Positions 1 through 32,000 of a stretch of 32,000 bases of DNA are shown in pieces (position 1 is the stretch's first letter; each line of letters starts with the position of its first letter). Below the pieces are notes generated by a model. The model was not told the DNA's origin. It did no database searches and was given only the letters and a program-made list of their open reading frames with translations. Origin of the DNA: Candidatus Saccharimonadota bacterium. Its GTDB lineage: Bacteria; Patescibacteriota; Patescibacteriia; 2-12-FULL-60-25. The translations under genes were made by a program, and so were the position numbers. The DNA is taken from positions 60,001-92,000 of the forward strand of contig JALHOH010000002.1 of the NCBI GenBank assembly GCA_022843095.1. The letters are read 5' to 3'.

Positions 1-1262
1 TCGATGGCTTCATTCGTCTTTCCTGTTTGCGTGTCTTGTAAGGTCCAGGTCAGGTGGTTGGCCATCATCCCTTGGTTCATGGCGCCCATCGTGTCTTCCC
101 ACTCCACGCCGTCTGTGTTTGCGTCACCCATATTCATGGAAGGCATGGCATGGCCACCGTGCATCATGGGTCCAGAAGGCATTTCCAGACCGATGGTGAG
201 TGTTTTTTGCGGCGGGAGCGCGAGTGCCTCCTTGAACGGTTCGATGGAGGCCGTGACGGCTGGATAGGTGCGAAGCGTCGAGGTGGTTCCGGTGGCTGGA
301 TTGGAAGGAGGGGCGATGCGGATCGTGGCAAGATCCGTCCGGCTTCCCGTGGGAGGCGCATGTTGGATGACGAGGATCCCGGGCTGCGCAGGGAGCGTGA
401 TTTCTACGATCGCGCGTTCCGACGGGGAGAGATCCAGTGTTTCCAAGATGGACTCTTGGATCGCAGGGCCCTGATCGCTTCCGATGCGTTTCATGGTGAG
501 GCCAGGAATGGTGATGCGAAGCGGGCGCGCATTCGCGGCGTTCAAGAGGAAGAGTCGCAGGGTTTCTCCGGCACGTCCCTCGATGGGGAAATTGGGGGTT
601 CCATTTGTGAGGAGAAGGTTGCCATATCGGCCCATCAACGTGTGTGAAACCGTGTCTTTTGGAAACGGAACGAGCCGACCGTTTTGTACCAGAAGATCAT
701 GGAATGCGAGCGGAATTTCTTGACCCACTCGGTTCCAAGAATCACCGGTCGTGGGTTCGACGATGAAAAAACCGAATGCCCCGTGGTGCAATTGTTTTGC
801 CGCGTTCAGATGGGGGTGGTACCAAAACACCCCGGCGTCTGGAAACGTCATTTCATGCGTGAACGATTCCCCAGGCTGAATCGGTTCCTGAGTGATGCCC
901 GGAACGCCGTCCGCTTGCATGGAAGCGCGTACGCCATGCGGATGCAGCGTGGTGGGTTCCGCGAGGCCATTCTCGACCACGACCGAAAGGCGTGATCCTT
1001 GTTTGACGCGGATCACGGGGCCGGGGATGGATCCATTGTAGCCAACTAATTCCATCGGCAGATCCGCGATGGTGGTGGTGATCGTTTGAAGTCGCAACGC
1101 ATAGCGATCTCCATCGGCCAAAGTGATGGTTTGCGTTGGCGCACGTCCGACCGGTGCCTGATGTGCAGGTGTATTTGCATCACGGATAAACAAGAACGCC
1201 GAGAAGGAGAGGACGGCGAAAAAAAGGATGGCTCCGACGGCGAGAGGGAGAGGCTTCTTCAT
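1..1262 (-). CDS. multicopper oxidase (CueO/CopA-like); C-terminal part runs off the left window edge
   Basis: Absent from the ORF track because it is open to the edge. Manual minus-strand translation from ATG (1262-1260) is stop-free to position 1. The N-terminus MKKPLPLAVGAILFFAVLSFSAFLF looks like a signal or TM segment. Copper-ligand motifs are HPHG (933-944) and WYHPH (810-824), plus a Met/His-rich stretch MMHGGHAMPSMNM (129-167). The start lies 1 nt after the csoR stop. Confidence 0.85.
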   Translation of the reverse strand, partial: MKKPLPLAVGAILFFAVLSFSAFLFIRDANTPAHQAPVGRAPTQTITLADGDRYALRLQTITTTIADLPMELVGYNGSIPGPVIRVKQGSRLSVVVENGLAEPTTLHPHGVRASMQADGVPGITQEPIQPGESFTHEMTFPDAGVFWYHPHLNAAKQLHHGAFGFFIVEPTTGDSWNRVGQEIPLAFHDLLVQNGRLVPFPKDTVSHTLMGRYGNLLLTNGTPNFPIEGRAGETLRLFLLNAANARPLRITIPGLTMKRIGSDQGPAIQESILETLDLSPSERAIVEITLPAQPGILVIQHAPPTGSRTDLATIRIAPPSNPATGTTSTLRTYPAVTASIEPFKEALALPPQKTLTIGLEMPSGPMMHGGHAMPSMNMGDANTDGVEWEDTMGAMNQGMMANHLTWTLQDTQTGKTNEAI

Positions 1263-1263
1263 A

Positions 1264-1524
1264 TTATTTTCGCTTGAGTTGGTAGACCTGAAGAATTTCT
1301 TGAACAGCCTTTTCTTCGTTCCCTTCTCGGATTTGTTGAATCGCGCAATGCGAAAGATGTTGCGCGAGTAGCAGATCTTCGATGGAGGTGAGCGCCTGTT
1401 TGATGGCGGAGGATTGTGTAATGACGTCGATGCAATAGGCATGGTCCGCGATCATTTCGCGCAGACCGCGCACCTGGCCTTCGATGATTTTTAATCGACG
1501 TTCAAGAGAGGCGGGGTGTTTCAT
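1264..1524 (-). CDS. csoR: CsoR/RcnR-family metal-sensing transcriptional repressor (copper-sensing type)
   Basis: Part of ORF 1264..1560. The sequence MKHPASLERRLKIIEGQVRGLREMI...AYCIDV...HLSHC matches the CsoR family, including the Cys-His-Cys ligand pattern. I prefer the ATG at 1524-1522 because the upstream extension would encode the operator palindrome (YPPGGI). Confidence 0.8.
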   Translation of the reverse strand: MKHPASLERRLKIIEGQVRGLREMIADHAYCIDVITQSSAIKQALTSIEDLLLAQHLSHCAIQQIREGNEEKAVQEILQVYQLKRK

Positions 1525-1531
1525 GGAGAAG

Positions 1532-1560
1532 AATATACCCCCAGGGGGGTATCGTGGCAA
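1532..1560 (-). promoter_or_regulatory. sigma70-like promoter with CsoR-type operator palindrome in the spacer
   Basis: On the minus strand the arrangement is TTGCCA (1560-1555), a 17-nt spacer, then TATATT (1537-1532). The inverted repeat ATACCCCC-AG-GGGGGTAT (1535-1552) fills the spacer and overlaps the -10 element. Only 7 nt separate the -10 from the csoR ATG, so the mRNA is leaderless or nearly so. Confidence 0.6.
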
Positions 1561-1567
1561 GCACGAG

Positions 1568-1593
1568 AAACCCCCACCGGATTGGTGGGGTTT
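1568..1593 (-). terminator. hairpin downstream of the porin-like gene (possible intrinsic terminator)
   Basis: The hairpin is aaacccccacc-ggatt-ggtggggttt, a GC-rich stem with one bulge. It starts 4 nt after the porin stop codon. The T-tract on the minus strand is weak. Confidence 0.4.
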
Positions 1594-1596
1594 GTG

Positions 1597-2775
1597 TTAG
1601 AGCCAGGCCGTGACGCCGAGTGTGACCGTCTGTTGCGTCGCGGCATTTGGGAGAAAGGGGCGCAGCGCCGAGCCATCGCCGGCCACGGTTCCGGCAAAGA
1701 AGAGCGGTCCTCCCGCGGCATCGTACCGGTATTCCAGGCGTACGGAGGCGTTTGGATGCGGTCGGACATCCACAGTCGCCGTTGCCGAGGCAAGCCATGG
1801 CACAGGCCATGAAATGGGGGACGCGCCCGTCGGCACCTGTTCGTAGAAGGCATCCGCACGGGCGCCCAGATACAGCCACGACGTGGGTTGAACCCGGGCA
1901 TAGAGCGCGCCTGCCATCCAACCAGCGATGCCGAACGTATTCGGTTCGAGGCCGCCATTTGCCCAGGCCTGAAGCGAGATCCATGGACGTGGATGCCAGG
2001 TGATATACGTGTCCCAGGTGTGTCGCCACGGCTGTCCTTCTGGGGCGCCTGTCGTCCGTTCGATCCCGGTGAAGTAGATGAAACTCCAGGTGAATCGATC
2101 CGGCACGGCATAGGTTGCCTGCAGATGGAAGGACTTTCCGAGATTGTTATCGAGGAGGTTGTTCCATCCGTTCCAGATCCCCGCCGTGAGGCTCCAGCGT
2201 TCCGTGAGTTGATACGTCGCCCGTCCGCCGAGATGGTAGAAGGGGAGTCCTACAAACAGGTTGGAGCGCGACCAGTTCCAGTTGTCTTTGATCGCCATTC
2301 CTTCCGGTCCAAGTGGGGACAGGAAGAGCCCGATTTCGATCGCGAGAGGCTGGTTCCCCCGGATTGGCGGACGGAACGTGAGGAACGCCTGCTGAACGTA
2401 CTTCCAAACCTGGAAGGAGAGAGCGCCCGTTCCCGCCGTTCCCGCGCCAAGCGGTTCGGAGAGGTAGTACGTCTCCGGGGTCGTTCCGATTTGAAGCGCA
2501 ATCCTACCGCCGAGAATGCGATCTCGGTGCTCCGCCGTAAGATCCACCACCGCGTTCGAAAGCATGAACGTCATCGCACGATTATCGTATCCGCGATAGT
2601 GCGTGAAGTTGTTGCTGGGCAGGTTCGTGTTTACCTGGAAAAACGCTTCCAAATACCCATGCGCTTCGGTGCGGATGAGGGGAGGGGGCGTGGGGGTTTG
2701 AGCGCGCAGCGTTCGAGGGATCGTAAGGATTCCCAGGAAAAGTACGAGTTTGATGAGTGTCTGTGCGTGTTCCAT
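1597..2775 (-). CDS. outer-membrane beta-barrel porin-like protein (OmpL-like/bbp2-type, tentative)
   Basis: Part of ORF 1597..2907. I prefer the start at MEHAQTLIKLVLFLGILTIPRTLRA|QT, which reads as a signal peptide. The mature part has alternating aromatic/Gly-rich beta-strand-like segments (GIWNGWNNLLDNN, YRYDAAGG) and ends ...LGVTAWL. Confidence 0.55.
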   Translation of the reverse strand: MEHAQTLIKLVLFLGILTIPRTLRAQTPTPPPLIRTEAHGYLEAFFQVNTNLPSNNFTHYRGYDNRAMTFMLSNAVVDLTAEHRDRILGGRIALQIGTTPETYYLSEPLGAGTAGTGALSFQVWKYVQQAFLTFRPPIRGNQPLAIEIGLFLSPLGPEGMAIKDNWNWSRSNLFVGLPFYHLGGRATYQLTERWSLTAGIWNGWNNLLDNNLGKSFHLQATYAVPDRFTWSFIYFTGIERTTGAPEGQPWRHTWDTYITWHPRPWISLQAWANGGLEPNTFGIAGWMAGALYARVQPTSWLYLGARADAFYEQVPTGASPISWPVPWLASATATVDVRPHPNASVRLEYRYDAAGGPLFFAGTVAGDGSALRPFLPNAATQQTVTLGVTAWL

Positions 2776-2846
2776 CCACCGGTCCTTTCGAAAAAACCGC
2801 GGGGGAAGTTCACCCCACACGGTTTGGTTCGTCAATGCGAGACGAG

Positions 2847-2881
2847 GAAAAACAAGAAACCCACCTTTCGGTGGGTTCTTT
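2847..2881 (-). terminator. intrinsic terminator (minus strand) following the duplicated tRNA-Lys 3' fragment
   Basis: The stem is aagaaacccacc/ggtgggttctt with loop tttc. On the minus strand it is followed by TTGTTTTT (the reverse complement of the A-run at 2847-2851). Confidence 0.55.
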
Positions 2882-2882
2882 G

Positions 2883-2903
2883 TTGGTGGGACCGGCGGGG
2901 ATT
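2883..2903 (-). repeat. 21-nt direct repeat identical to the 3' end of tRNA-Lys (att-like scar)
   Basis: The sequence ttggtgggaccggcggggatt at 2883-2903 is identical to 3041-3061, which covers the T-arm 3' half, the acceptor 3' strand, CCA and 1 further nt of tRNA-Lys. The flanks diverge immediately. Confidence 0.8.
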
Positions 2904-3012
2904 TCACGCGCGAATGTATTCGCTTTGGGAAACCGGCGGTTTCCCAGCCTTCCGCAAAGCGAAAACCTCCCGGTTTCCGTCCCTTCCTCTGGGGTTCAAT
3001 CCCCGGGATACG

Positions 3013-3037
3013 AAAAGCTCACCGCGAGGTGAGCTTT
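3013..3037 (-). terminator. hairpin/terminator immediately downstream of tRNA-Lys
   Basis: The hairpin is aaaa-gctcacc-gcga-ggtgagc-ttt, a 7-bp GC-rich stem. On the minus strand it is followed by TTTT. Confidence 0.5.
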
Positions 3038-3041
3038 CCTT

Positions 3042-3117
3042 TGGTGGGACCGGCGGGGATTGAACCCGCGACCGTTGGCTTAAAAGGCCACTGCTCTACC
3101 AACTGAGCTACAGTCCC
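3042..3117 (-). tRNA. tRNA-Lys (anticodon UUU), CCA encoded
   Basis: Manual cloverleaf on the minus strand: acceptor gggactg/cggtccc (one G-U pair), D-arm gctc-agttggta-gagc, anticodon arm gtggc-CTTTTAA-gccaa, variable cggtc, T-arm gcggg-ttcaatc-cccgc, discriminator A, then CCA. Confidence 0.9.
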
Positions 3118-3264
3118 GACGAGTGAGGGCACGGGAGTACTTGTACTCACGATGCCGAGCGAGGAGAGGGCTGCATGACGCGGAACGCAGCATACAGTCC
3201 CGTCCTTCCTCTCTTCTTCGTTTTTGCGGTAAGATCATAGACGATCTCTTCCGCGAAATCAAGC

Positions 3265-4380
3265 ATGCGTATCTTCCTCCTGGGGGCAAAGGGGATTCCG
3301 TCCTGGTCCGTGTCCGGGAGCGGGGGTGTTGAGCGTCATGTCGAGGAATTAGCCTCGCGGCTGGCAGCAAAGGGGCATCAGGTGTTTGTGTATGTCCGTG
3401 CGCATGGAACAGATCCGGCCGTGAAGACGTGGAAGGGTGTGCATCTCATTCGTTTGCCCACGGTGCACCGAAAAACCCTCGCCACCATCATGCATGTGCT
3501 GTTTGCGACGTGGCATGTCCTGTTTCAGCGTGCAGACGTCATTCATTACCACGGTGTTGGACCGGCGACCCTCGCATGGATCCCACGGTTGTTGAAATGG
3601 CGGAGTCGAGTGGTGGTGACGTTTCATAATCGTGATCAATTTGATCCGAAGTGGCGTGGATTTGGAAAATGGTATCTGGCGTTTGGTGAATGGGCAGCGG
3701 TGCGGTTTCCGCACGAAACGATCGTGGTGTCGCATGTGTTGCAGGTTTTCTGTCGCAAATTGTTTCATGCAGAAACGTGGTACATCCCGAATGGGGCGAC
3801 CATCCCCACGCGCAAACCGGGAACAGATCATCTCAAGCGTTTAGGACTTGTACCTGGAGGGTATCTGCTTTCACTTGGTCGGCTTGTGGAGCGCAAGGCG
3901 TATGACGTGGCCATTGAGGCGGTTCGCAAATTAGAGGCGCCGATGCCGTATGTGATCGCCGGGGATGCGGAGTTTGCGGATCCATATGTCGAAAAACTTC
4001 AGCGACTCGCCACGAAACACGAAATTATTCGATTGGTTGGCTATCAACATGGCGCGGCCTTGGAACAACTATTGGCGCATTGTTACGCCTTCATCCACCC
4101 CGCCCGGGCCGAAGGGTTACCGGTAGCCATTTTGGAGGCGATGGCGCATGGCAAAGTGGTGGTCATGTCTGATATCCCGGAAAACCGGCAGGTGGTTGAC
4201 CACAGTGGAATTACGTTCCCGGTGGATAACGTCCGGCGGTTACGTGAAACCTTAGATTGGTTGCTTGCTGACCCTGCGATGGTAGCCGCGCGAGGACATC
4301 GTGCGCGCGAGGTGGTGCATCGGTTATATTCCTGGGACGTCATTGTCGAACAGACGCTTCTCGCGTATCGTAGTGCCTAG
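3265..4380 (+). CDS. glycosyltransferase family 4 (GT-B, Glycos_transf_1 type)
   Basis: The N-terminus is MRIFLLGAKGIPS..GGVERHVEELASRLAAKGHQV. The C-terminus has the retaining GT-B signature ...HPARAEGLPVAILEAMAHGKVVVMSDIPENRQVV. Confidence 0.8.
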   Translation: MRIFLLGAKGIPSWSVSGSGGVERHVEELASRLAAKGHQVFVYVRAHGTDPAVKTWKGVHLIRLPTVHRKTLATIMHVLFATWHVLFQRADVIHYHGVGPATLAWIPRLLKWRSRVVVTFHNRDQFDPKWRGFGKWYLAFGEWAAVRFPHETIVVSHVLQVFCRKLFHAETWYIPNGATIPTRKPGTDHLKRLGLVPGGYLLSLGRLVERKAYDVAIEAVRKLEAPMPYVIAGDAEFADPYVEKLQRLATKHEIIRLVGYQHGAALEQLLAHCYAFIHPARAEGLPVAILEAMAHGKVVVMSDIPENRQVVDHSGITFPVDNVRRLRETLDWLLADPAMVAARGHRAREVVHRLYSWDVIVEQTLLAYRSA

Positions 4381-4388
4381 AAATACGT

Positions 4389-4961
4389 ATGTTTTCTTCT
4401 GACCTCGCGGCGGACATTTTGGAGCGAATGCATGCACTGGATGCGTCCCGTCGGGCGTTACAGCCCCTTGCGTCGCAGATCTTATCGGGCAGTAAGCGCG
4501 TGATCTTTGCTTGGCAGCGCGATGATGCCGAAGAGGCGGAGTCACAGCTCGAAACGGTGCGCGGGTTTGTGGATCAGGGGGTCGACATGGTGCATGCCGA
4601 GCCACGCCTTGCCGCGGAAGGATCTTGGCGTGCTGCGCTGGAAGAATATGCCGAAGCGGAATTATTTTCGCAGTACTTGCTGACAAACACGATCGCCGTT
4701 CCGGATCGGATTCACGAAGAGCCGGAACTATTTTTAGGTGCGCTTTCGGATGTGTGTGGAGAATTGGTGCGTCGCGCTCAGTTGCTTGCCGCCTCGGGAA
4801 AAACCGAGGACTTAGAGCGGATGTGGGTGGATGTCGAGCAGGCGGTCGCCCTGTTGTTGGACCTCGATTTAACCGGGGGGTTGCGCAGTAAAGTGGATCA
4901 AGCACGCAGTCATCTGCGCCGTTTAGAAGAAATCCGCTATGACCTCGCCATCCGCCGCTAA
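4389..4961 (+). CDS. translin-family protein (bacterial translin-like)
   Basis: The C-terminal half, ELFLGALSDVCGELVRRA...LRSKVDQARSHLRRLEEIRYDLAIRR, parallels human translin DYLSGVLILASELSRL...LRKRYDGLKYDVKKVEEVVYDLSIRG. Confidence 0.65.
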   Translation: MFSSDLAADILERMHALDASRRALQPLASQILSGSKRVIFAWQRDDAEEAESQLETVRGFVDQGVDMVHAEPRLAAEGSWRAALEEYAEAELFSQYLLTNTIAVPDRIHEEPELFLGALSDVCGELVRRAQLLAASGKTEDLERMWVDVEQAVALLLDLDLTGGLRSKVDQARSHLRRLEEIRYDLAIRR

Positions 4962-5622
4962 CCCAAGCCATGTCGCTGCCATTGTCGCGGCCTACAATGA
5001 AGAGCCGACCATTGGTGGTGTGGTTCAGGCGCTCGTCTCGTCCGGGGTGTTTCGTGAGGTGATCGTCGTAAGCGATGGATCAACGGATCGAACGGCGGAG
5101 CTTGCGCGTGCCGCGGGTGCGACGCTTGTCCATCAGCTGCCGTGGAAACATGGGAAGGGTGCGGCCATGCAGCATGGGGTGACGCATACCGATGCCCCGA
5201 TCCTCTTTTTTTGCGACGCCGATTTGTTTGGTCTTCGAAAAGAGCACCTAGTTTCATTGGTCGAACCGGTGCGTTCGGGGGAACTTGCGATGTGCGTCGG
5301 ACTCCGCGATCGCGGCCGTTTTGTGATGCGTCTTACGCGTTTTTTGCCACTCATCGGCGGCGAACGGGCGGTGCAACGTCAGATTTTTGAACGCATCCCC
5401 GAACACTATCTCCAAGGATTCATGGTGGAGATTGCCATGAACGCCTACTGTAAATCGCATCGTCTCAGGGTTGGAACGCGCGAATGTCCAGGTCTCCACA
5501 TCCGTCGCAAGATGCAAAAAGTCGGATGGTGGAAAGGGCTGAAAGAATATATTCGCATGTGGCGCGCCGTTTTGAAGGCGATGTGGATCACGCGACTCGC
5601 TCGATTAAAAGGGGAGCTTTAG
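4939..5622 (+). CDS. glycosyltransferase family 2
   Basis: GT2 signatures are VAAIVAAYNEEPTIGGVV...VIVVSDGSTDRT...GKGAAM...FFCDADL (DxD-type). The ORF overlaps the preceding gene by 23 nt. Confidence 0.8.
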   Translation: MTSPSAANPSHVAAIVAAYNEEPTIGGVVQALVSSGVFREVIVVSDGSTDRTAELARAAGATLVHQLPWKHGKGAAMQHGVTHTDAPILFFCDADLFGLRKEHLVSLVEPVRSGELAMCVGLRDRGRFVMRLTRFLPLIGGERAVQRQIFERIPEHYLQGFMVEIAMNAYCKSHRLRVGTRECPGLHIRRKMQKVGWWKGLKEYIRMWRAVLKAMWITRLARLKGEL

Positions 5623-5675
5623 GGGTCTAAACCCTTCTCAATCCTCCCGGTTCCGCGTAGCATGAGGCAGAACCT

Positions 5676-6995
5676 ATGCGCGTGTTGATTTTGGGGCTTG
5701 GACAGTATCCAAAAGGGAGCGGGGTGGCGGCAGCCCTGTTTTTTGCGCGTCGTGGAGATGCGGTTACGGTATACGATTTTTATTACACGCAGGCGATGGA
5801 TAAAAACATCGCTACGTTGAAGAAATTCAAGAACGTTCGCTTTGTGATGGGTGAACACCGGCTGCACGAAATCGCGGAAGCTGAACTTATCGTCAAGCAC
5901 CAGCGCTTGCGCGAAACGGAGCCGGAGGTGGTGGAAGCGCGTCGTTTAAAGAAAACGATGGAAACGGAGCTTTCTCTTATTTTGAAATGGGCGCCGTGTC
6001 CGGTTATTGGGGTGACGGGGACGCGAGGCAAAAGTACGACTACGGCGCTGCTGCACGCGATGCTTGTTCGCGGTACGACGACAAAGGTGTGGCTTGGCGG
6101 GAATATTTTGGTGTCCCCGCTGACGTATCTGCATCGCATCAAAAAAACGCATCTCATGGTACTTGAGCTCTCCAGTTTTCAGTTGGAGGGTCTTGCGGAT
6201 GCGAAGGTGTCTCCGCAGGTCGCCGTTTGGACGAATTTGTTGCGGGATCATTTGAACGCCTATCCTTCGATGAAGGAGTATGGATTGGCGAAGGCACAGA
6301 TTTTTTTGCATCAGCGTCCGGAAGATCGTGTCTTTTTGCCGGCAGATACGGCGTTTGACGTGTGGGCGAAACGGGCGAAGGGCCACGTGTATCGCTTTGC
6401 GAAGGCGAAAAGTCCGGAGGTTGCGCTGGTACGGGCGACAAGACTGAAGCTGCTGGGCGAGCACAATCGGCGGAATGCGGAGATTGCAACCGCCGTTGCG
6501 CTTGCGCTTGGGGTTAAACAGTCCGCGATTGTTCACGCGCTGAAGACGTTCCCGGGGTTACCCAGTCGTTTGGAGGTGCTTGGAACGATGCGGGGGATCA
6601 CGGTGATCAACGACACAGCAGCTACGACACCGGATGCAACGCAGGCGGCGCTTGCGGCGGTTCAGGGGAAAACGGGGGTCACGCATTTGATTTTTGGAGG
6701 CGCGGACAAAGAACTTGCCTTTGAAGAGGTGGCAAAACGGTTACGAACCAAGCGTATCCGCGTAATCTTGCTACCGGGAACGGCGCAGGAAAAAATCCTG
6801 AACGCCTTTGCAAAGGTCGGCGTGACCTACACATTGGTTGCTTCCATGCGAGAGGCGGTGGATGCGGCATTCCGTGAGGCGAAGCGGGGCGATTGTGTGT
6901 TGTTGTCGCCCGGTTGTGCCAGCTTTGGCCTGTTTAAGAACGAATACGATCGCGGGGCGAAATTTAAAGCCGCCATCAAGCGCCTAGCGCGGTAA
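5676..6995 (+). CDS. murD: UDP-N-acetylmuramoyl-L-alanine--D-glutamate ligase
   Basis: There is an N-terminal Rossmann-like segment VLILGLG...GSGVAAALFFARRGDAVTVYD, the Mur-ligase P-loop GVTGTRGKSTTTALL, and the C-terminal MurD-like LLSPGCASFGLFKNEYDRGAKF. Confidence 0.8.
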   Translation: MRVLILGLGQYPKGSGVAAALFFARRGDAVTVYDFYYTQAMDKNIATLKKFKNVRFVMGEHRLHEIAEAELIVKHQRLRETEPEVVEARRLKKTMETELSLILKWAPCPVIGVTGTRGKSTTTALLHAMLVRGTTTKVWLGGNILVSPLTYLHRIKKTHLMVLELSSFQLEGLADAKVSPQVAVWTNLLRDHLNAYPSMKEYGLAKAQIFLHQRPEDRVFLPADTAFDVWAKRAKGHVYRFAKAKSPEVALVRATRLKLLGEHNRRNAEIATAVALALGVKQSAIVHALKTFPGLPSRLEVLGTMRGITVINDTAATTPDATQAALAAVQGKTGVTHLIFGGADKELAFEEVAKRLRTKRIRVILLPGTAQEKILNAFAKVGVTYTLVASMREAVDAAFREAKRGDCVLLSPGCASFGLFKNEYDRGAKFKAAIKRLAR

Positions 6996-7759
6996 TGCGC
7001 GGTATGATTCCGGAAGTGTTTGGGATCCCCATTGAAGGCGGGGATTGGAGCGAAATCGAGCGCGAGAGAGAGGCGATGCAGAATCGTCCGTATTGGATTG
7101 TGACGGCAAATCCGGAAATTCTTTTGGAGGCGCGACGGGATGCGACCTATGCGGAAACGGTGCGGCAGGCGGATTATCGCACCGTAGATGGTGTGGGATT
7201 GTGGGCGGTGTTGCGCGTACGGGGGTATCGCACGACTCGATACACCGGTATGGCATTTGCCGAGCGGTTGATGGAACAGGCGGCGACGCGAGGGGAGCGT
7301 GTGGGGATGATGGGTGGATCGTTCGGGGTTGCGGATCGTGCCGCGACGGCAATGCGCACGCGTTATCCCTCCCTCGTGGTGCATGCGGAGGCCGGCGGTC
7401 GCGTAGACCGCGATGGATCCGATGATCTGGCCGGTGAAGAGGCGCGGCATCGTCTTGGATTATTCGCGCCCGATGTGTTGCTGGTTGCATTTGGTCATCC
7501 CAAGCAAGAGCGTTGGATCCAGCGGTATCTGCATGAATTCCCCTCTGTAAAGGTCGTGGTTGGAGTCGGTGGAACGTTGGATGTGTGGGCGGGTGCCATT
7601 TCTCGCGCTCCACGGTGGATGCAACGGGTTGGGATTGAGTGGGTGTGGCGATTGATCCAAGAGCCACGACGCATCGGCAGAATCTGGCGCGCGGTTGTTG
7701 TGTTTCCGCTACGGGCGCTGTTTTCGGACAAAAAAATCCCCTCCAAGACGAGGGGATGA
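6995..7759 (+). CDS. WecG/TagA/CpsF-family glycosyltransferase (GT26)
   Basis: GT26 signatures are YWIVTANPEILLEA...DGVGLWAV...VAFGHPKQERWI...VGVGGTLDVWAG..RAPRWMQRVGIEWVWRLIQEPRR. The start overlaps the murD stop (TAATG). Confidence 0.8.
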   Translation: MRGMIPEVFGIPIEGGDWSEIEREREAMQNRPYWIVTANPEILLEARRDATYAETVRQADYRTVDGVGLWAVLRVRGYRTTRYTGMAFAERLMEQAATRGERVGMMGGSFGVADRAATAMRTRYPSLVVHAEAGGRVDRDGSDDLAGEEARHRLGLFAPDVLLVAFGHPKQERWIQRYLHEFPSVKVVVGVGGTLDVWAGAISRAPRWMQRVGIEWVWRLIQEPRRIGRIWRAVVVFPLRALFSDKKIPSKTRG

Positions 7760-7766
7760 AGGCGGA

Positions 7767-8315
7767 TTATGCGCAGGGGAACGAGGCGAGGATGTCGAAC
7801 CCATCCCGTTTGCGCGCGCAGAGTTGGAGCGACGTTGGTTGAAAATGAACGACGTCCAAAAGCGTCACGCGTAGATCGCGCAGGTCGGGAGACCACGGGG
7901 TCGAGCCGACGGTGATGAGAGGGAGCCACGCATTCGCCTCTTCCTCCGGCAAAAACGCGTGGAGCTTGGCGCGAATGGCCATGCGAACGAGCGGAAGGTT
8001 CGTCCGTCGATCTGTCGAACCGGTGAGTGCCAGGTATCCGATCGCTGGATTGCCGCGGCCTTGGAACACCCGCCAGGTATCCAGCACGAAGGCGGCGTGT
8101 GGCGCGGCTTCTCCGAACAGCTCTCCAAGCCGTTCGATGACGAGGGATTCCTGTTCGGCTGCGATCGTATCCAGAAACAGGAGTTGTAGACGGTAGCCCG
8201 TCGTCAGGATGGGGGAACAGGGGGCATTGTGGGGGAGAATGACCCCGTTGAACGCCTCCTTGATCTGCGTTTTCGTGTGATCGTCCAGGGCGTAGGCGAG
8301 AAAGAGCTTTCGCAT
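7767..8315 (-). CDS. LigT/2H-phosphoesterase-like protein with both HxT/S motifs degenerate (tentative)
   Basis: Part of ORF 7767..8360. The start at 8315 is preceded by GGAGG and a 5-nt spacer. The layout MRKLFLAYAL...YRLQLLFLD...FVLDTWRVF..PAIGYLAL...WLPLITVGS mirrors LigT, but both catalytic His positions are replaced. Confidence 0.4.
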   Translation of the reverse strand: MRKLFLAYALDDHTKTQIKEAFNGVILPHNAPCSPILTTGYRLQLLFLDTIAAEQESLVIERLGELFGEAAPHAAFVLDTWRVFQGRGNPAIGYLALTGSTDRRTNLPLVRMAIRAKLHAFLPEEEANAWLPLITVGSTPWSPDLRDLRVTLLDVVHFQPTSLQLCARKRDGFDILASFPCA

Positions 8316-8391
8316 CACGACCTCCGCCCGTACCCCACCAATGTTCGTGGGCTTTGTCAATTTGCGAGCCGTTCGCTAGGATGACCGAACT

Positions 8392-9873
8392 ATGTCGTCT
8401 CTCTCGACGTCTCCGGTGCGCGTCCGATTTGCCCCAAGCCCAACGGGGTTTTTGCATATTGGTGGGCTTCGCACCGCATTTTATAACTGGCTCATGGCAC
8501 GACGTCATGGCGGAACCTTCCTTCTGCGCGTTGAAGACACGGATCGCGCGCGATTGGTGGAAGGGGCGATCGAGAACCTGACGCGATCCCTCGCGGCCGT
8601 TGGCGTGCAGCCGGATGAAGGGTTTCGGTGGGAAGTGGGGCGCCTGGTCGAATCCGGACCACATGCCCCGTATTTGCAATCCGAACGGCGCGAACGCCAT
8701 CGTCAGTATGCGCTGGAACTCATCGAAAAAGGGCACGCATATTATTGTTTTTGCACCAAAGAACGGTTAGAGAAAATGGCCGAAGAGCAGCGGTTGCTGA
8801 AGCAGGCGACCATGTATGATCGTGCCTGTCGTCGGTTGACCAAAGAAGAGGCAGCGGCGCGGGTCGTGGCGGGTGAAACGCATGTCATTCGCCTTGCCGT
8901 TCCGACCGAAGGGACGATCGTGATGCACGATGTTATCCGCGGTCGCATTGAATATCCGTGGGTCCAGATCGATGATCCGGTGCTCATGAAGTCTGACGGC
9001 TATCCGACCTATCATTTGGCCGCCATTTGCGACGATCATGACATGCAAATCACCCATGTCATTCGTGGAGAGGAGTGGCTTTCGTCGTTGCCGAAGCACC
9101 TGTTCTTGTTTCAGGCGATGGGTTGGGAAGCGCCGCAGTACGCCCACTTGCCACTGCTCTTGAATGCGGATCGTTCAAAGCTTTCCAAACGTCAGGGTGA
9201 CGTCGCCGTAGAAGATTATTTGACGAAGGGCTATTTGCCGGAAGCGTTGTTGAATTTTGTCGCGTTGCTTGGATGGAATCCGACGGGCGATCGGGAAGTG
9301 TACACGCCGGATGAATTGGCAACCTTGTTTGATTTGGAGAAGGTGAATAAAGCGGGCGCGGTATTTAATGTGGAAAAGTTGGATTGGTTGAACAGCGTGT
9401 ATTTGAAGCAAATGACGGATGGGGAGTATTTGGCCGTGTGTCGTCCGTGGATGGAGGGGGTGCATGCGGATGCGAGTTTTGTGGATCGTGCGTGCTTGCT
9501 TGTGCGTGAACGATTGGTGAAGCTCGTGGATCTCAAGGAATTGACGGCGTTTTTGTTCCCGGATGCGCTTGCGTACGAATCGTCGCTTTTGTGTTGGAAA
9601 GAACAGTCTCCAGCCTCGGCGCGTGAAAAATTGTTTGTCTTGCGCGAATTCTTGAATGAACGCCCGGAGGATCAGTTTGGAAAAGGGGATGTGGAGCGTG
9701 ATGTTCGTGCGCTGATCGCAGAGAAAGGCTGGCAAAATGGAGAGGCGCTTTGGCCGTTGCGTGTGGCGCTTTCTGGATTAAAGCAATCGCCTGGGCCGTT
9801 TGAGCTCTTGGAAGCCTACGGAAAAGCACGTGCACTTGCCCGCATAGACGCCGCCATCCAAAAACTGGCATAA
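8392..9873 (+). CDS. gltX: glutamate--tRNA ligase
   Basis: Class I signature RFAPSPTGFLHIGGLRTA (HIGH), a KLSKRQG (KMSKS-type) motif, and LRVEDTDRAR. Confidence 0.92.
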   Translation: MSSLSTSPVRVRFAPSPTGFLHIGGLRTAFYNWLMARRHGGTFLLRVEDTDRARLVEGAIENLTRSLAAVGVQPDEGFRWEVGRLVESGPHAPYLQSERRERHRQYALELIEKGHAYYCFCTKERLEKMAEEQRLLKQATMYDRACRRLTKEEAAARVVAGETHVIRLAVPTEGTIVMHDVIRGRIEYPWVQIDDPVLMKSDGYPTYHLAAICDDHDMQITHVIRGEEWLSSLPKHLFLFQAMGWEAPQYAHLPLLLNADRSKLSKRQGDVAVEDYLTKGYLPEALLNFVALLGWNPTGDREVYTPDELATLFDLEKVNKAGAVFNVEKLDWLNSVYLKQMTDGEYLAVCRPWMEGVHADASFVDRACLLVRERLVKLVDLKELTAFLFPDALAYESSLLCWKEQSPASAREKLFVLREFLNERPEDQFGKGDVERDVRALIAEKGWQNGEALWPLRVALSGLKQSPGPFELLEAYGKARALARIDAAIQKLA

Positions 9874-11183
9874 TGGAACCCGTGGGATACCGTCCACGGG
9901 TTTTCCTTGCCTTCACGCTCATCGCCGTATGCGCGACGCTTGTGTTTCCACATGCGGGCATGGCGGCAGACGAGCATTTTGAAGGGGATGGCCACGACCA
10001 TTCCAAAGAAGAAGAGTTGGAGGCAGAAATGGATCGCCAAGGAGGATCAACCAAGGAACAGGTGGATGCGCTAAACAAAGCCGTGGAAGATAAACAGCGT
10101 CGTATCAAGCAATTGGACGGGACGATTTCGACGTACAAGCAAAAAATCCAGCAACAACAGGCCGCGGCGGCATCGCTCGCCAACCAGGTGGCGTTGCTTG
10201 AGAACCGCATTCAAGAAAAAGATCTCGCGGTCGAGCGGACAAAGCAGCAAATCGAGCTGTCGAATTTGGAGATTCAGGCCGTTTCAAACCAGATCCAGCT
10301 AGAAAAACAGACCATCGCGCGTCGCCAAGCGGCGATCGGTGAGTTGATCCGTCAAATGGCGCAAGCGGACCAAGTTTCAACATTGGATGCGTTCCTTGCC
10401 CGGCCGTCGCTCTCGGAATTATTTGCGCGGTTAGATGAACTCAAGCAGGTCGAACAGGAGCTTGTTTCGGCGACGCAATCCGTGAAGTTGTCCAAGGAGA
10501 CGTTTGAGATCAAAAAAGCGGAGCTGGAAACCCATCGAGTCGCTTTACAGGCAAAAACCAAAGAGTTGGAAGAGGAGCAAAAGCAATTGGAGGCGGATCG
10601 TTCTGCGAAGGTGTCCCTCGTTTCTGAAACAAGCGAACGCGAGGATGAATTCCAGCGCATTTTGTATGAACTACGTCAGCAGCAGCAAAGCGAAGCGGAT
10701 GAAGTGGTAGCGCTGCGTGATAAATTGAAGGATACGTTGGATGCCGTGGATGAGGCGCTGGCACGCGGAGATATCTTGCTGGATTGGCCTTTTACAACGG
10801 TGAAGCGCGTGTCGGCCCGGTTTCATGATCCGACCTATCCGTTTCGCAAGATGTTCGAACACCCGGGGATCGACCTCCCAGCCCCGGTTGGAACTCCCAT
10901 CAAGGCGGCAGCAGGCGGATACGTCGCCTGGCTGAAAACCGGTAAACAATACGGGAACTACATCATGCTTGTGCATCCGGGAGGGATTGCGACGGTCTAC
11001 GCCCACCTTTCGGGATTCGCCGTGAAGCCGGATACGTATGTCGAGCGCGGGGATATCATCGGGTATTCTGGAGGGATGCCGGGGGCAAAGGGCGCGGGGC
11101 TTTCGACCGGTCCACACTTGCACTTTGAAGTCCGGTTAAATGGGATCCCGGTGAATCCAGAAAACTATCTTCCAAGTCTGTAA
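9873..11183 (+). CDS. M23-family metallopeptidase with long N-terminal coiled coil (EnvC-like)
   Basis: There is a signal-like N-terminus and a Q/E/K/L-rich heptad region. The C-terminal M23 motifs are HPGIDLPAPVGTPIKAAAGG...YAHLS...GPHLHFEVRLNG. Confidence 0.85.
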   Translation: MEPVGYRPRVFLAFTLIAVCATLVFPHAGMAADEHFEGDGHDHSKEEELEAEMDRQGGSTKEQVDALNKAVEDKQRRIKQLDGTISTYKQKIQQQQAAAASLANQVALLENRIQEKDLAVERTKQQIELSNLEIQAVSNQIQLEKQTIARRQAAIGELIRQMAQADQVSTLDAFLARPSLSELFARLDELKQVEQELVSATQSVKLSKETFEIKKAELETHRVALQAKTKELEEEQKQLEADRSAKVSLVSETSEREDEFQRILYELRQQQQSEADEVVALRDKLKDTLDAVDEALARGDILLDWPFTTVKRVSARFHDPTYPFRKMFEHPGIDLPAPVGTPIKAAAGGYVAWLKTGKQYGNYIMLVHPGGIATVYAHLSGFAVKPDTYVERGDIIGYSGGMPGAKGAGLSTGPHLHFEVRLNGIPVNPENYLPSL

Positions 11184-11193
11184 CCTTTCATCT

Positions 11194-11523
11194 ATGGCGA
11201 TGCCAAAAAACATGCCCCCGCTCACAGGTGCGCGCGAACGGTTTCATCAAACCACTAAAATTGCGCTTGAAAAGAATATTGAGCGCGAGAAGGAAAAATG
11301 CGTGCGACAATTGGAGCTGATTAACGCCTACCTGGATGAGTTTCTGGAACGCAACGACATGGAGGCGATGGAGGCATGCACGATCGCCTTGGATCTTTTT
11401 ACGAAGAAATTAAAAGACCTGTCCAAATTTCCAACGTCGGAGGGAAAGGAATCGCTGCGTGTCGAGCGTGGAGCGGATGAAGAATCGCTTGAGCTCACGG
11501 ACGAGGACTTGGAAGCAGCCTAA
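11194..11523 (+). CDS. hypothetical acidic helical protein
   Basis: It is an ORF with no recognisable motif and sits in a compact arrangement after the M23 gene. The coding status is plausible but unproven. Confidence 0.4.
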   Translation: MAMPKNMPPLTGARERFHQTTKIALEKNIEREKEKCVRQLELINAYLDEFLERNDMEAMEACTIALDLFTKKLKDLSKFPTSEGKESLRVERGADEESLELTDEDLEAA

Positions 11524-11525
11524 CC

Positions 11526-11565
11526 AAAACGACCCTGCCAGTAAGTCTGGCGGGGTCGTTTTTTT
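11526..11565. terminator. bidirectional intrinsic terminator between convergent genes
   Basis: A 13-bp stem pairs acgaccctgccag with ctggcggggtcgt (one G-U) around the loop taagt. It is flanked by an A-run (11526-11529) and a T-run (11560-11565). Confidence 0.75.
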
Positions 11566-12553
11566 AGACGATGGTCTGGAGAATCTGATCCACTTCTTCC
11601 ACGGTCGAGACGCGCACGAGTTTACTGCGCAGCTCTTTGCTTTTATGTGATTGCTTGAAATACCAGGGCAGGTGTTTGCGAAGTTTGGTGAGTCCGCCCG
11701 GTCCGTAGTGGTCGATTTGTAGGCGAACGTGCGTGCGGATGGTCTCGCGAATTTCTTCGAGCGTGGGCTCCGGAAGTACTACTCCGGTCATGAGATAGGT
11801 TTCCACGCGTTTGGCGAACCACGGGTTTCCGAGGAGTCCACGACCGATCAATACCCCATCGGCTCCAGAACGAGTCAGTGCTTCTTTTGCGAGCGCAGGC
11901 GTTGTGATATCGCCGTTCACGAGCACGGGGAGGTGGGGGATCTGGCGACGCGCCTCACCCACTCGGTCCCAGTTGGCGACCCCGCTGTATCCTTGTTCTT
12001 TGGTGCGTCCATGGATCGACACCAAATCCGCGCCGGCATCGGCAACCACCTTTACGAATTCCAAACAATCCGTGTCATGCTTCCAGCCAAGACGCGTTTT
12101 GACCGACACGGGGCAGGGAACAGCCTGCTTCATCGCACGAACAATGGCGGCGGCGCGATCCGGTTCACGAATAAGTGCTGCGCCATTAAAATTGCAGACG
12201 ATGTTGTACACGGGACACCCCATGTTGATGTCGATCCCATCCGGTTGGTACCTCTCGTAAATGATGCGTGCCGCCTCTGCCATCGTGGCCGGATCGCTCC
12301 CAAAGATCTGCTGGACGAGAGGTCGTTCTCGTTGGTCAAATTCCGCCATTTTGAGCGTTTTTGGATTCTGTCGTACGATGGCTTCAGAGGACACCATCTC
12401 CCGAAACATCAATCCAACCCCCTTATCCTTGCAGATTAGGCAAAAGGGGAGATCCGTCATATCTGCCATCGGCGCAAGCGCCACGATGGGACGGGGGAGG
12501 GAGGACCAATCGATCATGCGGCGGAGAATAGAGGATTTTTCAAAAATATTCAA
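11564..12553 (-). CDS. dus: tRNA-dihydrouridine synthase
   Basis: Dus-family TIM-barrel signatures are VALAPMADMTDLPF...QIFGSDP...GIDINMGCP...VSVKTRLGW...IHGRT. Confidence 0.88.
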   Translation of the reverse strand: MNIFEKSSILRRMIDWSSLPRPIVALAPMADMTDLPFCLICKDKGVGLMFREMVSSEAIVRQNPKTLKMAEFDQRERPLVQQIFGSDPATMAEAARIIYERYQPDGIDINMGCPVYNIVCNFNGAALIREPDRAAAIVRAMKQAVPCPVSVKTRLGWKHDTDCLEFVKVVADAGADLVSIHGRTKEQGYSGVANWDRVGEARRQIPHLPVLVNGDITTPALAKEALTRSGADGVLIGRGLLGNPWFAKRVETYLMTGVVLPEPTLEEIRETIRTHVRLQIDHYGPGGLTKLRKHLPWYFKQSHKSKELRSKLVRVSTVEEVDQILQTIV

Positions 12554-12651
12554 TCGTTTACGTTATCTTGCTTCACGAGCACTTTAAATGCATGAGCTTG
12601 TTTCACGGCTCGCGCGTCTGCTGAAAAATCTGGGTGTGGTATCATAGATGT

Positions 12652-13521
12652 ATGTACAAACATGCAAGTAAAGTCGTCGTAGGTGCAGCCATCGTGATTT
12701 TGATGATCGTCTGCTTGGCTGTCGTCGAATACGGGATGGGTACTGAGGCTCGTTTGGTTATTTTAGAGCAGCAGTATCACAGACTTTTTGGCGCACCAAC
12801 GAATCCACAAGAGAGCGCATCCTTGTTGGACACGAGACAGCCCGTGCTAGCATCGCAGGATGACAGAATTGAAGAACTTGAAAATCGTGTTAATAAATTG
12901 GAGACACTAGCCTTTGCTCCGCGAGATGCGAAGGGAAGAATGGTGCTAAGTACGTCAGGCATCGCCTTACTAAGTAGCGAGGTCGGTTCGATGGATCGAT
13001 TCTTTAGTAATTGGAATTCGAATTCACGAGCGTATCAAGAGTCTATTGCCATCGATGATCCTAAAATGAGACTTGTTGTCCCGTATGATACTTCTTGGGG
13101 AAATGATCTTATTGGGGTTTTGCCGTTTGAAGTAGGGGGCGGTGAGGAGCATTCTTCAAACGTTATTCTGTTCGGACCGGTAACTCTAAGCGAGATGCTG
13201 GGTACGAGTAGATGGTATGGGTTCCGTGACGTTTCTAGGCGAACCATTGAGCAAGCGTTGCAAGATTCAGGAAGCGTCACGGAAGATGAAACCGCAGAAG
13301 AAAGTGATGGATGTAGTGGACCTTCGCGAAAGGCGACCAAGGAAAAAGATATTGTAAAAATTGGTCCGAATACAGCATTGCGTTTGCGGTTTTCACATTG
13401 TGAAGGCGGGAGTATCTCGTTCGAAGTTTTTGGCGCACGCGCAAATTACCTCTTCTACTCCGATCCTTATCTGGAAGAATCAGGATTGCGCTGGACGATT
13501 GAGCGGTTTCGGGAGCGGTAG
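12652..13521 (+). CDS. hypothetical membrane-anchored protein (orphan)
   Basis: Part of ORF 12634..13521; I prefer the ATG at 12652 over the GTG at 12634. It has an N-terminal TM helix (VVVGAAIVILMIVCLAVV) and no recognisable domain. It looks visibly more AT-rich than its flanks. Confidence 0.5.
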   Translation: MYKHASKVVVGAAIVILMIVCLAVVEYGMGTEARLVILEQQYHRLFGAPTNPQESASLLDTRQPVLASQDDRIEELENRVNKLETLAFAPRDAKGRMVLSTSGIALLSSEVGSMDRFFSNWNSNSRAYQESIAIDDPKMRLVVPYDTSWGNDLIGVLPFEVGGGEEHSSNVILFGPVTLSEMLGTSRWYGFRDVSRRTIEQALQDSGSVTEDETAEESDGCSGPSRKATKEKDIVKIGPNTALRLRFSHCEGGSISFEVFGARANYLFYSDPYLEESGLRWTIERFRER

Positions 13522-13567
13522 AGAGTGGCGCATGGCGCAGAACGAGAAGTTCCCGTAAGCTTTGTGC

Positions 13568-15652
13568 ATGAACGAACGTTTTGCTCTGACGTCAAAATAC
13601 GCCCCTTCCGGTGACCAGCCGGAAGCGATTCAGCAGTTAACGGAGGGGCTCGCGAAGAACTACCGTTTTCAAACGCTTCTGGGCGCGACCGGCACGGGGA
13701 AGACGTTTACGATGGCGAACGTGATCCAGAACGTCCAAAAACCGACGCTCGTGATTGCGCATAACAAAACGCTCGCCGCGCAGTTGTGTAACGAGTTCCG
13801 CCAATTTTTTCCCGAGAACGCAGTGGAATATTTTGTTTCGTATTACGATTACTATCAGCCGGAGGCGTACATTCCGCGCAGCGACACCTACATCGAAAAA
13901 GAAGCGATGATCAACGAGGAGATTGATCGGTTGCGGCATTCGGCGACGCAGGCGCTTCTGACGCGCAAGGACGTGATCATCTGTGCGTCGGTGTCGTGTA
14001 TTTATGGTCTTGGGGCACCGGAGGCGTACGAAAAAATCATCTTGCATCTAAAAAAAGGGGATGACGTGGCGCGGCAGGAGGCGTTGACGCGGTTGATTGA
14101 GATGCAATTCGTGCGCACCAACGCGGATGTGATGCGCGGCCAGTTTCGGGCGCGTGGCGAGGTGTTAGAGATCATGCCAGTGAACGAAGAGGTGGTGTAC
14201 CGCATCGAAGCGCCGCGCGGGATTGTCCAAGGGATTTATCGGTTGGATCCTGTGACGCGCAAGGTGACGCGCGAGCAGGAGGAGTTGTGGGTGTTTCCGG
14301 CAAAGCACTTTGTGACGCTCGGGCCGGATCGAGAACGTGCGATCAAGGAAATTCGAGAGGAGTTGAAAGAACGTCTGGCGTATTTTGAGAAACACGGAAA
14401 ATTATTGGAGGCCGAACGGTTGGAGCGCAAGACGAAGTTCGATTTGGAGATGATCGAAAATCTGGGGTACTGCAACGGGATAGAAAACTATTCCCGCCCA
14501 TTGTCCGGCCGACCGGCAGGGGCGCCACCGGATACGTTGTTTTCGTATTTTCCGGATGACTTTTTGTTGGTCATCGATGAATCGCATGTCACGGTACCGC
14601 AGCTTGGAGGGATGTATGAAGGCGATCGTTCGCGTAAAGAAACGTTGGTGGAATATGGATTCCGCCTGCCATCGGCGAAGGATAACCGTCCCCTCAAATT
14701 CCCGGAATTGGAGGCAAAGATGAAGGCGGTGGTGTTTGTCTCCGCGACGCCGGGTGCGTATGAATTTGCGCATTCAACGCAGGTCGTCGAACAGATCATT
14801 CGTCCGACGGGGCTTGTGGATCCGGAGGTGTTGGTGTTGCCGATTACCCCAAAACACGGCGAGAAAGGGCAGGTAGATGATCTGCTTGCGCGGATTCCGG
14901 AGGTGTTGGAGCGCAATGAACGCGTGCTTGTGACAACGCTCACCAAAAAGATGGCGGAGGATCTGTCCGAATTCATGAAAGAAAAGAAGATGAAGGTCCG
15001 CTATTTGCATAGCGACATCGACACGATCGAGCGGTTGGAGATTCTTTCCGAGTTTCGCAAAGGAACATATGACATTATCGTCGGCGTGAACCTCCTTCGC
15101 GAAGGGTTGGATTTGCCGGAGGTGTCGCTTGTGGCGATTCTCGATGCAGATAAAGAAGGGTTTTTGCGTTCCGAGACGTCACTGATCCAAACCATCGGTC
15201 GTGCGGCACGTAACGTGCGCGGACAGGTGGTGCTCTACGCCGACGAAATGACGGGATCGATGAAGAACGCCATCCGGGAAACCGAACGTCGTCGTGCAAA
15301 ACAGTTGGCGTACAATGCGCTCCATGGCATCACGCCAAAAACCATCCTGAAAGCGCAGGAGGATTTGCGTGTCATGCTGGGATTATCCACGGAAGAAAAG
15401 GATGTGAAGGAGATCCTGAAACTCGAGCTCAGCGCAGAGACCCACGGACTTGAGCAGGTGAAAAAGCAAAAAGAGAAGGAGATGAAAGACGCAGCGAAGA
15501 ATCTCGAGTTTGAGTTGGCCGCCATTCTCCGCGATGAACTTGCCGTGCTGGAAAAAGAATTACGCAAACGCGAAAAAGGTGCGCCCTTGCCAGATGCGGA
15601 ACGAAAAAAGCTGGCGAAAAAGCGCCAGCCTCGACATGGGAGAACGCGTTAA
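13568..15652 (+). CDS. uvrB: excinuclease ABC subunit B
   Basis: Signatures are SKYAPSGDQPEAI, the Walker A LLGATGTGKTFT, and the C-terminal UVR domain EFELAAILRDELAVLEKEL. I prefer the ATG at 13568 over the TTG at 13562. Confidence 0.93.
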   Translation: MNERFALTSKYAPSGDQPEAIQQLTEGLAKNYRFQTLLGATGTGKTFTMANVIQNVQKPTLVIAHNKTLAAQLCNEFRQFFPENAVEYFVSYYDYYQPEAYIPRSDTYIEKEAMINEEIDRLRHSATQALLTRKDVIICASVSCIYGLGAPEAYEKIILHLKKGDDVARQEALTRLIEMQFVRTNADVMRGQFRARGEVLEIMPVNEEVVYRIEAPRGIVQGIYRLDPVTRKVTREQEELWVFPAKHFVTLGPDRERAIKEIREELKERLAYFEKHGKLLEAERLERKTKFDLEMIENLGYCNGIENYSRPLSGRPAGAPPDTLFSYFPDDFLLVIDESHVTVPQLGGMYEGDRSRKETLVEYGFRLPSAKDNRPLKFPELEAKMKAVVFVSATPGAYEFAHSTQVVEQIIRPTGLVDPEVLVLPITPKHGEKGQVDDLLARIPEVLERNERVLVTTLTKKMAEDLSEFMKEKKMKVRYLHSDIDTIERLEILSEFRKGTYDIIVGVNLLREGLDLPEVSLVAILDADKEGFLRSETSLIQTIGRAARNVRGQVVLYADEMTGSMKNAIRETERRRAKQLAYNALHGITPKTILKAQEDLRVMLGLSTEEKDVKEILKLELSAETHGLEQVKKQKEKEMKDAAKNLEFELAAILRDELAVLEKELRKREKGAPLPDAERKKLAKKRQPRHGRTR

Positions 15653-16554
15653 TGCGTCTCTCCGTGTGCTTCTTCGGGTTGTGCTGCCGTACGCGTTTTG
15701 ACGTCGACGGTGATGGGGAATGTGTGGACGGTGCTGTCGAGATTGAATTGGGCGTACAGGGTGTAGCGTCCCGGCGTCGGAAACTCGACCGCAAACCCAA
15801 GGGATCCATCTTTTGGCGCGGCGTTATCCAGCGGATGCGTGTGAGCAAAGACGAGCGCATCAAAATGTTTGAGCGCGACCACATGGCCATAGGCGCCCAA
15901 ATATGGATCAAACGCAGGCGGCGTCCCTTCGCGCGTCACGACGTATCGCACGTTGTTCCATCCCGTGACGAGTTCGGTGTTTTCCGCCGTTTCTAGGGTG
16001 ACATAATACCCATCCGTTCGGACGGCGCGATCGACGTTTGGATTTGGCTCTGCGTATGTCGGCGTTCCGGCGACCTTAAAGGAATCATGAAACACCATCG
16101 GCGTTTCTTGAAGAGGCGTCACATCGACGTAGATGTAGTAGTCACCCGGTTCGGTGAACGAGACGTCCGTGACCCAAGCGCCATCCACGAATTCAGGATG
16201 GAGGTGCTGAAATTGCGTCATGTCTTTGCGGACCAGCAAAAGGTGCACCAGCTTCTCGTGAACAAGTTGTAGCTGTTCCGGATCCAGCGGGGTACGATCT
16301 TTATTGAATAGTTGGAAGGCGAGTGTTTGTTTTCCTAACGAAAATTGTTGGGTCGCCAAACGGAACCGGCTCTCAATGATCGCGCGATTATTGGTGGGAG
16401 ACGTGGACGAGGTGATAGATTCAAAATCCTGAATGCGATGGCGTACGTCTTGAATCAGGGTTTCTTGAGAGGTCTTGGTTTCATGCGCTCCATCACAGCC
16501 GGCGCCAAGAAGGACAAGAAGCATCGCAGAGAGCGACAATACACGAGAGGACAT
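15649..16554 (-). CDS. secreted/lipoprotein-like hypothetical protein with HxHP motifs
   Basis: The signal peptide is MSSRVLSLSAMLLVLLGAGC, with a near-lipobox Cys. The beta-rich mature part carries QHLHPEF and AHTHPLD motifs and a C-terminal EEAHGETH. Confidence 0.6.
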   Translation of the reverse strand: MSSRVLSLSAMLLVLLGAGCDGAHETKTSQETLIQDVRHRIQDFESITSSTSPTNNRAIIESRFRLATQQFSLGKQTLAFQLFNKDRTPLDPEQLQLVHEKLVHLLLVRKDMTQFQHLHPEFVDGAWVTDVSFTEPGDYYIYVDVTPLQETPMVFHDSFKVAGTPTYAEPNPNVDRAVRTDGYYVTLETAENTELVTGWNNVRYVVTREGTPPAFDPYLGAYGHVVALKHFDALVFAHTHPLDNAAPKDGSLGFAVEFPTPGRYTLYAQFNLDSTVHTFPITVDVKTRTAAQPEEAHGETH

Positions 16555-16640
16555 ATGCTAAATCTGTAACATGCAGGGGATAAACGCGTCTAGCAGACGG
16601 ATTGTTTGCGCCGGTATCCCTTTCCCGTTACATTCCGGAC

Positions 16641-18461
16641 ATGGATCCGATCCAGGAGATCAAAACCCGTCTGGACGTCGCGGACGTGATCGGGGAGTAT
16701 TTGCCGCTGAAAGCCGCAGGTTCGAATGCGTGGAAGGCGAACTGTCCGTTTCATCAGGAACGGACGCCGTCGTTTTATGTCTCGCGAACGCGGCAGTCGT
16801 GGCACTGTTTTGGCTGTGATACCGGCGGCGATATCATCTCCTTTGTAGAAAAAATTGAGGGGATGGAGTTTCGGGAGGCACTGGAATTGCTGGCGCAAAA
16901 AGCCGGGGTAGAATTGCCGAAGTTTGATAAGGAAAAAGCGTCACAAAAACAACGATTGGTAGAAATCAACGAACTTGCGGCGCGATTTTTTCGTTCGGTG
17001 CTTTCGACGTTGCCGCAAGCAGAGGTGGCGCGGAAGTATTTGGAGAAGCGTGGCGTGGATGATTTGACCGCCGATCTTTTTAAGATCGGGTATGCCCCGG
17101 ATACCTGGACGGCGCTGACGGATGCCTTGCAAAAGCGTGGCGTCACGGCGGCGGAATTGGTGGCGGCCGGGCTGTCTTCCAAACGTGAACGGGGGGAGGG
17201 GGTGTATGATCGGTTTCGTGGACGTTTGATGTTTCCGATCATGGATGTGCATGGCCACGTCGTGGGATTCACCGGGCGCATTCTGACGGACGACAAAAAA
17301 GAGGCGAAGTACGTGAACACGCCGGAGACGCAGATCTATAAAAAATCTGCGGTGTTATATGGTCTCGACAAAGCGAAGGGGGCGATTCGGCAGCAAGATC
17401 TCGCGGTCATTGTTGAAGGAAACATGGATGTGGTGTCGTCGCATCAATTTTCGGTGGACCATGTTGTTGCGGCAAGTGGGACGGCGTTGACGGCGGATCA
17501 ATTGGGATTGCTGAAGCGATTTACCAAAAACTTGGCGATTGCGTTTGATCAAGATAACGCCGGGAACGCCGCCACGTTGCGCGGGTTGGATTTGGCGCGC
17601 CAACAAGATTTCAACATCAAGATTATCACCTTGCCTCCGGAGGCGGGGAAGGATCCGGATGAGGCGGTGCGTAAAGATCCGGCACTGTGGAAGGAGGCGA
17701 TTAAAGAAGCGGTGAACATCATGGATTGGGTGTATCGGAATGCGTTTCGTGGGAGAAAATCAGATCGCCCAGAAGACAAGAAATTGATCGTTCGTGACGT
17801 GTTGAACGAAGTGATCCGCATCGCCGACGCGATCGAACGCGATCACTGGATTCGCAAGTTGGCGAAAGACATCGACGCAAGCGAAATTGCCATCCGTGAG
17901 GTGTTGGATCAGGTCAAGGGACAGGCAAAGCGCGAACCGAGAGAACCTCGAACGACGACGGCCCCTGCCACGGTAGTCGCAGAGGAGGGGACGGAGCCTA
18001 CACCGTCCGAACAGATCGCGGACCAGTTTGTGGCGGGGTTGATCTATCGCGAAGAATTGTGGCGTTTTGCCCACGAAACGCTCGCGCCAAAATTGGAATG
18101 GTTTGAGGAGCCGCGTCTCCAGGCGCTTTACACAACGCTTGTTTCTGCGTATCCTCTGGACAATCGCCCGCTTGTGGCGAACGGGAGCCCCTCCCACTCA
18201 CTCCGCCCTCCGGACGGCCTGGCGCCGGATCTCGCGGAAACCTTGAATCGATTGGCGTTCGCTGCCGATCGAGCCTTCCAGGACATGACGCTTGATGACA
18301 TCAAGCGCGAACTCAAGAACGGCGCCCGCGCCCTCCGTGACCTGTGGAAGGCTCGCGAACGGCGGCGCCTCGAAGAAGCCATGCGCGATGCAGAGCGAAC
18401 GGGTGATCAACAGACGATTGCCCATCTCGCGACCGCATTCCGCGCGCTAACCGACGCATGA
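16641..18461 (+). CDS. dnaG: DNA primase
   Basis: Signatures are the zinc ribbon [14 protein letters not shown]...[11 protein letters not shown] and a TOPRIM region [11 protein letters not shown]...DQDNAG. I prefer the ATG at 16641 (MDPIQEIK). Confidence 0.92.
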
Positions 18462-19741
18462 GTTCTCCTATGGCGCAAGCCAAGAAAGCGAAGAAGAAGT
18501 TTTTTCCCACCAAGCCGAAGGCAAAACCGAAGGTAGCAAAGCCCGCCGTCAAAAAGGCACCTGCCAAGAAACCGGTTGCCGCAAAGAAAGGAAAGGCAGG
18601 AAAGGGAGCAAAAGCCACGCCGATCAAACGCGAGCCCTACAAAAAAGCAGAAGCGCCGACCCAAGAAGCGTTGGATCGGTTGTTTGAGAAGGCGCGCGGT
18701 CGTGGATTCATCACGGAAAATGAAATCCTCTACTCGTTTAAAGAAGTAGAAGATTATTTGGATACCTACGAACAGTTCATCGACCGGCTGGATGCAGCAG
18801 GGATCAGCCAGGTCGAGCAAAAAGAGGGGATTTTGGGACGCAGCAAAGACCGCCAGACGATTCTGGAAACGTTGCACTCCGCGGATGAACGTCGCAACAA
18901 AATCGATCCGATGGATCTGACGGCCGAGTCTATCCAAATCTACCTGCGTGAAATCGGGAAGATCCCGTTGCTCACGGCAGAACAAGAGGTGGCGCTCGCC
19001 AAGCGCAAAGAAAAGGGAGAAAAAGAGGCGGAACGGTGTTTGATCGAGGCGAACTTGCGCTTGGTCGTGTCGATCGCCAAGAAGTTCACCGGAAAAAGCT
19101 TGTCGCTGCTTGACCTGATCCAAGAGGGAAACATCGGGCTTTTCCGCGCCGTGAAGAAATTCGAATACCGCAAGGGATTCAAATTCTCCACGTATGCCAC
19201 CTGGTGGATCCGCCAGGCCATCACGCGTGCGCTTGCAGACCAATCTCGCACCATCCGCATCCCGGTGCACATGGTGGAAACCATCAACAAGTTTCAGCAG
19301 GTCGAACGCGAGCTCATCCAAGAGCTTGGCCGCGAACCAACACCAGAAGAAATCGCCGCGGAAATGGGACAGGAAGTCGACAAGGTGCGTCACATCATCA
19401 AAATTTCGCAGGACACGGTGTCGCTTGAGACGTCTGTCGGTGATGATGAAGATGACACGACGCTGCAGGACTTCATCGAAGACGTGAAGCATGTGACGCC
19501 GGATCGTTCTGCGGCGCTTCAGCTGCTGCGCGATTACGTCGGCGATATCATCAAAGACCTGAACCCGCGTGAACAAAAGATTCTGGAGATGCGCTTTGGG
19601 CTAAGCGATGGCGTCGGTCACACGCTCGAAGAAGTTGGGAAGGAATTCGACGTGACGCGCGAACGTATCCGCCAAATCGAGGCAAAAGCCTTAGAAAAGA
19701 TCCAACAGCACCCGATGATTCGCCGCCTGGCGGATTACTAG
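18458..19741 (+). CDS. rpoD: RNA polymerase sigma-70 factor RpoD with Lys/Ala/Pro-rich N-terminal tail
   Basis: Signatures are region 2 ([30 protein letters not shown]), IRIPVHM, and region 4 ([19 protein letters not shown]). There is an ATGA overlap with the dnaG stop. Confidence 0.93.
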
Positions 19742-19750
19742 GAAGAAGAC

Positions 19751-19773
19751 CGCCCGGGAAACCGGGCGTTTTT
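19751..19773 (+). terminator. intrinsic terminator after rpoD
   Basis: The hairpin is cgcccgg-gaaa-ccgggcg, followed by TTTTT. Confidence 0.8.
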
Positions 19774-19789
19774 CTTATTCGTTATCCAC

Positions 19790-19818
19790 TTGTCACGGGT
19801 TTTCAGATCTTGTATCCT
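19790..19818 (+). promoter_or_regulatory. possible sigma70-like promoter for tRNA-Asn
   Basis: The arrangement is TTGTCA (19790-19795), a 17-nt spacer, then TATCCT (19813-19818). It lies 28 nt upstream of the mature tRNA 5' end. The -10 match is weak. Confidence 0.3.
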
Positions 19819-19845
19819 CCACGTGCTGATGCAAATCAAGCCCAT

Positions 19846-19920
19846 TCCGGGGTAGCTCAGCGGTAGAGCAGTGGACTGTTAATCCATTGGTCCTGGGTTC
19901 GAATCCCAGCCCCGGAGCCA
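19846..19920 (+). tRNA. tRNA-Asn (anticodon GUU), CCA encoded
   Basis: Manual cloverleaf: acceptor tccgggg/ccccgga, D-arm gctc-agcggta-gagc, anticodon arm gtgga-CTGTTAA-tccat, variable tggtc, T-arm ctggg-ttcgaat-cccag, discriminator G, then CCA. Confidence 0.9.
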
Positions 19921-19958
19921 TGTGCTGGCGTTCCTGGTAACCCAGGTGCGTCGCAAAA

Positions 19959-20000
19959 AATCCAAAACCCCATCACTGAAAAGTGGTGGGGTTTTGGATT
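19959..20000. terminator. very long hairpin (18-bp stem) after tRNA-Asn; probable bidirectional terminator or structural boundary element
   Basis: The 5' arm aatccaaaaccccatcac (19959-19976) pairs with gtggtggggttttggatt (19983-20000) around the loop tgaaaa, with one G-U pair. An A-run precedes it. Confidence 0.6.
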
Positions 20001-20005
20001 GTAGT

Positions 20006-20129
20006 TATCAGTATTGTGTCGAGACCGAGTCTGCTATCAGCCGAAATTGGATACAGGGAGTATCAGTGGGGCAGCGGATTAATGTACACGACTATCATCT
20101 TTATCTTAACATTCCTTTCATATCCTAAC
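20006..20129 (+). repeat. cluster of same-orientation TATC-core direct repeats
   Basis: TATCAG occurs at 20006, 20035 and 20061, and TATCAT at 20093. A near-identical 9-mer pair, TATCTTAAC (20102-20110) and TATCCTAAC (20121-20129), follows. All lie in a 3'-to-3' intergenic region that needs no promoter. Confidence 0.6.
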
Positions 20130-20214
20130 GTGAGAATAGGAAAGGAATGTCGGCGGTCAGGTCGCCGAGAGGGGAGAGATATTCTTCACACCTGACATGA
20201 AGAAGTTATGAGGT

Positions 20215-21912
20215 TTACGACCACTCGGCAGCGTTTAGCAAGTCGAGATCTTTGTAGGTAACGGAAGCCGCCGGATGGGCGTATTCGATCACCTGCGCAC
20301 GAATAAACCCCTTGACAAAGGTCATGCCGGGCGGAAGATCGCGTCCAAAGGACTCGTAGTAAGCCTTCCGGGCTTCTTCACCTGCTTTCTGTCCGATGCG
20401 CAGTCGACGAGGAAAGCTGCGAACGTTGACCTCTCTCGTCACGTTCTGTCCGTCTTGCCCCGTTTTATGCCAGGAATGGCGTTCTCGGACGATGGAGTTT
20501 GCGGCGATAATGCGGAAGTACGCATCGACCACCGTGTATTCGAGGAGGGCGGCGAGAGTTTCCACTTCGTCCGCGTGCTCGCCGCGTATAACGATTTCCG
20601 GATGGACCTTGAGCTCAAGGTTTCGGAGCTCGGTCCGGAAGGTGATCAACGTAGGTGTCTCTTGCCGTACCACGATATCCACTCGAGTATCGGGGAAGGT
20701 GTAGCCCTCGGGGCGGAAAACGAAGCCCCGGATCCCGGCGTTTCGGAGCGCCGTGACCCCGACCTCTACGGAATCCTCACCGTTGGGGCGCAGAGTGCGC
20801 AGCGTCTTCCCAAGAATGGCCTGGGTCCGACGATCGAACTGCTGTTCGATCTCGTGACTATTCTCTTTGAACCAGTTGATGGTGCGTTCGCCGGTCTCGC
20901 GTTTTTTAAGCATCTGTTCGCGATGACGATCACGCCACTCTCTGAATTTGGTTGCGAACGGCTCTTGGATGCGCAGGCAGGGCTGGAAAGTGTACGCGGC
21001 GCGCTCCCGAAGAACTTCCAGGTCTTTTTCAGGCAGCTCTTCCTTTGCTCGCAGGAAGCCCGGATGCGAGCACGCCTCCTCTGGATGGTCATCGTAATCA
21101 TCGAACGCCTCATACCAAGGCTGATGAAGGACGAAGGCGGCGATATGCAGCAACGAAGACAGGATTTCTTCGGCTGCGTAGGATGTAGGCAACGCCTCGA
21201 TGATGCGTTCAAGCCATGCCTTTTGGGCTTGCTTGAGGTTAACCACTTCTTCTCCCAATTCCCCTTCCTGAAGAAGGGGTGCTTCATTGATAGAGTCTTG
21301 CAGGAATCCAAGGGCCCCACTCATCAACTCGACACTGTGGTTGTTTTCGAGTTGATCCGGCCTAACGGGTCCATGGCGAAGGTCTCCCTCCCAGGTGGAG
21401 ATGATGCTAAGAGCAAAGGAGAGTGCTTTATCGCACGAGACGCCTACCTGCCTTAGAAAAGCTTCCTGGAATTTGAAGAGCCCTCGACCCATGAGCCACA
21501 CCATCTGTGACTTAAGATCGCCATCCGAATCCAATCCTTTTGTCAGGACGTCCTCTCCGCGAGACCTGCTGTAGGCGAGAAAAAAGAGCTCAGGATTCTT
21601 GTTGGAAAGAAGCTGTTCCGCGATGGTGTCATGGAGTCGGTTGACACGCTTCGCGGTCTTGGACTCTTTCACCTGCTTTACCAAGGCGGCGTACTCCTCC
21701 TCACTCATCGGGTTCCCGCGCATCTCTCGCTCCAGGCATGGAACCAGGAGCTGCATGAGAGCGAGTTCGAGTTCTATGCAGACGGTCTCGAAGCGTTTCA
21801 GGCGCACATTTGCATCTGGAATTTCAAGGAGATGCGTGAGGATGCGGTGAAGCCATTTTTCGCTTTTACTATCCGAGAGGTAGCGCTTGAGATCGTGCTT
21901 GATGTTGGTCAT
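20215..21912 (-). CDS. 565-aa orphan protein; helical N-terminal two-thirds, C-terminal region with PD...ExK-like motif (function unknown)
   Basis: This is the longest ORF at the locus and has a natural amino-acid composition. Its ATG lies 2 nt after the stop of the upstream 131-aa gene (TAACCATG). I recognise no family. The motif FPDTRVDIVV...x...LELKV spans aa 407-435 (20608-20694). Confidence 0.7.
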   Translation of the reverse strand: MTNIKHDLKRYLSDSKSEKWLHRILTHLLEIPDANVRLKRFETVCIELELALMQLLVPCLEREMRGNPMSEEEYAALVKQVKESKTAKRVNRLHDTIAEQLLSNKNPELFFLAYSRSRGEDVLTKGLDSDGDLKSQMVWLMGRGLFKFQEAFLRQVGVSCDKALSFALSIISTWEGDLRHGPVRPDQLENNHSVELMSGALGFLQDSINEAPLLQEGELGEEVVNLKQAQKAWLERIIEALPTSYAAEEILSSLLHIAAFVLHQPWYEAFDDYDDHPEEACSHPGFLRAKEELPEKDLEVLRERAAYTFQPCLRIQEPFATKFREWRDRHREQMLKKRETGERTINWFKENSHEIEQQFDRRTQAILGKTLRTLRPNGEDSVEVGVTALRNAGIRGFVFRPEGYTFPDTRVDIVVRQETPTLITFRTELRNLELKVHPEIVIRGEHADEVETLAALLEYTVVDAYFRIIAANSIVRERHSWHKTGQDGQNVTREVNVRSFPRRLRIGQKAGEEARKAYYESFGRDLPPGMTFVKGFIRAQVIEYAHPAASVTYKDLDLLNAAEWS

Positions 21913-21914
21913 GG

Positions 21915-22310
21915 TTAGCCTTCTTTCTTTTGAGTGTTGGTTTTTTGATGGAGATGGATTCGAAGCTCGGCTTCTGTGTGGTAAGTCGCTTGGAGGTTTT
22001 TTAGGAACTCTATAAAGGTTGGCTTATCCTTTTCTGGCATGGCTCGGTACACGGTAACGAGCTTAGCCATATACCGCTTGAGGGTTTGGGGTCCGATGCC
22101 AACGCTCGGTGCAGGCTTCGAACAGAGATGCGCCACCTCCCTACATTGGAGTGAGAACTCTACGGGTCGTTCCTTGTAAGCGGCGGCCAGTTCTGGTTTT
22201 GTGCTTGCAGCCCAGCGAGCGAAGTCGTTCTTGGTGACCCCGATCAGTTCCGGGCGCAATCCGGTCCATTCCAGATATACGGCGATCAGCTCGTCCAATG
22301 AGATGGTCAC
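21915..22310 (-). CDS. 131-aa small protein with helix-turn-helix-like segment (putative regulator/DNA-binding)
   Basis: The segment VGIGPQTLKRYMAKLVTVY resembles an HTH. The gene is first in the minus-strand operon, is translationally coupled to the 565-aa gene, and faces a divergent AT-rich control region. Confidence 0.55.
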   Translation of the reverse strand: MTISLDELIAVYLEWTGLRPELIGVTKNDFARWAASTKPELAAAYKERPVEFSLQCREVAHLCSKPAPSVGIGPQTLKRYMAKLVTVYRAMPEKDKPTFIEFLKNLQATYHTEAELRIHLHQKTNTQKKEG

Positions 22311-22390
22311 GATGATTCCTCGTGTTGAGAAGGTTCGTTTTCTGGGCTAGATGCTCAGAATAGTTCCTATTCAAGGGCATTTTTTATTAT

Positions 22391-22439
22391 TTGTCAACGG
22401 TGCTTTTATGGCAATTCGTCAGTGGGTATCGATTGACAA
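22391..22439. promoter_or_regulatory. inverted heptamers in divergent control region (candidate operator/promoter elements)
   Basis: TTGTCAA (22391-22397) and its reverse complement TTGACAA (22433-22439) sit in the AT-rich 198-bp gap between the divergent operons. Both also resemble -35 hexamers. CAGTGGGTATC lies at 22420-22430. Confidence 0.35.
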
Positions 22440-22508
22440 AACCGCATTTTTCGTCTCAAACTAGCGTCAGTCCATTGGACAACTAAACAAGCAGAAAGGC
22501 AGGTCTGT

Positions 22509-25500
22509 ATGGCAGCCCTGAAAAATAAGGGTCATATGCTGGCCCTGATCCGCAAAAGCAAAATCCCGGAAGAGGAAAAGAGAGCGTTTCTCGCAGAGCT
22601 GGTCCGCACGGGTCAAGTCACCGAGGACGATCTCGCTCGCTCCATCCTTGAAGATGTACGAACGAACTTTGAGGACTACAAGCAGCAGTTCGCGAGCGAT
22701 GAAATGTTGACATTCCTTTGGGAGCGGTTCAAAGACCATCCTGAAATGTTGGCTAGGGCACTCGTGAAAGCGCGCCCGGACATCTTCTATGTCTACGGGT
22801 TGGCGATCCGCCTTGTCCTTAAACTCCGTGCGGAACTTGGAAAGGTGCTGGTCAAGCCGAAGCTTGGGAATGGGGGCGGCGTCCGAGACATCGCGCCGTC
22901 CCCGAAGCTACCGCAGGCGGTTTCACAAGACATCATCGCCCTCGACGTGGAATGCCGATTTCGCGAATCGCTGTTCTTCTTTAGCCGGGACGTCGAGATT
23001 GGGAGGGAGTTCATCCGCGAAGAACTCGGCCGAGCCAAGGGTCCGTACGAGCGCCAGGTGTGGGAAGGTGTGCAGATGCTCGTCGCCCAGCTTCTCGATC
23101 TGCCGTATCCGGGCGTGAAAACGGAATTGAACGGCAAGATGTTTCCTGCCATGCATGTGCGTTGGTGGCACTACCTTGCCGCCGACCTGAAACGCGTCCT
23201 CAACATCGGCGACACGGGAAGCTATAAGACTTCTTTTGCCGCCATTGCGATGCGCCGGGCGGGTTGCCGTAGGACGCTTGTCCTTGCGGCTCCTCATGCG
23301 CGCGAGAATTGGCGCAGGGAACTCGGCCTCTACTTCGAGGAACGTCCGTCCGTTCAGATCGTATCCGGCGTCGAAGACGTCGATGATCTGCACCCGGAAG
23401 CGGACTTCGTCGTGATTGGATACTCGACCCTCGTTGAAAAGGGGGTCGTGGAAAAGCTGATCGCGCAAAAGTTCGACGGTCTCATCGAGGACGAGTGTCA
23501 CTATACGCGTAACGTCGTGGATTCCCCGGCGAAGCGCGCGCTCGCTAGGATGCGACTCGTCCAAGAGCTGCCGCTCGATCGCTACCTCGCGCTTTCGGCG
23601 ACGCCTTGGGAGAACCGTCCGGAAGAGATGGCGAGCTTGGCCTCGGCACTGCGACCCGATCTTTTTCCAACGCCCGAGGTGTTCCTGGGTAGCGGAGCGG
23701 CGAGCAGTCCGCGTCTCATGCGGGAGTTGTTCGCCGGGCAAATTCTCGACATCGAGCTGCGCGAAGTTACGGACATGCCGGAGATCACACCCAAACCCTG
23801 GGAGGACCTCTGCCCGTCCGTGACTGTTCGTCCCAATCGTCAACATCTCGCCTTTTATCGGCGGGTACTGGATGATGAAGAAGAATCCCTCGAACCGCAC
23901 CAAAAAGTGCAGCGACTCCTCATGGCCGCCATCCATCCGCCACTTCTTGCGCGCAAGCTCAAGAAGTGGACGGATCCGCCTCGCGCGAACGATTGGAAGT
24001 TGTCGAGCAAGCTCGTGTGGTTAAAACAATTCGTTACGGAGCGGATTGGTACGCAGAAAATCGTCATCGCGAGCGGGCTCTATGCCTCAGGGATCACACA
24101 TCCTTCCGAGATGGAGGATATGGAAACCGAGTGGGTAGGCGGAATTCTCCGCGCCTGGTTTGGCAAGGAGACCGTCGTAACCATCGACGATACGGTCGGT
24201 CTCGGCGCTCCCGAGGGTGGATTGTCGCCCCGGGACCGAGCGATCCAGCGTTGGCGAACGGATCCGAGCGCCAGGATTCTGCTCATCTCGAGCCAGTCGT
24301 GTCCGGATTCGGTCAACCTGTCGGTTGGCAAGCTGCCGGGCGTCGAGGGGCTTGCGATCACCTTCCTGTCCTTCGGATGGAAGCCGTGGAAGCAATTCCT
24401 CGGCCGCTTCTTCCGGTACGGCCAAGGAGTGCCGATCACTTTCGTCTATCCGGTCGTGGCAGGCACGATCGACGAGGACCTGCTCCGCCTGAACCGCGAG
24501 AAGTGGCAGGCGCAGCTCTTGTTCCGCGCCGGCGCGCCTCTCACGGATGATGAATGGCGGGCGTTGCAAAGCGAAAACGGCGAAGCGATTCAGCGTCTCA
24601 TGCGGGACGCTTCCGATCATGTCGCCATCCTCTTCAACCAGATGCGCGGAGAAGGGGAGCGTGCCTGCCGGGAAATCCTGGACCAGGCGTACGGGGCAGT
24701 TTCTGCGGAGGAGGCGCTTGCCATGCACTTCCTCGCTGCGCAGGACTACTCCATGAGCGGGCATATCTCGCGCTTCCAGAAAACTGTGATTGAGCAATGG
24801 ATCGCCTGTGGTCTCATTACTCCGACGCGGATTCTAGATGCGGGATGCGGCCCCCTTACTCTTGAACGGAGGCTCTTCCTTCCAGTATACGGTGTGGACC
24901 TCAACCGTCACATGCTCGAACTGGGATCGGGGCTCTCGTCGCACCATGGCGTCAATGCCACGGTCGGTCGGTTGTCCGAGCTTCCGTCCGAATGGAAAGG
25001 GAAGTTCGAGCTTACGGTTGCGACCATGGTCCTCGACCTGACGAGCTTGAAAGAGCCGTCCCATGGTGAACCGGAACGTGTGCGCATCTTGCAGGAGCTT
25101 GTGCGGGTCACGGATCCGCATAGCCTCGTCTGGCTTACGTGGAGCTATAATTGCCACACGCCGGAAACTTTTCAGGCGTGGGTTGAGGCGTTGGAGCAAG
25201 CGGGTTGCAAGATCCGTTCCGAGCTCACAGGCCTCGTCCAGGCAACAGACCATGAAGAACAGCCGTGTGAATTCTGGTCTTTGGCGTTTTCGCCCCATGG
25301 GAAGACGCCGACCTTCGTTCGTCCCGAACTTCTTAGGTTCGCCTTCGAGATCGAGAGGATGAAGGATCGGAAAGGAGGGGTGGCGAAACCACCGAAACCT
25401 CCAAAGACCAAGAGGCGTGTCGCGCACGAGCGCTTCGCTGTCACGACCGCGACCGGTCAGCTCACCGACGTGGATGCGGCGAAAGCGGCTGCCTTGAACG

Positions 25501-25634
25501 AGCTGCTGCGATGGATGAACGCGGGCGTGCAGACGCGGAAACTGCACCCGGCGACCATTGATCTGGCCGCGCATTTCGCCCGCGATTGGCGTGTTCTCCG
25601 TGCTCTCCAAGAGCAGGGACTGATCACCCTGTGA
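22509..25634 (+). CDS. SNF2-family (SF2) ATPase/translocase fused to a C-terminal class I SAM-dependent methyltransferase domain
   Basis: Helicase motifs are motif I GDTGSYKTS (23208-23234), motif II DECH (23490-23501), motif III LSATPWEN (from 23592), the C-lobe ILLISSQSCPDSVNL, and motif VI QFLGRFFRYGQ (24393-24425). MTase motifs are motif I ILDAGCGPL (24831-24857), then VYGVDLN and ELVRVTDPHSLVWLTW. A basic linker KPPKPPKTKRR is followed by a C-terminal helical domain. Confidence 0.85.
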   Translation: MAALKNKGHMLALIRKSKIPEEEKRAFLAELVRTGQVTEDDLARSILEDVRTNFEDYKQQFASDEMLTFLWERFKDHPEMLARALVKARPDIFYVYGLAIRLVLKLRAELGKVLVKPKLGNGGGVRDIAPSPKLPQAVSQDIIALDVECRFRESLFFFSRDVEIGREFIREELGRAKGPYERQVWEGVQMLVAQLLDLPYPGVKTELNGKMFPAMHVRWWHYLAADLKRVLNIGDTGSYKTSFAAIAMRRAGCRRTLVLAAPHARENWRRELGLYFEERPSVQIVSGVEDVDDLHPEADFVVIGYSTLVEKGVVEKLIAQKFDGLIEDECHYTRNVVDSPAKRALARMRLVQELPLDRYLALSATPWENRPEEMASLASALRPDLFPTPEVFLGSGAASSPRLMRELFAGQILDIELREVTDMPEITPKPWEDLCPSVTVRPNRQHLAFYRRVLDDEEESLEPHQKVQRLLMAAIHPPLLARKLKKWTDPPRANDWKLSSKLVWLKQFVTERIGTQKIVIASGLYASGITHPSEMEDMETEWVGGILRAWFGKETVVTIDDTVGLGAPEGGLSPRDRAIQRWRTDPSARILLISSQSCPDSVNLSVGKLPGVEGLAITFLSFGWKPWKQFLGRFFRYGQGVPITFVYPVVAGTIDEDLLRLNREKWQAQLLFRAGAPLTDDEWRALQSENGEAIQRLMRDASDHVAILFNQMRGEGERACREILDQAYGAVSAEEALAMHFLAAQDYSMSGHISRFQKTVIEQWIACGLITPTRILDAGCGPLTLERRLFLPVYGVDLNRHMLELGSGLSSHHGVNATVGRLSELPSEWKGKFELTVATMVLDLTSLKEPSHGEPERVRILQELVRVTDPHSLVWLTWSYNCHTPETFQAWVEALEQAGCKIRSELTGLVQATDHEEQPCEFWSLAFSPHGKTPTFVRPELLRFAFEIERMKDRKGGVAKPPKPPKTKRRVAHERFAVTTATGQLTDVDAAKAAALNELLRWMNAGVQTRKLHPATIDLAAHFARDWRVLRALQEQGLITL

Positions 25635-25719
25635 ACCCAATGACGGATCCCGTTCCGCGTGGGATTCGTTTGCCTCCTTAGATCATGCCTTCGAAACGTC
25701 TCAACTTTCTAGAGGTGTC

Positions 25720-26337
25720 ATGGCTAAAAAGGTTCAGGTAAACGATGATGGTTTCTTCCGTCGCGAGCATGACGTGCTCGCCAAAGACCTGCTTGGCCGC
25801 AAGGTCAAACTCGACGCGACGTTCTTCTACATCCTCGAAGCCGAAGGCTACCCGGCGGAGAAGAACGGCGGCCTCTACGAACCGGTCATGAAGATGTCTC
25901 CCGGAGGCATCTTCTGCCCGAAGTACCACAATCACTGCCTCCTCTTGATTGCTTGCCTTTCGAGTGGGTCGATCGGAGGATGTGTCCTTGTGCGCGCCAT
26001 TGAGCGAGCCGACGGGCGTATGATCAAGCGTCCTGGTCTGGTCGCCCAGGACCTCGGCATCGAGGACCACGGTGTCACAGGTACCATGCACGAGCGCGAC
26101 GGAGTGCTGGGGTTGGGTCTGAACGGGGCTAATCCGCCGACGATCGAGCCCGTGACGACCAGCGCGCCCACCGGCGTGAGCCAGGCGGAGATCCAATCTC
26201 GCATGGGTAAGATCATGAAGGTCTATCAGGAACGCCGAAAGGCGGATACGGCGCTGACCTTCGAGGTCTTCCTCAAACAGTGCTTCGCCTGCAAGACTCC
26301 GCGCGCGCTCGGCCTGATGCTGAACGAATCGGTATAA
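25720..26337 (+). CDS. divergent alkyladenine/3-methyladenine DNA glycosylase (AAG/Mpg family)-like protein with C-terminal extension
   Basis: The protein is collinear with human AAG. FFRREHDVLAKDLLGRKV matches FFDQPAVPLARAFLGQVL. ILEAEGY (25831-25851) matches IVETEAY, which carries the catalytic Glu. MSPGGIF...GGCVLVRAIE matches MKPGTLY...GACVLLRALE. An RBS GAGG lies 5 nt upstream of the ATG. Confidence 0.6.
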   Translation: MAKKVQVNDDGFFRREHDVLAKDLLGRKVKLDATFFYILEAEGYPAEKNGGLYEPVMKMSPGGIFCPKYHNHCLLLIACLSSGSIGGCVLVRAIERADGRMIKRPGLVAQDLGIEDHGVTGTMHERDGVLGLGLNGANPPTIEPVTTSAPTGVSQAEIQSRMGKIMKVYQERRKADTALTFEVFLKQCFACKTPRALGLMLNESV

Positions 26338-26375
26338 TCGCGAGCGACTTCCGCTTGCGGTTCGGCAATCTGAAC

Positions 26376-26426
26376 CCGTATCGATGGATTCTCTCTTTAG
26401 AGGGCGTCCATTCGATACGGTTTTTT
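26376..26426 (+). terminator. intrinsic terminator closing the plus-strand operon
   Basis: The 5' arm ccgtatcgatgga (26376-26388) pairs with tccattcgatacgg (26407-26420) with one bulge. It is followed by TTTTTT (26421-26426). Confidence 0.8.
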
Positions 26427-26573
26427 CTATTTAGAAGAGTTAATTTGATAGGGGAAAATCGTGTATGATTTGTCTGATTTCCCTCGTGACCCACGTGCGT
26501 AAAATGCCGTCGTAAAAACCTCCAAGGATCCTTCCTAAACCGAGTTCACCACCCGCCCGTTGAGCCACGCGAG

Positions 26574-26607
26574 ACCGATCGTCGCAAGACGGTCGGTTTT
26601 GCATTTT
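26574..26607 (+). terminator. second, orphan intrinsic terminator about 55 nt upstream of the next gene
   Basis: The stem accgatcgtc-gcaa-gacggtcggt has 10 bp including one G-U pair and is followed by TTTTGCATTTT. No annotated plus-strand gene ends just before it. Confidence 0.6.
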
Positions 26608-26662
26608 GTCTAGGTTACCGCTTCGACGGGTGTATTCATCGAAAACTTGATAAAATGGAGAC

Positions 26663-27226
26663 ATGAGAAAACTGATCATGTGGAACGTGATTTCACTCGA
26701 TGGATGCTTTGAGGGTGAAGTGCCTTGGGATCTCGCCTTTCATGAACTGGTGTGGGGCAAAGAGCTTGAAGATTTTAGCCACGAACAGCTCAGGACGGCG
26801 GATATGCTCGTCTTTGGGGAGAATACGTATAAAGGGATGGCTGCGTATTGGTCGAAGGTAGAAGGGGAATCTCCAGAGGGTAAAACGGCAACGCGTATGA
26901 ACGCAATCCGCAAGATTGTGTGCTCGCCGACCATGGATCGTGCTGACTGGAATAACACGACCCTCTTACGCGATGCCGTTGCCGAGATCCCCACATTGAA
27001 ACAAGAGGGTGATGGAAATATGCTCGTTTTCGGGAGCGGGATTCTTTCGGAGTCACTCATGCGTGCGCACCTCTTTGACGAGTATCGACTCGTTATCGCA
27101 CCGGTTTTTCTGGGGAAGGGGAGGCGTCTTTTTACGAATGAACTGGAGTACCAGCGGTTGAAGCTCCTTGAGTCGTGTCCGCTTTCAAGCGGTGGCGTTA
27201 TTCTGCGATATGCTCCTGTTTCGTAA
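26663..27226 (+). CDS. RibD C-terminal domain / dihydrofolate-reductase-like family protein
   Basis: Signatures are MRKLIMWNVISLDGCF...MLVFGENTYKGM...LVFGSGILSESLM...DEYRLVIAPVFLGKGRRLF. A GGAG lies 4 nt upstream of the ATG. Confidence 0.75.
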   Translation: MRKLIMWNVISLDGCFEGEVPWDLAFHELVWGKELEDFSHEQLRTADMLVFGENTYKGMAAYWSKVEGESPEGKTATRMNAIRKIVCSPTMDRADWNNTTLLRDAVAEIPTLKQEGDGNMLVFGSGILSESLMRAHLFDEYRLVIAPVFLGKGRRLFTNELEYQRLKLLESCPLSSGGVILRYAPVS

Positions 27227-27229
27227 ATT

Positions 27230-27619
27230 ATGAATAGAGATATCGCCGCGTACAATCGCGAGCAGGTGAGTCCATGGAAATTAATCTGTTCGCGACTAGC
27301 GAAAGAGATTGACGCGGGACTTTCCAGTGTAGAGAGCAAGATTTGGCATGGCGCACCCGTTTGGTTTTTGGATGGGAATCCTGTCGTTGGATATGTCGTG
27401 CTGAAATCGTGTGTCCGGCTTTTATTTTGGAGTGGAGGGTCGTTTGAAGAGCCAAGTCTCACACCTGAAGGAAGTTTTAAGGCTGCAGAAGCTCGTTACA
27501 CCAGCACGACGCAGATCAACAGCAGGGAACTAAAGCGTTGGCTTAAAAAGGCCAAAGCGATCCAATGGGATTATAAAAATATTGTCAAACGTAAGGGAAA
27601 GCTGGTGCGGTTGAAATAA
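27230..27619 (+). CDS. DUF1801 (YdhG-like) domain protein
   Basis: The pattern KIWHGAPVWFLDGNPVVGYVVLKSCVRLLFWSG is typical of DUF1801. The gene starts 3 nt after the previous stop. Confidence 0.6.
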   Translation: MNRDIAAYNREQVSPWKLICSRLAKEIDAGLSSVESKIWHGAPVWFLDGNPVVGYVVLKSCVRLLFWSGGSFEEPSLTPEGSFKAAEARYTSTTQINSRELKRWLKKAKAIQWDYKNIVKRKGKLVRLK

Positions 27620-27737
27620 TAGGAAAAGTGGCCTACTGAGGGTCGGTATTTGATTAAGTTATTCCGGTTTTTGTTGCCTCTTTCCCACGCGTTGCGTAGG
27701 ATCCCGCGGTCCTCTGGACGAAGGGAGTATCGGTATC

Positions 27738-28577
27738 ATGAGGCATGTTGGATCGGAAGCGCTGGCGAGGCGTGCGGCAGAGGTGTTGGCCGAGCGACTG
27801 CAGATTACGGACGGCAATCGTCCGAAACTGGGGGTCGTGCTCGGGACCGGATGGGGTGGCGCGCTTCCCTGGGGGGAGGATGCGCGGCGGGTCAGCATGA
27901 AGGAGATCCCTGGATTCGACGCGGATGCACTGCATGATCTGCCCGGTCATGATCGGCAGGTGGTGTGCGGCACGCTGAACGAGAAGCGGGTGATTGCGCT
28001 GCAAGGGCGCGTGCATCTAAACGAGCATCCGTCTGGGGAGGTGATTCCGCGCATGGTGCGGTTACAGGTGGAGATGCTGTTTCAGCTCGGTGTCCAGACG
28101 CTGATTTTGACCGCTGCGGCGGGAAGTCTGCGCCCGGAGATCGAGGTCGGGGACATTGTGGTGATCGATGGGCTGGTTACGCTCTTCGCACCCAAGATGC
28201 CGCTCTTCACGGGCGAGTTCTGCTCTCCCGAAGACACGTTGCACCCGAAGCTCCGCGAGATGGCGGTGGAGGCCATTCGATCCGTTTCGTCGCGCGCGGC
28301 GGAAGGGGGGCACGTGATGGTCTGTGGTCCGTTCTTTGAGGGGAGAAAGTACGATAAACCGCTCTTGAAGCAGAGCGGGGCATCGGTTGTCGGGATGAGC
28401 ATCCTTCCGGAAGCCTGTGTTGCGGCGCTCTATCCCGGGGTTCGCGTGGTGGCGCTCACGTTTATCACGAACTCGGCGACGGAAGAGCATTCGCACGAGA
28501 CGAACCAGGCGCGCGCCAAAGAACGATCCCAGGACATGGGGCGCGTCCTTCTGCAGATGCTCGCGCAGATGGGATGA
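27738..28577 (+). CDS. purine nucleoside phosphorylase / MTAP-family phosphorylase (PNP_UDP_1)
   Basis: Signatures are GVVLGTGWG, LPGH...LQGRVHLNE, LILTAAAGSL...VGDIVVIDG, and VVGMSILPEACVAA...TFITNSA. Confidence 0.8.
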   Translation: MRHVGSEALARRAAEVLAERLQITDGNRPKLGVVLGTGWGGALPWGEDARRVSMKEIPGFDADALHDLPGHDRQVVCGTLNEKRVIALQGRVHLNEHPSGEVIPRMVRLQVEMLFQLGVQTLILTAAAGSLRPEIEVGDIVVIDGLVTLFAPKMPLFTGEFCSPEDTLHPKLREMAVEAIRSVSSRAAEGGHVMVCGPFFEGRKYDKPLLKQSGASVVGMSILPEACVAALYPGVRVVALTFITNSATEEHSHETNQARAKERSQDMGRVLLQMLAQMG

Positions 28578-28583
28578 AGGTCT

Positions 28584-28608
28584 ACACCGAGAACGCTCGG
28601 TGTTTTTT
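28584..28608 (+). terminator. intrinsic terminator after the PNP-family gene
   Basis: The hairpin is acaccgag-aacg-ctcggtgt, followed by TTTTT. Confidence 0.75.
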
Positions 28609-28619
28609 GTACGAATGGG

Positions 28620-29228
28620 TTATTGAAGGAGGATTTTTTCTTGTACGCGACCTTGATCATCAAGGTGATAGGCGAGCGGTTCACAGTGGCCGATTTCGAG
28701 CTGGATGATTTGTTCTGGTGAAAGCCGTTCCATGATCATGCAGACGGCACGGATACTGTTGCCATGGGCGACAACAAGGATGTTTTGGGTGCGTGCGGCA
28801 GGCAGGAGGCGTGTCTCCAGAAAGGGTTGAACGCGGGCAACGGTATCCGCCAAACTCTCTCCGCCGGGTGGGCGGATATCAAAGGATCGTCTCCAGCGCT
28901 GCACCTGCTCTGCGCCATGTTGGCGAGCGACTTCCTCTTTGTTTAGTCCCTGGAGCTCGCCGTAATGACGCTCATTTAGCGCCTCATGACGTTCGATGGG
29001 AAGGTGCGTGTGGTTCGTGGTTTCAAGGATGAGTTCTAGCGTGTGATGTGCGCGGATGAGGTTGGAAGTATACGCCTGATGAAAGGAGAGATGTTGGAGC
29101 TTTCGTCCTGCGCTCCGCGCTTCTTCCTGGCCATGATCCGTGATGCCAATATCGACCCAACCTGTGAAACGGTTTTCCAAATTCCAAAGAGATTGTCCGT
29201 GGCGTACGAGAATCAATGATCCGGGCAT
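28620..29228 (-). CDS. gpmA: 2,3-bisphosphoglycerate-dependent phosphoglycerate mutase (histidine phosphatase family)
   Basis: Signatures are LILVRHGQSLWNLENRFTGWVDIGITDHG, ERHYGELQG, and VVAHGNSIRA. Confidence 0.78.
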   Translation of the reverse strand: MPGSLILVRHGQSLWNLENRFTGWVDIGITDHGQEEARSAGRKLQHLSFHQAYTSNLIRAHHTLELILETTNHTHLPIERHEALNERHYGELQGLNKEEVARQHGAEQVQRWRRSFDIRPPGGESLADTVARVQPFLETRLLPAARTQNILVVAHGNSIRAVCMIMERLSPEQIIQLEIGHCEPLAYHLDDQGRVQEKILLQ

Positions 29229-29300
29229 AGGTCGTCACAGTACCGAATGGAAATCCGTTTTGCCACTGAAGCTGTTTCATGATGTGATGAGGCATATCAT

Positions 29301-29720
29301 ATGAACATGTTCAAAAAGGTGAAGCCGACAAGCGTTGCGGGATATCTCGCGGCCGTTCCCCCGGAGCGGAAGGAGGCGATCGCGTTTATGCACGCGTTCA
29401 TCCAAAAGGCGGCGCCTTCGCTTACGCCACATTTTGCATACAACATGCTGGGGTATGGATCGTTTCCGTACAAAAATTACAAGAAGGAACTGATCCAGTG
29501 GCCGGTTGTCGCGCTCGCGAATCAAAAACAATACATCAGCTTGTACGTCTGCGCGATCAAGGATCGGAAGTATTTGGCAGAAACATTTAAGAAGGAGTTG
29601 GGGAAGGTGAGCGTCGGAAAGAGTTGCATTCGGTTTAAAAAGATCGAAGATCTTCATTTGCCGACCGTGAAGAAGGTGCTTCAGTTGGCAGAGAAGTTCC
29701 CGGGTCTGGTAGAGGGCTAG
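29301..29720 (+). CDS. DUF1801 (YdhG-like) domain protein, second copy
   Basis: The pattern is VAGYLAAVPPERKEAIAFMHAFIQKAAP...GYGSFPY...PVVALANQKQYISLYV. Confidence 0.6.
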   Translation: MNMFKKVKPTSVAGYLAAVPPERKEAIAFMHAFIQKAAPSLTPHFAYNMLGYGSFPYKNYKKELIQWPVVALANQKQYISLYVCAIKDRKYLAETFKKELGKVSVGKSCIRFKKIEDLHLPTVKKVLQLAEKFPGLVEG

Positions 29721-29826
29721 GGATTGACAAAACGCGCTTTTTTTGGAATGCTCGATGCGTTCTTTCTTGTTGTCGATCCGCAATGCAGCGTATCGACGTG
29801 ATGGACTTTTTCGAAAGAGACGCGTC

Positions 29827-30459
29827 ATGAGTCAGCTCGCAAACAAGTACGATGCTCTGGGTGGATTCTACGATTTCTTGACCGCTTATCTGGAGGCTCG
29901 CCCGATTCGCGCATTGCGTGAGGGGATCGTCTCTCGCGCGGATGGACACACGCTCGACGCGGGATGTGGAACGGGCCGCAATTTGCTGTATGTTCCGAAG
30001 GACGCGGACGTCGTCGGAGCGGATCTCTCGCGAAAGGCGCTTGCCGTCGCGGAAACGCGAGCCAAGCGGCTGGGCGTTCCGTTTCTTCCCATGACCGCGG
30101 ACCTCGCGCATCTCCCATCGACGGAAGCACAATTCGACTCGATTGTGTGCACGTTCGTGGGATGCACGCTGGACGATCCGCGCGCGGTCTATCGTGAGTT
30201 TGCTCGTGTGATCCGGCGGTCCTCCGAGGGCGCCGCATCCGGCAAAGGAGGCTTGCTCATGCTCGAGCACGTTCGTGTTGATAACAGCACCGCCTTCCGC
30301 GTGTTCAGCAAGGTGATCGCCCCCTTGTCACGACGGCTGTTGCACTGCGATCCGAATCGCAACACCATGCAGATGGTCGAAGAAGCGGGATTTCGCATCA
30401 CGGACACCCAAGCCTTTCTCGGTGGGATGTTCGTGGGGTTCCGCGCCGTTCCCATCTGA
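29827..30459 (+). CDS. class I SAM-dependent methyltransferase (Methyltransf_11-like)
   Basis: Part of ORF 29743..30459; I prefer the start at MSQLANKY (29827). Signatures are motif I TLDAGCGTGRNL, then VVGADLS and FDSIVCTF. Confidence 0.8.
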   Translation: MSQLANKYDALGGFYDFLTAYLEARPIRALREGIVSRADGHTLDAGCGTGRNLLYVPKDADVVGADLSRKALAVAETRAKRLGVPFLPMTADLAHLPSTEAQFDSIVCTFVGCTLDDPRAVYREFARVIRRSSEGAASGKGGLLMLEHVRVDNSTAFRVFSKVIAPLSRRLLHCDPNRNTMQMVEEAGFRITDTQAFLGGMFVGFRAVPI

Positions 30460-30463
30460 CCCA

Positions 30464-30487
30464 ACACCACAGAAGTGGTGTTTTTTT
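30464..30487 (+). terminator. intrinsic terminator after the methyltransferase gene
   Basis: The hairpin is acaccac-agaa-gtggtgt, followed by TTTTTT. Confidence 0.75.
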
Positions 30488-30529
30488 ATGGCTGACAAAC
30501 AGAGGAGTATTCGTTACAGTGCTGGGAGT

Positions 30530-31438
30530 ATGCAAAAAATAATCCCGCATCTGTGGTTTGATACGCAGGCAAAGGAAGCTGCGACGTTTTATACGACGGT
30601 TTTTCCAGGGGCCAAGATTCTTTCTTCTACCCTCCTGTCCGGCACGCCATCGGGGAATGTAGAGATCGTTAATTTTGAGGTGTACGGCTTGCGGTTCGGC
30701 TCCATCTCGGCGGGGCCGTTTTTTAAGATCAATCCCTCCATTTCGTTCATGATCAACTTTGATCCGTCCAAACAGGCGGATGCGGGAGAGGAGTTGGACC
30801 GCGTGTGGAAGGCGCTTTCGGAAGGGGGAACGGTACGCATGCCTATTGGGGAGTATCCGTTTAGTAAGCGGTATGGGTGGATCGAGGATCGGTTCGGGGT
30901 GAACTGGCAACTTATTTTGACCGATCCTGCGGGCGAGCCACGACCCAAGCTCATGCCCGCGCTTCTCTTTACCCAGTCTCTGGCTGGAAAAGCGGAGGAG
31001 GCGACGAACTACTATCTTTCCGTGTTCAAAGGGGGAAAACGAGGGAATCTCGCGCGGTATCCGGCGGGGATGGAACCGGACAAAGAGGGGACCATCATGT
31101 TCACGGATGTTGAGCTTGCGGGCCAATGGTTTGTGGCCATGGATAGCGCACAGAAACACGATTTTCTCTTCAATGAAGCGGTGTCGCTCATGGTAGAATG
31201 CGAGACGCAGGAGGAGATCGATTATTACTGGGAAAAATTGAGCGCCGTCCCTGAGGCGGAGCAATGCGGATGGCTGAAAGATCAGTTTGGGATTTCTTGG
31301 CAGATTGTGCCGTCGGACATGGATGCCATGATGTCCAAGGGGACGCCAGAACAGCGTGCACGGGTGACGCACGCGTTTCTGCAGATGAAAAAGTTTGACC
31401 TGGCAACGTTACGCCGGGCGTATGAAGGTGCGATGTAA
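30530..31438 (+). CDS. tandem PhnB-like / 3-demethylubiquinone-9 3-methyltransferase-domain (VOC superfamily) protein
   Basis: There are two internal repeats. The first is MQKIIPHLWFDTQAKEAATFY...YGWIEDRFGVNWQL. The second is KLMPALLFTQSLAGKAEEATNYY...CGWLKDQFGISWQIVP. An alternative start at 30488 abuts the upstream terminator, so I prefer 30530. Confidence 0.75.
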   Translation: MQKIIPHLWFDTQAKEAATFYTTVFPGAKILSSTLLSGTPSGNVEIVNFEVYGLRFGSISAGPFFKINPSISFMINFDPSKQADAGEELDRVWKALSEGGTVRMPIGEYPFSKRYGWIEDRFGVNWQLILTDPAGEPRPKLMPALLFTQSLAGKAEEATNYYLSVFKGGKRGNLARYPAGMEPDKEGTIMFTDVELAGQWFVAMDSAQKHDFLFNEAVSLMVECETQEEIDYYWEKLSAVPEAEQCGWLKDQFGISWQIVPSDMDAMMSKGTPEQRARVTHAFLQMKKFDLATLRRAYEGAM

Positions 31439-31443
31439 GACGT

Positions 31444-31908
31444 ATGAATAAAATGAAAATGTTGGTTTCAACGGTGATTCAGGCAACGCCGGAACGGGTC
31501 TGGCAGATCATGCTGGATGATGCGACGTATCGAGTTTGGACGTCGGCGTTTTATCCAGGGTCCTACTTCAAAGGCGAATGGAAGGCGGGAACGATCATCT
31601 ATTTTTTGGGCCCCAATCCAGAGGGTACCGGGGAGGGTGGGATGGTGACTGAAGTCAAGGAAGTGCGACCGTTTGAGTTTGTTTCGCTGATGCATCTGGG
31701 CATCATGAAAGATGGGGTCGAAGATCGAGAGAGTCCGGAGGCAAAGGCATGGGCAGGATCGTATGAAAACTACACCTTCACTCCAAAAAACGGCGGAACC
31801 GAGGTGACGGTGGAAATGGATATTTTGGAAGATTTTAAAGGGGTTTTCACTTCCATGTGGGTAAAAGGGTTGGAACGCGTGAAGGCATTGGCAGAAGCAA
31901 GTGCCTAA
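31444..31908 (+). CDS. SRPBCC-superfamily protein (AHSA1/START-like)
   Basis: The pattern is VSTVIQATPERVWQIMLDDATYRVWTSAF...FTPKNGGTEVTVEMD. Confidence 0.65.
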   Translation: MNKMKMLVSTVIQATPERVWQIMLDDATYRVWTSAFYPGSYFKGEWKAGTIIYFLGPNPEGTGEGGMVTEVKEVRPFEFVSLMHLGIMKDGVEDRESPEAKAWAGSYENYTFTPKNGGTEVTVEMDILEDFKGVFTSMWVKGLERVKALAEASA

Positions 31909-31922
31909 CCCTTGCTTTTTTT
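31895..31922 (+). terminator. intrinsic terminator overlapping the SRPBCC gene stop codon
   Basis: The hairpin is aagcaag-tgcctaacc-cttgctt, followed by a T-run extending to 31922. Confidence 0.6.
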
Positions 31923-32000
31923 CCAAAAATAGGGTAGATTTCATCAACTATGCCTTACGAACGCCGTGAAACGAATGTGTGGTCCAGCCGTGGTGGGAAG

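Follow-up and report, generated by a model that had tools for sequence, protein, structure and literature searches.

DISARM brings a SNF2-family ATPase and a methyltransferase together in one multi-protein cluster acting on DNA, while Type ISP and Type I restriction-modification (R-M) systems (LlaGI, LlaBIII; HsdR/M/S) combine a translocase and a methyltransferase with exchangeable DNA-recognition modules. In the eukaryotic DNMT5 and the trypanosomatid JBP2, a SNF2 ATPase is fused to a DNA-modifying enzyme: DNMT5 has a C5-cytosine methyltransferase and JBP2 a TET/JBP dioxygenase. Here we analyze a four-gene module (genes A to D) in a 32,000-nucleotide stretch of DNA from a Candidatus Saccharimonadota bacterium (the window), in which protein C has the SNF2-fusion architecture of DNMT5 and JBP2, although neither the C5-cytosine methyltransferase nor the dioxygenase domain occurs in the module. 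An earlier note had claimed that the module matches no known system, and indeed no described system was recovered for it with PADLOC or Pfam or in viral, phage and plasmid collections.

Layout and conservation of the module

The four open reading frames, the tRNA-Asn and the terminator were reproduced exactly at the positions that the earlier note had given them (ORF list, ARAGORN/Rfam, RNA fold), and dnaG and rpoD were found upstream as it had described (Table 1). The start of A lies 2 nt from B. The module begins 295 nt after the tRNA-Asn, which is followed by a bidirectional hairpin (inverted repeat, 19959-20000), and at its other end the terminator hairpin (26376-26420; -27.3 kcal/mol, z = -5.3 versus shuffles) runs into U6. 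The B/C intergenic region carries a back-to-back pair of TTGACA-like boxes, at 22380-22387 and at 22432-22461, that is kept in the closest relatives (alignment with L060 and L069), and a promoter-like match was found on the minus strand of the same region. Since the N-termini of homologues align with the proposed starts for all four ORFs, A, B, C and D are real genes.

Table 1. Features of the module and its surroundings in the window
Feature	Position (nt)	Strand	Residues (aa)	Basis or remark
dnaG	16602-18461			upstream of module
rpoD	18458-19741			upstream of module
tRNA-Asn(GTT)	19846-19920	+		ARAGORN and Rfam; left-hand neighbour, context rather than functional part
Gene A	20215-21912	-	565	ORF list
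A, conserved part	20233-20955	-	320-560	C-terminal ~230 aa
Gene B	21915-22310	-	131	GTG start; ORF list
B, shared CTD	21945-22106	-	69-122	hhalign with D
Divergent intergenic control region between B and C	22311-22508	.
Gene C	22509-25634	+	1041	ORF list
C, N-domain	22509-23180	+	1-224
C, SNF2 ATPase	23181-24578	+	225-690	Pfam SNF2-rel_dom, PDB profile search
C, class I SAM methyltransferase	24756-25208	+	750-900	Pfam Methyltransf_31/25/11
C, tail	25209-25634	+	901-1041
Gene D	25720-26337	+	205	ORF list
D, AAG/FMT_C-like beta-barrel	25747-26139	+	~10-140	Pfam, AF2, Foldseek
D, shared CTD	26158-26328	+	147-203
Intrinsic terminator closing the C-D operon	26376-26426	+		RNA fold
RibD_C gene	from 26663			downstream of module

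Full-length relatives of protein C number about 46, every one of them in Patescibacteria/CPR, and ~26 module loci were found across all collections. A homologue of D adjoins or lies near full-length C in each of the 20 informative distinct loci, a homologue of B is present in 15 of the 19 testable loci, and A adjoins C in seven distinct loci, with a variant of A in two more. Gene order is rearranged among the ~20 loci of co-occurrence; in three of them (L003, L008 and L015) A-B-C-D are co-directional, overlapping or separated by short gaps. C, D and B co-evolve, their pairwise identities rising and falling together (Spearman 0.65-0.77). The four-gene module proposed in the earlier note is therefore co-inherited across distinct loci; it is real, conserved and undescribed, and occurs in a small set of CPR bacteria that are uncultured and have tiny genomes.

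The subunits change at different rates. Identity to the closest relative is 77% for C, 52% for D, 51% for A and about 43% for B, so that C is by far the slowest of the four to evolve. Paralogue expansions also occur, with three CTD/HNH_repeat genes (CTD, the C-terminal domain shared by B and D) in L012, two A genes in L009 and two A-like (fam17) genes in L007.

Domain composition of the four proteins

Protein C combines helicase motifs with SNF2 profile matches and is an ATPase of the SNF2 family (SF2). SNF2-rel_dom (Pfam) scores 24.9 bits, exactly at its cut-off; SsoRad54 (1z63) is matched in the PDB profile search over aa 249-668 (E = 2e-12), and phrog_62 at 3e-23. Across 23 sequences, K240 (Walker A), D328/E329 (DExH), S363-P366 and Q629/G632/R633/R636 are invariant. 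This covers helicase motifs I, II, III and VI as well as methyltransferase motifs I and II. The C-terminal part of C carries the motif I (LDAGCG, with D777 and G781 invariant), the acidic residue at the end of beta-2 (D797, invariant) and the Rossmann-like profile matches of a class I SAM-dependent methyltransferase, with Methyltransf_31/25/11 (Pfam) matching at E = 6e-5 to 5e-4. Profile matches and invariant motifs thus uphold the fusion of a SNF2 ATPase with a SAM methyltransferase that had been claimed from the ORF translation. Among the residues singled out at the time, K240 and D777 are invariant as expected; residue 778 is Ala, not Gly, and G781 is the invariant glycine.

The kinship of this methyltransferase is a different matter. 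Its PDB profile matches are small-molecule methyltransferases, including 3sm3 and ToxA. Neither the DNA-methyltransferase motif IV (DPPY) nor the PC dipeptide is present in C, where the consensus after beta-4 reads LTVASLVLDW, and N6_Mtase, DNA_methylase and MethyltransfD12 profiles gave no Pfam or NCBIfam match. Judged by sequence, the domain appears to be of the Methyltransf_11/25/31 small-molecule type rather than an N6A, N4C or C5 DNA methyltransferase. The earlier assignment as a SAM methyltransferase stands.

Protein D had been read as an AAG-like glycosylase. Pur_DNA_glyco (PF02245) scores 22.8 bits on the window's D (cut-off 27) and matches 10 of the 16 family members at E <= 0.1 (best 3.9e-11). 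The AF2 model of the N-domain (pLDDT 80-90) has its best Foldseek matches in the FMT_C domains of ArnA and Met-tRNA formyltransferase, not in AAG, and a sequence search with D found no AAG chains in the PDB. For the active site we aligned D with an hAAG sequence whose numbering was checked against known residues. The position of the catalytic Glu (E125 in hAAG) is E, Q, K, R, V, D or S in the 16 sequences; E42 is present in the window copy but is not a conserved feature of the family. The H136 loop is deleted, the equivalents of Y159, Y162 and N169 are replaced by Pro, Arg and aliphatic residues, and Y127 is the only hAAG position retained. In sum, the fold part of the claim survives and the catalytic part is not supported: the N-domain of D looks, from these comparisons, like a remote AAG/Mpg homologue within the AAG superfamily.

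Protein B consists of a small helical N-domain followed by a ~55-aa CTD, which is also C-terminal in D (hhalign probability 98.4%, E = 8e-15); direct BLASTP of B against D aligns the same CTD segments at E = 0.03. The 131-aa protein had been described as an HTH protein, but no family of Pfam, NCBIfam or PHROG, HTH and wHTH models included, matches it at E <= 1 or 0.01. In sister loci the CTD is fused to DUF4379 treble-clef zinc-finger arrays, to HNH_repeat (homing-endonuclease-type repeats) and to HTH domains, while a related 435-aa protein in L020 pairs the N-terminal segment of B with INT_rpt repeats. Where C is short (N-domain and SNF2 only), a CTD protein is still found next door, and D is lost together with the methyltransferase. 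The variety of DNA-binding arrays joined to the CTD suggests that it may be a common adaptor. Because the CTD was not detected in C itself, docking through this domain is something we infer.

Protein A, the large partner in the module, varies between lineages. Its N-terminal half is a helical repeat (AF2 pLDDT ~80; C-terminal half <40), and its family has 114 members (HMMER, 1.84 billion representatives). In other lineages A is replaced by non-homologous large proteins. Searches of Pfam, PHROG, PADLOC and the PDB returned nothing for A, and the suggestion that this 565-aa protein is a nuclease finds no signature to support it.

Genomic setting and interpretation

Most module loci lie in housekeeping neighbourhoods. 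The gene uvrB lies 4.5 kb upstream of the module in the window and 2-7 kb from it in L001, L002 and L007, and uvrA is near the module in L001 and L003. In Uhrbacteria the order is rnhB, H+-PPase, X, C, D, B, DndB-like, tig, nfo; an nfo-type AP endonuclease is also near the module in L015. This synteny is kept down to ~40-50% C identity. A neighbourhood so deeply conserved, both in Uhrbacteria and near uvrB/uvrA in the window's clade, looks vertical, which is unusual for defence islands, and deep synteny beside uvrB/uvrA, nfo and rnhB suggests vertical inheritance. Such a setting speaks for a housekeeping-like role in genome maintenance, in which a lineage-specific SNF2 translocase complex would survey lesions or odd bases via its AAG-like subunit and hand them to BER or NER, or would remodel or epigenetically mark the nucleoid. 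The single-copy state of the module, its absence from viruses and plasmids, the probable membership of D in the AAG superfamily (with E42 in the window copy) and the lack of a recognizable nuclease point the same way. We nevertheless regard genome maintenance as an unlikely, if serious, alternative. Members of the D family do not conserve the residues that AAG uses for catalysis and base stacking; repair factors seldom have accessory subunits that are swapped, duplicated and fast-evolving; the module family is scarce and, even among CPR, seems patchily distributed; and codon usage is atypical for the window. Furthermore, the proximity of Uvr, nfo and rnhB genes could be inherited synteny, because tig and H+-PPase are conserved alongside.

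The synonymous codon usage of the module departs from that of the window's other 22 genes to an extent reached by none of 500 random subsets. This departure, the short distance to the tRNA-Asn and the closest relative, whose same four genes sit at a different place beside a tyrosine integrase, an HTH_17 gene and a 5S rRNA gene, would suit the cargo of an unrecognized mobile element integrated at tRNA-Asn, as the earlier note had alternatively proposed. That account is improbable: the window lacks any gene for an integrase, an excisionase, transfer or replication; no tRNA 3'-end repeat or att repeat occurs in 19700-27800; the GC content of the module is not aberrant; its nearness to uvrB is repeated in L001 and L007; several CPR lineages have the module in a deeply conserved chromosomal neighbourhood; and no relatives were found in the viral contigs, phages and plasmids of the collections searched. 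We attach a similarly low probability to DNA hypermodification, in which D would exchange (transglycosylase-like) or flip bases, the methyltransferase would finish the base and the SNF2 motor would scan, as in JBP2 or DpdA/DpdB. In each of the five Uhrbacteria loci whose downstream sequence is available, B is followed by a DndB/DpdB-like gene (Pfam DndB 1e-5, PADLOC DpdB 4e-6), SAM synthetase is encoded directly upstream of C in L078, the methyltransferase belongs to a kind that acts on small molecules and unusual substrates, and D has a glycosylase-superfamily fold. However, both DndB/DpdB matches are under their curated cut-offs, the gene is absent from the window and its clade, TGT/DpdA-like and precursor-biosynthesis genes are lacking, and no potentially catalytic residue of D is conserved, which leaves the reading purely conjectural. 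Finally, that four unrelated genes are neighbours by chance is extremely improbable; nothing beyond the lack of a known function for A and B favours it, and it is refuted by the CTD shared between B and D, the correlated identities of co-evolving proteins, and co-occurrence across ~20 distinct loci with rearranged order.

With confidence just short of even, we propose that the products of the four genes form an ATP-driven machine of several subunits that tracks along DNA and is specific to one CPR/Patescibacteria group. C would be its hub, with a SNF2 dsDNA translocase and a SAM-dependent methyltransferase in a single polypeptide. D would serve as an AAG/FMT_C-fold reader of bases or nucleic acid and B as a small helical protein, with the CTD as the putative docking adaptor through which one DNA-recognition subunit could be exchanged for another on the motor. 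A, the fast-evolving and lineage-replaceable partner, would likely be an effector or scaffold. In such a cycle, reader subunits would choose a DNA site or state, the motor would translocate, the methyltransferase would mark its target, presumably DNA, and A would execute the outcome.

The single most likely role for this machine, itself a tentative assignment, is modification-coupled DNA discrimination, that is, R-M-like immunity against foreign DNA, which we place ahead of a repair or epigenetic role. The evidence on the role is mixed, with deep synteny on one side and, on the other, a locus adjoining Cas12a-like/Cas1/Cas2/Cas4 genes (the sole defence-island association), the integrase-adjacent locus, atypical codons and fast accessory subunits. 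The rapid evolution of A, B and D, the paralogues, partner replacement, the DndB/DpdB-like gene, the Cas and integrase loci and the odd codons are conflict-like and favour the proposed machine, as does the rarity of the module. It is further supported by what the sequences show directly, namely the domain identities, the intact ATPase and SAM-binding motifs of C, the domain common to B and D, the co-occurrence and co-evolution of the genes, and the short-C loci that keep a CTD protein. Against it count the deeply conserved neighbourhood, the failure to detect the CTD in C, the methyltransferase without motif IV, the absence of a PADLOC match, the absence of viral, phage or plasmid copies, and the fact that no nuclease or other effector domain is recognizable in the four proteins. 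A more specific version, possible but doubtful, is a modular CPR immune (or DNA-marking) system in which the ~55-aa adaptor docks interchangeable readers on one motor-methyltransferase, with an orphan effector. Its readers would include HTH proteins, zinc-finger arrays and homing-endonuclease-type repeats, along with a base reader that has an AAG fold and a degenerate catalytic site. If true, this would be a new architecture of self/non-self discrimination in minimal-genome organisms.

Whichever role applies, a ~6-kb module has been retained and has co-evolved across several candidate phyla despite tiny CPR genomes, it comprises three unannotated families (A, B with its CTD, and the truncated AAG-like D), and it leads to concrete predictions that can be tested.

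Comparison with known systems

PADLOC Drm models matched none of the four proteins or their sister-locus neighbours, which sets the module apart from DISARM. In contrast to DISARM, the ATPase and the methyltransferase are one polypeptide here, the latter being of Methyltransf_11/25/31 type without DPPY/PC, and DrmA (DUF1998 helicase), DrmB and DrmC (PLD) are missing. Similarly, PADLOC, Pfam and NCBIfam revealed no PglZ, BrxC, PglX, HsdS/TRD, HsdM or Res nuclease of BREX or Type I-III R-M systems; the ResIII score of 19.8 bits falls under its cut-off of 22.5 bits. In the analogy with Type ISP and Type I R-M systems, the CTD-bearing readers would act as HsdS/TRD. Unlike those systems, the module has a motor of SNF2 type, not HsdR/RecB-like, and lacks an Mrr or PD-(D/E)XK nuclease, an N6_Mtase and a TRD; its recognition parts are separate zinc-finger, HNH-repeat or AAG-like proteins. 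An immune function would make it a new architecture among translocase-plus-methylase defences, one in which DNA readers plug into a fused motor and methyltransferase, and would bear on the means by which episymbionts that have few classical systems withstand foreign DNA.

The likeness to the 7-deazaguanine (Dpd) system consists of weak DpdE-like matches of C (E ~1e-3) and the DpdB/DndB-like neighbour in Uhrbacteria, whereas DpdA (TGT-like), DpdC and any of DpdD-K are absent and all matches are far under family thresholds. D resembles AAG/Mpg (PF02245) and the phage-restricting glycosylases in its FMT_C/AAG-type barrel, by probable remote homology, but this barrel spans only ~135 aa, has lost the H136-carrying loop, has a variable catalytic Glu and is followed by the extra C-terminal domain common to B. 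As for DNMT5 and JBP2, to our knowledge neither has detectable orthology to C. The covalent coupling of a SNF2 motor to a modifying domain that C has in common with them implies ATP-dependent access to the substrate base and, should the role prove to lie in repair or epigenetics, the module would be a bacterial counterpart of these eukaryotic SNF2-coupled DNA modifiers.

A co-inherited gene module beside tRNA-Asn

The four open reading frames lie exactly where the earlier note had placed them, in two divergent pairs flanked upstream by dnaG and rpoD and downstream by a RibD_C gene at 26663. Since the proposed starts of A, B, C and D match the N-termini of aligned homologues, all four are real genes. 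The end of B and the start codon of A are separated by 2 nt, and a hairpin with a U6 tail (-27.3 kcal/mol, z = -5.3) follows D.

Coordinates of the module and associated features (window positions, unless a related locus on another contig, written L plus a number, is named)
Feature	Position	Strand	Remark
tRNA-Asn(GTT)	19846-19920		
Gene A, 565 aa	20215-21912	-	ORF
Gene B, 131 aa	21915-22310	-	ORF, GTG start
Gene C, 1041 aa	22509-25634	+	ORF
Gene D, 205 aa	25720-26337	+	ORF
Hairpin with U6 tail	26376-26420		
Hairpins between tRNA-Asn and A	20109-20150; 19959-20000		
B/C intergenic blocks	22380-22387; 22432-22461		
Inverted repeat, 25 nt	22214-22238 / 22617-22641		
uvrB	13562-15652		
295-aa ORF	12634-13521		
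Short-C locus, L021	8015-11520		
Short-C locus, L068	6162-9667		
Short-C locus, L070	74-3142		
Module and neighbours, L060	1-9480		
Module and CRISPR-Cas genes, L078	4913-18376		
Genes downstream of module, L001	17184-19515		
Sigma-70-family gene, L010	8588-9856		

The B/C intergenic region contains two blocks, TTTGTCAA and ATTGACAAAA..CATTTTT..CTCAAA, that are kept in L060 and L069 and resemble either the -35 boxes of two divergent promoters placed back to back or an operator. Arranged symmetrically around this region are the arms of an inverted repeat (84% complementary), one near the 5' end of the B coding sequence and the other near that of C; the repeat may be due to chance. Two hairpins occupy the interval from tRNA-Asn to the 3' end of A, one a stem with 19-nt arms and the look of a bidirectional terminator, the other a palindrome with 21-nt arms and no spacer. 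We also note a 295-aa ORF elsewhere in the window that has no Pfam match and is possibly a foreign gene (GC 0.47 and GC3 0.44, versus ~0.54-0.60 in its neighbours).

The C family is rare: a search of 5.8 billion protein clusters gave 46 homologues, of which nearly all are full-length fusions of ~1040 aa, and all source names are those of CPR lineages (Uhrbacteria, Sungbacteria, Parcubacteria or Patescibacteria). The module is restricted to uncultured lineages of this small-genome type. Co-occurrence was tested from C's side, on loci found through C: 18 orthologous loci from GTDB species representatives (one labelled Andersenbacteria), 8 from metagenomes and several from contig look-ups, with duplicates removed before the tally. 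The D barrel gene accompanies full-length C at all 20 informative loci, usually as the next gene and two genes away in L004, while a B-type small protein is present at 15 of 19 testable loci. The A family (fam11) occurs at seven informative loci and its variant fam17 at two more; at loci lacking A, an unrelated conserved protein is encoded upstream of C, either fam10 (Uhrbacteria) or fam57 (L004, L077 and L063). The order of the genes is not fixed (A-B-C-D, B-A-C-D, A-C-D-B-A and X-C-D-B), but the set is retained. C, D and B show correlated pairwise identities (Spearman 0.65-0.77), and the accessory proteins have diverged more rapidly than C, with identities to the closest relative of 77% for C, 52% for D, 51% for A and ~43% for B. 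The genes of the module are co-inherited, and chance adjacency of the four is excluded.

A motor-methyltransferase hub and its partners

Pfam, profile-versus-PDB searches and motif conservation all identify C as an SNF2 ATPase fused to a class I SAM methyltransferase. The Pfam matches are weak (SNF2-rel_dom, 24.9 bits; Methyltransf_31/25/11, E = 6e-5 to 5e-4); a 23-member profile matched the Sulfolobus Rad54-like SNF2 structure 1z63 across aa 249-668 (2e-12) and small-molecule-type methyltransferases (3sm3, ToxA, NovO/CouO) across aa ~760-880. No match was obtained for the first ~224 or the last ~140 aa of C. Because helicase motifs I, II, III and VI and methyltransferase motifs I and II are invariant in the family, both activities of C are probably intact. 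DNA can be proposed only as a putative methyl acceptor, since C contains no DPPY or PC motif and matched no DNA-methyltransferase profile.

The window copy of D scores 22.8 bits against Pfam PF02245, below the cut-off of 27, and 10 of 16 family members match this model (best 3.9e-11). In the AF2 model the N-domain is predicted with pLDDT 80-90, and its best Foldseek matches in the PDB are the FMT_C barrels of ArnA and Met-tRNA formyltransferase (E ~0.01), a fold that AAG shares by established fold classification. AAG itself was found neither by this structural search nor by PDB sequence searches with the D profile or the D protein of L001. The position aligned with AAG catalytic E125 is a glutamate in the window (E42) and varies among E, Q, K, R, V, D and S across the family. 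In the alignment with human AAG, whose numbering was checked against known residues, the H136 loop is deleted and Y159, Y162 and N169 are replaced. The AAG-like glycosylase label of the earlier note needs correcting: D is a remote AAG-superfamily member by profile and not a canonical glycosylase, its active site departing from that of AAG. As these residues are variable, deleted or replaced, D resembles a reader of bases or nucleic acids, or else an enzyme that has diverged strongly.

Protein B, previously taken for an HTH protein, matched no HTH model and no other family. Its aa 69-122 are homologous to aa 150-203 of D (hhalign probability 98.4%, E = 8e-15; direct BLASTP of the window proteins, E = 0.03 across the same segments). 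This C-terminal domain (CTD) is modular, being fused in sister loci to further DNA-binding modules: to DUF4379 treble-clef zinc-finger repeats (fam64), to homing-endonuclease-associated HNH_repeat modules (fam37, with up to three paralogues, in L012) and, in a 606-aa protein of L020, to HTH_17/HTH_29 domains; a separate 435-aa protein of L020 combines the N-terminal segment of B with INT_rpt integrase repeats. Three assemblies (L021, L068 and L070) encode a short C of 587-707 aa, comprising the N-domain and SNF2 without the methyltransferase. These loci lack D, and directly downstream of the short C lies a protein with the CTD at its N-terminus followed by 3-5 DUF4379 treble-clef zinc fingers. 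The occurrence of CTD proteins thus tracks that of the N-domain/SNF2 part of C, and the occurrence of D that of its methyltransferase part. The CTD was not detected within C or A, and we consequently infer, rather than observe, that it docks readers onto C. This shared adaptor-like domain is the most original feature of the module.

The A family has about 114 clusters at 50% identity and is conserved in its C-terminal ~230 aa, where nearly invariant residues include R375, G378, D380, R498, R502, L504, T531, F532 and V533. AF2 modeling of A (3 sequences) gave a helical repeat for the N-half and failed for the conserved C-half (pLDDT < 40); Foldseek returned only generic helical repeats, nothing meaningful. 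Searches of A against Pfam, PHROG, PADLOC and the PDB gave no match, and neither did A2 and A7 in PDB profile searches. The nuclease reading of A needs correcting: nothing supports it, and nothing excludes it. No homology of A with fam10 or fam57 was found, and fam17 has only a C-terminal motif of ~43 aa in common with A (73% probability). The best-conserved motif in A, VRPHxRRLPxGxxAS...LPxGxTFV (aa 490-550, window 20263-20443), repeatedly matched MBG_2-repeat surface proteins (P0133, P0153 and P0165) at a weak level. The relationship is probably repeat-summed noise; the matches might hint at a small beta-domain.

Evidence on inheritance and possible roles

Eight Uhrbacteria loci have a common order of rnhB, H+-PPase, fam10, C and D, and contigs that continue past D carry (CTD genes), B, a DndB-like gene and tig, to which L010 and L022 add nfo; in L015, nfo, tig and H+-PPase are kept nearby. 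In L010, the usual place of fam10 directly upstream of C is taken by a 422-aa sigma-70-family gene (Sigma70_r2 and r4), and rpoD is near the module in the window too. The window's clade has uvrB at a distance of 2-7 kb from the module (L001, L002, L007 and the window, there 4.5 kb upstream), and in L001 and L003 uvrA is close by. C relatives were absent from IMG/VR viral contigs, and GenBank phages and PLSDB plasmids gave only generic SNF2 similarity. The tRNA island proposed earlier finds no counterpart either, with no integrase homologue in the window and no att-like repeat of the tRNA-Asn 3' end within 19700-27800. Together, the Uhrbacteria, L015 and uvr synteny and these negative results argue for vertical, chromosomal inheritance.

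A repair or epigenetic role, which we rank second, would fit the neighboring repair genes; this proximity could simply reflect inherited synteny, since tig and H+-PPase are conserved alongside. Several observations argue for an accessory or conflict role: the rarity of C, the accessory subunits, which are duplicated, swapped and fast-evolving, atypical codon usage and the setting of two loci. Between the module and the other 22 window genes, synonymous codon usage differs by an RSCU distance of 1.07, a value reached by none of 500 random subsets (0.49 +/- 0.09), at an unremarkable GC content. The closest relative, L060 (C 77-78% identical), has the same divergent A-B/C-D module, neighbored not by tRNA-Asn but by a 23S/5S rRNA end, a tyrosine integrase (Phage_integrase) and an excisionase-like HTH_17 gene. 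In L078 (Candidatus Sungbacteria, GCA_016196165.1, JACPYH010000088.1), the only module locus in a recognizable defence island, MetK, C, D and B are directly followed by genes for a Cas12a-like protein (856 aa; RuvC_1, NUC, Cpf1_PI), Cas1, Cas2, a tyrosine integrase and a Cas4-like protein. L001 carries, downstream of the module, a protein with HMUDK_hel, the helical domain of 5-hmdU DNA kinase, and another with T5orf172/MUG113 and HNH_repeat; such proteins are typical of DNA-modification or homing-endonuclease contexts.

The module comprises a hub with intact SNF2 and SAM-binding motifs, a base-reader-like barrel protein and a small protein that have the CTD in common, and a variable large partner. 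Among the possible roles we place R-M-like immunity, in the form of modification-coupled discrimination of DNA, first and hypermodification third; a defence role is one of two live hypotheses. In such discrimination, the CTD would dock exchangeable DNA readers onto the C motor, which would translocate on dsDNA while its methyltransferase marks it, and A might act as effector or scaffold.

Relation to known systems

The undescribed DNA-targeting module of the earlier note is supported as to its reality, its composition and its lack of a known home, and needs correction in its glycosylase, HTH, nuclease and tRNA-island labels. We found no paper describing the SNF2-methyltransferase fusion or the module, and PADLOC searches with the four proteins and 10 neighboring or sister proteins gave only sub-threshold matches (mad2 and, for the Dpd system, DpdE and DpdB). 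None of the membership features of known systems that we tested was found. The translocase-plus-methylase logic is common to the module, DISARM and Type ISP/Type I R-M, but DrmA/B/C of DISARM, the BREX-type features PglZ and BrxC, and HsdS/TRD, N6_Mtase and nuclease of Type ISP/Type I R-M are absent. A likely architectural parallel is offered by DNMT5 and JBP2, SNF2-coupled modifiers of eukaryotes. In sum, the module is best classed as a variant nearest in kind to SNF2/methylase-based DNA-targeting systems.

Follow-up and report, generated by a model that had tools for sequence, protein, structure and literature searches.

Type ISP enzymes such as LlaGI and LlaBIII carry in one polypeptide an SF2 ATP-dependent dsDNA translocase followed by a SAM methyltransferase, and they act on DNA; their own features are an N-terminal Mrr/PD-(D/E)xK nuclease, a gamma-class N6A methyltransferase with an NPPW motif and a TRD. 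In DISARM (DrmD with DrmMI/DrmMII) and Dpd (DpdE), an SNF2-like ATPase and a DNA-modifying activity are found together in a multi-gene module, and the P1 DarB-type proteins are polyvalent SNF2/helicase–methyltransferase proteins of mobile elements. SNF2 enzymes are dsDNA translocases, and the Rad54-like core of Sulfolobus solfataricus (1z63) as well as the eukaryotic remodeller ATPases are built as a two-lobe SNF2 ATPase in which every helicase-like motif is present. Among methyltransferases, Rrp8/nucleomethylin (m1A), Bud23 (m7G), METTL5 and the ToxA-type enzymes combine a Rossmann fold, a GxGxG motif I and an acidic motif II with the lack of a PP-type motif IV; none of them is fused to an SNF2 motor and none is known to act on DNA. 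AAG/MPG (PF02245), in turn, is a stand-alone repair gene.

Here we describe an enzyme that shares some features with these motors and methyltransferases, and a partner protein that does so with AAG/MPG. It is encoded at 22509..25634 (+) of the window, the whole 32,000-nucleotide stretch of Candidatus Saccharimonadota DNA that was analysed, and is the enzyme, termed the hub, of a conserved and previously undescribed module of ultra-small microbes, namely Patescibacteria (CPR) and at least one archaeon of the DPANN group.

An SNF2 motor fused to a methyltransferase

The open reading frame encodes an SNF2–methyltransferase fusion of 1041 aa, as described in the first-pass annotation, and every motif quoted there was found in its translation. 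A homologue search yielded 46 full-length homologues with identities of 38–79%, and the superfamily comprises 210 cluster representatives at E<=1e-30, so that the conservation of the reading frame goes far beyond chance. The region is thus a real gene, in which a DNA motor is joined to a methyl-transfer enzyme of a kind with no known action on DNA, and the fusion is part of a large CPR/DPANN superfamily. Its features are:

22509..25634 (+): hub gene, SNF2–methyltransferase fusion, stop codon included (ORF call and homologues)
22509..23123 (+): lineage-specific all-alpha N-terminal domain, aa 1-205 (AF2 model)
23151..24563 (+): SNF2 ATPase/translocase core, aa 215-685 (Pfam, PDB profile, PHROGs, motif scan)
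23208-23231 (+): P-loop GDTGSYKT, aa 234-241 (motif scan)
23490-23501 (+): DECH, aa 328-331 (motif scan)
23592-23615 (+): motif III LSATPWEN, aa 362-369 (motif scan)
24393-24425 (+): motif VI QFLGRFFRYGQ, aa 629-639 (motif scan)
24564..25313 (+): class I SAM methyltransferase, helical lid and Rossmann fold, aa 686-935 (AF2, Foldseek, profile matches)
24831-24857 (+): SAM motif I ILDAGCGPL, aa 775-783 (motif scan)
24891-24905 (+): acidic motif II GVDLN (motif scan)
25314..25631 (+): basic linker and conserved C-terminal tail, aa 936-1041 (conservation, AF2 model)

Motifs I, II, III and VI of an SNF2 ATPase (SF2) lie in two RecA-like lobes, and the Pfam, PDB profile and PHROGs matches bear out the proposed fusion of such an ATPase with a class I methyltransferase. 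Pfam SNF2-rel_dom scored 24.9 bits, exactly at its cutoff, and ResIII was matched as well. The best PDB match of the family profile was the Sulfolobus Rad54-like SNF2 protein 1z63 (E 7e-13, aa 253-673), covering both lobes, and the N-lobe matched PHROGs phrog_62 'DNA helicase' (E 2.9e-23). The polyvalent proteins of phages and conjugative elements in this group (PHROG 62) likewise contain a helicase fused to a methyltransferase and have the SNF2 N-lobe closest to that of the hub; they are, however, much larger, reside on mobile elements and carry DNA N6A-type methyltransferases, whereas the hub family is chromosomal.

Residues K240, D328, E329, R633 and R636 are invariant across the hub family, and the SNF2 motifs are retained throughout the wider superfamily. 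The catalytic motifs of both domains (P-loop K-T, DExH, Q..GR..R.GQ, xDxGxGP and (V/I)D(L/I/M)N) are kept in 44 family members and ~124 wider relatives; judged by sequence, the SNF2 and methyltransferase domains both look active. The S-Y preceding the P-loop lysine, flagged earlier as unusual, proved to be a genuine lineage trait, as the pre-Lys residue is G, Y, F, Q, M or T superfamily-wide with an invariant K-T. Compared with 1z63 and the eukaryotic remodellers, the hub thus has a P-loop tyrosine (F, Q, M or T in relatives) in place of the pre-Lys glycine, and its flanking domains and partners are not alike. With its cutoff at 1100, NCBIfam NF053675 (RapA/pilus-regulating Snf2) scored only 18.5 bits, and RapA was not among the 60 best PDB matches of the family profile. 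The hub comes near no NCBIfam cutoff and does not belong to an annotated housekeeping family, a possibility the first-pass annotation had raised.

Both flanks of the hub had been left without a domain assignment, and this still applies. The AF2 model of the first 232 aa is all-alpha with 11 helices (pLDDT 80), for which we found no PDB match at E<2.8 and no structural match among viral proteins (BFVD). This domain is confined to hubs whose partners bear a shared ~55-aa module and is a candidate docking platform for them. The C-terminal 106 aa, which end in ...RVLRALQEQGLITL, comprise a basic linker (KPPKPPKTKRR at aa 960-970) and a small tail packed onto the methyltransferase in the AF2 model, with median pI values of 10.4 and 9.7, respectively, and with F976, W1027 and R1028 conserved in the tail. 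For the end described earlier as winged-helix-like, the model shows a beta-hairpin plus helices (pLDDT 62-92).

The suggested resemblance to Type ISP enzymes does not extend beyond the order of motor and methyltransferase. The N-terminus is all-helical and not of the PD-(D/E)xK/Mrr type, neither NPPW nor NPPY occurs in the hub, and in place of a gamma-class N6A enzyme with a TRD we found a Methyltransf_11-type domain with no PP motif and no evident TRD; DNA recognition has apparently been handed to separate partner proteins. That the hub shares the DNA arena of Type ISP is inferred from its context. The comparison with DISARM and Type ISP proposed at first pass likewise yielded no such PADLOC match: the hub matched no Drm model and DpdE alone at E 1e-3 (14.9 bits over ~110 aa), its neighbourhood lacks the companions DrmA/B/C and DpdA/B/C, and the class of its methyltransferase differs.

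The methyltransferase domain and its relatives

The LDAGCGP and VDLN motifs together with the predicted fold identify the domain as a class I (Rossmann) SAM methyltransferase. SAM motif I begins 135 residues past motif VI, close to the roughly 130 given before, and D777, G781, D797 and N799 are invariant in the hub family. The AF2 model (pLDDT 88.7) matched many class I methyltransferases with a Foldseek probability of 1.0. Pfam matches to Methyltransf_31/25/11 were weak, and the family profile matched the class I enzymes 3sm3 and ToxA in the PDB (E 6e-8 to 2e-6), with ToxA 8rdl as a sequence neighbour at E 6.6e-7. The hub methyltransferase is a Methyltransf_11-type class I enzyme. Its sequence neighbours comprise ToxA, NovO/CouO and uncharacterised small-molecule-type methyltransferases, and its structural neighbours UbiG, METTL5, NovO, nucleomethylin/Rrp8, Bud23 and NTMT1, with the best TM-score, 0.74, obtained for nucleomethylin (2zfu).

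The first-pass annotation had seen no resemblance to N6A, N4C or C5 DNA methyltransferases, and the family-wide data agree. The (D/N/S)PP(Y/F/W) motif is absent from 44/44 family members and present in 1/124 wider relatives, and PC[QHT] and ENV occur in 2/44 and 4/44 members, sporadically and at non-homologous positions. The family therefore has neither motif IV of the DNA N6-adenine/N4-cytosine methyltransferases nor the PC(Q)/ENV signature of the C5-cytosine enzymes. No DNA methyltransferase was present in the top 50 structural neighbours or among the PDB sequence matches, and no DNA methyltransferase motif overlooked at first pass emerged from the motif scan and PDB neighbours.

The closest methyltransferase relatives, ToxA, Rrp8/nucleomethylin and Bud23, methylate purine-like ring nitrogens or rRNA bases. 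Rrp8, for example, produces m1A (PMC3553958). Identity to these enzymes and METTL5 is 14-18% with no family threshold reached, a similarity too distant for reading the substrate, and methyltransferases for protein N-termini (NTMT1) and for small molecules (UbiG, NovO) are among the neighbours too. Methyltransf_8 (Rrp8 family) gave no Pfam match in the window protein; in two relatives, P0102 and P0076, it was matched at E 2e-5 and 5e-4, both below cutoff, and FtsJ gave sub-threshold matches in hub relatives. The Rossmann domain is mildly acidic, with a pI of about 6.

A conserved cassette with an AAG-like partner

The first-pass annotation missed the context of the hub, which is no stand-alone protein: it is the centre of a conserved multi-gene module. 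In the window, the conserved cassette spans 20150-26602 with the hub at its centre and contains, in addition:

20150..20168 (-): terminator-like hairpin past the 565-aa gene, the other cassette edge
20215..21912 (-): partner 3, 565 aa, occupying the variable 'large partner' slot (position, homologues beside the hub elsewhere)
21915..22310 (-): partner 2, 131-aa basic protein (module match)
about 21942-22115 (-): ~55-aa module in the C-terminus of partner 2, the same as in partner 1 (module E 4.9e-21)
22386..22414 (-): promoter-like site ahead of the 131-aa gene, within the 198 bp between the divergent genes (10/12 match, consensus scan)
25720..26337 (+): partner 1, 205-aa MPG/AAG-like protein (Pfam, hhalign, linkage)
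about 25750-26079 (+): N-terminal MPG/AAG-fold domain of partner 1 (Pfam, hhalign)
about 26158-26331 (+): C-terminal ~55-aa module of partner 1 (module comparison)
26569..26602 (+): terminator-like hairpin with a 15-bp stem, closing the operon of hub and MPG-like gene

Partner 1 shares with AAG/MPG the fold core, the PG and G(G/A)CV motifs and the Tyr127 equivalent. The window copy matched Pfam Pur_DNA_glyco (PF02245) at E 6.6e-5 with 22.8 bits, short of the 27-bit cutoff; the model was matched by 7/9 members of the partner family (best 6.8e-9) and its cutoff exceeded by two partners of distant hubs (55.7 and 68.7 bits). Aligned with human AAG by hhalign, the family gave a probability of 91% and an E of 1e-6. 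The partners are shorter, with 157-205 aa compared to ~220 aa for the AAG catalytic domain, and in the Uhrbacteria-type partners the ~55-aa module takes the place of the AAG C-terminal part. In contrast to stand-alone AAG, the partner is genetically tied to the SNF2–methyltransferase: among loci with usable flanks, the MPG-like gene lies beside a methyltransferase-bearing hub in 14/15, directly downstream in 12. This linkage extends to very distant hubs of 1566, 2256, 856 and 804 aa; one distant locus (L012) has a hub with no MPG-like partner. In a hub variant lacking the methyltransferase (L019, 14 kb context), the MPG-like gene is absent and the module-bearing partner kept, a co-absence seen in one clade.

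Glu125 of AAG, part of its VETEAY motif, is catalytic and acts as the general base. Among 22 partners the equivalent column reads E4/D6/Q7/K2/A1/G1/V1, so that this glutamate is not conserved in the partner family as a whole; the window copy carries Glu, and 12/22, including the two best Pfam matches, have a non-acidic residue (Q, K, A, G or V). The Tyr127 equivalent is always aromatic (Y, F or W). In AAG, E125Q retains wild-type-like DNA binding and is inactive, as is E125A (PMC5363859). Because the aromatic stacking residue is kept and the catalytic glutamate is not, the AAG-like partner most likely binds, or reads, a flipped purine and does not excise it; some partners may still be glycosylases, since the catalytic position has stayed acidic (E or D) in 10/22.

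Partner 3, for which we found no Pfam, PADLOC, PHROGs or PDB match, is fast-evolving, and its homologues adjoin the hub in three loci (L004, L005, L006). Elsewhere the proteins in this slot show no detectable homology to one another, beside hubs that are >40% identical, a variability that suggests conflict-like evolution. In the Uhrbacteria-type subfamily the ~55-aa module occurs both in the AAG-like partner and in a basic protein of ~125 aa; DNA-binding repeat arrays of other genomes carry it as well. Module-bearing partners elsewhere comprise arrays of INT_rpt, HTH or DUF4379 treble-clef zinc fingers, and in L014 HNH_repeat arrays adjoin the hub/MPG-like pair. The small partners are basic (pI 8.5-9.4). 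Based on this co-occurrence, the module probably docks partners onto the N-terminal helical domain of the hub. No nuclease or other effector was consistently present across loci, and neither hub nor partners matched any system in the PADLOC models.

The family is limited to the CPR and DPANN genomes named above, with no full-length relative in 50,697 phage records, 72,556 plasmid records or IMG/VR. In the window, the neighbourhood is core housekeeping (uvrB, dnaG, rpoD, GluRS), and no att-type repeat was found at the adjacent tRNA-Asn. Elsewhere the module lies near genes of repair and replication, namely uvrA/uvrB (L001, L006), AP_endonuc_2 (L004, L007), DNA_alkylation and Exo_endo_phos (L011), ligase (L014) and topA (L012), as well as near defence or mobile genes: Cas12a-Cas1-Cas2 (L008), a DndB-like gene (L007), NERD and PIN-MazE (L013), and homing-endonuclease genes with ParE (L014). 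Linkage to ribosomal or tRNA genes was not observed across loci. Given the core neighbours and the recurring repair genes, a housekeeping role fits as well as a role in conflict, proximity to repair genes being weak evidence because CPR genomes are small.

Possible roles of the module

We tentatively favour a reading in which the hub and its AAG-like partner form a DNA-tracking methyl 'writer' and a purine 'reader' for DNA marking or surveillance. DNA is the likeliest arena because of the conserved module context with an MPG/AAG-like partner; the SNF2 motor, the DNA-binding arrays among the module-bearing partners and the basic nature of the small partners point the same way. The partner proteins would bring the hub to DNA, where its ATP-driven SNF2 motor would track along the duplex and its methyltransferase would methylate a purine ring nitrogen, with chemistry of the N7-G, N3-A or N1-A type; telling methylated from unmethylated purines would then fall to the AAG-like partner, and the outcome may be a mark for self/non-self discrimination or genome surveillance.

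A role in housekeeping genome maintenance appears rather unlikely. Here the motor would clear or remodel protein–DNA complexes in the manner of RapA, Mfd or CSB at alkylation lesions that the AAG-like partner detects, and the methyltransferase would methylate a protein or sense SAM instead of modifying DNA. The neighbouring uvrB, dnaG and rpoD, the repair and replication genes recurring by the module, the missing att-type repeat, the absence of the family from phages and plasmids and the protein methyltransferase NTMT1 among the structural neighbours are all in line with such a role, yet NCBIfam and PDB searches gave no RapA or Mfd signature, a lesion sensor with no conserved catalytic glutamate would be odd for a repair glycosylase, a hypervariable large partner and swappable DNA-binding arrays are atypical of such repair, and gene proximity carries little weight in small genomes. 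The core neighbourhood also speaks against the writer–reader pair, as do the mildly acidic Rossmann domain, the want of a consistent effector and the lack of a PADLOC match. The pairing of methyltransferase and AAG-like gene in 14/15 loci would also fit a programmed base-excision restriction, in which purines of foreign DNA are methylated by the hub (3mA or 7mG type) and cut out by the partner, so that the invader is destroyed through the AP sites left behind. AP endonuclease genes close by in L004, L007 and L011, defence or mobile surroundings in L007, L008, L013 and L014 and the acidic catalytic residue in 10/22 partners agree with this scheme, which we nevertheless consider quite improbable in view of the non-acidic residue in the other 12, the two best Pfam matches included, the want of an evident self-protection component and the PADLOC result.

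The structural neighbours are mostly RNA-base methyltransferases, relatives show the sub-threshold Methyltransf_8 and FtsJ matches, and the MPG fold has a structural relative in formyltransferase, whose C-terminal domain binds tRNA. These points would suit an RNA modification machine, with a Rrp8-, Bud23-, METTL5- or MnmM-like methyltransferase for rRNA or tRNA bases, an SF2 remodeller of RNA or RNP and a partner binding RNA through an FMT_C-like fold. This is decidedly improbable: SNF2 motors translocate on dsDNA and are not known to act on RNA, the partners are DNA-binding arrays (HTH, INT_rpt, treble-clef, HNH_repeat), and ribosomal or tRNA genes are not linked to the module across loci. 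Despite the similar helicase-then-methyltransferase order and the match of the N-lobe to phrog_62, a profile of giant phage helicase proteins, a compact Type ISP or DISARM-like restriction–modification enzyme is extremely improbable, as is a polyvalent anti-restriction protein from a mobile element; these identities are largely refuted by the N-terminal fold with no nuclease, the absent N6A motif IV, the PADLOC and mobile-element searches and the location in the core chromosome.

A bolder form of the writer–reader interpretation, which we regard as unlikely, is a new DNA modification system. In it, a translocase-coupled methyltransferase of RNA/small-molecule type would deliberately write a ring-nitrogen methylpurine, e.g. 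N7-methylguanine or N3- or N1-methyladenine, on duplex DNA, an AAG-fold protein, disabled or in some lineages active, would read or excise the mark, and swappable DNA-binding partners would set the targets. If true, CPR bacteria and DPANN archaea would possess a self/non-self or epigenetic code made from bases that have until now counted solely as DNA damage.

Domain architecture of the SNF2–methyltransferase hub

We analyzed the SNF2–methyltransferase fusion encoded in the window (termed hub) together with its neighbours in the window and in compared loci carrying hub relatives (L001–L021). A motif scan recovered all motifs quoted in the first-pass annotation, in the order and with the spacing given there:

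22509–25634, + strand: hub ORF, 1041 aa
Hub aa 234–241: P-loop, GDTGSYKT
Hub aa 328–331: DECH
Hub aa 362–369: LSATPWEN
Hub aa 629–639: motif VI, QFLGRFFRYGQ
Hub aa 775–783: SAM motif I, ILDAGCGPL, beginning 135 residues past motif VI
Hub aa 960–970: linker, KPPKPPKTKRR
Hub C-terminal end: ...RVLRALQEQGLITL

The hub has 46 full-length homologues of ~1030–1077 aa at 38–79% identity, those with a lineage name all belonging to Patescibacteria/CPR (Uhrbacteria, Sungbacteria, Parcubacteria), and the ORF is evidently a real gene. Searched as a single sequence, it gave weak but coherent Pfam matches (SNF2-rel_dom, whose 24.9 bits equal the cutoff; ResIII; Methyltransf_31/25/11). Against PDB sequences, a 44-member family profile matched the Sulfolobus Rad54-like SNF2 core 1z63 over both lobes (aa 253–673; E 7e-13), followed by Mot1, Fun30/Fft3, INO80 and ISWI, and also the small class I methyltransferases 3sm3, ToxA, 3l8d and NovO/CouO. 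In PHROGs, the SNF2 N-lobe resembled phrog_62 'DNA helicase' (E 2.9e-23), with only the helicase part matched, and no RapA or pilus-Snf2 signature was found in NCBIfam and PDB sequence searches. The residues K240, D328, E329, R633 and R636 of the SNF2 domain and D777, G781, D797 and N799 of the methyltransferase are invariant in the family. The unusual Tyr preceding the P-loop Lys, already flagged from the sequence, proved to be a lineage trait, this position being G, Y, F, Q, M or T across the wider superfamily. As the motifs of both domains persist in ~124 wider relatives, the SNF2 and methyltransferase activities both look intact.

The domain calls of the first-pass annotation, an SNF2 ATPase joined to a class I methyltransferase of non-DNA type, were correct. 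The (D/N/S)PP(Y/F/W) motif, which it had reported missing, occurs in 0/44 family members and 1/124 wider relatives, and the PC and ENV motifs it did not find are sporadic in the family. The AlphaFold2 model of aa 686–1041 (pLDDT 88.7, pTM 0.88) comprises a helical lid, a Rossmann methyltransferase and a small β/α tail. This model and that of the amino terminus rest on shallow alignments (22 and 18 sequences), yet are confident. Foldseek comparison with the PDB yielded UbiG, METTL5, NovO, nucleomethylin/Rrp8, Bud23, NTMT1 and MnmM, the highest TM-score being that of nucleomethylin/Rrp8 (0.74), with no DNA methyltransferase among the best 50 neighbours. A profile of the methyltransferase region gave as its top match ToxA (E 6.6e-7), an enzyme methylating ring nitrogens of a purine-like heterocycle. 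Some hub relatives show sub-threshold matches to Methyltransf_8, the family of Rrp8, whose product is m1A in rRNA (PMC3553958). By its motifs and predicted fold, the hub methyltransferase does not belong to the DNA type; the charge of the domains did not point decisively to any substrate.

Hub residues 1–232 are predicted to be all-α (pLDDT 80; 11 helices, with a disordered loop at 112–127), and this confident model excludes a PD-(D/E)xK nuclease there; structure searches found no relative for it, either among viral models or in the PDB, where the best match had E 2.8. The carboxy-terminal 106 residues consist of the basic linker and a conserved tail (F976, W1027, R1028).

A conserved cassette and its genomic setting

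The hub belongs to a conserved cassette, which the first-pass annotation had not noticed:

20168–20150, − strand: terminator-like hairpin at the cassette edge
20215–21912, opposite strand, upstream of the hub: 565-aa gene
21915–22310, opposite strand, upstream of the hub: 131-aa gene
25720–26337, downstream of the hub after an 86-bp gap: 205-aa MPG/AAG-like gene
26569–26602, + strand: terminator-like hairpin at the cassette edge

Together with both hairpins, a promoter-like site between the divergently oriented genes brackets the unit. The window is a core chromosomal stretch of a Patescibacteria/CPR genome, encoding glycosyltransferases, a Mur ligase, GluRS, Dus, UvrB, DnaG, RpoD and two tRNAs. 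A tRNA-Asn(GTT) gene (19846–19920) separates rpoD from the 565-aa gene and directly precedes the cassette; neither an integrase nor direct repeats derived from this tRNA were detected. An integrated island at this tRNA was rejected given the lack of a bounding direct repeat, the unremarkable composition and the core-gene flanks. Likewise, an IMG/VR scan for the hub gave a single weak match to the SNF2 part, and among 50,697 phage and 72,556 plasmid records tblastn yielded only partial SNF2 matches covering ≤37% of the query, on which grounds a phage or plasmid origin was rejected.

Elsewhere in the window, a 295-aa ORF between dus and uvrB (12634–13521, +) and a 301-aa ORF between uvrB and dnaG (15649–16554, −) had no Pfam match. 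In the 338-aa protein at 30422–31438 (+), the 3-dmu-9_3-mt (PhnB/glyoxalase-like) domain is present as two stretches and seems to have been duplicated internally. The GT4 glycosyltransferase at 3265–4380 (+) also gave a sub-domain match to PF20706 'GT4-conflict' (E 8.9e-9, no stretch being significant alone), which probably reflects generic GT4 similarity.

The slot of the 565-aa gene is variable. The large upstream proteins lack internal repeats, the profile of the 565-aa family had no PDB match, and a single family for all of them was rejected by HMM and hhalign comparison, which detected no homology of groups A and B to each other or to L001_454 and L007_660. With hubs >40% identical, this slot undergoes either extremely fast evolution or exchange of genes.

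An orthologue of the 205-aa gene adjoins the hub in all Uhrbacteria-type loci examined (the window, L001, L003–L009 and L016). An exhaustive profile search extended the superfamily to 210 cluster representatives (E ≤ 1e-30), whose few named members include Roizmanbacteria and a Woesearchaeota (DPANN) archaeon. Many are 750–2256 aa long and align to query aa ~224–990 as one stretch; they are therefore SNF2–Methyltransf_11 fusions, bearing N-terminal extensions other than that of the hub, or none. A short MPG-like gene adjoins the hub in 4/5 distant loci, none being found in L012 (hub of 1281 aa).

MPG-like partners in distant loci
L010: hub 1566 aa, partner 173 aa, local HMM E 5e-19
L011: hub 2256 aa, partner 185 aa, local HMM E 1e-9
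L013: hub 856 aa, partner 157 aa, Pfam 55.7 bits
L014: hub 804 aa, partner 162 aa, Pfam 68.7 bits

Altogether, the pair occurs in 14/15 loci with usable flanks, ten of them from one subfamily, and the partner lies directly downstream in 12. Since the MPG gene family normally has at most one member per genome, this pairing cannot be chance.

Several loci showed additional features. A genome-contig scan with the single hub sequence returned one close relative only, L005 (CAZRDS010000029.1), which carries the whole cassette at 51–78% protein identity to the window under the title 'uncultured Gammaproteobacteria bacterium'; this MAG is probably mislabelled or mis-binned. Upstream of the hub in L003, ~1.9 kb (6055–8001) are free of tandem repeats, Rfam matches and ORFs >98 aa, at 49–52% GC versus 57–62% in flanking genes; this stretch may represent either the decayed remains of a partner gene or an uncharacterised non-coding element. 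In L011, the MPG-like gene overlaps that of the giant 2256-aa hub relative (8001–14771), and AlkD-like DNA_alkylation and Exo_endo_phos (ExoIII-like) genes lie ~5 kb from the pair (19255–20783). In the Sungbacteria locus L008, metK (S-adenosylmethionine synthetase) is directly upstream of the hub, and after the cassette (11453–15909) come the gene of a small Cas12a-like protein (856 aa, with Cpf1 PI-like, RuvC and NUC matches), cas1, cas2 and an integrase, in this order. Directly 3' of the cassette in the Uhrbacteria locus L007 (10939–12000) is a gene for a DndB-like protein of 353 aa, whose Pfam match (E 1.4e-5) stays below the cutoff. Upstream of the cassette in L009 (169–5351), a cluster of three genes encodes a 350-aa protein, a 650-aa protein containing HATPase_c_3 and, on the opposite strand, a 676-aa protein; its PADLOC matches (RmrA, TmtA) were only faint, and it may form a defence-like unit of its own, so far uncharacterised.

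The glycosylase-like partner and a shared module

The Pfam family Pur_DNA_glyco matched the 205-aa protein of the window (E 6.6e-5) and 7/9 of its orthologues (best E 6.8e-9). Aligned by hhalign to human AAG, the partner profile reached a probability of 91% (E 1e-6); the AAG query reproduces the published numbering of E125, Y127, H136, Y159, Y162, N169 and R182. Direct searches against solved AAG structures (hmmsearch, phmmer) gave no match, so that the kinship is visible at profile level only, and the partner family is shorter than AAG. In AAG, an aromatic pocket receives the flipped-out alkylated or deaminated purine. Within its motif I-V-E-T-E125-A-Y127, the Glu125 column of 22 partners, as aligned by MAFFT and hhalign from divergent sequences, reads E4, D6, Q7, K2, A1, G1 and V1, with Ala and Gly in the two partners scoring highest by Pfam, and the Tyr127 column is Y, F or W in all 22. 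On these alignments, the family has lost the catalytic residue of the glycosylase as a conserved feature. The AAG variants E125Q and E125A bind DNA as the wild type and lack activity (PMC5363859). Most simply, the partner would be a 'reader' that flips or binds purines; some glycosylase activity may persist where the residue is E or D, as it is in the window copy.

The C-terminal ~55 residues of the ~200-aa partners are homologous to those of the ~125-aa proteins, and an iterated profile of this module found 23 copies at E ≤ 1e-15. It also forms the amino terminus of some larger partners that are DNA-binding repeat arrays (4x INT_rpt, multiple HTH, 5x DUF4379 treble-clef zinc fingers); in L014, HNH_repeat arrays follow the hub and MPG-like pair. 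Even the iterated profile did not detect the module in the hub or the 565-aa protein of the window. The module is present only where the hub has its N-terminal α domain, and distant hubs devoid of this domain have short partners without it. We take this co-occurrence to mean that partners probably dock onto the N-terminal domain through the module. L019 (5965–9470) and L021 (2–3139), a short contig related to it, carry natural hub variants that stop at ~aa 690 and are followed by a protein combining the module with five DUF4379 treble-clef repeats. No methyltransferase and no MPG-like ORF were found within 14 kb in L019, where the module–DUF4379 partner remains. In this one clade, the co-absence ties the MPG-like protein to the methyltransferase and the module to the N-terminal/SNF2 part.

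Proposed function and significance

Translocase-coupled methyltransferases drive several restriction and defence systems, and to our knowledge all characterised ones use N6A, N4C or C5 DNA methyltransferases. We classify the hub machine as a translocase-coupled methyltransferase system of new form. SNF2 enzymes are duplex DNA translocases, and the machine would accordingly act on DNA. Its methyltransferase may methylate a purine ring nitrogen, a reaction that requires no PP motif and fits the nearest relatives of the domain. The AAG-like partner would then read the methyl mark or its absence, the variable partners would supply targeting, and the system may serve to mark self against non-self or to survey the genome. 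We favour this composite tentatively, at somewhat less than an even chance. That the module represents a new methylpurine-based DNA marking system is unlikely.

Among the alternatives, a housekeeping role in repair or remodelling, with a methyltransferase that is regulatory or targets proteins, is unlikely. Repair genes (uvrA/B, AP endonucleases, AlkD-like) do lie near the module, side by side with defence and mobile genes (Cas12a, DndB-like, NERD, toxin–antitoxin pairs, homing endonucleases), and this mixture means that context decides neither for defence nor for housekeeping. Programmed methylation–excision restriction, which could draw on lineages retaining E or D at the Glu125 position and faces the loss of this residue across the family, is improbable. 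An RNA-modification machine, suggested by the Rrp8-like fold and set against a motor of the duplex-DNA-translocating type, is even more so. Type ISP and DISARM are translocase-coupled DNA modification enzymes and closest to the hub in working; compared with their defining features, the hub has no nuclease fold, no N6A or C5 motifs and no PADLOC match. The resemblance to Type ISP drawn in the first-pass annotation was mistaken, the amino terminus being all-α, and an analogue of Type ISP, DISARM or polyvalent proteins is barely credible. Neither the hub nor any of ten proteins from its partners and neighbours had a significant PADLOC match, and a known defence system was rejected on this basis. 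In full-text literature we found no description of the SNF2–methyltransferase/MPG-like pairing; one preprint on CPR methyltransferases names SWI2/SNF2 associations, generically only.

The finding becomes more interesting with its CPR/DPANN-wide superfamily, its AAG-like partner and the putative docking module. In this widespread family, restricted to CPR and DPANN lineages, an SNF2 motor is coupled to a different methyltransferase class and genetically tied to a repurposed alkylpurine-glycosylase fold without its catalytic residue; the ~55-aa module and the N-terminal domain are candidate new protein families. Should DNA prove to be the substrate, prokaryotic epigenetics and immunity would gain a new chemistry, with ring-nitrogen methylpurines serving as programmed marks, and a new reader fold, that of AAG; it would also show that a repair glycosylase can be converted into a recognition module. 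Even if its role is housekeeping, this is a conserved, wholly uncharacterised multi-protein machine in minimal-genome organisms, where genes that are kept likely matter.

Follow-up and report, generated by a model that had tools for sequence, protein, structure and literature searches.

A truncated Mpg/AAG-like domain with a shared C-terminal tail accompanies a SNF2-methyltransferase fusion in Patescibacteria

Introduction

The Mpg/AAG glycosylases (human AAG/MPG and bacterial Mpg; PF02245, TIGR00567) have a fold that evolved to recognise cationic purines such as N7-methylguanine and N3-methyladenine. E. coli TAG is a glycosylase for cationic alkylpurines that works with no general base, and the MUG/TDG glycosylases use Asn instead. 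SCOP places AAG in one superfamily with the C-terminal barrels of Fmt, ArnA and FDH (the 'FMT C-terminal domain-like' fold), and the C-terminal domain of Fmt binds tRNA. Glycosylases have also been recruited to anti-phage defence, as in the glycosylase-based system Brig1. Combinations of an SF2/SNF2 motor, a SAM methyltransferase and small accessory proteins are found in Type ISP restriction-modification, in DISARM (DrmD/DrmMI) and in Dpd (DpdE), and we know of no Mpg-like subunit in any of these three.

Here we describe a four-gene locus, A to D, that resembles each of these systems in part. It lies in a 32,000-nucleotide stretch (hereafter the window; positions 60,001 to 92,000 of contig JALHOH010000002.1, assembly GCA_022843095.1, Candidatus Saccharimonadota bacterium). 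The product of gene D is like Mpg/AAG over its N-terminal ~110 residues, where it has the same strand motifs (I-x-E-x-E-x-Y and G-x-C-V-L-x-R-A-x-E) and a conserved equivalent of Tyr127, but it differs from that family in being half a domain with a variable Glu125 position, an added tail and an obligate linkage to a SNF2-methyltransferase gene, and in scoring under the curated cut-offs. The locus as a whole shares its motor, methyltransferase and small accessory proteins with Type ISP, DISARM and Dpd systems; unlike them, it has no nuclease, TGT or PLD partner, its methyltransferase lacks the (D/N/S)PP(Y/F/W) and C5 motifs, and it has no relatives in phage or plasmid collections. Brig1 and TAG are conceptual precedents, the former for a glycosylase fold as a defence effector and the latter for the excision of cationic methylpurines without a catalytic acid, although both have unrelated folds (UDG-like and HhH) and neither has a motor-methyltransferase partner or a tail.

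Results and Discussion

Gene D and its transcription unit

Gene D (25720-26337, plus strand) begins with ATG and encodes a protein of 205 aa, in agreement with the open reading frame and sequence given by the first-pass annotation, a model's reading of the DNA letters. It is a genuine gene: a chance open reading frame is excluded by its orthologues (best match E = 1.7e-63 in a sequence search), by the size of its family (an exhaustive HMMER search found 136 representatives at E <= 1e-3, of which 68 reach E <= 1e-10) and by a confident AlphaFold2 model built with a 46-relative alignment (pLDDT 92.8, pTM 0.87). The protein consists of an Mpg-derived head, a linker and a tail that is shared with other proteins of the locus.

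The 85 nt that were said to separate gene D from the upstream gene C are confirmed by the coordinates (25635-25719, plus strand). This spacer contains a hairpin at 25642-25670, described earlier as weak and without a proper T-tract; it has an 11-bp stem (-21.8 kcal/mol), is ordinary for its composition (z = -1.1) and has no U-tract, and a Shine-Dalgarno-like GAGGTG element stands directly before the ATG. A consensus scan called no terminator-like site between genes C and D, while a strong terminator-like hairpin closes the C-D unit at 26569-26602 (plus strand; 15-bp stem followed by the U-rich ATTTTGTCT; fold z = -3.6). At other loci the two genes are on the same strand with gaps of 3-212 nt.

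Linkage to the SNF2-methyltransferase gene and distribution

Loci were sought by family look-up and by a C-alignment scan of 185,579 species genomes and a metagenome collection, which returned 9 + 6 loci; gene C itself was found in 9 of the 185,579 species genomes. A D head adjoins a C-like SNF2/methyltransferase gene in 16 of the 16 loci with sequence available, and it is the next gene in every locus whose sequence extends beyond C. These loci span three architectures. Head-only variants of 125-146 aa are likewise linked to C: at L028 a true C is followed by a head-only variant, at L026 and L027 a 1304-aa C-like protein is followed by two tandem heads, and at L024 a head precedes a 1420-aa distant SNF2 protein. 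The tight coupling of gene D to the SNF2-methyltransferase gene that had been proposed from the short spacer is thus upheld by the 16 loci and by the C-D spacer, which has no terminator. Orthologues standing alone without these neighbours, which would have spoken against the coupling, were not seen among the 16.

Inversions and reshuffling have not separated the genes of the set. Genes A and B are on the minus strand and C and D on the plus strand in both the window and L009 (A-B-C+D+), whereas L023 has A-B+C+, L001 has all four genes on the plus strand and L010 reads A C D B A'. When the window is compared with L009, homology ends at the edges of the module (~20,260-26,240), and because it stops there we regard the module as a discrete, functionally linked unit. 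The same unit is seen at different chromosomal sites, which agrees with the earlier view of gene D as part of a module. Its site in Uhrbacteria is a single syntenic one, flanked by the genes for the H+-PPase and trigger factor; dnaG-rpoD-tRNA-Asn precedes it in the window, where housekeeping genes lie on its flanks. The position beside tRNA-Asn was considered as a possible integrated island with intact att repeats, but no second copy of the tRNA 3' end turned up.

Hosts with names are Candidatus Uhrbacteria or Patescibacteria MAGs, together with some TPA MAGs that carry other labels. No relatives of gene C were found in viral contigs or plasmid records, and none of gene D in phage or plasmid records; a fold search of viral structures returned two giant-virus proteins only. 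At L001, genes for an integrase, an HTH_17 protein and a DUF2326 protein lie 1-9 kb downstream of the module.

These data bear on another explanation of gene D, that it encodes an ordinary housekeeping Mpg repair enzyme whose place beside a SNF2-methyltransferase gene is coincidental. One source has automatically given two relatives the name '3-methyladenine DNA glycosylase Mpg', and the genes flanking the module in the window are housekeeping genes, as such an explanation would predict. We nevertheless consider it very unlikely, given the C-like neighbour in all 16 loci despite their rearrangements, the extreme rarity of the family among species genomes and, as detailed below, a half domain that scores under the Pfam cut-off and far under all NCBIfam Mpg cut-offs and has an unconserved catalytic Glu.

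Partner genes of the module

Gene C (22509-25634, plus strand) encodes 1041 aa, in which a SNF2-type ATPase (residues ~220-700) is fused to a class-I SAM methyltransferase (residues ~765-880). It matches PF00176 at the Pfam cut-off (a match left unmarked in the orthologues) and Methyltransf_11/25/31 just below their cut-offs, and it also matches phrog_62. Compared with the PDB, its profile finds SSO1653 (1.3e-9), Mot1, Fft3 and ISWI, as well as generic SAM methyltransferases. Walker A, DExH, SAT, motif VI and SAM motif I (LDAGCG) are invariant across five C orthologues, and by these motifs and matches the motor is a bona fide SNF2/Rad54-type dsDNA translocase.

The methyltransferase is harder to assign. 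Neither the (D/N/S)PP(Y/F/W) motif IV nor the PCQ/ENV motifs of C5-methyltransferases are present in any of the five C orthologues, and the nearest solved methyltransferases in the PDB profile comparison are small-molecule or peptide enzymes. Gene C is therefore a candidate DNA methyltransferase at most, with DNA as its substrate a guess; since these amino- and C5-methyltransferase motifs are missing, the earlier idea that DNA treated by this domain might be the substrate of gene D is likewise a guess.

Gene A (20215-21912, minus strand) encodes a large partner of 565 aa that belongs to a family we call A1. C has a homologous large gene as its neighbour at L001 (37% identity, E=7e-73), L009 and L023, with two copies in L010, and gene A has no matches in Pfam, PADLOC, PHROG or the PDB. 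Other lineages have a different protein, A2, in place of A1, and neither A1 nor A2 matches any library. Remote homology between the two was considered and rejected (hhalign probability 0.2%).

Gene B (21915-22310, minus strand) encodes 131 aa, made up of an N-domain of ~65 aa and the shared tail (about 21930-22118). B-like genes occur in L001, L002, L004, L006, L009, L010, L012, L013, L016 and L023. Between L001 and the window, identity is 37% for A (556 aa), 39% for B (125 aa), 78% for C (1040 aa) and 55% for D (216 aa), so that the partner genes A, B and D are fast-evolving relative to C.

Against PADLOC-DB v2, no significant match was found for genes A to D: A and D have none at all, C has weak matches to two models, DpdE at E ~ 1e-3 and PDC-M27C at E = 0.01, and B weakly matches an orphan methyltransferase model (oMTase, E=0.021).

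Homology of the head domain to Mpg/AAG

The head of gene D (25747-26124, plus strand; residues ~10-135) is modelled as a truncated beta-barrel of the Mpg/AAG superfamily (pLDDT ~97). The first-pass annotation had described a block-by-block match to alkyladenine DNA glycosylase, to be checked against PF02245 (Pur_DNA_glyco). At the level of the family the relationship holds: 23 of 46 gene D relatives match PF02245 at E<=0.01 (best E = 3.6e-11), and they match no other Pfam family. The gene D protein itself is not a curated member, with 22.8 bits (E = 6.6e-5) against a gathering threshold of 27 bits and coverage of profile positions 2-101 of 181 rather than the full-length domain. Its scores with the NCBIfam DNA-3-methyladenine glycosylase equivalogs (NF002002/3/4 and TIGR00567) are 13-17 bits, where the cut-offs are 116-249.

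A comparison of the D family profile with human AAG residues 81-298 by hhalign gave a probability of 95.8% (E = 7.6e-9). The AAG sequence used here is partly confirmed by alignment of PDB sequences, and its numbering is self-consistent with Glu125, Tyr127, His136, Tyr159, Tyr162, Asn169 and Arg182. In this alignment residues 8-117 of D correspond to AAG 85-229. The block-by-block description does not extend further, as AAG 133-142 (which includes His136) and the AAG 186-210 insert are deleted in the D head and AAG 230-298 have no counterpart. The D sequence by itself had no match in the PDB, and the D family profile reached AAG in the PDB at E ~ 0.5 only. Taken together, the profile comparisons make homology of the D head to Mpg/AAG secure at the family level, for the N-terminal half only.

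Within the aligned half, the individual motifs that had been singled out hold up. ILEAEGY pairs with IVETEAY, so that E42 (codon 25843-25845) corresponds to Glu125 and Y44 to Tyr127, in a profile alignment partly supported by PDB sequences; GGCVLVRAIE pairs with GACVLLRALE, which places R92 at Arg182. P61-G62 correspond to Pro153-Gly154 and F65 to Tyr157. The Tyr-rich segment has diverged as proposed (FCPKYHNH against YVYIIYGM), with P67 at the position of Tyr159 and H70 at that of Tyr162.

Structural comparison gives another view of the same domain. With both AlphaFold2 models, the top PDB matches in Foldseek are the C-terminal barrels of ArnA, Fmt and FDH (probability 0.97-0.99), over ~113 aligned columns for Fmt and ArnA with an rmsd of 3.2-4.2 A and a modest E of ~ 0.015, and human AAG is absent among the 50 best matches. 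Because these barrels are its best structural matches, the D head is best described as a minimal barrel without the elaborations of AAG. It is like the Fmt/ArnA/FDH domains in structure (Foldseek 0.99) and in minimal barrel size; it differs from them in having no Formyl_trans_C sequence match, no formyltransferase catalytic domain and another genomic context.

The structural matches to Fmt and ArnA could also indicate that the head is a formyltransferase-C-terminal-like barrel that binds RNA or tRNA, in a module that acts on RNA and whose methyltransferase would modify RNA or a small molecule. Resemblance of the gene C methyltransferase to small-molecule, peptide and RNA-type SAM enzymes, with no DNA methyltransferase motifs, points in the same direction. 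We nonetheless find such a role improbable, as the sole Pfam family matched by the D family is PF02245 and not Formyl_trans_C, the motor of gene C is of the dsDNA-translocating SNF2/Rad54 type, and other proteins with the same tail carry repeats associated with homing endonucleases (see below).

Pocket and catalytic residues of the head

The catalytic Glu had been reported as retained, and in the window copy it is (E42), but it is not conserved in the family. Among 149 family sequences the Glu125-equivalent column holds E in 54 (36%), Q in 30, K in 17, D in 17 and R in 10. The 17 context-verified heads, those confirmed beside a C-like gene, have E in eight, D in three, K in three and R, S and Q in one each; the clade to which the window belongs (window, L001, L009, L010, L020) has E, K, K, R and K. 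The same-face position 40 is as variable as position 42, and relocation of the catalytic acid to it was rejected, since an acid stands at 40 or 42 in 73% of sequences where 71% are expected (permutation p = 0.21). No other conserved acidic column is present in the D head across the 149 sequences. Because the Glu column varies, by contrast with the invariant motifs of gene C, AAG-type general-base catalysis cannot, on this alignment, be what the D family is selected for, and the chief argument for an active glycosylase falls away with the conservation of its catalytic Glu.

By contrast, N49, Y53, G62, C88 and V89 are conserved at 71-93% in the same 149 sequences, and 94% of the family have Y or F as the Tyr127 equivalent (Y44 in D). 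Of the aromatic pocket formed by Tyr127, His136 and Tyr159, the Tyr127 equivalent alone is kept in D. The Tyr159 position is Pro in D and P/A/M across the family; the position of Tyr162, which in AAG intercalates into DNA from the beta-hairpin, is His in D and Arg in 51% of the family, and His or Arg there is a plausible alternative plug. At the position of Arg182, which binds phosphate in AAG, D has R92, with R in 47% of the family and shifted by two residues in others. From the alignment, a new conserved loop containing N49 and Y53 would appear to replace the His136 loop of AAG and to lie by the pocket. The remodelling of the pocket proposed earlier is thus supported by the alignment, in the deletion of the His136 loop and the replacement of Tyr159 by Pro and of Tyr162 by His.

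In line with the first-pass annotation, which suggested a modified, possibly foreign, base as the target, D could be an active enzyme with a remodelled pocket, either a monofunctional glycosylase or a Lys-dependent bifunctional one, that excises such a base and is delivered along DNA by the SNF2-methyltransferase. Several features are consistent with this: E42, Y44 and R92 are in register with Glu125, Tyr127 and Arg182, 11 of the 17 context-verified heads have an acid at the first of these positions, the conserved N49...Y53 in place of the pocket loop looks like selection on a binding site, an Arg/His plug occupies the Tyr162 position, and the gene is tightly linked to that of a DNA motor. Loss of the Glu does not prove loss of catalysis, because TAG works without a general base and MUG/TDG use Asn; a D copy with E42, Y44 and R92 could be active, and a Lys at the Glu125 position could in principle support Schiff-base chemistry. 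Yet the general-base position is K, R, Q or S in 6 of the 17 verified orthologues and in 4 of the 5 members of the window's clade, with no conserved acid elsewhere in the head and none compensating at position 40; the head lacks half of the AAG fold, together with the His136 loop and Tyr159; and no defence or glycosylase model matches. We therefore regard an active, base-excising D as possible though not probable: base excision is doubtful, canonical glycosylase chemistry is putative, and the claim of a pocket-remodelled active glycosylase is weakened.

A tail shared among proteins of the module

Following the head and linker, the tail of D (26155-26334, plus strand; residues ~146-205, ~55-60 aa) is basic (pI 9.5) and is modelled by AlphaFold2 as four short helices (155-160, 162-175, 181-189 and 194-202). 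It is conserved across the family members of ~200 aa and has no Pfam match. This region had been described as a C-terminal extension without counterpart, a description that is contradicted by the C-terminal ~60 residues of gene B, which match the D tail with an hhalign probability of 97.4% (E = 1.4e-11) and in hmmsearch at 5e-17; the B-like genes of L004 and L006 match it at 95.2% and 96.7% (hhalign).

Matches to the tail profile are confined to module genes, where they include D and B everywhere as well as other module proteins, at 10+ loci. The tail is present in a 254-aa protein of L002, L003 and L011 and in a 445-aa protein of L013; L012 has three further tail proteins (441, 488 and 276 aa), which gives five consecutive tail-bearing genes, and at L019 two larger flanking proteins have the tail close to their N-termini. 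Genes A and C have no match to the tail profile at E <= 1. On these profile matches the tail is evidently a shared domain of the module, not an orphan extension.

The additional tail proteins are internally repetitive, with units of PF18780, the 'homing endonuclease associated repeat' (E down to 4e-17), which we take to be DNA-binding from the family name and its associations. We also considered the tail as one more PF18780 repeat; this is unsupported, as the tail of D has no Pfam match and, in the repeat proteins, matches to the tail profile are confined to the extreme C-terminus.

The simplest reading of this distribution is that the tail would act as a common docking handle, by which interchangeable heads (D, B and the repeat proteins) may be brought to a common partner, most plausibly the SNF2-methyltransferase. 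The head-only variants, which are linked to C although they have no tail, count against such a role.

Proposed function and significance

Collectively, these data lead us to favour, tentatively and with less than even confidence, a role for D as the tethered base-recognition subunit, a reader or a subunit with a non-canonical role, of a rare SNF2-methyltransferase module in the ultra-small CPR/Patescibacteria. At the core of this module is gene C, with its large SNF2-type DNA translocase and the SAM methyltransferase joined to it. The D head is a pared-down descendant of Mpg/AAG that keeps the central barrel, the stacking Tyr127 equivalent and, in the window copy, the Arg182 equivalent, and with its tail docked on the partner it may serve as the part that flips or inspects bases, the target being a purine in DNA that is damaged, modified or methylated. 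Its conserved function would then be independent of AAG general-base chemistry, with any hydrolytic step non-canonical or absent.

Several observations count against this reading: the window copy keeps E42, Y44 and R92 and could still be active, E or D stands at the Glu125 position in 11 of the 17 context-verified heads, and human AAG lies outside the top 50 structural matches.

A related but more ambitious possibility, which we consider a long shot, is a machine that both writes and inspects or excises. The methyltransferase of gene C would set methyl marks on ring nitrogens, such as N7-methylguanine or N3-methyladenine, the SNF2 motor would carry this non-canonical enzyme along DNA, and the Mpg-like head, with a fold suited to such cationic purines, would read or remove the marks at locations set by the tail-bearing subunits (B and the proteins with homing-endonuclease repeats) and the hypervariable protein A. 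If true, the module would represent a class of modular system, for defence or epigenetics, that is both new and specific to CPR bacteria.

The locus is more structured than the first-pass annotation had perceived. The D head is a variant of a known fold family, while the tail, the head-plus-tail arrays and the four-gene module are previously undescribed, being absent from Pfam, NCBIfam, PADLOC, PHROGs and the searchable literature; likewise, the combination of a glycosylase core, this tail and a SNF2-methyltransferase was not found in curated families, defence catalogues or the searchable literature. What emerges is a repair-glycosylase fold that has been cut to its core, fitted with what may be a docking tail and tied to a motor-methyltransferase fusion of the chromatin-remodeller type. 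The four module proteins are small enough for expression, and complex formation, base binding versus excision and the methyl mark are all testable. A plug-in architecture is implied by the tail that these proteins share, in which one handle serves different heads; it would be a new organising principle for such machines. For the CPR bacteria, which are uncultured and poorly understood, a conserved multi-protein module for DNA transactions offers a concrete biochemical target.

Tail-domain arrays and fragments of the D head

The basic helical tail domain that ends gene D recurs at other loci carrying relatives of the module, where runs of three to five adjacent genes each end in the same ~55-aa domain (L012:9236-14267, L013:7750-10275 and L002:10001-11904). 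The middle genes of these arrays encode internally repetitive proteins of 254-488 aa and contain PF18780 homing-endonuclease-associated repeats, and the copy number differs among related Uhrbacteria genomes. At a further locus, L019, the domain occupies residues ~22-88, close to the N-terminus, in two larger proteins of 447 and 617 aa, encoded at L019:493-1833 and L019:5902-7752, which flank C and D; the tail domain is therefore not confined to C-termini.

Pieces of the Mpg/AAG-like head, or its fold, also occur in other proteins. The giant protein P0060 (2581 aa), recovered by profile search, has ten separate stretches matching positions ~93-138 of the D profile, so a stretch from the C-terminal strands of the head is repeated within it. 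Two uncharacterised giant-virus proteins, A0A3G5A9Y1 (Hyperionvirus) and A0A1V0SB56 (Catovirus), share the D-head fold in BFVD (Foldseek probability 0.99) and may be Mpg-like proteins or resemble the formyltransferase C-terminal barrel (FMT_C).

Gene C and the taxonomy of module-bearing genomes

In the closest relative, L009, gene C is represented by two ORFs of 605 and 440 aa (L009:5950-9134), a split that is due to frameshift, pseudogenisation or MAG assembly error. This locus, like L010 and L017, comes from TPA MAGs labeled "uncultured Gammaproteobacteria"; the same contigs or gene sets are found in Patescibacteria/Uhrbacteria MAGs, and the gammaproteobacterial label is probably a taxonomic mislabel.

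Genomic surroundings of the module

Elsewhere in the window, the 190-aa product of 4389-4961 has a Translin-family hit (PF01997, E=1.5e-11); this family is unusual in a bacterial genome, and the neighbouring genes encode glycosyltransferases and Mur ligases. Directly between rpoD and module gene A lies a tRNA-Asn(GTT) gene (window 19846-19920), a typical island insertion site. A search downstream of the module in the window found no direct repeat of the tRNA 3' end.

In Uhrbacteria loci, a conserved gene of 354-363 aa lies 3' of the module (L002:12054-13124, L006:6655-7719 and L013:10375-11466); the L013 copy weakly matches DndB, a DNA-sulfur modification-associated protein (E=0.009), and the window has no counterpart of this gene. 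At L001 the module is followed by genes for a DUF2326/AAA_23 protein (587 aa), an HTH_17 protein and a tyrosine integrase (L001:10883-19971), which suggests that this copy is part of a mobile or defence island or adjoins one.
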